Below, one piece after another: positions 1-32,000 of a stretch of 32,000 bases of DNA. Under the pieces are notes generated by a model that worked only from the letters and a program-made list of their open reading frames with translations, searched no databases and was not told the DNA's origin. The stretch spans positions 360,001-392,000 of the forward strand of contig JANQNC010000001.1 in the NCBI GenBank assembly GCA_028279745.1. Reading direction: 5' to 3'. The number at the start of each line of letters is the position of its first letter. Positions within the stretch are counted from its first letter, which is position 1. This stretch comes from Candidatus Nanoarchaeia archaeon (GTDB taxonomy: Archaea > Nanobdellota > Nanobdellia > Woesearchaeales > JANQNC01). Both the position numbers and the translations under genes were made by a program.

Positions 1-42
1 AAAAAGGCTAAAAAGAAAAAAGCTAAGAAAAAGAAACGATAA
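1..42 (+). CDS. 3' end of a CDS entering from upstream (Lys/Ala-rich basic tail ...KKAKKKKAKKKKR*)
   Basis: Frame 1 is open from the window edge to TAA at 40-42. Only 13 codons are visible, so the product cannot be called. Confidence 0.25.
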   Translation, partial: KKAKKKKAKKKKR

Positions 43-68
43 GATAAAATAGGTGAGGGGTGTTTTAG

Positions 69-170
69 ATGTATGAAGACCTAGAAGAAGAGGAAGAAAC
101 TCTCGATGAAGAGATGGAAGTTGCTGATCTAGACGGCTATGATGATGACGATATGGACCAAGACATTTAA
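69..170 (+). CDS. 33-aa extremely acidic mini-protein (MYEDLEEEEETLDEEMEVADLDGYDDDDMDQDI)
   Basis: ATG at 69 lies 8 nt after a GGTGAGGGG Shine-Dalgarno-like run (52-60). Below the ORF-track size cutoff. No family recognised. Confidence 0.3.
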   Translation: MYEDLEEEEETLDEEMEVADLDGYDDDDMDQDI

Positions 171-188
171 ATTTTTTTTATAATTTTT

Positions 189-830
189 TTAATTGATAAT
201 TTTTTCTATGAATTCAAACTGATCTTTAAAGATATGAGCAGAAACAGAGAATACAGTCAAAGCACCAACAGACACATTAAGCTTTTTACTGATGTAATCC
301 TGCAAAACATGCAACTGGTAAACATTTGCAGGCCAGCCAAAGAAAATATCATTACTTCTGATAAAACCAGTCATGCACAACTTACCGTCGTGAATAATGA
401 AATCCAACCCAACCAATCCTGGAACTTCTTTGCTTCCCGCAGTGTCTTCATCAGGGTTCCATAAACTAATGTAAGCTCTTCTAGAAGAAGGGCTATTCTT
501 AAGTAAAGGAATAACATACTCGTTTATCTGATCGATGTTCTTGTTGAAGTTAAACATCCTTGAACCATAACTATAAGCATAATCAAGACTTAATTTTGAG
601 GAAAGCATTATGTTTGCAATCTCATCTAATTTAGGATAGCTCCAAGTTTGGAATGAGTTCAACAGATCAATCGGCGCAGTCACTTCCTTTTCAGGATTTT
701 TTATCTCAATCACAAGATTAAGCAGTTGTCTGCAAGTCCTGCCGTTCTGATCAACAAAGTCTGTTCCTTCTTCAAGTATCAGCCTTAATGATTTTTTCCA
801 AGCATTCAAAGTTAATTCTTCACTGATCAT
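189..830 (-). CDS. Thymidylate synthase (ThyA)-fold protein, short archaeal type; nucleophile Cys apparently absent
   Basis: 213 aa. By-eye alignment to the ThyA core: SRRAYISLWNP (cf. SRRIIVSAWN) and GKLCMTGFIRSNDIFFGWPANV (cf. [22 protein letters not shown]). ATGA overlap with the upstream gene. Confidence 0.8.
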   Translation of the reverse strand: MISEELTLNAWKKSLRLILEEGTDFVDQNGRTCRQLLNLVIEIKNPEKEVTAPIDLLNSFQTWSYPKLDEIANIMLSSKLSLDYAYSYGSRMFNFNKNIDQINEYVIPLLKNSPSSRRAYISLWNPDEDTAGSKEVPGLVGLDFIIHDGKLCMTGFIRSNDIFFGWPANVYQLHVLQDYISKKLNVSVGALTVFSVSAHIFKDQFEFIEKIIN

Positions 831-2485
831 TTTTTACCACCCAAGAAAGCATCCAATCTTAAATTAACTCCTTCTGCTTTCTTAAATCTATAAACAAAGA
901 ATGGGAGCTTGTAAGAAGATAACAGCAAAATCCACTCCCTTGCAATCTCCTGCGTGTCTAGAATCCCGTGCCTTACAAACTCAACCATAACACTACCTTC
1001 AAGAACATCTGACTTTCTTTCGCAAATGTTAAGTTTCTTTTTTACCTTGGTGCTTTGCAAGTTTTCATCCTGCCTGACAATCTGATTTTCAGACTCAGAA
1101 TTTATAGAAGATGTGACCGCAACCTTAAAACGAGTAGGCATACCGCAACTTTTGTATATTGTTTCTTCAGAAAACGTAAATGCTGAAACCTTTTCCTCAA
1201 CTTTCCTTAAAAGATCAATTGTGAAATCAACACCAAACTTTTCAGTCAAGAAACCATAATTCCAAAACCTAAGATAGTTTCGACTAAGCATAAATACTTG
1301 CTGAGTGTAAGGTTCATTTAGGTTAACCAAATAATCAAAGAATTCTGCTGCCTTCCTCCGGTGGATAGAGTTAGCTGAAAGCAACGATTCTGCACAATTT
1401 ATCACAAACCTTTCAAAAGAATCACCAGAAAAACCATATCTATCATAGTACTTCTTGACATCAACACTTAAAGAGGATTGCCCGCAACTTAAGGAAGATA
1501 CTTTACCTTGAACATTCTTTGAATAATCTTTCCATTCCGCACCGTTAAAACAATAAAGACCACCTTTGCCAAAACAGTAAGGGCTCTTAGCAAGAGACTT
1601 GTTCTTAATAAAAAGTGCGACACCGTTTTGAGATAGAATGCTGATAATAGTCTCAAATAAGGATGAGTCTGCACGGATCGATTTAGGACCCATCTCAAAA
1701 ATAATATTTAAGTTAACATACTTATTTGAAGCAAAAGATTTGACAAAAGATACCAGCTTATCTTCATCCACATCATCAACATCGATGTTAAAAGAGATTC
1801 TCTTGCCAAAATCCCTGCAGTCATCATCAAGCTTGTTAAGATAAGAAGATAATTCATCTGCAGAAGTGTCTATGAAAACTTCAAAATTGTTTATACCAAT
1901 ACAATCATTAACAAGATTAAAACTGTTATTTATTATACCAAACAGCTTTTCAACATTATTGATAACTTTACACTCACAGAAAAGACAGTTTAACCTATCT
2001 ATCCAGGTTGGCTCTTCTACCTTACTCACAATACCCAAATTTTCATAACCTTCGGTAGGCATCGCAGGAGTTCTAGGTTTTGAGATAGTAATCTGTCTTT
2101 TTTTGTACTTTTCAACAACCAATTCTTCACCTTCTTCCAAAGAAAGTGTAAAAAACTTCTCACCCTTACTGCCTTCCTTAACAAGTTTCAGAACACCTTC
2201 CTTAACAAGTTTAGTAAGATAATATAGTAGTTTCCTATGTAGTTTTGCCTTATCTCGTTTAGCTTTTTTTATGGATTCTTTAGTAGAATGAGCGTCTTTT
2301 AGTATAGATTCTATACTCTCATATGTTTCAGGATCCACAGATCTAACTATTTCAGTCGTTGAAAAGACCGCACTTGGGTCTTTCTTGTATAACAGCAGAA
2401 TTCGCTGCTCTGACGGGTTCATAAAGGTCATATGGGTAAGGGAGTATATAAACCTTTCTTTTGTTTCAGGAAAACCCTGAACCAT
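827..2485 (-). CDS. Hypothetical 552-aa protein; N-terminal segment possibly winged-helix-like
   Basis: Long uninterrupted ORF with a 4-nt overlap onto the ThyA-like gene. No catalytic motif recognised. The N-terminal ~110 aa (…LHRKLLYYLTKLVKEGVLKLVKEGSKGEKFFTL) resembles a wHTH wing region. Confidence 0.6.
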   Translation of the reverse strand: MVQGFPETKERFIYSLTHMTFMNPSEQRILLLYKKDPSAVFSTTEIVRSVDPETYESIESILKDAHSTKESIKKAKRDKAKLHRKLLYYLTKLVKEGVLKLVKEGSKGEKFFTLSLEEGEELVVEKYKKRQITISKPRTPAMPTEGYENLGIVSKVEEPTWIDRLNCLFCECKVINNVEKLFGIINNSFNLVNDCIGINNFEVFIDTSADELSSYLNKLDDDCRDFGKRISFNIDVDDVDEDKLVSFVKSFASNKYVNLNIIFEMGPKSIRADSSLFETIISILSQNGVALFIKNKSLAKSPYCFGKGGLYCFNGAEWKDYSKNVQGKVSSLSCGQSSLSVDVKKYYDRYGFSGDSFERFVINCAESLLSANSIHRRKAAEFFDYLVNLNEPYTQQVFMLSRNYLRFWNYGFLTEKFGVDFTIDLLRKVEEKVSAFTFSEETIYKSCGMPTRFKVAVTSSINSESENQIVRQDENLQSTKVKKKLNICERKSDVLEGSVMVEFVRHGILDTQEIAREWILLLSSYKLPFFVYRFKKAEGVNLRLDAFLGGKK

Positions 2486-2721
2486 TCAGGATTTGGCATG
2501 AAACAAAGTTTAATAATAAGCTTATCTTATTCGATATAGGCAGAATGAGAGTTTTTCAGGAATAATCTGAAATAAGCGCCGGCTTTAGCAAATTTAGGTT
2601 ATGAGAAATGAGACAAAGAAAAGAAAAATCAACTAAATTCTTCGATGCAATCGCAGGAGAAACTGAAGAGAAAAAGAAGTGGAAAAAGACAGATAAGTGG
2701 AAAGAACAGTGGTTCTAGAAA

Positions 2722-3474
2722 CTAATCGTGATGTTCTTCTTGAGATTCTTCTTCTGGTTTAATCAGGTGTTTATACTTATTCTTTAGAGATTTAGGTTCG
2801 TTATGTGCTTCGACAAGCATCTCTTTCATCTCTTCAAAGCTTAATCTCTTTACCTTATTCTCATCAAACTTAAGATCTGCCTTTTCCTTAGCAGCCTTAA
2901 CCAAGTGAGCAGCAAGATCTTCCTGTTCAGATTCAGGAATCTCGCTAAGGTGCTTTGATGTTTGATGGTGATATGTTCCTCTAGAAATGTTTTGGAATGG
3001 CTCATTCAATACCTCTTTAGTAAATCCTTTCTCTTTACCAGTGTGTTTAAGCTGATGGAAATTCACACCATACAACCTTAGTGTCTCTCTTGAAAACGCA
3101 AGATGATCTTTTTCTTCTTTGCTCAGTTCTTCGCCTCGGTTCTTTTTGTTCACAATGTCTTCGTACATCTTTCCCTGAAGACCAGAAACCTCATGTAAAA
3201 CGTGAACCCCAAACCTATCAACTAACCTTTCAGCCTCGTTATCATCTTCTATCTTATAATCATTGATAAGCTTGAGAAATTCTTTGTCTGATTTATCTCT
3301 CAAATTTCCGTCAGTTTTTGACTCTGCCAACTCATAGAAATGTCTTCCCCTAATTGATTCCAGCTCGTTAATAAGTTCACCCGTCCTATCCCTATATTTA
3401 TGATCGCCTGCTTTTTTAGCAAGCTTAGAATATTTATGATCATCTAGTCTCTCTTCAACACCTTCATCAGTCAT
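2722..3474 (-). CDS. Hypothetical 250-aa highly charged (K/E/H-rich) protein
   Basis: Uninterrupted ORF with codon usage like its neighbours. No motif recognised. Confidence 0.55.
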   Translation of the reverse strand: MTDEGVEERLDDHKYSKLAKKAGDHKYRDRTGELINELESIRGRHFYELAESKTDGNLRDKSDKEFLKLINDYKIEDDNEAERLVDRFGVHVLHEVSGLQGKMYEDIVNKKNRGEELSKEEKDHLAFSRETLRLYGVNFHQLKHTGKEKGFTKEVLNEPFQNISRGTYHHQTSKHLSEIPESEQEDLAAHLVKAAKEKADLKFDENKVKRLSFEEMKEMLVEAHNEPKSLKNKYKHLIKPEEESQEEHHD

Positions 3475-3623
3475 GTAATAATTCCCAACTTTTCTATATA
3501 TAAATGTTTCGTTGACAAAGATGTCCCACTAACTATGTTTTAATGCCAATAGTCTTTATAAATAAAAATGGACCCTTTGTCTCTGTAAAATTAAAATATC
3601 ACAATCGATAAGGAGATGATAAA

Positions 3624-5492
3624 ATGGCAGCAAAAAAGAAAGCGAAAAAATCAAGCAAGAAAGAAAAGAAAGAGTTAACAGAACAAGAGAAACAAGAAAA
3701 AGAGATGATGGATAAGCTTCCACCAGAAGCAAAAGAAAAATTACTAAAAATCAAGAAAAAATTAGAAAAATTCCAAGAAAAGGTAATGGAAAAATTTGAA
3801 GAGTACGTTATTGGGATCTCATTACTCCCACCACAAGAAGGAAAGGAAGTCAAAAAAGAAGACAAAGACAAGATTAATGTAATAATTCTGATAGATGACT
3901 CAGACAGCCAAAAGATGAGCAAGTATGAGCTGAAAGAGAAGTTATCAGCTATAATGGCATCAATCGCAAAAGAGATTGATGAGAATATACAAACACAAAC
4001 AATAATCCTATCAGAATTGTGGCAGAACTGCTATGACAGCCAATATGACTTATTGCAAATGATTGCTGTTTCAGCGCCAATCTTTGACAAAGGAATGATG
4101 CAAGCATGCAAGATAGCAGAAATCCACAAGAACATGACACTAAAGAAGTTTGAAAAGTACATCGTAAGTTATGTTCTATTCGGTTCATTAGTAAGAGGAG
4201 AAGCAACTCCCGAGTCAGACATAGACGTTGCAATCATAATTGATGATACTGATGTCAAAAAGATGACTCGAGCTGAATTGAAAGACAGACTGAGGTCAAT
4301 AATAATCGGCATGGGTGTTGAGGCTGGACAGATGACTGGAATCAAAAATAAGCTGAACATCCAAGTATATATCTTGACAGACTTCTGGGACTCAGTAAAA
4401 GAAGCAAACCCTGTAATCTTTACAATACTGAGAGATGGAATTCCATTCTACGACAGAGGAGTATTTATGCCATGGAAACAGTTGTTGCGTATGGGAAAAA
4501 TAAAACCCTCCGCAGAAGCGATAGACATGTTTATGAACACAGGAGAAGAGATGCTGAAAAGAGTACAAGGGAAATTAAACGAGATAGGAATGGAAGATGT
4601 GTTTTGGAGTATTTTGACACCATCACAAGCAGCACTGATGATGAACGGGATAGCTCCACCAACACCAAGAGAAACCCCTAAACTTCTTCGTGAAGTGTTT
4701 GTAAAGAAAGAAAAAATATTTGACGACAAACACGTAAAATTCCTCGAAGAAGTGATCAAGCTAAGAAAAGAGTTAGAGTATGCTACAGAACAAGGAAAAG
4801 AGCTGAAAGTTTCAGGAGAAAAAATAGACCATCTCCTATCAAACTCAAGAACATACCTTGATGAAATAAAGAAACTATTCACAAAGATAGAAGAGAAACG
4901 ATCTGAACAAGATGTCTTACACATCTACGAAAATACAGTAACCATCATAAGAGACATAATGAGACTGGAAAACGTAGAAAGGATGAAAGATGAAGACGAG
5001 ATCAGGCTTTTCAAGAGTGAAGTTGTAAACAAAGGACTTATCCCTGAAAAGTACTTCAGGATGTTAAACGAGATCGTGAAAGCAAAAGCAGACTTTGATG
5101 CAGGCAAACTAACAAAGCCAGAAGTAGAAAAAGTCAAGAAACAGTCTGGAGAGTTCATGAGATTTATGATTGAGTACTTGCAACGGAAAAGAGGAAGGGA
5201 ATTGGAAAGAACTAAGATCCGAGTTAAACATGGAGAAAAACATGGCGAGGTCATCTTGTTGGGGAAAACAGCATTCATCATCCACGACATAGACCAAGAA
5301 GAAAAAACCATGAGCAAAGCTCCAATCAACGAAGATGGAAGTCTAGGAACTCCAGAAAATGCAACACTTGAGGAATTAGAGAAAGCATTAGCAACAGTAG
5401 AGATTCCAGAAAGGGCTTACATCAAACAACCAATCTTTAATGACTTAAAGAGATTGTTCGGTAAAGACGTTGAAGTTCTAGTTCAATACTAG
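3624..5492 (+). CDS. Pol-beta-superfamily nucleotidyltransferase domain protein with two NTase-like modules and helical C-terminal region
   Basis: Classic minimal-NTase signature FGSLVRGEATPESDIDVAIIIDD, plus an upstream degenerate copy (VIGISLL…INVIILIDDSD). Both are followed by ...M[ST][KR]xELK[ED][KR]L... The N-terminus is K/E-rich. AAGGAG lies 8 nt upstream of the ATG. Confidence 0.75.
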   Translation: MAAKKKAKKSSKKEKKELTEQEKQEKEMMDKLPPEAKEKLLKIKKKLEKFQEKVMEKFEEYVIGISLLPPQEGKEVKKEDKDKINVIILIDDSDSQKMSKYELKEKLSAIMASIAKEIDENIQTQTIILSELWQNCYDSQYDLLQMIAVSAPIFDKGMMQACKIAEIHKNMTLKKFEKYIVSYVLFGSLVRGEATPESDIDVAIIIDDTDVKKMTRAELKDRLRSIIIGMGVEAGQMTGIKNKLNIQVYILTDFWDSVKEANPVIFTILRDGIPFYDRGVFMPWKQLLRMGKIKPSAEAIDMFMNTGEEMLKRVQGKLNEIGMEDVFWSILTPSQAALMMNGIAPPTPRETPKLLREVFVKKEKIFDDKHVKFLEEVIKLRKELEYATEQGKELKVSGEKIDHLLSNSRTYLDEIKKLFTKIEEKRSEQDVLHIYENTVTIIRDIMRLENVERMKDEDEIRLFKSEVVNKGLIPEKYFRMLNEIVKAKADFDAGKLTKPEVEKVKKQSGEFMRFMIEYLQRKRGRELERTKIRVKHGEKHGEVILLGKTAFIIHDIDQEEKTMSKAPINEDGSLGTPENATLEELEKALATVEIPERAYIKQPIFNDLKRLFGKDVEVLVQY

Positions 5493-6124
5493 AATTTTAT
5501 TTTATTTTTTTCTAAATAGTTTTCAAATATTTCTTTTAATTGTGTTTTTAGTTCTTCGGGTGCATCTTTACCTATGCTTTTAGAATCGATCAAATGAGCA
5601 TGCACTTCATCATCCAAAACATCTTCGTGATATCCTGCTAAAGGTCTTAGTTCTTCTTTTATCTTGGTTGTGTCAAACTTAGAAAGTATATTTGTTACTT
5701 CTTTCCTGTAATCTTCATCAACATAAAAAAGACCGTGAGCAATCTCATGTCTTAAAAGCTTTGAAGTGTCTTCCATGTCTTTATGTATGCTAATGACATA
5801 AAATTTATCATTTTCATATTTGAATAATTCAAGAACCTGCTTCTCTTGATCTGAAAGAGGATCAAATCTTCCATCATAAAAAGGTTCAAGCACATACGAA
5901 GGCATGTTGAAACCGTTCCAATCCACATAATAGGAGAAACTGCCTTTGGCTTTTGAGTACCATTCTTTGTATTCTTCTAACGTAAACACTTTATTTCTGA
6001 ACTCAGGAGACTCATAATACTCCTGAAATCTTAACAAAGTAGAAGTTATTTCAAGTTGGTTATCAAATTCTAAAAGAAAAATGTTTTCAGAAATCTTTTT
6101 CTTAACAATATTCAAACAAATCAC
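5489..6124 (-). CDS. Hypothetical protein with HExxH zinc-metallopeptidase-like motif
   Basis: 211 aa with LLRHEIAHGLFY (HEIAH). ATGA-type 4-nt overlap with the upstream exchanger gene. Confidence 0.55.
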   Translation of the reverse strand: MICLNIVKKKISENIFLLEFDNQLEITSTLLRFQEYYESPEFRNKVFTLEEYKEWYSKAKGSFSYYVDWNGFNMPSYVLEPFYDGRFDPLSDQEKQVLELFKYENDKFYVISIHKDMEDTSKLLRHEIAHGLFYVDEDYRKEVTNILSKFDTTKIKEELRPLAGYHEDVLDDEVHAHLIDSKSIGKDAPEELKTQLKEIFENYLEKNKIKF

Positions 6125-7086
6125 CTAAAATAAACAATCTTGATTATAACAAAAATTATGTATAAAGCAATCAGGACAAGTGATTTTGGCTTGTTTATCT
6201 CTAACTTCTTTCCAAACAACAATAATGCTATAATGCTTGATACAAACCAGAACGGCAAGTCAAAGAACAATATCGAGTTATCAACTGCAAAGCCAGCAAT
6301 CATAGCACCAATACCTGTTGACATTAAAGGATCGGTAATGTTAGACCCGATCAAAGTTCCCGCACTAACATCTTTAGCACCCCTCATTATACCAACAATA
6401 GCTGTAGAGAATTCAGGTAATGCTGTTGAAACACCTATGATCAAAACACCAATAAACGATTCAGAAACACCCCAAACATCTGCAAGAATCAAAGCTTTAT
6501 CAACAACAACATGAGACGCATAGGTGATAATAACAAAACCAACAAGCATATAGATAAAATAAACTGGAATGCTGGAATGAGTTCCGTTAACTTTCATCTC
6601 ATCCTTCATCTTACCAAGAACGTGTTCATCTTTACTAATGTAAAATAAGTATCCAATATAGATAACCAACATCAACAAACCTTCAACAACAGAAATATAA
6701 CCATCAATACCAGTCAAGAACAAAAGCATGATTGAAAACAAAACCATAAACCCATCTCTAATTCTTGTCTTTTGAGTTATCTTTAATGTTCCAAGAAAAG
6801 CCACCAAACCTAAAAGCATAGTTATCTGGAAAATATCTGAACCAATATTTGTACCAATCGCAATACCTGAAGCTTCCGCATTACCTAATGCTACCCTAAT
6901 ACCTGAAAAAACATTAGTCATAATCTCAGGTAATGAAGTACCGATCGCAATAACTGTAAGCCCAACCAAGATCTGAGAAACTTTCAACAAAGCCGCAACC
7001 CTTTTTGCAGACTCAACAATAAGATTTGCACCTAACCAAACCCCCACAAGTCCTAAAAACAAGTACAAAAAAGTTAAATCAGCCAT
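6121..7086 (-). CDS. Ca2+/cation antiporter (CaCA / NCX_Mj-YrbG-like sodium/calcium exchanger)
   Basis: 321 aa, about 10 hydrophobic segments. Two alpha-repeat signatures: AIGTSLPEIMTNV and GVSTALPEFSTAIVG. Confidence 0.85.
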   Translation of the reverse strand: MADLTFLYLFLGLVGVWLGANLIVESAKRVAALLKVSQILVGLTVIAIGTSLPEIMTNVFSGIRVALGNAEASGIAIGTNIGSDIFQITMLLGLVAFLGTLKITQKTRIRDGFMVLFSIMLLFLTGIDGYISVVEGLLMLVIYIGYLFYISKDEHVLGKMKDEMKVNGTHSSIPVYFIYMLVGFVIITYASHVVVDKALILADVWGVSESFIGVLIIGVSTALPEFSTAIVGIMRGAKDVSAGTLIGSNITDPLMSTGIGAMIAGFAVDNSILFFDLPFWFVSSIIALLLFGKKLEINKPKSLVLIALYIIFVIIKIVYFR

Positions 7087-7219
7087 TGTGGATAAAAATT
7101 TGTTTGCAAGTTTAAAAAAGTACTGATTTTTTTTGTTTTAACTACCGTCCAAAAGCGAACATAACAAACATATAGATAAATTTAAAAGGGAATAAGACTT
7201 ACCAATTACAAAAGGTGGG

Positions 7220-7801
7220 GTGATATACACGTTAAAGACAAACATAAAAGTTTGCGATGCAATGACACGAAAGCCAATTGCAGTTTCTTCAAAAGATTCA
7301 GTTAAGACATGTGTTGAATTAATGAAAAAACACAGCGTAGGGTCATTAGTCGTTAAAGAAAAAGAAAAACTACAAGGGATGATAACTTACAAAGCACTAG
7401 TCCAAAAAGTAATTCTGGACGAGATGAATGTCAACACAACAAAGGCAAAAGATATCATCAAGACAGACTACGTTACAATCACACCAGATGCAGATATCTT
7501 TGACGCAATAACAAAGATGAAAGACCTAGACAAAAGACAGATGCCCGTACTCACAGAAGAGGGTAAACTGGTTGGGTTATTAACACTAAAAGATATTCTA
7601 AAAATAGAACCGCAACTCTTTGACTTGTTAGTTGCAAGAATGGACCTAAGAGAAGAACAATACAAACCAGTCATAAGAGGAAGACAGGCAGAAGGAACCT
7701 GCGACTGTTGCGGGAAACACCACGAAAACCTGGAAGAAGAACATGGGTTACTAGTTTGCGGCAGGTGCAGAACATCAGAAGTTCACCAAAGAATATTCTG
7801 A
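7220..7801 (+). CDS. CBS-pair domain protein with C-terminal Cys4 zinc-ribbon
   Basis: Two CBS-like units (VCDAMTRKPIAVS…, …DYVTITPDADIFDAITKM…PVLTEEGKLVGLLTLKDIL). The C-terminus is CDCCGKHH…VCGRCR. GTG start directly after an AAGGTGGGG run, so the exact start is uncertain. Confidence 0.75.
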   Translation: MIYTLKTNIKVCDAMTRKPIAVSSKDSVKTCVELMKKHSVGSLVVKEKEKLQGMITYKALVQKVILDEMNVNTTKAKDIIKTDYVTITPDADIFDAITKMKDLDKRQMPVLTEEGKLVGLLTLKDILKIEPQLFDLLVARMDLREEQYKPVIRGRQAEGTCDCCGKHHENLEEEHGLLVCGRCRTSEVHQRIF

Positions 7802-7846
7802 AACTAACCGATATGTTTAAATAAGCAAAGTGGTAGTTTTAAGAAC

Positions 7847-8344
7847 ATGGGAACCTTTAATGTAGTGGACAGAATATTAATAAAAAAGTCAGGTGTGTTC
7901 GACCTGGACAAGCTGTATAAGTTTGTTTATGCCTGGTTAGATGAAAGAAAATACTTCTATCACGAAAAAGCATACAAACAAAAAGGAGTTGAGATGGAAC
8001 TAGAGGTAGAAGGAAAAAAGAAAATATCAGGATATACACAATTTATAATCGGACTAGAATTTCAGTTATGGGACATGAAAGATGTTGAAGTCATCAAACA
8101 CGGGAAAAAAGTGAAGATGACCAAAACAAGAATCGAAGTGAGACTTTCAGGCTCCGTAGAGACAGACTATGAAGGAAATTGGAAAGAATCAAAATTCAAA
8201 GAAGCATTAAACAACTTTTACGAAAAGTATATAATAAAGAAAACCCTAGAAGATGAATGGATGTTTGAATTATACAAAGAAGCATACGACCTACAAGAAA
8301 AGATTAAAAAGATAATGGAACAAGAGGCATCTAGAAATGGCTGA
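7847..8344 (+). CDS. Hypothetical 165-aa protein, paralogue A of a tandem pair
   Basis: Shares collinear motifs with the next ORF (F..xxLYxxxxxW…, …MKDxxxV…, …TDYExxW[KE]…). 8-nt overlap with it. Confidence 0.6.
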   Translation: MGTFNVVDRILIKKSGVFDLDKLYKFVYAWLDERKYFYHEKAYKQKGVEMELEVEGKKKISGYTQFIIGLEFQLWDMKDVEVIKHGKKVKMTKTRIEVRLSGSVETDYEGNWKESKFKEALNNFYEKYIIKKTLEDEWMFELYKEAYDLQEKIKKIMEQEASRNG

Positions 8345-8837
8345 AATACGAACAATTGTTGATCACATAACTGCACAATACACTGGAATCTTCAACGTTA
8401 AAGAACTATATGAAACGATGAAGACCTGGGTAGGCGATAAAGGATACAATCATAAAGAGCTCCAAAACTTCGAAACAGTAAAAGAGAAAGGAAAAGAGAT
8501 CTACATCAAGTGTGAACCATACAGAGAAGCGACAGACTACGCAAAATTCGTGATAAGAGTTCAGCTTGACATGAAAGACATCCAACCAGTAGAGATCGAA
8601 AGAGACGGAGTAAGAAAAACAATGCACAAAGGAACCGTTACAATCATTCTAGATGGATTCTTAGTTACAGACTATGAAAACAAATGGGAACAAAAACCAA
8701 TGTACGTATTCATACGGACACTTTATGATAAATTCTTCTTTAAGGTACACACCTCTAAATTTTCCGCTATTGTTAAGGAAAACACAGAGAATCTTATGAC
8801 AACACTCAAGTCATTCTTGAATTTGTATAAGTATTAA
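8337..8837 (+). CDS. Hypothetical 166-aa protein, paralogue B of a tandem pair
   Basis: Same length and motif order as 7847-8344. Start overlaps the upstream stop by 8 nt. Confidence 0.6.
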   Translation: MAEIRTIVDHITAQYTGIFNVKELYETMKTWVGDKGYNHKELQNFETVKEKGKEIYIKCEPYREATDYAKFVIRVQLDMKDIQPVEIERDGVRKTMHKGTVTIILDGFLVTDYENKWEQKPMYVFIRTLYDKFFFKVHTSKFSAIVKENTENLMTTLKSFLNLYKY

Positions 8838-8871
8838 GGTTAACATCTGACCCTATCAGCTGGCACCAGAA

Positions 8872-8898
8872 GCGGGGCGACCTTCGGTAGCCCACTAG
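8872..8898 (+). other. Intergenic stem-loop motif, copy 1 (GGGC-g-ACC-TTC-GGT-a-GCCC + ACTAG)
   Basis: 8875-8878 pairs with 8890-8893, and inner 8880-8882 pairs with 8886-8888. Followed by ACTAGAAACAAAGGA. A second copy with one compensatory pair change lies at 25955-25989. Confidence 0.4.
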
Positions 8899-8912
8899 AA
8901 ACAAAGGAAACC

Positions 8913-8920
8913 TTTAAAAG
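8913..8920 (+). promoter_or_regulatory. TATA-box-like element upstream of tRNA-Leu
   Basis: TTTAAAAG lies about 27-34 nt upstream of the tRNA 5' end at 8947. Confidence 0.35.
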
Positions 8921-8946
8921 CAAACCTTTTTTCTTTTAGCCTAAAT

Positions 8947-9079
8947 GTGGGGGTAGCAAAGTCTGGTCAAATGCGCAGGACTTAAGGCCCTAATGGTAGG
9001 ATATCCTGTCACTTAGTGTGTTCGGGGGTTCGAAAGAAGTCGAGCGGACGTTCGGCTGACGAAAGTCCCCTCCCCCACA
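8947..9079 (+). tRNA. tRNA-Leu(UAA) with two introns (canonical 37/38 intron ~8987-9002; second ~31-nt intron in the T-arm ~9036-9066)
   Basis: Acceptor GTGGGGG/CCCCCAC plus discriminator A. 3-bp D stem GCA/TGC with a long D loop. Anticodon stem CAGGA/TCCTG with loop CT-TAA-G. Long variable arm. GGGGG-TTCGAAA…CCCCT T-arm interrupted after the T-loop. Mature length about 86 nt, as expected for class II Leu. Confidence 0.8.
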
Positions 9080-9087
9080 TCTTTTAT

Positions 9088-9195
9088 GCCTCCGTGGCTT
9101 AGCGGTATAGCGTTGCATTGGTATGTTTGTTTCAAAACATTTGGAACGAAGTGACAAAAATGCAGAGGTCGCGAGTTCGATTCTCGCCGGAGGCT
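9088..9195 (+). tRNA. tRNA-Thr(GGU) with a ~36-nt canonical-position intron (~9124-9159)
   Basis: Acceptor GCCTCCG/CGGAGGC plus discriminator T. Anticodon stem TTGCA/TGCAG with loop TT-GGT-A. Variable loop AGGTC. T-arm GCGAG-TTCGATT-CTCGC. Confidence 0.85.
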
Positions 9196-9205
9196 TTCTT
9201 TAGAA

Positions 9206-9787
9206 TCAACTATTAACTTTCTCTTGAGTGCTCATAATGTCCTTTCTTCCTTCTTTAACTCTTTCAACAATTAATTTAACTCGTTTCTTTACAGTGTCTT
9301 TTCGTTTTGCTCTTAATATCCATCTGTACAACATACGTTTAAGTGACGCAGGATACTTCTGAAAATTATCATTTGCTTTTTTGTTCTTACTCAAAGCTTT
9401 CTTTAATTCTTCAGGAATGTCAGGACTTTTAGGAATTCCAGCATCATGAGTTGGTTTTTTAAGACCTTCTTTGTAATACTTAATACCTTGAGGAGCCATC
9501 ATCTTCTTTTTCAGCAACTCTTTAGCATAGCTTATAGTGTTATCACTCCACCGGCTATTCTTAGTTCGTCTAGTGAAGTTTCTAGTGTATCTTTCTTCAT
9601 CTAACCTTTTTACGGTTGTGTCAATCCAACCAAAACATATAGCTTCTTCAATCAGCTCCCTATGTGAAGGAGAAGACTTACCTGTATGTTTTTTGTATAG
9701 AATAACAGAAACTTTAGTTTCTTTATCATGATTGTTCGACAACCACCTTCTGAACTCATCTCTTGTAAAAACATTAATCGTTTCCAT
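9206..9787 (-). CDS. YdeI/OmpD-associated (OmdA/DUF1801-like) family protein
   Basis: 193 aa. FRRWLSNNH…VILYKKHTGKSSPSHRELIEEAICFGWIDTTVKRLDEERYTRNFTRRTKNSRWS matches the family's hallmark N-terminal region. Confidence 0.75.
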   Translation of the reverse strand: METINVFTRDEFRRWLSNNHDKETKVSVILYKKHTGKSSPSHRELIEEAICFGWIDTTVKRLDEERYTRNFTRRTKNSRWSDNTISYAKELLKKKMMAPQGIKYYKEGLKKPTHDAGIPKSPDIPEELKKALSKNKKANDNFQKYPASLKRMLYRWILRAKRKDTVKKRVKLIVERVKEGRKDIMSTQEKVNS

Positions 9788-10768
9788 TTACAAATTATTT
9801 TTATACCATTCAATGGTTTGTTTGATGCCGTCAATAACTCCTGTTTCAATCTCGTAACCAAGATCTTTTTCAATAGCACTAATGTCTGCTAAAGAATCTT
9901 TAATGTCTCCAGGCCTATTGGGTTTTAGTTCAGGCTCCAAATCAGAACCAAGAAGATCTGCAAGCAGACCATATAGTTTGATTAATGAATACCTGTCACC
10001 GCAAGCAACATTAAACACTTTCTGTTTAGGGTAATCTGCAAAACAAGCATGAATGTTTGCAGCAATAACATTGCTTATATGGGTGAAGTCTCTTGTTTGA
10101 GAGCCATCACCAAAGAAAACAGGTCTTTTGTTGTTAAGTATCGCTTTAACAAACAAAGGAATAACTGCAGAATAAGGAGAGTCTGGGTCTTGTCTCTTAC
10201 CAAACACATTAAAATATCTTAGACCGATAGTCTCAAGACCATAAGTTCTAAAAAAGTTATCAGCATAAAGCTCTTTAACATATTTAGTAACCGCATAAGG
10301 CGAAAGTAAGTTGCCTTTGTGCTCTTCTTTTTTAGGTAAAGTTTTTGAGTCTCCGTAAACCGAAGATGAAGAAGCATAAACAACTCTCTTTACATTGTTA
10401 AGTTTTGCAGATTCAAAAATATGTAATGTGCCGTTAATATTAGCAAAGTTAGAATCGACAGGATTCTTGATAGACCTAGGAACTGAAGCTAATGCCGCTT
10501 GATGAAGAACGTAATCAACATTTTCCATAAGTCTTATGCAAGTTTTTAGATCAGTTATATCACCTTCAACAAATTCAAAATTAGGTTTTGACATAAATTC
10601 TTCAATATTTTTCATGTGCCCTGTTGAAAGATTATCAAGAACTATGACCTTTTTAGCATTATTCTTTAACAAGTATTCACAAAGATTAGAGCCAATAAAA
10701 CCTGCGCCTCCTGTGATTAGGAATGTTGAAGCTTTGACTTTATCGTTGTATTTCTCCAGTTGTTTCAT
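9788..10768 (-). CDS. NAD-dependent sugar-nucleotide epimerase/dehydratase (extended SDR; UDP-hexose/HexNAc 4-epimerase-like)
   Basis: Rossmann motif ITGGAGFIGSNL. Catalytic SSSSVYG and SPYAVTK (YxxxK). 326 aa. Confidence 0.85.
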   Translation of the reverse strand: MKQLEKYNDKVKASTFLITGGAGFIGSNLCEYLLKNNAKKVIVLDNLSTGHMKNIEEFMSKPNFEFVEGDITDLKTCIRLMENVDYVLHQAALASVPRSIKNPVDSNFANINGTLHIFESAKLNNVKRVVYASSSSVYGDSKTLPKKEEHKGNLLSPYAVTKYVKELYADNFFRTYGLETIGLRYFNVFGKRQDPDSPYSAVIPLFVKAILNNKRPVFFGDGSQTRDFTHISNVIAANIHACFADYPKQKVFNVACGDRYSLIKLYGLLADLLGSDLEPELKPNRPGDIKDSLADISAIEKDLGYEIETGVIDGIKQTIEWYKNNL

Positions 10769-10894
10769 GATGTTTTGGATTAAGTATTGGTATAAAAGCT
10801 TAACTAAAATTTAGTACTCATTTATATATGAAAACTTAATTTCTAACTAAAAAGAGTGTCTTTAGGTGTTTAATGATAAAAATAAAATAGAAAA

Positions 10895-11932
10895 ATGTCT
10901 CAAGAAAATCAGAAATACAAAGCAAAAATCTCAGACCATAAAACTGTAAATATGTATCTGAACGATATAAGAACAACTAAACCACTTTCAAGAGAAGAAG
11001 AAATCCAACACATCAAACGGATAAAACAGGGAAGTGACTACCTAAGAAACCAGTTTATCGAAGCAAATCTAAGGTTTGTTGTTTCTGTTGTATTTAAGTA
11101 TCAACACAAAGGTTTGCCTTTACCTGACTTGATAAATGAAGGCAATCTGGGATTGATACACGCAGTAGAAACATTTAATGAAACTAGAGGTGTTAAGTTT
11201 ATCTCTCACGCAGTCTGGAAAATTAGACAGATGGCAATGAAAGCACTAAACGAAAAACCAAGATTGGTTAGGCCGTCTGCAAATGCAATCGCATTGAGAT
11301 TAAAGCTAGACAGATACATCATACCAAGACTTGAACAGAAGATCCAAAGATATCCTCTTCCCGAAGAGGTGTGTGAAGAATTTACAAAATACCAAAACAC
11401 AATATATGCAGAACAGTTTAAAGATAAATACGGGAGATATCCAGGCCTAAAAGAGTTAGAGGGCGAGAAAGAAGGCAAGGAAAAAATAACTTTAGATCGA
11501 GTAAAAAGAGCGATGGACGTGCACGATACACAACCTAGCCTAGACTCCCCCTTAGATGACGAAGATAACTCGACATTGATGGACATCCTAGTTGATGAGT
11601 CTGTTGACATATCTCCAGATAGCAGGTTAGAAGAAGAAAGTTTTGACATACACCAAGAAGAAGTGTTAAGAGTGTTAGACCCTAAATCTAGAGATATAAT
11701 AAAGATGTACAACGGGATAGACTATGACAGAGAGTACACACTTAAAGAGATAGGCAAAAAATACAAAATCTCACGAGAGAGGGCAAGACAGATAAAAAGA
11801 GACGCAGTGGAAAAGATGAGAAAGTTGTACATAAATCCTGAAAAGCTTGAAAAAAGATTACTAGAAATTAGAGAAACTCCAGGCATGCTAAAACCAACAC
11901 CCTCTAAAATAGGCAGACCGAAAAAACAGTAA
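10895..11932 (+). CDS. Sigma-70 family RNA polymerase sigma factor homologue (regions 1.2, 2, 3, 4)
   Basis: YLNDIRTTKPLSREEE (r1.2). FIEANLRFVVSVVFKYQHKGLPLPDLINEGNLGLIHAVETFNETRGVKFISHAVWKIRQMAMKAL (r2.1-2.4). RLVRPSANAIALRLKL (r3.0). LDPKSRDIIKMYNGID…YTLKEIGKKYKISRERARQIKRDAVEKMRKL (r4.1-4.2). Confidence 0.85.
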   Translation: MSQENQKYKAKISDHKTVNMYLNDIRTTKPLSREEEIQHIKRIKQGSDYLRNQFIEANLRFVVSVVFKYQHKGLPLPDLINEGNLGLIHAVETFNETRGVKFISHAVWKIRQMAMKALNEKPRLVRPSANAIALRLKLDRYIIPRLEQKIQRYPLPEEVCEEFTKYQNTIYAEQFKDKYGRYPGLKELEGEKEGKEKITLDRVKRAMDVHDTQPSLDSPLDDEDNSTLMDILVDESVDISPDSRLEEESFDIHQEEVLRVLDPKSRDIIKMYNGIDYDREYTLKEIGKKYKISRERARQIKRDAVEKMRKLYINPEKLEKRLLEIRETPGMLKPTPSKIGRPKKQ

Positions 11933-12049
11933 ACCTTATAAACAACTTATTGATTCTCAAGGGTAAGATCGAGAGACAGGAACTGTGCAAGCATTCCTGA
12001 ACTGGAGATAAGAACATAATTCTATCTCATTAAAAGGTCTGGAGGAAAA

Positions 12050-12505
12050 ATGGCAAGAAAATATTCAAGAGACAAAGGAAAAAGCGGAAGTACAAAACCT
12101 TTGAAAAAAGCATTACCTACCTGGATAAGATACAAAGCAAAAGAAGTAGAGCTACTAGTTACAAAATTAGCAAAAGAAGGTAAAGGTGCTTCAATGATTG
12201 GATTAGCATTAAGAGATTCATACGGTATTCCTGATGTAAAAAAAGTAACAGGTAAATCAATAACCGCAATCCTAAAAGAAAAAGAAGCTGCAGGAGCAAT
12301 ACCTGAAGACATAGCATTCCTGATAAAAAGAGTAGTACAGCTAAAGAAACATCTAGAGCTTAACCACAAAGATATGACTGCAAAAAGAGGACTGCAGTTA
12401 ACAGAATCAAAAGTGAAAGCTTTAGAAAAATACTACAAAAGAACAGGTGCTTTGCCTAAAACATTCAAATACACAACAGCAAACGCAGCAATGCTTCTAA
12501 GATAA
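12050..12505 (+). CDS. rps15: 30S ribosomal protein S15 (archaeal S15P / eukaryotic S13e type)
   Basis: 151 aa, the archaeal/eukaryotic length. Motifs GKSGSTKP…, MIGLALRDSYGIPDVKKVTGKSI and KDMTAKRGLQLTESK. GGAGG lies 5 nt upstream of the ATG. Confidence 0.95.
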   Translation: MARKYSRDKGKSGSTKPLKKALPTWIRYKAKEVELLVTKLAKEGKGASMIGLALRDSYGIPDVKKVTGKSITAILKEKEAAGAIPEDIAFLIKRVVQLKKHLELNHKDMTAKRGLQLTESKVKALEKYYKRTGALPKTFKYTTANAAMLLR

Positions 12506-12523
12506 ATTTTTATCTTATTTTTT

Positions 12524-13132
12524 TTATTTCATTTTCAAACCAGAGCCTGTTTCACCAGTCCTAAGATTATGCCATTTACAGTTATTAGTTTCTGTGTCTA
12601 TTGTGTAAACCACATCATTACAACCATCAAAGTCCTTCAGCTCTTTAATATTTGTCTTAGTGAATCTGGCAAGTATGGCTCTATTAATCCCTAAATGAGC
12701 CACAATTAAAACATAATCATAATTTTTACTTTGGATATCTTCAATACAACTACATACTCTTTCATATACAGAATTATAACTTTCTCCACCTTCTATAGCT
12801 TTATCAAGATCATCAAACCTTGCGGCCAATATTTTTTTAATGTCAGGATTGGTTTCATCCTTCTCATCTGCAACACCGAAGTCCATCTCTTTTAATCTAT
12901 CATCAACATCAACGCTCAAACCTTTAAGATCTGCAGCGGGTTGCGCAGTATCTCTTGCCCTGGTCAAAGGAGAAGAGTAAATTGCCTCAATATTTTCATG
13001 AAGAATAAAGTTCGCAAGGTTCTTTGAATGCTCTACGCCTTCATCTATAAGTCTTGCTTTATCTGATGAGCCTGCCACTACCTTCTGCGCATTAAAGTCT
13101 GTCTTTCCATGTCTAGATATTATAAATCTCAA
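12524..13132 (-). CDS. Histidine phosphatase superfamily protein (phosphoglycerate-mutase-like)
   Basis: N-terminal RHGKTDFN (RHGxTxxN) catalytic motif, downstream SSPLTRARDTA, and a late VAHLG histidine. Confidence 0.8.
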   Translation of the reverse strand: MRFIISRHGKTDFNAQKVVAGSSDKARLIDEGVEHSKNLANFILHENIEAIYSSPLTRARDTAQPAADLKGLSVDVDDRLKEMDFGVADEKDETNPDIKKILAARFDDLDKAIEGGESYNSVYERVCSCIEDIQSKNYDYVLIVAHLGINRAILARFTKTNIKELKDFDGCNDVVYTIDTETNNCKWHNLRTGETGSGLKMK

Positions 13133-13138
13133 TTTTAC

Positions 13139-13408
13139 CTAAAGAATATTTCTAACGTTATCAATATGTTCAGCGACATCGCCGCCTTTTTTAGTTAATG
13201 TAAGAAGTTTTAATCTGCCTTGTTTTTCAAAATTGATCAAACCAGACTTTTCCATTTCCTGTAGAACTTTAACAACATGAGAGTAAGTGCAATCAACTTG
13301 CTTAGCAAGATTAGATGCATAGATAGCTGACTTAGAATTTTTCATAATAACCAACATCATTGCAGGTTTTTCTCGGAAAAAAGCTCTAAACATTTTATCA
13401 TTCACCAT
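13139..13408 (-). CDS. Small winged-helix transcriptional regulator
   Basis: 89 aa. YASNLAKQVDCTYSHVVKVLQEMEKSGLINFEKQGRLKLLTLTKKG gives an HTH plus wing pattern. Immediately upstream of the phosphatase gene. Confidence 0.7.
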   Translation of the reverse strand: MVNDKMFRAFFREKPAMMLVIMKNSKSAIYASNLAKQVDCTYSHVVKVLQEMEKSGLINFEKQGRLKLLTLTKKGGDVAEHIDNVRNIL

Positions 13409-13539
13409 CTATAATATACCCCCTATAATATATCGGTTGCAGGCTATATTTAAAGGTTTCGATTAAACTTGGAGTAGTAAAACTCAGTGGACATCCTTTA
13501 ACGTAAAGGATATAAATAGAGAGCTAAGAGGGTTAGAAT

Positions 13540-15405
13540 ATGAACCTATTCCCATTCTCAGAACAAAGAAACGTGCAGAAATCTATGATAGAAGACATAG
13601 AGAAAGCTTTGGAAGAGAAAAAGCACATGATCTTACATGCACCAACAGGACTGGGGAAAACAGTAGCAACACTGGCTCCTGCTTTGGCTTACGCATTAAA
13701 AAAAGACATAAATGTATTTTTCTTAACATCAAGACACACACAACACATGATTGCAGTGAACACTTTGAAAGAGATAAAGAAAAAACACGATGTTGATTTC
13801 CAAGTAATTGACATGATAGGGAAAAAATGGTTGTGTGCAGTGGAGGGAAGTGAAAAATTTTTCTCAAATGAGCTAACCGAATATTGCAAAACACAAAGAG
13901 AAGAAGGACTGTGTGAACAATATAATAATACAAAACAAAAAAGTAAGTTCACAGTAGAAGCGAAAAGATTAATGAGCGAGATACAAGACGGACCAATCCT
14001 AAACGTAGAAGAAGCAAAAAAAAGAATAGCAGACGAAAAGATGTGCCCATACTATCTGATGATGGGAATGGCAGAAAAGGCAAAAGTGATCATAGGCGAT
14101 TATTACCATTTATTCCACCCAGGAGTGAGTGAAACTTTTTTAATGCAGTCTGGCAAGAAGATTGAGAATTCTATCATCATTGTAGATGAAGGACATAACT
14201 TGCCTGGAAGAGCTAGAGAGTTACTAACTGAAAGATTATCTAACTTCGTAACAAAAAGAGCAATCAAAGAAGCAAAAGACTTGAAGAATTCAGAGATTGC
14301 AAATTGTCTAGAAAAAATGCATGAGCTAATAACCCAGTTAGGAAAAGAAACACAAGATGAAAAACCTATCACGAAGGATGCATTTGTTCAATTGGTGGAG
14401 AAAGTTACTGCATACAAGTATGATGAGTTAATGGTTGAATTAGATACATTGAGCGAGTTAGTGAGAGATGAGAAAAAACAAAGTTTTTGCGGGATAATAA
14501 GTGGGTTTATGGAAAAATGGATGGGTGAAGATGAAGGGTATGTTAGAATAATAAGTAAACAAAGAGGAAGGGGTAAAGAAGATTTCATAACTGTAAGTTA
14601 CAGATGTTTAGATCCTTCACTAATAACAAAGCCAGTAATTGAAAGTTCACTAATGACAATCTTGATGTCAGGTACATTAACACCAACACAGATGTATAAA
14701 GATTTACTAGGGTTTCCTGCAGATGCAATAGAAAAAACTTATCCATCTCCTTTCGAGGAAGAGAATAAACTGACACTTATGATTCCAGAAACAACAACAA
14801 AATATTCTGCCAGATCAGAAGCACAATACGAAAGAATTGCTGAAATAATAACTGAAGTTTCAGAATCAATACCCGGGAATGTAGCAATATTCTTTCCAAG
14901 CTATTACATAATGAATGAAGTTTACAAAAAATTCTTTGACAAATGCAGCAAAACCGTATTTACTGAGCAACCCAACTTATCAAAAGATGAAAAAGCTGAA
15001 CTATTTGGTAAATTTGAACAATATAAAAAAGTAGGAAGTGTTTTTTTGGGGGTTGTTTCAGGCAGTTTCGGAGAAGGGATTGATTTACCCGGCGACCTAT
15101 TGAAAGGAGTTGTAATAGTTGGGTTGCCGTTAACTAAACCCAATATTGAAACAGAAGCTTTGATCAAGTACTTTGATCAGAAATTTAAGAAAGGATGGGA
15201 TTATGGTTATATCTTCCCTGCAATGAATAAAACTTTACAAAGTGCTGGGCGTTGTATAAGAACTGAAACAGATAAGGGTGTTGTTGTGTTCTTAGATGAA
15301 AGATACACTTGGGATAATTACTACAGATGTTTCCCAATCGAATGGAAAATAAAAATCACTAAGATGTATGTTGATAGGATCAAGGAGTTTTTTGATAAGG
15401 TTTGA
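13540..15405 (+). CDS. xpd: XPD/Rad3-type (DinG family) Fe-S DNA helicase
   Basis: Walker A HAPTGLGKT and DEGH box VDEGHNL. Four Cys in the Fe-S domain region (WLCAVEG…EYCKTQ…GLCEQY…MCPYY). C-terminal motifs GSFGEGIDLPG and QSAGRCIR. Confidence 0.9.
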   Translation: MNLFPFSEQRNVQKSMIEDIEKALEEKKHMILHAPTGLGKTVATLAPALAYALKKDINVFFLTSRHTQHMIAVNTLKEIKKKHDVDFQVIDMIGKKWLCAVEGSEKFFSNELTEYCKTQREEGLCEQYNNTKQKSKFTVEAKRLMSEIQDGPILNVEEAKKRIADEKMCPYYLMMGMAEKAKVIIGDYYHLFHPGVSETFLMQSGKKIENSIIIVDEGHNLPGRARELLTERLSNFVTKRAIKEAKDLKNSEIANCLEKMHELITQLGKETQDEKPITKDAFVQLVEKVTAYKYDELMVELDTLSELVRDEKKQSFCGIISGFMEKWMGEDEGYVRIISKQRGRGKEDFITVSYRCLDPSLITKPVIESSLMTILMSGTLTPTQMYKDLLGFPADAIEKTYPSPFEEENKLTLMIPETTTKYSARSEAQYERIAEIITEVSESIPGNVAIFFPSYYIMNEVYKKFFDKCSKTVFTEQPNLSKDEKAELFGKFEQYKKVGSVFLGVVSGSFGEGIDLPGDLLKGVVIVGLPLTKPNIETEALIKYFDQKFKKGWDYGYIFPAMNKTLQSAGRCIRTETDKGVVVFLDERYTWDNYYRCFPIEWKIKITKMYVDRIKEFFDKV

Positions 15406-15424
15406 GGTTGAGTTAACTTTCATT

Positions 15425-16210
15425 TTAATCATACTTAATCTTCTCCAAAGTTTTCCTATCAAATGTTGTTATGTTTATTCTAATTCCTGCACTGTCTTGT
15501 TTGTCATTAAGACCTTCCATACTTCCAAAGTATTCATTACCCAATTGTTCAATGCCAAGCTTTCCAAGATTAAGATCTTTCATACCCAAAGCAAACCAAG
15601 GCGGTTCTACTCTAATGCCTTCTGTTGTCAATACAAGATCAATCTTATCTTTGCCGTCAAAAGTATAACTATCAACAAAGCCTTCAATCTTTCTTGATTC
15701 AGTGACCATCTCTGTGCCAAAACATTTTGGTATTTCCTGTTCAATCTTTCCATTAACAAATATAGAAAAATGATACTTCCCTTCTTTATATCTTAAAGTC
15801 ATACTCTCAAACTTATCCAGTTCAAGACTATAATCTATATCATTAGCATCATAAAACTCCTTCAAAGAAGTCATCGCGTGCCTAAGCGCATCTTTCTTTA
15901 AAACAACAGGTCTTCCTCTTTTGACGTGAGGATTCTTGTGAAATTCTTTAAATGTCTCATAAAAAATATCAACTGGAGCAATTCCAGAATAAACCTTGTC
16001 ATTCACTGCTCTTTTTGCAAGCTCTTCAGCCTTTTCATTATTTACATTAATTGCGCTTTCAAGAAGAATGTCTTCAACAGTCTTTTCAAGTTGAGTTATT
16101 CTCTCCTGAGATTTTTTTAAAGCTTCATCCTGTTTTAAGTTTTGAAATATGCTAAATCCTAATGCACCTAGTACTGCCGCATAAACTATTGGTTTTAGTA
16201 TCTTTTTCAT
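15425..16210 (-). CDS. Hypothetical N-terminally membrane-anchored/secreted 261-aa protein
   Basis: N-terminal hydrophobic segment MKKILKPIVYAAVLGALGFSIF, then a coiled-coil-like stretch. No family recognised. Confidence 0.6.
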   Translation of the reverse strand: MKKILKPIVYAAVLGALGFSIFQNLKQDEALKKSQERITQLEKTVEDILLESAINVNNEKAEELAKRAVNDKVYSGIAPVDIFYETFKEFHKNPHVKRGRPVVLKKDALRHAMTSLKEFYDANDIDYSLELDKFESMTLRYKEGKYHFSIFVNGKIEQEIPKCFGTEMVTESRKIEGFVDSYTFDGKDKIDLVLTTEGIRVEPPWFALGMKDLNLGKLGIEQLGNEYFGSMEGLNDKQDSAGIRINITTFDRKTLEKIKYD

Positions 16211-16347
16211 TTTCTCCTCTTCTTTAATTCTTGCAGAGCATACTCTACTACGTGAGATTTGTTTCTAAACGTGTTTTCAGTTCTGATCAGATCTCTGATT
16301 AGACAGATAGTCTCTTCTTCTATTGAAACAGTGATTCTGCTTTTCAT
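16207..16347 (-). CDS. 46-aa ribbon-helix-helix (CopG/Arc/MetJ-like) DNA-binding protein (not in ORF track)
   Basis: MKSRITVSIEEETICLIRDLIRTENTFRNKSHVVEYALQELKKRRK shows a beta-strand/helix/helix pattern. Its TGA overlaps the downstream ATG (ATGA). Confidence 0.55.
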   Translation of the reverse strand: MKSRITVSIEEETICLIRDLIRTENTFRNKSHVVEYALQELKKRRK

Positions 16348-16953
16348 ACTAAGTGAGAGAAAGTATTACTTATATATAAACATACGTTTTTTTATCACTT
16401 TTAAGTAGTTATATGATATTTGGAGTAAACAGCTTGAAAACCTATATTCTCCAATATACACATTATACAGGTATACTAAATCATAACATTTATATATGAG
16501 TATATCTATAGATACGTTAGTATACAAATTCGTATATTTGTATATGTTACAATGATAGAGGCCTGGTGGGAAAATCATATTTCTAAAAGACCCCTCACAC
16601 CCTTAGAAACCCTTTTTTCACGGGGCCTCATTCATGTTCACAAAAAAAAGAGGACTTCCCAAAAATTTATTCTCAAACCGACCCCAAACCCTGAGACGGG
16701 GAGTCTCACTCTTTTTTTCTCACATTCCCTCACTCAAAAAACATACTCTCAGTTAAGGCTGGGAAAAGAGGTGTTAGATGGGATAAGCTCGCAAGAGTCT
16801 TATTCCAATAAGTACAAAAAATACAGAAACAGCAATAGCAACTACAGCAATTGAATCAAATAAATAACGGTTAAGGAGCCCTCCTCGTAAAACCACTGGA
16901 TTGGGGGAGGAGATTCCTTTTTCATATTCACACATACTCACGGGGGTGACAAG

Positions 16954-17094
16954 ATGTACGATAATAATCAAACACAATACAAACCAATCACATACGAACC
17001 ACAACTTATGATGACTGCTCCAAAGAAGGAGAAAAAACCATCACTGTTGATGGAAATGTATAACATCCTAAAAGCAGGAATATACTTCAGATAA
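16954..17094 (+). CDS. Possible 46-aa ORF (MYDNNQTQYKPITYEPQLMMTAPKKEKKPSLLMEMYNILKAGIYFR)
   Basis: GGGGGTGA lies 4 nt upstream of the ATG. Ends 19 nt before the HD gene. No homology recognised. Confidence 0.25.
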   Translation: MYDNNQTQYKPITYEPQLMMTAPKKEKKPSLLMEMYNILKAGIYFR

Positions 17095-17113
17095 AACTTT
17101 TTTTATAACAAAT

Positions 17114-17644
17114 ATGAGAGAGAAAACAGCCATAACTCTCTTGAAAGAGAGAACTCTTGGCCTATTCAAAATATTATTAAGGCATGTGCAGAAGGTAAGA
17201 CAGATTGCTGTGCAAATAGCAAAACAGATACCTGATGCAGATATGCAGTTAGTAAAAACAGGAGCATTACTTCATGACATTGGAAGAGTGAACTGCCCCC
17301 CTCAAGACAAGAAAAAGTCACACTGGCACGGAGTGGAAGGAGGCAACATACTAAGAGGATACAGATTAGAAAAGGAAGCAAGAATAGCAGAAAGACACTT
17401 GGGAGGTGGAATAGACAAAAAAGAGGCAAAAAAGCTCGGCTTCCCAGACAGAATATACACCCCACTCACAATAGAAGAAAAAATTGTTTGTTATGCGGAC
17501 AAACTAGTTGAGTACGACAAAAAGATACCCATAAAAAAAACAATAGTAAGATTTGAAAAAGAGGTGGGAAAGGATGCAGCAAATAAAATCAAGAAACTGC
17601 ACAACTACCTAATAAAAAAAGGAATGAAAGGTGATAAACTATGA
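17114..17644 (+). CDS. HD-domain metal-dependent phosphohydrolase
   Basis: 176 aa with LLHDIGR (the HD dyad), ERHLGGG and CYADKL. Confidence 0.8.
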   Translation: MREKTAITLLKERTLGLFKILLRHVQKVRQIAVQIAKQIPDADMQLVKTGALLHDIGRVNCPPQDKKKSHWHGVEGGNILRGYRLEKEARIAERHLGGGIDKKEAKKLGFPDRIYTPLTIEEKIVCYADKLVEYDKKIPIKKTIVRFEKEVGKDAANKIKKLHNYLIKKGMKGDKL

Positions 17645-17654
17645 GAGCAATACT

Positions 17655-18863
17655 TTACAAGAACTTATTCAGTTTGGTCTGGTGCTTTATATGCTTCACC
17701 AAAACACTTCTATCCAAAACATTAGCTAATTCATAACCAAACTTCTTTTTTATTAATTTTTTAGAAAACTCAATCATCAAGTCTCTATCAGCAAACTGTA
17801 TAGGTGGAGAGTTAATAGTTTTTCTAACAGCTTCTCTGACAACCCAAACACCCAAAGGAGTATAATATTCTTCTGAGATAAATCTTAACACGAAAACAGA
17901 GGATTGTCTTTTCATCTGCTTTAATTTTTCAATTATTGGGAGTCTAGCAGCATAATATCCTCCAACACAATTTTCAGCATACTTTGTTCTTCCTTTGAAT
18001 AATTCGTAATCAGTGCTGAAAGTAATATTATTTGGGTCTTTCTTTAACATTCCTTCAAATAACTCAAAACCCCAAACGTCATCAAATAAAAGAATCAGAT
18101 AATAATTTCCAAGATAACTGTTGAAGAAAGCTAAACAGTCAGATTCTGGAAAATCTCTTAGTTCCTTGATAATATTTTTACCAACATTATCATCAACAGC
18201 AGTAATAGACCACTTTGTAGGCACCAGACGTCTATCCTTCTTTACTCCAATGTTGCCAATGCTTAATAGTTTAGTAAGAAAAGATTCTTCATAACCTTTA
18301 TCATATAAAGTGTTCATAGCTTCATTTGCTTTGAAGTCTATATCACTAACAACTTTATCAACTTTAGTGTCAATCTTTGGGTTTGAGGTTAATTCAACCT
18401 TTTGTAAATTAGCATTTGGGCCGGTTGGAGCCATCATGTTACTAAAGTTAACATTAAACTTCATCTTCTCTTTTAGGTCAACTTCAATATCTACTGGCTT
18501 TGAGGCCATGCCAACTTCTTGACTTAGTTCTAAAAGTTTATCTGTATGCCTAATGTCTGTGTTAAATCTTGAGTTGACTAATTCAGATCTAAGTGCAATG
18601 ACTTTATCGATCTCAAACTCATTTTTCCCCCAGAACCTTTGAGCGTCGAAAAGCCAGGCGTTTTTATCTAATTCAGTAGGACTCATAATCCCAACATTAA
18701 CTTTAGGATAGCCATATTCTCCTACGAATACTGTTGGTGCTGAGCCTTCAAAACTATTGTCGATAATGTTTGTCTTGAAATGATTAACAGCAGACTCTTT
18801 AGATCTTAAAGGACAGTATGCTTTATCACATGCTTCACTTTTACCACACCTAGGACATCTCAT
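17655..18863 (-). CDS. nreA: Archaeal Nre-family protein (NreA-like; DUF650/DUF651 architecture)
   Basis: 402 aa. N-terminal Cys cluster MRCPRCGKSEACDKAYCP. Hallmark APTVFVGEYGYPKVNVG. C-terminal YYTPLGVWVVRE. Confidence 0.75.
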   Translation of the reverse strand: MRCPRCGKSEACDKAYCPLRSKESAVNHFKTNIIDNSFEGSAPTVFVGEYGYPKVNVGIMSPTELDKNAWLFDAQRFWGKNEFEIDKVIALRSELVNSRFNTDIRHTDKLLELSQEVGMASKPVDIEVDLKEKMKFNVNFSNMMAPTGPNANLQKVELTSNPKIDTKVDKVVSDIDFKANEAMNTLYDKGYEESFLTKLLSIGNIGVKKDRRLVPTKWSITAVDDNVGKNIIKELRDFPESDCLAFFNSYLGNYYLILLFDDVWGFELFEGMLKKDPNNITFSTDYELFKGRTKYAENCVGGYYAARLPIIEKLKQMKRQSSVFVLRFISEEYYTPLGVWVVREAVRKTINSPPIQFADRDLMIEFSKKLIKKKFGYELANVLDRSVLVKHIKHQTKLNKFL

Positions 18864-19029
18864 ACTTAAAAGAATTTTAAAGTGTTAAAAAAAGGTTTGG
18901 GTTGGCCTTTAAAAAAGGGTTAGCTTATTTGGGGCAAATAAATGAGCCCTTTTTACAAATAAGTGTTTTATAAATAATGGGTGGGTTGTTTGATAAATTA
19001 CTACTAAAAAGGGGTAAAAAATAGAAAGA

Positions 19030-19037
19030 TTTAAAAA
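19030..19037 (+). promoter_or_regulatory. TATA-box-like element upstream of the repeat-protein gene
   Basis: TTTAAAAA lies 17-23 nt before ATGs 19054/19060. The spacing suggests a leaderless or near-leaderless mRNA. Confidence 0.3.
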
Positions 19038-19053
19038 GGGTTTTGTCTTCCAG

Positions 19054-20715
19054 ATGATTATGAATAAGAAAAGGAACACAATTGAGGAGATCGCAGACTT
19101 TCTATTAGAGAATGGAGGGATTACTGAAGAGGGCAGAGTTCACTATGAGTTGAAAGGTGCGAGGTGTGAGGAGTTAGAATCTGCTATTGTTATGGCTGAA
19201 TTGAGGGGTCTGCCAAAAGGCTTCAAGCCTTATCATGCTAGACAGATTAAATGTGTTTGGGATAATCCTGAATACGTTGAGAATGTCTTAGTTAGCAAGA
19301 TTGATCAAGTGTTGGAAGAAAAATGTAAGGACAGTTTATTTGATTTAATAACTAAAACCGTCACGTCTCACTTATTTTCTCATTTTAAAGATGAAGTCAA
19401 TGGTAAAGCTTTGAAGGTTTCAATGCGTTCGGTTAGCGGTAAATTTAACCAATGTGCATTTGAAATGGTCAAAAAGTATGTAGATTTGAAAGGTATAAAA
19501 GGTTTTGAAAATCTAAAACCTTATCATTTTAAGCAAGCATCTCAGAATACGTGGGATGATGAATGTATTGTGAATGAAGTCTTAAAAAGGAGAATTGGTG
19601 AATTACTAAAAGAAAATTATAACAATGACTTTGTTAAACTAATTTCAAAGGTAAGTTATGAGGAGTTAGTTGCACCTATTAGAGATAAACTTGATGGAAA
19701 AGATGTTGAAGTTTCTCTAGTTAGGTTTAGTAAAAAGTTTGGCGACAATATTTATAATATACTCAAAGCTTATGTTGGTTTAGAAGGTTTGGAGGGTTTT
19801 GAGAATTTTAAACCATATCATCTTAACAACACTACCAGAAACACTTGGAACGATCAATCTGCATTAGATGAAGTTCTTATGAGAAAGGTTGATCAGTTAT
19901 TGGAAGAAAAATATGAGGGTAGTTTGGCTAGGTTAATAGAATGCACAGATAAGTTTGAATTATTTACTCCTATAAAAGATAATTTGGGCGGTAAAGATAT
20001 TAATATTTCAGTTTATAGTGTAGGTCAGAAGTTTAATGATAGTCCTTACCTTATGATTAAGTCTTATATTGATCTTAAAGGTTTAAAAGGTTTTGATAAC
20101 TTTAAAGCATATCATCTAGGTGCACCCGATCATGACATTTGGAGTAATCAAGATGCAGTAAATGAGGTTCTTGTTATGAAAATTGATCAATTGTTGGAGG
20201 AAAGTTATAAAGGAGATTTGATCGAATTGATAAAGAATACATGTAATAACGAATTATTGGCTCCCGTTATAGATAAACTTAATGGGGAAGAAGTTAAGAT
20301 TCGGATGCGTTCAGTAGCGGATAAATTTAACACGTGCCCATTTAAAATGATCAAAGCATATATTTGTCTTAAGGGGTTAGATGGTTTTGAGAAGTTTAAA
20401 CCATATCATCTCGGCAACTCATCTAAAGAAACCTGGTCTGATCAAGATGCAGTAAATGAGGTTCTTGTTATGAAAATTGATCAATTGTTGGAGGAAAAAT
20501 ATGGGGGTGACTTAGTGAAACTAACAACTAGTACAAATCATAAGGAATTAACAACACCTGTTAAAGACGAGCTTGGTGGAAAAGATGTTGAGATTTCAAT
20601 GTATAGGTTAAATACAAAATTTAATGATAGCCCATATGAAATGCTAAAAAAATATCATGAAATAAAAGGTCTACCTTTCAACTATACCAAAAGTAATTAT
20701 AAGACTGCAGTGTAA
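19054..20715 (+). CDS. Orphan tandem-repeat protein: five ~98-aa repeats plus an N-terminal partial repeat
   Basis: Repeat consensus is KPYHxxxxxxxxW[DNS]xxxxVxEVLxxKIDQLLEExYxGxLxxLIxxxxxxELxxPxxDxLxGKxVxISxxSVxxKFNxSPYxMxKxYxxLKGLxGFxNF. No signal peptide or TM. An alternative start lies at ATG 19060. Confidence 0.7.
   Translation: MIMNKKRNTIEEIADFLLENGGITEEGRVHYELKGARCEELESAIVMAELRGLPKGFKPYHARQIKCVWDNPEYVENVLVSKIDQVLEEKCKDSLFDLITKTVTSHLFSHFKDEVNGKALKVSMRSVSGKFNQCAFEMVKKYVDLKGIKGFENLKPYHFKQASQNTWDDECIVNEVLKRRIGELLKENYNNDFVKLISKVSYEELVAPIRDKLDGKDVEVSLVRFSKKFGDNIYNILKAYVGLEGLEGFENFKPYHLNNTTRNTWNDQSALDEVLMRKVDQLLEEKYEGSLARLIECTDKFELFTPIKDNLGGKDINISVYSVGQKFNDSPYLMIKSYIDLKGLKGFDNFKAYHLGAPDHDIWSNQDAVNEVLVMKIDQLLEESYKGDLIELIKNTCNNELLAPVIDKLNGEEVKIRMRSVADKFNTCPFKMIKAYICLKGLDGFEKFKPYHLGNSSKETWSDQDAVNEVLVMKIDQLLEEKYGGDLVKLTTSTNHKELTTPVKDELGGKDVEISMYRLNTKFNDSPYEMLKKYHEIKGLPFNYTKSNYKTAV
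19222..20691 (+). repeat. Five tandem in-frame repeats with exact 294-nt period
   Basis: The AAA-CCx-TAT-CAT (KPYH; KAYH in unit 4) landmark recurs at 19222, 19516, 19810, 20104 and 20398. Units 4 and 5 share an identical 57-nt block (20147-20203 = 20441-20497). Confidence 0.85.
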
Positions 20716-20830
20716 AAAAACCCGAGGATTATTTACAAACAATACTCCCCTGTAAAAACATATCTTTCTAAGTTTTCTAAAAAGATCTAAATAATACCTC
20801 CTTATTTGGTTCTAAAAATACATTCCCTTC

Positions 20831-23428
20831 TCAATCCAACTCATGAGTTAAAGCACCAATAACTTTGTTAGCTACGAAGCCAATGGCTAAGAGAATCAAT
20901 GCAACAGCACCCATCATCAACCATTCTGAGAACATCAAAGGAACTGCCTTAAACAAGAAGTTCAATGGGCTGTAAACTACTGCAACCTGTAACGCAATTG
21001 AAGATAATACTGCCAAAATAAGGTACTTATTTGAGAACACCCCCAACTTATATTTTGCTCTAACCATGTAAACCCTTACAAGCTCTAAAACAACCAAAGT
21101 TGAGAACGCAACAGTTCTTGCCCTATCAACATCGCCAAACTCGGACAAGGTTTTATTAAATAAAAATAATGTCCCTATACAAATTAAGACACCAACAATA
21201 ATTATGTTTAGAGTCATATTTGCACTGACAATATGCTCTTTAGGATTTCGGGGCTTTCTTTGCATAACATCTTTACTTATAGGATCAACACCCAAAGCCA
21301 AAGCAGGCAAACCATCCGTAACAAGATTAATCCATAAAATCTGAACTGCAACTAAAGGCAAAGGCCAACCTAGCAAAGTTGCAACAAATAAAATCAATAC
21401 TTCTCCAATGTTCGATGAAAGAAGATAGTTAACAAATTTCTTAATGTTATCATAAATACCTCTTCCTTCTTCAACAGCATTAACAATACTAGAATAATTA
21501 TCATCAGTCAAGACCATAGCAGAAGCTTCTTTAGCAACATCTGTTCCTGAACCAACACAAACACCAATATCTGCTTTCTTCAAAGCAGGCGCATCATTAA
21601 CACCATCACCAGTCATAGCAACAACATTACCTTTTCTTTGTAATGCTTCAATAATCCTCATCTTATGTTCAGGATTAACTCTAGCATAAACCGCAATCTT
21701 ATCAACAATAGAATCAATATGTTCAATCTTATCTAACTCTTCACCGGAGATAGCTTCGCCTTCAATGCCTAACTCATTAGCGATAGCCAAAGCAGTTGTT
21801 TTATGATCTCCAGTGATTACAACTGGTTTAATTCCTGCAGATTTACATCTTTCAATAGCATCTCTGACTTCAGCTCTAGGAGGGTCAATCATCGCTTGTA
21901 AACCCATAAAGATTAAGTCAGACTCATAATTCTTAGAAGTTGGGTTTTCTTTGTAAGCAAAACCCAAAACTCTTAATGCCTGATTAGCAAACTCTTCGTT
22001 CTGCTTCAAGATTTTGTTTTTGTCTTCAGATGTTATTGCTCTAATCTTACCTTTATCATAAATTTTAGTGCAAATCTTCAATATTTGATCTGGTGCACCT
22101 TTAGTATAGACAACTTTTTTATCTCCAACTTTGTTTAAGGTAGACATCAGTTTTCTAGCAGAATCAAAAGGAAGCTCATCAACTCTAGGATATTTTTTTT
22201 CTAAATCAACTTTAAGAACATTGTTTTTAGCAGCGCTAGTTATTAAGCAAGCTTCAGTAGGATCACCTGTTATATTACCTTGAGGGTCTAAAGAAGCATT
22301 ATTACACATAGCACCAATACCTAAAAGCATATCAAGACCTTTAGGCTCATGAGAAAATTTACCAACTGGCTTGTACCCTTCACCACTAACTTCAACAACT
22401 TCTCCGTTAAGATATATTTTTCTTACAGTCATCTCATTATGAGTAAGAGTGCCTGTTTTATCTGAGCAGATTACTGTAACTGATCCTAGTGTTTCTACAC
22501 TTGGAAGTTTTCTCATTAACGCATGACGTTTAACCATACGTTGTACACCCAAAGCCAAAGAGATAGTTACAACCGCAGGCAAACCTTCGGGGATGGCTGC
22601 AACAGCTAAACTAACTGCAGTCAAAAACATCTCGATAGGCGGATTTCCTTTCAAAACACCTGCTCCGAATACAACAGCACAGATAAAGATAGTAACAACA
22701 CCCAACCATTTACCTAACCCCGCCAGTTTCTTCTGTAAAGGGGTTGTGCTTTCTGGCTCTTCCTGAATCAAAGTAGCAATCTTCCCAATCTCAGACTCCA
22801 TACCTGTACCAGCCACTACAGCTTTACAATGACCCCTAGTAACAATAGTTGAAGAAAAGACCATGTTCTTTCTTTCAGCAACAGCAGCATCAGTCCTAAC
22901 TACATCTAATTTTTTACCAACCGGAACTGACTCTCCAGTTAGGGTTGCTTCTTGAATGTCTAAATCTTGCAATTCAAATATTCTAGCATCAGCAGGCACC
23001 TTATCCCCTTCTTCTAAAGAGATAACATCACCGGGGACTAATTCTGCAGCATCAATCTTCTGCAATTTGCCTTCTCTCAAGACTGTTGCTTTCAGACTTG
23101 TCAATTTCTTTAATGCTTGGATGGCTTTCTCTGCTTTGTATTCCTGAATAAAACCAAATACTGCATTTAGAATAACTATAACCCCTATTACCCCTGCGTC
23201 TATATACTCTCCAAGAAATGCTGAGATGAATAAAGCAGCAATCAGAATCCAGACAATTATTGAGTTAAATTGTGATAAGAAAATTTGTAAAGCCGTCTTT
23301 TGCTTCTTCTCTTTTAGTGTGTTAGGACCATATTTTTCAAGCCTTTTCTGAGCATCTAATTTTGACAGTCCCTTCTCTGAAGAATCAAGCTTTTCAAATA
23401 CCTCTTTCACTTCTTGATCAAAATACAT
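20831..23428 (-). CDS. P-type cation-transporting ATPase, P2A (Ca2+-ATPase/PacL-like)
   Basis: 865 aa. Phosphorylation site CSDKTGTLT, actuator TGES, hinge MTGDGVNDAPALKKADIG, PEGLP in TM4, about 10 TM segments. Ca2+ specificity is inferred from subfamily resemblance only. Confidence 0.9.
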   Translation of the reverse strand: MYFDQEVKEVFEKLDSSEKGLSKLDAQKRLEKYGPNTLKEKKQKTALQIFLSQFNSIIVWILIAALFISAFLGEYIDAGVIGVIVILNAVFGFIQEYKAEKAIQALKKLTSLKATVLREGKLQKIDAAELVPGDVISLEEGDKVPADARIFELQDLDIQEATLTGESVPVGKKLDVVRTDAAVAERKNMVFSSTIVTRGHCKAVVAGTGMESEIGKIATLIQEEPESTTPLQKKLAGLGKWLGVVTIFICAVVFGAGVLKGNPPIEMFLTAVSLAVAAIPEGLPAVVTISLALGVQRMVKRHALMRKLPSVETLGSVTVICSDKTGTLTHNEMTVRKIYLNGEVVEVSGEGYKPVGKFSHEPKGLDMLLGIGAMCNNASLDPQGNITGDPTEACLITSAAKNNVLKVDLEKKYPRVDELPFDSARKLMSTLNKVGDKKVVYTKGAPDQILKICTKIYDKGKIRAITSEDKNKILKQNEEFANQALRVLGFAYKENPTSKNYESDLIFMGLQAMIDPPRAEVRDAIERCKSAGIKPVVITGDHKTTALAIANELGIEGEAISGEELDKIEHIDSIVDKIAVYARVNPEHKMRIIEALQRKGNVVAMTGDGVNDAPALKKADIGVCVGSGTDVAKEASAMVLTDDNYSSIVNAVEEGRGIYDNIKKFVNYLLSSNIGEVLILFVATLLGWPLPLVAVQILWINLVTDGLPALALGVDPISKDVMQRKPRNPKEHIVSANMTLNIIIVGVLICIGTLFLFNKTLSEFGDVDRARTVAFSTLVVLELVRVYMVRAKYKLGVFSNKYLILAVLSSIALQVAVVYSPLNFLFKAVPLMFSEWLMMGAVALILLAIGFVANKVIGALTHELD

Positions 23429-23567
23429 CTAAACCCCTCTTTTATTGTTTAGTTGTAAGAGCGTTTTATAAAGATTATGTATAACAAAAACCAAAACGGT
23501 TAAAAATCAAGAGAATAAGGGGTGAGATGGTCAGCTATTAACGCTGCAAGAACTAAGAGGTGTAAAT

Positions 23568-23936
23568 ATGAATGTATTCAAATGCGAAGTCTGTGGAAAC
23601 ACAATATCTTTTGTAGACAACAAAGGACCAAAGATAGTATGCTGTGACAAAGAGATGGAAGAATTACCAATAAAAACAGAAGATGAAGGACAAGAAAAAC
23701 ACGTGCCAGTATTAAGTGTGGAAGGAAACAAAGTAAATGTTAAAGTTGGATCTGTAGAACACCCAATGGAAGACGAACACTACATACAACTTATTCAATT
23801 AGTCCAGAATGACAAAGTAATATTTGAAAAAAGACTATCTCCAGGAGAAAAACCAGAAGCAGAGTTCTTGGTTGAAAACACTGAAAATCTAAAAGCAAGG
23901 GAAGTATGCAACGTTCACGGATATTGGAGCAACTAA
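23568..23936 (+). CDS. dfx: Desulfoferrodoxin (2Fe superoxide reductase)
   Basis: N-terminal desulforedoxin Cys4 (CEVCGN…VCCDKEM). SOR centre II ligands EKHVP, HPMEDEHYI and CNVHG. 122 aa. Confidence 0.9.
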   Translation: MNVFKCEVCGNTISFVDNKGPKIVCCDKEMEELPIKTEDEGQEKHVPVLSVEGNKVNVKVGSVEHPMEDEHYIQLIQLVQNDKVIFEKRLSPGEKPEAEFLVENTENLKAREVCNVHGYWSN

Positions 23937-23937
23937 A

Positions 23938-24147
23938 ATGGTCTTAACTGAGATTGCATATGCTAAATTTTTAGGTCTTTCAACAATAGTTTATGTTGGG
24001 ATAATTACTTACGCTTTAGTTTTAGCAGCAGTAATCACAGGATTAAAAGGCGCACCAATAAAAGTGCATAAGACATTGGCAGGGTTCGCAATAGTATTAG
24101 CGACAGTACATGCACTTTTAGTGCTTGGCGGACAACTAGGATGGTGA
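23938..24147 (+). CDS. 69-aa two-TM membrane protein with two His 14 residues apart in TM2
   Basis: Starts 1 nt after the dfx stop. Hydrophobic helices at about 11-36 and 46-64. H44 and H58 sit in KVHKTLAGFAIVLATVHALL. Confidence 0.55.
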   Translation: MVLTEIAYAKFLGLSTIVYVGIITYALVLAAVITGLKGAPIKVHKTLAGFAIVLATVHALLVLGGQLGW

Positions 24148-24151
24148 GAAA

Positions 24152-24295
24152 ATGGATAAAAAATTTTTCAGATGCACAGTATGCGGAGACATACACTTTG
24201 GCATTAATGGACCAGAACACTGTCCAACATGCCAGCAGGACAACAAGTATGTAGAAATAGACAAAGAAGAAGCAAAAAACATACTAGGACTATGA
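24152..24295 (+). CDS. 47-aa rubredoxin-like Cys4 zinc-ribbon protein (not in ORF track)
   Basis: MDKKFFRCTVCGDIHFGINGPEHCPTCQQDNKYVEIDKEEAKNILGL has CxxC…CxxC spaced as in the rubrerythrin C-terminal domain. Its TGA overlaps the next ATG (ATGA). Confidence 0.6.
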   Translation: MDKKFFRCTVCGDIHFGINGPEHCPTCQQDNKYVEIDKEEAKNILGL

Positions 24296-24561
24296 ATCCA
24301 GAAGAACTAAAGAAGGCCTGGGGGAAATTTACAGAGAAAAACGAATTTATTCTTAACCCTGATGAAAAATATGTCGATGGCATAATTGATGGCGTGTTAA
24401 AGAACGAAGAGAAACACGGTCTGAAGTTATGTCCTTGCAGACTGAGGGATGAAACAAAAGAAAAAGACCTAGAACTAATATGCCCCTGTAATTTCGAAAT
24501 ACAAAAAAACTGGGATAAAAAAGGAGATTGTTGGTGCGGATTGTTTGTAAAAAGGAAATAG
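24292..24561 (+). CDS. Ferredoxin:thioredoxin reductase catalytic-subunit-like protein, copy 1
   Basis: CPC…CPC…CWCGLF cysteine pattern. I place the start at ATG 24292 (MNPEELKK…), not the track's 24229, whose extra 21 codons overlap the rubredoxin-like ORF. Confidence 0.75.
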   Translation: MNPEELKKAWGKFTEKNEFILNPDEKYVDGIIDGVLKNEEKHGLKLCPCRLRDETKEKDLELICPCNFEIQKNWDKKGDCWCGLFVKRK

Positions 24562-24591
24562 TTAAAAGTAAAGGTGTAAAAGTTATAAAAA

Positions 24592-24897
24592 ATGGATAAA
24601 GAACAACTACTGAACTTCTACAAGAAGTTTACAGAAGGCAAGGACTTCAAACTGACAGAGAATGAAGAACATCTAGACATGATCTTAACAGGTTTAATTA
24701 ATAACCAAAAAAAACATGGAATCAGGAGCTGTCCATGCAAAGCAAATAACGGAAGCAAAGAACAACTAATCAAGAATGCTTGTCCATGCAAGTTCAAAGA
24801 AGAAGAGATCTGGACCAAAGAAAACAGATGTTGGTGTGGATTGTTTGAAAGGAGATCAACAGCTGGAGCATCAGCTGACACTGCAGACGACTCCTAG
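24592..24897 (+). CDS. Ferredoxin:thioredoxin reductase catalytic-subunit-like protein, copy 2
   Basis: Paralogous to copy 1, with the same spacing: CPCKANN…ACPCKFK…RCWCGLFERR. Has an extra S/T/A/D-rich tail. Confidence 0.75.
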   Translation: MDKEQLLNFYKKFTEGKDFKLTENEEHLDMILTGLINNQKKHGIRSCPCKANNGSKEQLIKNACPCKFKEEEIWTKENRCWCGLFERRSTAGASADTADDS

Positions 24898-24939
24898 TGC
24901 GTTGCACCGGAGTCCTCTACGAACGGAGGGAAATAAAAA

Positions 24940-25506
24940 ATGAGTAAAACAGAAGAAAATCTAAAAATGGCGTTTGCTGGTGAGAGCCAAGCAAGAAACA
25001 AATACACATATTTTGCAAAAGTAGCAAGAAAAGAAGGCTACCACTACATCGCTAAAATATTCGAAGAGACTGCACTAAACGAGATGCAGCACGCAAAAGA
25101 AGAATTCAAACTGTTAAAAGGGATAGGAGATACAGAAGCAAACCTAAAAGCAGCAATTGAGGGAGAACATTACGAAACAACAGATATGTACCCAACAATG
25201 GCAAAAGATGCAGCAGCAGAAGACAACAAAGAAGCTGAAAACCTATTCAAACAGATAGGAAAAGTTGAGGCAGAACACGAAGCAAGATACAAAAAATTAC
25301 TAGAGATGGTAGAAAAAGGAAACGTCTTTAAACGAGAAAAACCAATCAGATGGAAATGTTCAAAGTGCGGTTACATACATGAAGGTACAGAACCAGTTGA
25401 AAAGTGCCCATCATGCAAACACCCAAGAGAATACTTCGAACCTGAATGTCTGTGTTTTGGAGAAGGGTGCGAGGTATGTAATCCAGCTGGAGCAGATAAA
25501 AAATAA
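24940..25506 (+). CDS. rbr: Rubrerythrin with extra C-terminal Cys4 tail
   Basis: Diiron four-helix motifs AFAGESQARNKY…EETALNEMQHA…GEHYE…EAEHEARY. Rubredoxin domain WKCSKCGYIH…CPSCKHPREYFE. Tail PECLCFGEGCEVCNPAG. GGAGGG lies 9 nt upstream of the ATG. Confidence 0.9.
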   Translation: MSKTEENLKMAFAGESQARNKYTYFAKVARKEGYHYIAKIFEETALNEMQHAKEEFKLLKGIGDTEANLKAAIEGEHYETTDMYPTMAKDAAAEDNKEAENLFKQIGKVEAEHEARYKKLLEMVEKGNVFKREKPIRWKCSKCGYIHEGTEPVEKCPSCKHPREYFEPECLCFGEGCEVCNPAGADKK

Positions 25507-25520
25507 GAGGTAAAACAAAA

Positions 25521-25940
25521 ATGGTTTCAAAAGAGGAACTGATAGAACATCTGAACGATGATCTAAGAAAAGAGTATCAGGCAATGATACAATACATACA
25601 GCATGCAGCAGTAATGAAGGGAGCTCAATATGGAGACATAATAAAGGAACTATTGGTACATGCAACAGAAGAACATAATCATGCAGTGACACTAGCAAAC
25701 CAGATAGATTATCTGGGAGGTGTGCCTGTTGCAAACATGACAGAAGCACAGCTATCAGACAACAACGAAGATATGTTAAGACAGGACTTAGCAGGAGAAG
25801 AAGACGCAGTAGAAAGATACAAAGTAAGAATAAAAGAAGCAGAAGAAATAATGGAACTTGCTGTGGCTGAACATCTAAAACAGATACTAATACAAGAGCA
25901 GGAACATGTTATGGATCTAAAACAAGCTCTTGGCGAATAG
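25521..25940 (+). CDS. Ferritin-like diiron protein (bacterioferritin-like)
   Basis: 139 aa with LNDDLRKEYQAMIQYIQHA…ATEEHNHAVTLANQIDYLGG…LAGEEDAVERY…ILIQEQEHVMDL (ExxH pairs). Confidence 0.75.
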   Translation: MVSKEELIEHLNDDLRKEYQAMIQYIQHAAVMKGAQYGDIIKELLVHATEEHNHAVTLANQIDYLGGVPVANMTEAQLSDNNEDMLRQDLAGEEDAVERYKVRIKEAEEIMELAVAEHLKQILIQEQEHVMDLKQALGE

Positions 25941-25954
25941 GAGGAAGTTCAACA

Positions 25955-25989
25955 GCGGACATGTGCACCTTCGGTGCTTAGTCCACTAG
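25955..25989 (+). other. Intergenic stem-loop motif, copy 2 (GGAC…GCACC-TTC-GGTGC…GTCC + ACTAG)
   Basis: 25957-25960 pairs with 25981-25984, and inner 25965-25969 pairs with 25973-25977. Followed by ACTAGCAAAAAACAAGGAGGA, which includes the SD of the next gene. Confidence 0.4.
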
Positions 25990-26011
25990 CAAAAAACAAG
26001 GAGGAGAAAAA

Positions 26012-26272
26012 ATGGTACAAGTAAAAATTTATTCAACACCAACATGCCCATACTGTAATATGGCAAAAGAATTCTTTAAAGAAAAAGGGATAGAATATGA
26101 GGATATCAATGTAGCAGAAGATCAAGAAGCAGAAAAAGAGATGGTAGAAAGATCAGGACAGATGGGCGTTCCACAAATTCTAATAGGTGAAACCCTAATT
26201 GTAGGTTTTGATAAAGGAGCAATAGAAGCTGCGCTAGCAGGATCTTCAGAAGAGAAAAAAGAGGAAGAATAA
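26012..26272 (+). CDS. Glutaredoxin-like / NrdH-like small thiol-disulfide oxidoreductase
   Basis: 86 aa. VKIYSTPTCPYCNMAKEFFKEKGIEYEDINV (CPYC), a GVPQ cis-Pro motif, and an acidic tail. Confidence 0.85.
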   Translation: MVQVKIYSTPTCPYCNMAKEFFKEKGIEYEDINVAEDQEAEKEMVERSGQMGVPQILIGETLIVGFDKGAIEAALAGSSEEKKEEE

Positions 26273-26274
26273 AA

Positions 26275-27180
26275 ATGTATGATGTAGCAGTTATTGGAGG
26301 AGGACCTGCAGCAGTGACTGCTGCAATATACGCAGTAAGAAAAAATTTAAGCGTGCTTTTAGTGACAAAAGATATAGGCGGGCAGATGGCACTATCTGCA
26401 GACATAGAAAACTGGCCCGGCACAATAAAAGCTACAGGAGTGGAATTAACACAAAAATTCCAAGAACATCTGGATAATTTTGAGATAGATACAAAAACAG
26501 ACCTTGTAGGGGAGATAGTTAAAACTGATGATGGCTTTAAAATAAAATCCCGAGCTAACGAATACAACTCAAAAACAGTAATAATAGCAACAGGAAGAAA
26601 ACCAAGAGAACTTGGTATACCTGGCGAAAAAGAATGTAAAAAGCAAGGAGTAACTTATTGTGCAACCTGTGACGCACCTCTATTTGCTGGAAAAGACGTT
26701 GTAGTTGTAGGCGGCGGCAATTCAGGATTAGATGCTGTACTTCAGTTGATAAGTATTGCAAACAAGATATACCTAGTTGAAGCAACAGATAAACTGATAG
26801 CTGACGAAGTTATGGTAGAGAAAGCAAAAGCATCGGAAAAAGTTGAAATCTTCACAAGTGCCAAACCAAAAAAGATATGTGGAGATGGTAAATTTGTAAC
26901 TTCATTCACAATTGAACACGAGGGCCAAGACAAAGAACTTTCAGTGGGTGGAGTGTTCATAGAGATAGGGTATGTAGCAACAGAAAAACCTGATGTTGAA
27001 GGTTTAGAAAGAAATGAATGGAAAGAAATCGTAGTTAATGAAAAATGTGAAACAAACATCCCTGGATTGTTTGCAGCAGGAGATGTAACTAACGTTCCCG
27101 AAAAACAGATAGTTGTGGCTGCAGGACAAGGATGTATCGCTTCAATACAAGCATTCAAGTATCTTTCTACCACAAAGTAG
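26275..27180 (+). CDS. trxB: Thioredoxin-disulfide reductase (low-Mr TrxR family)
   Basis: FAD motif VIGGGPAAVTAAIYA, redox CATCDAPLF, NAD(P)H motif VVVGGGNSGLDAV, C-terminal GLFAAGDV. 301 aa. Confidence 0.9.
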   Translation: MYDVAVIGGGPAAVTAAIYAVRKNLSVLLVTKDIGGQMALSADIENWPGTIKATGVELTQKFQEHLDNFEIDTKTDLVGEIVKTDDGFKIKSRANEYNSKTVIIATGRKPRELGIPGEKECKKQGVTYCATCDAPLFAGKDVVVVGGGNSGLDAVLQLISIANKIYLVEATDKLIADEVMVEKAKASEKVEIFTSAKPKKICGDGKFVTSFTIEHEGQDKELSVGGVFIEIGYVATEKPDVEGLERNEWKEIVVNEKCETNIPGLFAAGDVTNVPEKQIVVAAGQGCIASIQAFKYLSTTK

Positions 27181-27216
27181 AAAGCTTTTTAATTCTTTAA
27201 TTTTATTTGTTTTAAT

Positions 27217-28020
27217 ATGAAACTGATCGTAACATCATCCAAAAATATTGCATCTAGCAACATGTATGATCTATTTGTGAAAGAGTATGGGTTTGAAGCA
27301 AAAGGAGAATTCGAAGGCAATAAGCTGTACAAGAAAGATGACTTTACACTTATACAAATGAACAAAGAAATTGCAGACCTTGAAGATCTGCCAGATTATT
27401 TTAATCCTGAACTGTATATCATTGCTTCCACCCATAAAGCAGAGAAGGAAGTTAAAAGCTTAACAACTCATACACCAGGGAATTGGGGAGAAGTTGGATT
27501 TTATGGACAGGAAAGAAAAGTATGCTTTTCAGATGGAGTTGCGATGCGACAAGCTCTTGTTTCGTTAAAGAAGAATCAGATAGAAGGATTTGAAGTCACA
27601 TTAGAAGTAACCCATCACGGACCTTCTGAGATGAACGCACCAGTTGTTTTTGTCGAGGTAGGAAGTTCAGAAGAACAATGGAACAATCTAGATGCATGCA
27701 GAGTTGTGTGCGAGGCAATACTATCGATTACCGATACAACTACCACAGAAGAAGTCTATGTTGGATTTGGAGGACCACACTATGCACCAAACTTTACTAA
27801 AGCAGTGTTAGAGAAAAATGTTGTTGTGGGCCACATAATACCAAAACACTATCTTGATTCTGTTACAGAAGAACAAATTATGGAAGCTTTTGAAAAAACA
27901 AAAGGCAATGTGAAAGCTTTGGTTGATTGGAAAGGTACAACCAGTTCTCAAAGACAAAAACTTATTTCTGTATTTGAAAAAAACAATATTGAATTTAAAA
28001 AAATTAAAGAATTGAAATAA
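27217..28020 (+). CDS. dtdA: D-aminoacyl-tRNA deacylase, archaeal DTD2 type
   Basis: 267 aa. Family-typical EVTHHGPS and GGPHYAP motifs and the expected length. Confidence 0.75.
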   Translation: MKLIVTSSKNIASSNMYDLFVKEYGFEAKGEFEGNKLYKKDDFTLIQMNKEIADLEDLPDYFNPELYIIASTHKAEKEVKSLTTHTPGNWGEVGFYGQERKVCFSDGVAMRQALVSLKKNQIEGFEVTLEVTHHGPSEMNAPVVFVEVGSSEEQWNNLDACRVVCEAILSITDTTTTEEVYVGFGGPHYAPNFTKAVLEKNVVVGHIIPKHYLDSVTEEQIMEAFEKTKGNVKALVDWKGTTSSQRQKLISVFEKNNIEFKKIKELK

Positions 28021-28036
28021 AAAGAAAAAAAAGAAT

Positions 28037-28507
28037 TTACTTCTTCTTTAGAGCTAATGCACCAATTGCAACAACTGCAATCAAAACAACAATTGCTGAA
28101 CTATTGACTTCAGGGATTTCTCCGCCTTGAGGTTCAGGGAACCCAGCCATAGTAGTACAATCACAACCATCCTTTGTGTTACAATCGACAGTTAAATCAC
28201 CCAGTCGCCGTAAATCGCATTGACCACCTGTACTGTTGCAGTGTTGACAGTAGTTAACACAACCGCTATCTACGCAAGTATTATCAGTAAAAAACCAACG
28301 ATCATTAGATCCAGAACTTGGGTTACACCCATCATTACTGTTAATATCATTGTAAAAACATACACCTGCTTTATTAGTACTCACATAAGCTACCCCTCTA
28401 TAATCCACGCTGCTGTATGGCGCGCATGCAGGAGCAGCACATTGTGCACTCACAACTCCAACAGCAGTTAAAGCCATCAGAATAAATATCATTAATCTTG
28501 TTTTCAT
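28037..28507 (-). CDS. Secreted Cys-rich (12 Cys) protein with C-terminal EIPEVNSSAIV-TM-KKK module
   Basis: Signal-peptide-like MKTRLMIFILMALTAVGVVSAQC. The mature region is rich in C/N/D/G/S. The C-terminus is GGEIPEVNSSAIVVLIAVVAIGALALKKK*. Confidence 0.7.
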   Translation of the reverse strand: MKTRLMIFILMALTAVGVVSAQCAAPACAPYSSVDYRGVAYVSTNKAGVCFYNDINSNDGCNPSSGSNDRWFFTDNTCVDSGCVNYCQHCNSTGGQCDLRRLGDLTVDCNTKDGCDCTTMAGFPEPQGGEIPEVNSSAIVVLIAVVAIGALALKKK

Positions 28508-28603
28508 CTTTTTATCACCCCACTAGTTGGTTATGGCCGTTATAGAAAAGACCACTTATAAAGTTTTCTGAAAATAAGCCACAAACATTTCAAGGATACA
28601 AAT

Positions 28604-28611
28604 ATTTATAA
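28604..28611 (+). promoter_or_regulatory. TATA-box-like element upstream of the fused membrane/SpeE-like gene
   Basis: ATTTATAA lies about 24-31 nt upstream of ATG 28635 with no SD, so the mRNA is probably leaderless. Confidence 0.3.
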
Positions 28612-28634
28612 GTCAAACAAGTTTAAAACAGGGC

Positions 28635-30074
28635 ATGAAAAGAAATTTGACAATAGGAATTATTGTTTTCTTAGCCGGCGCGGTTCTTATGGCATTAGAA
28701 ATTGCAGGAGGTAGATTATTAACTCCCGATTATGGAGGAAGTGTTTATGTCTGGGGCTCAATAATAGGCATATTTTTGATCGGATTAAGCTCGGGCTATT
28801 TCTTTGGTGGAAAGATTGCAGACAAATACCCTCTCAAACACACATTATCATTACTCATGTTAACAAGTGCCATCTTCACACTAGTAATACCCCTAATACA
28901 CAAACCAGTTGTTAAATTATTCACCATCTTACCCAATAACATCTCACCTTTAGCTTCTTCAATCAGCCTATTCCTAATACCTAGCATATTACTGGGAACT
29001 GTGTCCCCTTTTGCAATCAAACTTTCTGCAAAAAACATAACAGGGATAGGAAATCTTTCAGGAAACCTATATGCACTAGCAACAACAGGAAGCGTAATAG
29101 GCACTTTTCTTACTACTTTTGTTTTAATCTTGATACTGCCTATGAAGGTCTTATTTGTTTCGTTAGGAATCATCCTTTTACTGTGCTCTCTTCTTTTGTC
29201 AAAGCGTGTTTTATTGCCAGCTCTGATAATCTTAATAATCTCAACAACATTCTTTATCCCTTTTGGCGAAAGCTCCACAGGATTAGCCACCGACGAACTC
29301 TTAGATGTTTCAAAAGAATCATTATATGGGCAAGTTAGAGTTGCAGATTCATATAAAGCCAGAGAGCTGTTTATATCTGGCGCGCCGATGGGTTCGATGG
29401 ATAAAGAAGATCCAACATCCACTCTGTCAGGGTGGGAATATATAGACAGCATGGAAAACGCTTTTCTGATAAACCCTGAAATAGATGATGTGCTGATAAT
29501 AGGGCTTGGACCAGGATTGCTTGCTAAGAAGCTGCAACAAAACCATCCTGAAACAAAAGTAGATGGAGTAGACATAAACCCTGTCGTTATAGAATTTGCA
29601 CAAAAGTACTTTAATGTAACCTCCACAGAAAATCTAAAACTGATTGAATCAGACGGCAGAACATTCTTGGAAAATGAGAAGAAATATGACCTGATCACAA
29701 TAGATGCATACCATTTCAAAGAAACTTACAAGATACCTTTTCACCTAGCAACAAAAGAATTCTTTGAATCAGTTCAAAAAAACCTAAAACAAGACGGGAT
29801 CTTTACAGCAATGTACATATCAGAAAGAGACAGTTATGCTGAGAATAACTTTCACAAATCAGAATACAAAACAGTAGACAGCGTATTCAAAAAGATATAC
29901 ATGTTTGATTGTGGACCCACACAAGTACTGTTTGCATCAGATAGCATACTAGACTTGAGTTCAGATGAATTCATTTGTGAATATTATAATATTGATATTG
30001 ATACAAACGATGTACCCCTTTTCACAGATGACTATGCACCTATCAACCTATTTGAGGAAATAGGTGAGAATTAG
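28635..30074 (+). CDS. Fused polytopic-membrane (MFS-like) / spermidine-synthase-like SAM-dependent transferase
   Basis: The N-terminal ~210 aa has about 7 TM segments. The C-terminal domain has the SpeE-like fold motifs VLIIGLGPGLLAKKL, DGVDINPVVIEFAQKYF and DLITIDAY. Confidence 0.8.
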   Translation: MKRNLTIGIIVFLAGAVLMALEIAGGRLLTPDYGGSVYVWGSIIGIFLIGLSSGYFFGGKIADKYPLKHTLSLLMLTSAIFTLVIPLIHKPVVKLFTILPNNISPLASSISLFLIPSILLGTVSPFAIKLSAKNITGIGNLSGNLYALATTGSVIGTFLTTFVLILILPMKVLFVSLGIILLLCSLLLSKRVLLPALIILIISTTFFIPFGESSTGLATDELLDVSKESLYGQVRVADSYKARELFISGAPMGSMDKEDPTSTLSGWEYIDSMENAFLINPEIDDVLIIGLGPGLLAKKLQQNHPETKVDGVDINPVVIEFAQKYFNVTSTENLKLIESDGRTFLENEKKYDLITIDAYHFKETYKIPFHLATKEFFESVQKNLKQDGIFTAMYISERDSYAENNFHKSEYKTVDSVFKKIYMFDCGPTQVLFASDSILDLSSDEFICEYYNIDIDTNDVPLFTDDYAPINLFEEIGEN

Positions 30075-30083
30075 AAAAAAAAT

Positions 30084-30401
30084 TCATTTCTTCTTTACTA
30101 CGAAAAACCCTGCAATTGCAACAACTATGATTATAGCAACAATTGCTGAAGCATTTATCTCGGGGATTTCGCTACTGGGCTCAAGCGGAGGGTCGCAAGG
30201 ACGTTCAGGTATGCAAAAACCATCATCCCAATCACACTGAGTACCTCCAAACTCTGCACCCCAGTGATTAAGACAGGCAGACTGGTCTCCGTTAAAATTC
30301 CGACAGCTTTCATTCATTTCTCCCTCGCACTCTGCTGCACTCCCAATTCCAACAGCAAACAATGCTATCAGCACAAACATAATTATTCTTTTCATTATCA
30401 T
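30084..30401 (-). CDS. Secreted Cys-rich (6 Cys) protein with C-terminal EIPEINASAIV-TM-KKK module
   Basis: Signal-peptide-like MIMKRIIMFVLIALFAVGIGSAAEC. The C-terminus is SSEIPEINASAIVAIIIVVAIAGFFVVKKK*. Paralogous at both termini to 28037-28507. Confidence 0.7.
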   Translation of the reverse strand: MIMKRIIMFVLIALFAVGIGSAAECEGEMNESCRNFNGDQSACLNHWGAEFGGTQCDWDDGFCIPERPCDPPLEPSSEIPEINASAIVAIIIVVAIAGFFVVKKK

Positions 30402-30485
30402 TCACCTCAAACTAATATAATGTTGATTATAGTAAACTTAGTTTAAAAATTTTACCTAAAAAAATTAAAAGGTTTAGAAAAACAA

Positions 30486-31235
30486 CTATTCTTTCTTTTC
30501 TTCAGCAGCACCTTCAGCAGGAGCAGCTCCGCCCGCAGCAGCAGCTTCAGCAATCAACTTTTCAGCAAGCTCAACAGATACTCCTGCTTGTTCCATCTTA
30601 GTTCTGATCTGTGCAGCAGGTTTGCCACCCATCTCAGCCATAATCTGTTTAGCAGTCGCTTCTTCTTCAGCATGTCTCTTAGCGCTTTCTTCAGCTAGTG
30701 CTTTCTTCTCTGTTTCTAGCTCTTTTAATTCTTCAGCTGAAAGTTCTGTCTTTTCTGCTTTAATCTCTGCATCAAAGACTCCCTGATCAATAGCTTGAAT
30801 AGATTCAGTTCCAGGAACTCCTTCAACCATAACACCCATTGAAACACAGGTTCCAACAATCTCTTTAACTCTGTTTTTCATGTTAACGCCTAGAAGGTCT
30901 CCCTCTTTCATCTTAGCAATCTTAATAACCTGCTCGATCCTTAGATCTGCAACTTTATCTTTTAATGGGTTTCCAGCACCTTTTTCGATTCCAGCTTCTT
31001 TCTTGATTAAAGCTGATGCAGGAGGTGTACCTACAGTAACCTCAACTTCTTTTGTGTCAGTATCAACAATAACCTTGATAGGAACTTGCATGCCTTTGAA
31101 AGCTGCAGTCTTCTCATTGATCTTGTTAACTACTTCACCAATATTAACCTTTAAAGGTCCTAGAGCAGGTCCTAATGGCGGTGCAGCTGATGCCTTTCCA
31201 CCTTCAACCATTGCATCTATTGATTCTTTACCCAT
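30486..31235 (-). CDS. rpl11: 50S ribosomal protein L11 (archaeal type) with ~90-aa E/K/A-rich C-terminal extension
   Basis: VEGGKASAAPPLGPALGPLKVNIGEVVNKINEKT…VGTPPASALIKKEAGIEKGAG…IAKMK… matches L11 over the first ~160 aa. The ORF then continues 89 more codons to …AEAAAAGGAAPAEGAAEEKKE*. Confidence 0.9.
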   Translation of the reverse strand: MGKESIDAMVEGGKASAAPPLGPALGPLKVNIGEVVNKINEKTAAFKGMQVPIKVIVDTDTKEVEVTVGTPPASALIKKEAGIEKGAGNPLKDKVADLRIEQVIKIAKMKEGDLLGVNMKNRVKEIVGTCVSMGVMVEGVPGTESIQAIDQGVFDAEIKAEKTELSAEELKELETEKKALAEESAKRHAEEEATAKQIMAEMGGKPAAQIRTKMEQAGVSVELAEKLIAEAAAAGGAAPAEGAAEEKKE

Positions 31236-31260
31236 ATTAGTGTTGAGAATTTGGAGGTGG

Positions 31261-31268
31261 TTTTTAAA
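31261..31268 (-). promoter_or_regulatory. TATA-box-like element for L11 (minus strand TTTAAAAA)
   Basis: Lies about 26-33 nt upstream of the L11 ATG (31235). No SD in between. Confidence 0.3.
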
Positions 31269-31288
31269 TGTTTTGGTATTCGAAAACG

Positions 31289-31296
31289 TTTATAAA
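31289..31296 (+). promoter_or_regulatory. TATA-box-like element for the glycosyltransferase gene
   Basis: TTTATAAA ends 22 nt before ATG 31319. Divergent from the L11 promoter. Confidence 0.3.
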
Positions 31297-31318
31297 CACA
31301 GTTCCATAAGCAGCTAGT

Positions 31319-32000
31319 ATGAACATAGCAATAATACACACACGTTTATTTTGTATAGATGGGGTGAGTCTAGAGGCCTTGAAGTGGATTGAAGCTTATG
31401 AAAGATTAGGACACAAAGTATTCTTAATAGCAGGACATTATGATGAAGAACCCAATTATGCTAACTTAAATGTTCCAGAAATAGATTACTCACATGAAAA
31501 AATAAAAGAAATAAAGGATTTAGCGTTCAAACAAGAGATAAATGATGATGAAAAGAAAGAATTACTTAGTAAAATAAGAAAAATGGCTAACTTTCTAAAG
31601 CCAAAAATAAAAAAGTTCATCGAAGAAAATAAAATTGATGTCTTAAGCGTTGAAAATGCTTTCAGCATCCCAATCAATCTGCCACTGGGAGTTGCATTAA
31701 AAGAAATAGTTGAAGAAACAGGGATAAAAACTATTTGCAGACATCATGATTATGCATGGGAAAGGGTAGCATACACAAGAGTAAATAATGTGCCCGCCAT
31801 AGTAGACGAATACTTTCCTCCAGATTTACCTAACATAAGACACATAAGTATAAACAAATCAGGAAAGAGAGGATTAAAGAGAAAAAGAGGATTAATTTCA
31901 AAAGTGTTCTATAATGCGTTTGATTTTACAAGTGTGAAAGAAGCAAACCCCAATACAAGTAAAGTTAGAAAGTTTTTAGGTGTTGCAGATAACGAATTAT
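31319..32000 (+). CDS. Glycosyltransferase (GT-B fold, GT4-like), N-terminal part; runs off the window
   Basis: Open frame from ATG 31319 to the window end (absent from the track because it has no stop). MNIAIIHTRLFCIDGVSLEALKWIEAYERLGHKVFLIAGHYD… resembles the N-terminal Rossmann half of GT4 enzymes. Confidence 0.55.
   Translation, partial: MNIAIIHTRLFCIDGVSLEALKWIEAYERLGHKVFLIAGHYDEEPNYANLNVPEIDYSHEKIKEIKDLAFKQEINDDEKKELLSKIRKMANFLKPKIKKFIEENKIDVLSVENAFSIPINLPLGVALKEIVEETGIKTICRHHDYAWERVAYTRVNNVPAIVDEYFPPDLPNIRHISINKSGKRGLKRKRGLISKVFYNAFDFTSVKEANPNTSKVRKFLGVADNEL

Follow-up and report, generated by a model that had tools for sequence, protein, structure and literature searches.

The window, by which we mean the whole stretch of 32,000 nucleotides analyzed here, carries a gene for a sigma-70-family protein within an archaeal locus, that of a Woesearchaeote, a small archaeon of symbiotic type belonging to the DPANN. 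The gene order across this locus is tRNA, YdeI, epimerase, sigma, S15, and on through to Nre. The sigma gene and the features that frame it are as follows.

9088–9195, forward strand: tRNA with a 38-nt intron (Rfam RF00005, 54.9 bits), 1.7 kb upstream of the sigma gene
10821–10828, forward strand: TTTATATA box, a candidate archaeal TATA box, 74 nt 5′ of the sigma ATG
10895–11932, forward strand: sigma-70-family gene, 345 amino acids, ATG start, with regions 1.2-2-3-4
12050–12505, forward strand: ribosomal protein S15P/S13e (PF08069 and PF00312), 118 nt downstream of the sigma gene

Besides S15P/S13e, the window contains further archaeal markers, namely Nre (Pfam Nre_N/Nre_C), DTD2 (PF04414), and an archaeal-type L11 (NF002232, 205 bits versus a cut-off of 162), and the relatives of the window S15 carry the names Woesearchaeota or Nanoarchaeota archaeon. 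The original prediction had listed all of these markers correctly; of the intron-bearing tRNAs it had added, a single one is detectable in the window. ARAGORN detected no tRNA, and the intron-bearing one was recovered with Rfam. The TTTATATA box sits in the divergent intergenic region common to the sigma and epimerase genes. The 100-nt stretches upstream of 32 genes contain 19 TATA-like octamers, as compared with ∼2.9 expected from the window-wide rate. Bacterial promoter sites of the −35/−10 type numbered 16, with 15.4 expected, in a 5-kb scan of little power.

The sigma frame was found exactly as it had been called from the letters, and the two strings quoted for it, DLINEGNLGLIHAVETFN and F-I-S-H-A-V-W-K-I-R-Q, are both present. 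The frame is not a product of chance. At the base composition of the gene (37% GC), 25 stops are expected per 345 codons and the sigma frame has none, whereas the other two frames of the same strand contain 37 and 32. A check against the Pfam sigma models, proposed together with the prediction, returned significant matches above the gathering scores for Sigma70_r4 (PF04545; 4.4e-15, 55.4 bits versus a cut-off of 24.1), Sigma70_r2 (PF04542; 5.6e-12, 45.7 bits versus 24), and Sigma70_r1_2 (PF00140; 1.4e-6, 28.6 bits versus 22). The claim of recognizable sigma regions in the correct order stands for regions 1.2, 2, and 4, but Sigma70_r3 (PF04539) reaches 21.0 bits and falls just short of its cut-off of 25.3. 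In NCBIfam, the sigma-70 superfamily model TIGR02937 scores 89.5 bits (cut-off 42.9), and the best partial matches are the RpoS and RpoD models (RpoS TIGR02394, 169.8 bits versus 378.7; RpoD_Cterm, 149.8 versus 354); none of the equivalog cut-offs is reached. SigA, RpoD, and RpoS are the best sequence matches in the PDB, with E values down to 2.8e-40, and SigA and SigmaS chains are the top fold matches of the AF2 model, the domains of which have a pLDDT of 80–94. Region 1.1 and the non-conserved insert are absent. Judged by these matches, the ORF is a bacterial-type sigma factor of apparently full architecture (regions 1.2, 2, 3, and 4) on an archaeal chromosome.

All nearest relatives of the sigma protein are bacterial, as would be expected if a bacterial fragment had been fused to archaeal sequence by misassembly or mis-binning, an alternative that had been raised with the prediction. 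Such a chimera is unlikely, indeed extremely so. Archaeal genes lie within 120–130 nt on both sides of the sigma gene on one NCBI contig of 1.30 Mb. A second assembler reproduced the locus: the Logan assembly of SRR20820740 contains an 11,220-nt contig that corresponds to window positions 8957–20176 with 0 mismatches and runs across both junctions of the gene. As had been predicted by eye, GC, GC3 (0.34), and synonymous-codon likelihood (−0.98) are all inside the range of the neighbors, from which the gene is not distinguishable in composition or codon use, and this host-like codon usage indicates a long residence. Because the best bacterial identity is merely ∼40%, no co-occurring donor sequence is known. 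Mis-binning was also excluded for the sigma-70 genes of DPANN archaea as a class (Castelle et al. 2021, Front Microbiol, PMC8204110).

Two special routes of arrival were considered and found no support. For an integrative island, with the tRNA next to three possibly bacterial-derived genes, an att-like direct repeat of the nearby tRNA 3′ end was looked for, and none was found. A viral or defence origin was not supported either: a scan of viral contigs gave no match, and PHROGs and PADLOC registered generic sigma homology alone. The MZA anti-phage sigma MzaA, with 144 bits versus an NCBIfam cut-off of 800, was likewise set aside; the PADLOC match to MZA is limited to the sigma2 part, and no other defence genes adjoin the sigma gene.

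In a search of about 15 billion proteins, the maximum identity to any protein was ∼45%. The best matches are ∼288-amino acid RpoD/SigA proteins of Bacteroidota, Fibrobacterota, Chitinivibrionales, and Eisenbacteria (38–45% identity). Name look-ups for the 150 best representatives returned Fibrobacterota, Bacteroidota, and one Woesearchaeota, and a neighbor-joining tree places the window sigma weakly beside Fibrobacterota proteins, in an unstable position. The short primary sigmas of the Fibrobacterota–Chlorobiota–Bacteroidota (RpoD/SigA, ∼288 amino acids) have the same 1.2-2-3-4 architecture, likewise without region 1.1 and the non-conserved insert, and have the motifs LPDLINEGNLGL, KFISxAVW, and TRERxRQIK in common with the window sigma. 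They differ from it in that the window sigma has an archaeal host, a remodelled sigma3, an added C-terminal tail, and changes at 12 of ∼61 conserved positions, including two melting aromatics. Three proteins with scores of 235–243 bits (P0002, P0003, and P0005) were rejected as best matches; they are encoded on bacterial contigs (HtrA-sigma-UDG; trigger factor, ClpP, ClpX), and internal duplications in their sigma ORFs inflate the scores. Among relatives with low sigma3 scores or odd motifs, P0272 has a bacterial context (FtsK, LeuRS), the context of P0271 is ambiguous, and the contexts of P0233 and P0177 are too short.

A second Woesearchaeal sigma, MBI4158652.1 (P0412), adjoins PTH2 and L35Ae. 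It is 36% identical to the window sigma, and the two are no nearer to each other than either is to bacterial sigmas. A scan of a contig collection with the window sigma yielded a single match, an unrelated Desulfobacteraceae sigma with 30% identity, and no sigma lies near S15 in the two S15 relatives that are closest among those with long contigs. No ortholog was found in these searches, and by sequence comparison the window sigma is an orphan.

The regions of the protein map to the gene as follows.

10946–11032, forward strand: region 1.2 (residues 18–46; Pfam Sigma70_r1_2)
11039–11263, forward strand: sigma2 (residues ∼49–123; from PDB alignments and column statistics over 150 relatives)
11264–11533, forward strand: sigma3, remodelled (residues ∼124–213; Pfam r3 sub-threshold)
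11387–11485, forward strand: 33-amino acid lineage-specific insert KYQNTIYAEQFKDKYGRYPGLKELEGEKEGKEK (residues 165–197, between regions 3.0 and 3.1)
11534–11614, forward strand: region 3.2 “sigma finger” linker PSLDSPLDDEDNSTLMDIL (residues ∼214–240; acidic motif kept)
11615–11830, forward strand: sigma4 (residues ∼241–312; Pfam r4 and RpoD alignment)
11870–11929, forward strand: 20-amino acid basic, proline-rich C-terminal tail RETPGMLKPTPSKIGRPKKQ (residues 326–345; GRPKK core)

Within sigma2, the core-binding helix 2.2 (DLINEGNLGL), described earlier as near consensus, is intact. None of its 11 conserved positions is changed relative to the relatives, as compared with three of nine in region 2.1 and three of 12 in region 2.3. 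The altered melting cluster of region 2.3 was also borne out. Here, V100, H105, and K109 replace Y425, Y430, and W434 (E. coli numbering), and D95N is a further substitution, whereas W108 and Q112 are unchanged from E. coli W433 and Q437. Of the melting aromatics Y425, Y430, W433, and W434, whose importance for strand separation has been demonstrated (PMC4496690; PMC7057261), the window sigma retains W433 alone. Two of the lost residues occupy highly conserved columns, with tyrosine in 144 of 150 relatives at Y430 and tryptophan in 143 of 150 at W434.

The sigma3 domain is remodelled. Its RLP motif reads RPS (P128S), and the extended −10 readers are lost (E. coli H455 is N130 and E458 is A133). 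Against a sigma3 profile built from the relatives, the window sigma scores 33 bits versus a median of 64; the sigma3 helices are still predicted by AF2, with an extended helix (residues 156–179) at the insert. The insert columns are gapped in >80% of the 150 relatives, and in HMMER alignments with sigmas of the PDB the break falls at residues 163/197–200. The linker between regions 3 and 4 had been thought to be expanded; instead, the extra length is contributed by this insert and by the C-terminal tail. The tail is missing in >80% of the relatives and is predicted by AF2 to be disordered. Its GRPKK core has no Pfam match and may be AT-hook-like.

In the finger, the family-invariant residues S215 and D217 are kept, as are P219 and D230. 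Its AF2 pLDDT of <50 agrees with a linker that becomes ordered solely on RNAP. The helix-turn-helix of sigma4 (SRERARQ) keeps the −35 readers: E. coli R584, E585, R586, R588, and Q589 correspond to R294, E295, R296, R298, and Q299 of the window sigma, and the columns of E295, R296, R298, and Q299 are invariant. Nine of 10 family-conserved positions of region 4.2 are retained.

With a mean of 4.9 changed conserved positions in the relatives, the total of 12 in the window sigma is more than double the typical value and is equalled in three of the 150 relatives. This also fits relaxed constraint, and the gene may be a neutral or decaying relic of an old transfer that lost its role in the absence of a bacterial RNAP partner, the melting and sigma3 changes being early erosion. 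The loss of Y430 and W434, the sub-threshold sigma3, and the singleton status without an ortholog in relatives would all agree with decay. However, the changes are clustered by sub-region, sparing helix 2.2 and the finger and very nearly region 4.2; the codon usage is fully host-like, which implies long residence; and the reading frame has stayed open over its whole length. In addition, the genome is represented by a contig of a mere 1.3 Mb, and small genomes would tend to purge dead genes. We regard a relic as a rather unlikely explanation. The open 345-codon frame, the confidently folded domains, and the kept helix 2.2, region 4.2, and finger invariants are signs of maintenance, and the window sigma is most likely a working protein.

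Our favored explanation, to which we give about an even chance, is that of an anciently transferred, resident sigma factor that has been retained to regulate transcription in a sequence-specific manner, with its −10 melting weakened. The gene would have been acquired horizontally from a bacterium with a short primary sigma lacking region 1.1, probably Fibrobacterota- or Bacteroidota-like, and would have resided in the archaeon long enough for its codon usage to become host-like and for its identity to drop to ∼40%. Sigma4 would read a −35-like (TTGACA-type) motif inside the archaeon, and the basic GRPKK tail possibly assists it in AT-rich DNA. Through its intact helix 2.2 and acidic 3.2 finger, the protein would remain able to bind a coiled-coil/cleft partner of a multisubunit RNAP. 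Nucleation of −10 melting is probably weakened or altered by the replacement of three of the four classical melting aromatics, and the sigma3 contacts would be remodelled.

The clamp coiled-coil of archaeal Rpo1N (A′) is homologous to the clamp helices of bacterial β′ and is used by TFE and Spt5, and sigma3 contacts surfaces that are specific to bacteria. In a strongly diverged protein, conservation is highest in the coiled-coil-binding helix and in the finger, and both of the archaeal sigmas compared here (the window sigma and P0412) have a remodelled sigma3. These features could point to a hybrid factor for the archaeal RNAP, in which sigma2 would dock on the Rpo1N coiled-coil and the finger would enter the cleft; at some promoters, the protein would thereby compete or cooperate with TFB/TFE. 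A sigma domesticated in this way as a cross-domain partner would be anchored on AT-rich DNA by sigma4 and the GRPKK tail; its lost melting residues and remodelled sigma3 would then represent adaptation to a promoter driven by TBP/TFB/TFE, and the protein would either activate specific genes or compete with TFE/TFB. However, helix 2.2 may be conserved for structural reasons rather than for partner binding. P0412 retains the canonical melting residues, and therefore no common “archaeal” adaptation signature exists in region 2.3; nor are the two archaeal sigmas closer to each other than to bacterial ones. We consider this hybrid role unlikely, both for the docking on Rpo1N and for the domestication as a whole.

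Alternatively, the sigma could be delivered to a bacterial host or neighbor, or used with a bacterial-type RNAP of a mobile element, redirecting transcription there. All determinants for a bacterial core appear to be kept (helix 2.2, the 3.2 finger, and sigma4), and Woesearchaeota share many bacterial protein families (PMC8204110). Yet the N terminus is hydrophilic (MSQENQKYKAK…) and, by inspection, lacks an evident signal peptide or export motif, secretion-system genes are absent nearby, and the loss of the melting aromatics would make the protein a poor initiator on bacterial RNAP. To our knowledge, neither a bacterial host of Woesearchaeota nor a route of protein transfer is established. 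Such an effector role is decidedly improbable.

Sigma factors on one side and TBP/TFB/TFE on the other mark the textbook divide between bacterial and archaeal/eukaryotic initiation. A sigma that has long been kept by an archaeon, where it ought to be useless, raises the prospect of a bacterial factor working with or against the archaeal RNAP, or of DPANN archaea manipulating bacterial neighbors. The novelty implied by the original prediction was nevertheless overestimated, as sigma-70 genes (protein family fam00359) have been reported in DPANN archaea, “particularly prevalent in Woesearchaeota,” where anti-sigma factors were not found (Castelle et al. 2021, PMC8204110). Within the literature library searched, no other paper on sigma factors in DPANN archaea was found. 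Like these genes, the window sigma is a sigma-70 homolog among Woesearchaeal genes, on a contig that is otherwise archaeal, with no anti-sigma factor nearby. Given the earlier report, the contribution of this locus is a well-assembled, experimentally tractable case on a 1.3-Mb contig, together with a new residue-level pattern, in which core binding and −35 reading would be kept and −10 melting and sigma3 changed. This pattern shows experimenters which activities come first.

Compared with P0412 and the other relatives, the Y430H/W434K pair, the 33-amino acid sigma3 insert, and the GRPKK tail belong to the window sigma alone. Its domain alignments with E. coli sigma-70 and RpoS, which represent groups 1 and 2 and have been solved on RNAP, give E values of 1e-31 to 1e-40. 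With respect to E. coli sigma-70, residues D403, E407, N409, F419, R423, F427, W433, Q437, R584, E585, R588, and Q589 are kept, whereas Y425V, Y430H, W434K, T440M, H455N, and E458A are changed. Group 3 and 4 alternative sigmas, which have reduced melting, similarly lack the complete aromatic set, and by analogy the window sigma is predicted to depend on near-consensus or pre-destabilized promoters. Unlike groups 3 and 4, it is group-1-like in architecture and closest relatives, having region 1.2 and an apparently full sigma3.

The sigma gene and the neighbors that define its setting are as follows.

10895–11932, plus strand: sigma-70-family ORF, encoding 345 amino acids
118 nt downstream of the sigma gene, on the same strand: S15P/S13e, an archaeal marker
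9088–9195, plus strand: tRNA whose anticodon loop holds a 38-nt intron (Rfam 54.9 bits; missed by ARAGORN)

The assignment of the ORF to the sigma-70 family in the original prediction is borne out by Pfam (Sigma70_r4 4.4e-15, r2 5.6e-12, and r1_2 1.4e-6, each above its gathering score), by NCBIfam at the level of the sigma-70 superfamily, and by a sequence search of the PDB, which retrieved SigA, RpoD, and RpoS chains (best 2.8e-40) that match in two blocks (residues 13–163 and 197–310). The observation was confirmed with three corrections; region r3 scores 21.0 bits and falls slightly short of its Pfam cut-off (25.3). The best partial NCBIfam matches are RpoS and RpoD models, all well under the equivalog cut-offs. 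In the AF2 model, sigma2, sigma3, and sigma4 are confident (block pLDDT 80–94) and the linkers disordered, and its top fold matches are sigma chains from holoenzyme structures. Chance does not explain the open frame: from composition, ∼25 stops are expected in it, and the other two frames contain 37 and 32.

The archaeal context holds as well: besides S15P/S13e and the intron-bearing tRNA, the window carries Nre, DTD2, an XPD helicase, and an L11 of archaeal type. Relatives of the S15 protein (59–74% identity) are labeled Candidatus Woesearchaeota or Nanoarchaeota archaeon. TATA-like octamers are ∼6-fold enriched in the 100 nt 5′ of the window's genes, and a TATA-like TTTATATA box lies 74 nt 5′ of the sigma start. 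The spacer between sigma and S15 (11933–12049, 118 nt) opens with CTTATAAA directly after the sigma stop and is GC-richer in the middle. GGAGG precedes the S15 start; no Shine-Dalgarno motif is present at the sigma gene.

An assembly chimera, with sigma as an artefactual join, had been left as an alternative. However, a contig from a second, Logan assembly of read set SRR20820740 reproduces window positions 8957–20176, including both sigma junctions, without a single mismatch over 11,220 nt, and an NCBI contig of 1,301,350 bp carries the identical protein. GC, GC3, and synonymous-codon likelihood of the gene lie inside the range of its neighbors, in agreement with the compositional match originally judged by eye. 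Neither an att-like repeat of the nearby tRNA nor a viral or defense signal was found at the locus. Together, these data make chimerism or mis-binning very unlikely, and we give an artefactual join almost no weight. The sigma gene is an intact, ameliorated, chromosomal gene of an archaeon.

In a search of 5.8 billion clusters, the next real matches after the protein itself were ∼288-residue “RpoD/SigA” proteins (38–41% identity) from Bacteroidota, Chitinivibrionales, and Eisenbacteria. Three higher-scoring bacterial ORFs (P0002, P0003, and P0005, on contigs L003, L004, and L005) were rejected as closest relatives, because internal tandem duplications of regions 2–4, probably assembly artefacts, inflate their homology scores. 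An exhaustive HMMER search of 1.84 billion representatives yielded 70,880 homologs, none above about 47% identity. Neighbor-joining placement is unstable and most often adjoins two Fibrobacterota MAG sigmas. The top representatives include MBI4158652.1, annotated as “RpoD/SigA [Candidatus Woesearchaeota archaeon],” which adjoins PTH2 on a 22.8-kb contig with L35Ae nearby. Its best matches are Bacteroidota (Cytophagales) sigmas (46–51% identity), and with the window protein it shares just 36% identity. Of the S15 relatives on long contigs, the two closest lack a sigma at this position. Judged by these relatives and identities, the Woesearchaeal sigmas are real and derive from the short primary sigma of FCB type, each being very divergent. 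The second sigma (401 amino acids; GCA_016203115.1, JACQNJ010000001.1, 3158–4363) retains the canonical FISYAVWWIRQ motif, has an N-terminal extension of ∼125 residues with a weak sigma4-like HTH inside, and is missing ∼27 residues of region 3.0.

Sigma-70 genes in DPANN have been reported before as “particularly prevalent in Woesearchaeota” by Castelle et al. (2021; PMC8204110), who ruled out mis-binning, found no anti-sigma factors, and left the mechanism unclear. This makes the locus a new and unusually divergent example of a reported gene type and not a new phenomenon; the original interpretation is partly supported, being right in identity and context and overstating the novelty. An archaeal sigma is a real puzzle, already in the literature. 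In the literature searched, we found no earlier description of the residue-level pattern and sigma3 remodeling that we infer from the sequence.

For this pattern, the window protein was compared with its 150 closest representatives. Of the ∼61 positions with conservation of 80% or more, 12 are changed in the window protein (mean of relatives 4.9, S.D. 3.0; only 3 of the 150 differ as much), and the changes are unevenly distributed across regions.

Helix 2.2 (DLINEGNLGL, which binds the beta-prime coiled coil): 0 of 11 conserved positions changed
Region 4.2: 1 of 10 changed
Region 2.1: 3 of 9 changed
Region 2.3: 3 of 12 changed

The core-binding helix is intact, and the finger invariants are retained. 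Engagement of the archaeal RNAP clamp or cleft by helix 2.2 and the finger is a distinct hypothesis, which we regard as improbable; a role as effector for a bacterial RNAP seems slightly less probable still. In region 4.2, the −35 readers Arg-584, Glu-585, Arg-586, Arg-588, and Gln-589 (Escherichia coli numbering, as below) are kept as Arg-294 to Gln-299. The melting cluster is indeed altered (Y425V, Y430H, and W434K), and position 420 is Asn versus Asp in the family. Tyr-430 is present in 144 and Trp-434 in 143 of the 150 relatives; Tyr-425, Tyr-430, Trp-433, and Trp-434 drive strand separation and hold the flipped −11A (PMC4496690; PMC7057261). Region 2.4/3.0 has no equivalents of Thr-440, His-455, and Glu-458, and the near-invariant RLP motif reads RPS. 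By this comparison, the determinants of core binding and −35 reading are preserved, and those of −10 melting and sigma3 are altered. A slowly eroding relic is a minority reading, although the likeliest of the alternatives.

Two segments account for the extra length of the window protein.

Residues 165–197: charged insert of 33 residues inside sigma3, between 3.0 and 3.1
C terminus: basic tail of 20 residues, ending KIGRPKKQ

The expansion had been placed in the linker between regions 3 and 4, but the 3.2 linker is of normal length. Pfam r3 is undetected in both archaeal sigmas and listed for all other proteins displayed in the two homology searches (window protein and MBI4158652.1 as queries). 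Against a sigma3 profile, the window protein scores 33 bits and MBI4158652.1 18 (median 64). Some bacterial representatives also score low (e.g. a Fibrobacterota protein, 28 bits), so a low score is suggestive of archaeal status and not diagnostic.

We put at about even the chance that the window protein is maintained and acts within the archaeon as a regulator of transcription that binds DNA. The protein lacks region 1.1, which is auto-inhibitory; judging by sigma-70 truncations, its absence should leave the protein free to bind DNA. The GRPKK tail could contribute minor-groove contacts in this genome of 35% GC.

Elsewhere in the window, a small winged-helix protein (13139–13408, minus strand; HVO_A0114/HTH_45-like) weakly matches CARF-associated and Csa3-type wHTH models in PADLOC; no other defense genes lie nearby. 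The ∼900 nt at 16211–17113 hold no credible gene, codon use in the sole ORF (16552–16854) being aberrant. At 16360–16550, AT-rich repeats of the TATA(T/C) type give way to a GC-richer stretch broken by T-runs. Rfam gave no significant match there; possible readings are a novel ncRNA and an origin-like or regulatory element. The archaeal L11 model spans only residues 1–162 of the 249-residue L11 (30486–31235, minus strand), which therefore has a C-terminal extension of ∼85 residues. A compact oxidative-stress cluster (23568–27180, plus strand) encodes desulfoferrodoxin/SOR, rubrerythrin, a ferritin/Dps-like protein, a thioredoxin-reductase-like flavoprotein, and two tandem ferredoxin-thioredoxin-reductase beta-like paralogs (24229–24561 and 24592–24897).

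Follow-up and report, generated by a model that had tools for sequence, protein, structure and literature searches.

Introduction

The archaeosortase A (ArtA) system of Haloferax volcanii, which acts on proteins with a PGF-CTERM signal, is the sole archaeal system of its type that has been studied experimentally, and it is the mechanistic template for the protein tail described here. Its substrates have a Sec signal peptide and a C-terminal helix that is only temporary: cleavage depends on the motif, and the protein becomes covalently attached to a lipid (PMC6098224). They include the S-layer glycoprotein. Against the background of ArtA/PGF-CTERM processing, the PEF-CTERM signal, reported in Methanosarcinales and ANME-2 (PMC5244752, PMC9723798), has been assigned to archaeosortase C (ArtC) as its proposed substrate signal (PMC6098224, PMC5244752). 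The LPXTG/sortase systems share the tripartite C-terminal architecture but use another enzyme family, and their product is linked to the cell wall, not to a lipid. We know of no experiment that shows PEF-CTERM processing by ArtC. Archaeosortases have been described in "a subset of Euryarchaeota" (PMC6098224), and a literature search found no report of them for DPANN archaea.

For the enzyme encoded at the same locus, the closest described system is the fungal N-terminal histidine methyltransferase NHMT (AN4663) from A. nidulans. This protein consists of seven transmembrane (TM) helices (up to aa 215), a four-stranded beta sheet, and a Rossmann domain; its substrates are secreted LPMOs, in which it methylates His1 (PMC10349129). 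NHMT is ER-resident, is annotated as spermidine synthase, and lacks the D/E of the GxG(D/E)G loop (PMC10349129 and preprint). It is the sole characterized architectural analogue of the prokaryotic fused MFS/spermidine synthase family (NF037959), and it methylates secreted proteins. To our knowledge, no substrate is known for the prokaryotic family, and the literature search found no paper which names "fused MFS" together with spermidine synthase.

Two Cys-rich secreted proteins and a SpeE-like enzyme

The locus is part of a stretch of 32,000 nucleotides (the window) from a small-genome, probably DPANN-like archaeon. An earlier note on this DNA had described two Cys-rich secreted proteins with similar signal peptides and with 12 and 6 Cys residues, and the corresponding ORFs are indeed present (genes A and B; Table 1). 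The signal peptides show 48% identity over 21 aa, and no alignment was obtained between the cores of A and B. All 12 Cys residues of A are within the mature part, the signal peptide of A being probably cleaved after VSA. In the public gene calls both proteins are shorter: the call for A has 146 aa, beginning with Met11 and thus with a truncated signal peptide, and that for B has 103 aa, its start being the second ATG. SD-like GGTGA motifs are found 5′ of the start of A and of B.

The C-termini of A and B are nearly identical, as had been claimed (EIPE[VI]N[SA]S, 16–17 hydrophobic residues, KKK, stop codon), and this similarity extends to the nucleotide level, with the long identical runs TTCAGCAATTGTTG and AGTTGTTGCAATTG. 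The proposed gene arrangement, in which both genes converge on or flank the SpeE-like gene, applies to B, which is convergent with only 9 bp between the stop codons; A is divergent and separated by a gap of 127 bp. The arrangement A/SpeE-like gene/B is not conserved, other genes with this tail being located elsewhere.

Table 1. Features of the locus (positions refer to the window)
Feature	Position	Strand	Remarks
Gene A, Cys-rich secreted protein with IPE-type C-terminal tail	28037..28507	-	156 aa, 12 Cys
A, KKK cluster	28040..28048	-	stop codon directly after; helix + KKK, 28040..28096
A, hydrophobic helix	28049..28096	-	16 aa, AIVVLIAVVAIGALAL
A, signature motif EIPEVNSS	28097..28120	-	in paralogues, IPE falls on position 1 of the PEF-CTERM model
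A, mature Cys-rich ectodomain	28121..28444	-	
A, signal peptide	28445..28507	-	MKTRLMIFILMALTAVGVVSA; pattern recurs in paralogues
Divergent intergenic region, A/SpeE-like gene	28508..28634	.	127 bp
7-TM/SpeE-fold enzyme	28635..30074	+	479 aa; member of NF037959, fused MFS/spermidine synthase
Enzyme, seven-helix membrane domain	28635..29264	+	aa 1–210; positive-inside count predicts N-terminus in, C-terminal domain out
Enzyme, four-stranded beta sheet and Rossmann domain	29304..29987	+	aa 224–451; spermidine-synthase fold
Enzyme, GLGPG (GxGxG nucleotide loop)	29502..29516	+	without the aminopropyltransferase-defining acidic residue
Gene B, secreted Cys-rich protein, tail as in A	30084..30401	-	105 aa, 6 Cys
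B, KKK cluster	30087..30095	-	stop codon directly after; helix + KKK, 30087..30146
B, hydrophobic helix	30096..30146	-	17 aa, AIVAIIIVVAIAGFFVV
B, signature motif EIPEINAS	30147..30170	-	
B, mature Cys-rich ectodomain	30171..30335	-	
B, signal peptide	30336..30401	-	M(IM)KRIIMFVLIALFAVGIGSA

The tail is shared by proteins with unrelated ectodomains

When full-length A was compared to 5.8 billion proteins, the sole match was A itself, as the cores diverge too rapidly and the tail escapes the word index. A profile built from the two tails of A and B, searched against 1.84 billion proteins, revealed four further C-terminal tails (E-values 5e-8 to 8e-4), and all matches end at, or at most one residue from, the C-terminal residue of the protein. 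The carriers are P0003 (beta-helix, 287 aa), P0004 (Cys-rich, 158 aa), P0006 (Cys-rich, 113 aa), and P0007 (LamG, 283 aa). A regular expression and HMM scan added P0011, a beta-helix protein of 593 aa, and two adjacent tail genes on a metagenome contig (L039). The total is nine tails, three of which are from other metagenomes; A, B, P0003, P0004, P0007, and P0011 are encoded at four separate loci on one NCBI contig of 1,301,350 bp. The search for carriers beyond A and B, as suggested in the earlier note, brought the tail proteins on a single contig to at least six, with ectodomains as unrelated as Cys-rich, beta-helix, and LamG. The ectodomain of A is 30% identical to its paralogue P0004 across the whole length; the alignment between B and P0006 is restricted to the last 37 aa (57% identity, E-value 3e-13).

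The consensus of the tail is [EQ]-P-x-x-[EDT]-I-P-E-[IVM]-[NS]-x-[ST], followed by 16–18 hydrophobic residues, a K/R cluster, and the stop codon. I-P-E is invariant (9/9 tails), and every tail ends with 3–5 basic residues past the helix, which is typical of removable sorting signals; in L043 and L047, plain anchors are followed by ca 60 aa on the cytoplasmic side. N-x-[ST] occurs at the same position in six tails, the other three reading SSS, SQT, and SDF. Eight of the nine proteins are full-length (the ORF of L039a is cut by the contig end), and all eight begin with M-K/R and a hydrophobic stretch, with an A-x-A-type site in seven.

Of the 154 codons for identical residues of the tail core, 71 are identical, while codon usage alone predicts 61.4. 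This shows saturation at synonymous sites with retention of the amino acids, which holds for all tail pairs except A and B, and which means that the motif has been kept by selection. The tail is under purifying selection, and these data support its acting as a C-terminal module for sorting or anchoring rather than being a by-product of duplication. The idea of a lineage-specific C-terminal signal for surface proteins stands in so far as the tail is modular and selected; it has to be amended in that the tail does not fall outside all listed classes but resembles PEF-CTERM. With the pattern IPE[IVM][NS]x[ST]-helix-K/R-stop as a sequence handle, one can list the surface proteins of an archaeal lineage that has small genomes and is poorly known. 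The biology of this lineage is thought to depend on cell–cell contact.

Relation to the PEF-CTERM class

The tail had been called unlisted. This is correct for full-length A and B, for which no curated model reaches its cut-off, but the tails alone match the PEF-CTERM model TIGR03024 (arch_PEF_CTERM, InterPro IPR017474), and they do so from model position 1, exactly at I-P-E. At a curated cut-off of 23 bits, the tail-only scores are 24.5 (P0003), 21.3 (P0011), 19.1 (P0004), 13.4 (B), 13.1 (L039b), and 12.2 bits (P0007), with none for A; short hydrophobic models score in part on composition. With full-length proteins all scores are sub-threshold (19.6 bits for P0003, then 14.5 and 14.4), and A has no hit. 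A literal PEF is found in relatives (VIPEFSDFG in L039, VSVPEFSDL in L049), and even the genuine VPEF tail of L049 scores just 19.3 bits.

In our reading, the tail belongs to the PEF-CTERM class and represents a new variant of it, IPE[IVM][NS]x[ST]. Both are archaeal, are located at the extreme C-terminus, have the order motif, helix, and basic cluster, and agree in the placement of Pro-Glu. Both occur on many unrelated ectodomains within one genome, on proteins which also have an N-terminal signal peptide (here in 8/8 full-length tail proteins). The differences are that this genome has Ile, Val, or Met instead of the signature Phe (P-E-V in A, P-E-I in B), that the tails have in addition a conserved [NS]-x-[ST] after the motif and a conserved E/Q-P-x-x-E upstream, and that the host is a small-genome, DPANN-like archaeon and not a member of the Methanosarcinales or ANME-2. 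PEF-type signals would thereby be extended past the methanogen and ANME genomes of their first description. A PGF-type signal was rejected on model coverage: the signature is PGF there and IPE[IV]N here, and no TIGR04126-type (PGF-CTERM) hit was obtained at E ≤ 10 for the proteins or tails scanned.

Processing or permanent anchoring

We slightly favor the view that A and B are disulfide-rich proteins of the cell surface, exported via Sec, which carry a lineage-specific PEF-CTERM variant and are subject to archaeosortase-type processing. The N-terminal signal peptide would direct export and then be cleaved. By its C-terminal helix the protein would remain in the membrane, oriented such that KKK is cytoplasmic and the IPE motif lies at the outer face. 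A dedicated archaeosortase-type transpeptidase may then recognize IPE, remove the helix together with KKK, and join the new C-terminus to a membrane lipid, as ArtA does for PGF-CTERM proteins in Haloferax volcanii. Cleavage, lipid attachment, and the type of enzyme are deduced by analogy to that system, and the tail sharpens the question which enzyme processes PEF-type signals.

In accordance with the earlier note, no archaeosortase-like ORF was found in the window, nor a sortase-like one, and the ca 73 kb that were read of the 1.3-Mb genome, with the window included, showed no gene for an archaeosortase, exosortase, or sortase. A polytopic protein of 291 aa, encoded 3 kb from P0007 (L030), was considered as a hidden archaeosortase and rejected: it has no exosortase/archaeosortase match and shows only weak GPDPase_memb/DUF7847 similarity.

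The lack of a processing enzyme in the DNA examined would be expected if the tail were an ordinary C-terminal TM segment that is never cleaved, a permanent stop-transfer anchor in which EIPE[IV]N-x-[ST] serves otherwise, for example as N-glycosylation sequon, as spacer, or in contact to the S-layer or a host cell. The recurrence of N-x-[ST] at one position in six of the nine tails and the sub-threshold scores of all full-length proteins with TIGR03024 point in the same direction, and small DPANN-type genomes are often devoid of accessory systems. However, conservation reaches past the sequon to an I-P-E that is present in all tails, while Asn is absent from three of them. Where Asn is present, it is just two residues from the helix; the eukaryotic OST does not glycosylate sites so near the membrane, which may not hold for archaeal AglB. 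Also, a removable signal would better explain why a cytoplasmic extension is completely missing and why the alignment is PEF-CTERM-like. We thus rate a permanent anchor as unlikely, though it is to be taken seriously.

The SpeE-like enzyme resembles a membrane-tethered methyltransferase

The 479-aa enzyme scores 185.6 bits with NF037959 (cut-off 40), with residues 16–422 aligned to model positions 2–410 of 480. An AF2 model (pLDDT 88, pTM 0.80) has seven helices, a four-stranded sheet, and a Rossmann domain, and Foldseek relates it to spermidine synthases from the PDB (E-value ca 1e-10). In spite of this shared fold, the scores with the SpeE equivalog models are far below their cut-offs (82.9 vs. 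304, 57.7 vs. 260, and 45.6 vs. 249.55). Where canonical SpeE has GGGDGG (as in Thermotoga maritima) and, as putrescine site (D-x-x-D), DSTDP, the corresponding sequences are GLGPGL and DAYHF. All 33 family members examined lack the acidic residue of GxG(D/E)G, which makes aminopropyl transfer, one of the activities previously envisaged for this enzyme, unlikely. The loops predicted to be inside have a K+R count of 9.6, those outside one of 2.9; together with the seven TM helices, this leads to the prediction that the catalytic domain faces outward. The enzyme looks like an outward-facing methyltransferase rather than a spermidine synthase.

The similarity to NHMT comprises seven TM helices (ca 210–215 aa), the four-stranded sheet, the SpeE-like Rossmann domain, a non-acidic GLG[A/I/P]G loop, and the database label "spermidine synthase". 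By analogy, the enzyme might act at the outer face of the membrane and methylate exported proteins, A and B among them; the tail could have either fate in this case. The precedent of NHMT, which has the same architecture and methylates secreted proteins, the agreement of the AF2 model, the missing acidic residue, and the positive-inside count all argue for this, as do the S/T/N-rich, sequon-bearing linkers which archaeal homologues have after TM7. The family profile matches the catalytic domain of NHMT with 98.6% probability (E-value 6e-16), but such a match is expected of any SpeE-fold protein. The homology of the 7-TM domains is not significant: hhalign gives an E-value of 0.067 while a shuffled control reached 0.02, and the match consists of a short L-x-P-x-Y-G-[GS]-[ST] after TM1. 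NHMT is reported to be restricted to filamentous fungi and specific for His1 (PMC10349129), and none of the neighboring proteins has an N-terminal His after predicted signal peptide cleavage (Q, A, E, T, and A). Also, SAM would have to be supplied outside a prokaryotic cell.

Homologues of the enzyme adjoin secreted or surface proteins in 5/7 other contexts. Among these immediate neighbors are a secreted S8 protease of 1629 aa, encoded at a distance of just 7 nt, YadA-head adhesins from two organisms, a surface protein with RCC1 repeats, and a delta-60-repeat protein which ends with VPEF-helix-KKQKD. As ca 8% of the non-neighbor genes in these loci look secreted, the enrichment corresponds to p ≈ 0.002–0.008, a rough binomial estimate calculated by hand. 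On the other hand, the sample is small, the topology is a prediction, two of the seven contexts lack a secreted immediate neighbor, and adjacency is the sole link between enzyme and putative substrates. The four other tail genes of the genome are at three other loci and have no SpeE-like neighbor, and the IPE[IV]N tail was found at 0/7 of the homologous SpeE-like loci. A specific coupling between tail and enzyme, as had been proposed, is thus not upheld; the more general proposal that the membrane transferase acts on exported proteins retains the secreted neighbors, the predicted orientation, and the NHMT precedent in its favor. We regard the neighborhood as a lead, not as a demonstrated link, and methylation of A, B, and other exported proteins as doubtful on balance.

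A wider proposal, put forward with little confidence, is that NF037959 is misnamed and represents the prokaryotic counterpart of NHMT, a 7-TM-tethered, outward-facing methyltransferase which might receive SAM by way of its membrane domain, either through or along it, and act on exported surface proteins. A, B, the neighboring adhesins and proteases, and PEF-tailed proteins would be its substrates, and the IPE[IV]N-x-[ST] tail would keep them at the membrane, close to the enzyme, before archaeosortase-type release. The result for the enzyme may outweigh that for the tail, as it concerns a large and widely annotated "spermidine synthase" family which lacks the residue for aminopropyl transfer. 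The missing residue, the predicted orientation, the secreted neighbors, and the NHMT analogue together make extracytoplasmic protein methylation in prokaryotes directly testable.

Further explanations for the tail, and minor observations

A bacterial-type sortase that reads IPE[IV]N as an LPXTG-like motif and links the protein to a cell wall polymer is very improbable. The overall tripartite shape would fit, TIGR01167 (LPXTG_anchor) has weak matches, the best of which (14.4–15.6 bits) are just below its cut-off of 15.9 bits, and the genome has bacterial-type genes (sigma-70; a glucosaminidase-domain protein in L030). However, the TIGR01167 matches (10.9–15.6 bits) cover only model positions 10–34, which represent the helix and the basic tail, and leave LPXTG itself unmatched, so that a sortase-type signal was rejected on model coverage; the NPXTG and Loki-CTERM models likewise cover only the helix and the basic part. 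Thr is near-universal at position 4 of sortase motifs, where the tails have I, V, or M, and no sortase gene was seen (ca 73 kb of 1.3 Mb, including the window).

That A and B share the tail merely as recent paralogues has next to no probability: the genes are only 1.6 kb apart, and 11/14 codons at identical residues are identical compared to 5.7 expected, so that this pair is recently related or gene-converted, but the saturation of synonymous sites in every other pair and the presence of the tail on beta-helix and LamG proteins of the same contig without similarity to A or B, and in other metagenomes, rule out duplication as the full explanation.

Searches with DNA patterns of the tail gave mostly spurious matches. 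A degenerate pattern had 25 hits in genome_contigs, a collection without the source genome; these were all due to chance or to a conserved membrane-protein motif ([DEG]IPE[IV]N.RE, NuoM-like as judged by eye). A tightened pattern had a single hit in viral_contigs, attributed to chance, and 11 hits in metagenome_contigs, one of which is real (L039).

In the intergenic region between A and the SpeE-like gene, a promoter and terminator scan detected no sigma-70 or terminator signal above background. By eye, AT-rich, TATA-like elements can be seen in this region.

Genes A and B and their shared tail

Genes A and B code for small secreted Cys-rich proteins and bracket the gene for a SpeE-like membrane enzyme, here called the middle gene (see the table). 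Gene A and the middle gene point away from each other (gap 127 bp), and gene B is convergent with the middle gene, with the stop codons 9 bp apart. SD-like GGTGA motifs are found upstream of the starts of both A and B. The signal peptides are alike (48% identity, 21 aa), the mature parts contain 12 (A) and 6 (B) Cys residues, and no alignment was obtained between the two cores. The A protein ends in EIPEVNSS-AIVVLIAVVAIGALAL-KKK and the B protein in EIPEINAS-AIVAIIIVVAIAGFFVV-KKK. An earlier note on this DNA had described A and B as having similar signal peptides, divergent Cys-rich cores and near-identical tails, and this description was confirmed. The public call for gene A starts at Met11 (146 aa), which cuts the signal peptide; the longer start used here has the SD-like motif GGTGAT upstream, and its N-terminus agrees with that of the paralogues.

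Coordinates of features in the window and on related contigs
Feature	Sequence	Position	Strand	Length (aa)
Gene A	window	28037-28507	-	156
Start of gene A, cut in public call	window	28478-28507	-	
Middle gene	window	28635-30074	+	479
Gene B	window	30084-30401	-	105
tRNA match	window	9088-9195	+	
Sigma-70 factor	window	10895-11932	+	345
Repeat protein	window	19054-20715	+	553
Redox cluster	window	23568-27180	+	
Ribosomal protein L11	window	30486-31235	-	
Lipobox protein	L030	28-912	-	
Lipobox protein	L030	973-1896	-	
Glucosaminidase-domain protein	L030	1893-3824		
Two tail genes	L039 (2.2 kb)	322-1931	-	
Adhesin-like protein	L048	3-5690		at least 1895
Adhesin fragment	L050	1-711		

Spread of the tail and selection acting on it

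A two-tail profile (A and B), run against 1.84 billion representative proteins, recovered four more, each match finishing at most one residue from the C-terminal residue: P0003 (287 aa, beta-helix), P0004 (158 aa, 12 Cys), P0006 (113 aa, 6 Cys, from an unrelated metagenome), and P0007 (283 aa, LamG). When contigs were read directly, P0011 was found, a 593-aa beta-helix protein which adjoins P0003 and ends in ...DDIPEMSQT-helix-KKR. The metagenome contig L039 carries two adjacent genes with the ends NIPEINITG-helix-KRKKK and VIPEFSDFG-helix-KKRKV, and one organism thus has the signal in both its PE[IV]N and its PEF form. An exact look-up placed A, B, P0003, P0004, P0007, and P0011 on one 1.30-Mb contig, where they occupy four loci. 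Rather than being confined to two paralogues, the outcome that would have reduced it to a simple duplication in the earlier note, the tail is present on at least six proteins of one contig and on more in other metagenomes. An HMM built from all nine tails detected no further copies in ~0.4 Mb of contig DNA.

Codon usage was examined at residues that are identical between tails, the number of identical codons being compared with that expected from the codon usage of the window. Identical codons were used at 71 of 154 such residues (61.4 expected). Codon choice is therefore random at synonymous sites, yet I-P-E, [NS]-x-[ST] and the helix persist; the peptide is under purifying selection. The exception is the A-B pair, with 11 of 14 codons identical against 5.7 expected. 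The tail DNA of A and B has long identical runs in common. The codon excess explains the nucleotide-level identity pointed out in the earlier note and suggests that these two neighbouring tails share a younger origin or have undergone gene conversion. The tail is thus real, modular, and under selection.

Classification of the tail

The earlier note had called the tail unlisted. This is correct for the full-length proteins, which reach no curated NCBIfam or Pfam model at its cut-off, but not for the tails scanned alone, which match TIGR03024, the archaeal PEF-CTERM sorting domain. P0003 exceeds the cut-off of 23 bits (24.5 bits), followed below it by P0011 (21.3), P0004 (19.1), B (13.4), L039b (one of the two L039 proteins, 13.1), and P0007 (12.2); every match begins at model position 1, which falls on the Ile of I-P-E. 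Matches to the LPXTG, NPXTG, and Loki-CTERM models are limited to the helix and the basic part. As literal [IV]-P-E-F is present in relatives, the motifs read as a continuum from PEF to PE[IVM]. However, both A and B lack the Phe of PEF and do not reach the model cut-off. The tail is thus best regarded as a new form of the archaeal sorting signal PEF-CTERM and is not counted as a member.

Possible processing of the tail

Archaeosortase C has been proposed to use PEF-CTERM as its signal (Haft et al. 2012, cited in PMC5244752 and PMC9723798). The sole experimentally studied relative is the ArtA/PGF-CTERM system of Haloferax volcanii, in which proteins lose the C-terminal helix and acquire a lipid (PMC6098224). 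By analogy with known systems, the tail described here would be cleaved and lipidated. A serious rival is a permanent C-terminal anchor that is never cleaved: neither the window nor the other three tail loci of the genome contain an archaeosortase-, exosortase- or sortase-like gene. A polytopic candidate on contig L030 did not hold up as an archaeosortase.

In the tail, the sequon Asn is positioned two residues from the helix, and three tails are devoid of it. At so short a distance, the eukaryotic oligosaccharyltransferase cannot glycosylate an anchored protein. The sequon thus probably belongs to the recognition motif rather than marking a site of glycosylation.

Contig L030 of the source genome also codes for two adjacent proteins with lipobox-type signal peptides (...LAGC), which adjoin a glucosaminidase-domain protein. 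These lipoboxes represent a second, N-terminal type of lipid anchor besides the C-terminal tails.

The enzyme encoded by the middle gene

The middle gene product clearly belongs to NF037959 ("fused MFS/spermidine synthase"), with 185.6 bits, and scores far under every cut-off of the SpeE equivalog models. When aligned to SpeE from Thermotoga maritima, GGGDGG is replaced by GLGPGL and DSTDP by DAYHF. The acidic position of the glycine loop is occupied by A, G, T, P, C or M in 33 homologues and is acidic in none of them. The AF2 model (pLDDT 88, pTM 0.80) combines seven long helices with a four-stranded sheet and a Rossmann domain, and the soluble part matches spermidine synthases structurally. 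Among the 33 homologues, K+R number 9.6 in the loops that lie on the same membrane side as the N-terminus and 2.9 in those on the opposite side, which together with the seven helices puts the catalytic domain, by prediction, outside the cell. In archaeal homologues, the linkers after helix 7 are rich in S/T/N and bear sequons.

The fungal enzyme NHMT (AN4663) has the same architecture: a membrane part of seven TM helices that extends to residue 215, plus a four-stranded sheet and a Rossmann domain resembling that of SpeE (PMC10349129 and preprint). As in the middle enzyme, the acidic residue of the loop is missing (D/E of GxG(D/E)G), and NHMT likewise carries a spermidine synthase annotation. 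It is an ER-resident protein whose activity depends on the TM domain, and its substrates are secreted LPMOs, which it methylates on the N-terminal His (PMC10349129). Using an NHMT sequence rebuilt from Supplementary Note 3 of PMC10349129, the family profile matched the NHMT catalytic domain with 98.6% probability (E 6e-16). Homology between the 7-TM domains was not demonstrable (E 0.067, equalled by shuffled controls). A motif L-x-P-x-Y-G-[GS]-[ST] follows TM1 in the middle enzyme (residues 29-36, including the family-invariant G34) and is also found at the equivalent place in NHMT (residues 37-44), within an overall 7-TM alignment that is non-significant.

The order A / SpeE-like / B, for which the earlier note had suggested a conservation check, is not conserved: in the source genome, none of the four remaining tail genes has a SpeE-like enzyme adjacent, and the IPE[IV]N tail is absent from all seven homologue loci (42-49% identical, BLASTP). 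Immediate neighbours that are secreted or surface proteins occur at five of these seven loci, compared to ~8% of the non-neighbour genes there that look secreted by a crude predictor (rough binomial p 0.002-0.008, worked by hand on a small sample). Upstream of the homologue are a 1629-aa S8 protease (L043/L044, distance 7 nt) and an RCC1-repeat protein (L047), both with signal peptide and C-terminal helix, a giant YadA-head-repeat adhesin-like protein (L048), and a fragment homologous to it (L050); 37 nt downstream is a 637-aa delta-60-repeat protein with the end VSVPEFSDL-helix-KKQKD (L049). The immediate neighbours on L042 and L045 are not secreted. The YadA-head adhesin-like gene directly precedes the 7-TM SpeE-like gene in two organisms (gaps 81 and 95 nt), which represents conserved synteny.

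The earlier note had suggested that the membrane transferase may act on A and B or on their anchor, by aminopropyl or other SAM-derived transfer. Given the secreted neighbours and the NHMT precedent, we consider action on exported proteins plausible and a lead to follow; methyl transfer fits better than aminopropyl transfer. A trans-acting enzyme untied to the C-terminal tail fits these data, and its link to A and B is an unproven lead. A link of this enzyme to exported proteins is more interesting than its current annotation suggests.

Other features of the window

The window proteins map to one 1,301,350-bp contig. The window has a G+C content of ~35%, and the remaining genes are archaeal in content (Nre, archaeal S15, L11, DTD2, XPD helicase). 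In these otherwise archaeal surroundings, a bacterial-type, RpoS/RpoD-like sigma-70 factor is encoded (E ~1e-49); among DPANN archaea, sigma-70 genes are reported to be especially prevalent in Woesearchaeota (PMC8204110). The source may thus be an organism of DPANN type. ARAGORN reported no tRNA anywhere in the window. An Rfam tRNA match (54.9 bits) is 108 nt long although the model has 71 positions, and thus probably contains an intron. Ribosomal protein L11 has an extra Ala/Glu/Lys-rich C-terminal extension of ~85 aa, ending in ...AAAAGGAAPAEGAAEEKKE, which resembles an acidic stalk-protein tail and weakly matches an "L11/unknown domain fusion" model. A protein composed of five ~110-aa repeats (...GFxxFKPYHL...W.D...V.EVL..K[IV]DQLLEE...) matched no family. 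Just upstream of the genes for the Cys-rich secreted proteins is an oxidative-stress/redox cluster with all genes in one direction, coding for desulfoferrodoxin, two ferredoxin-thioredoxin-reductase beta-like proteins, rubrerythrin, a ferritin-like protein, glutaredoxin, and a thioredoxin-reductase-like protein.
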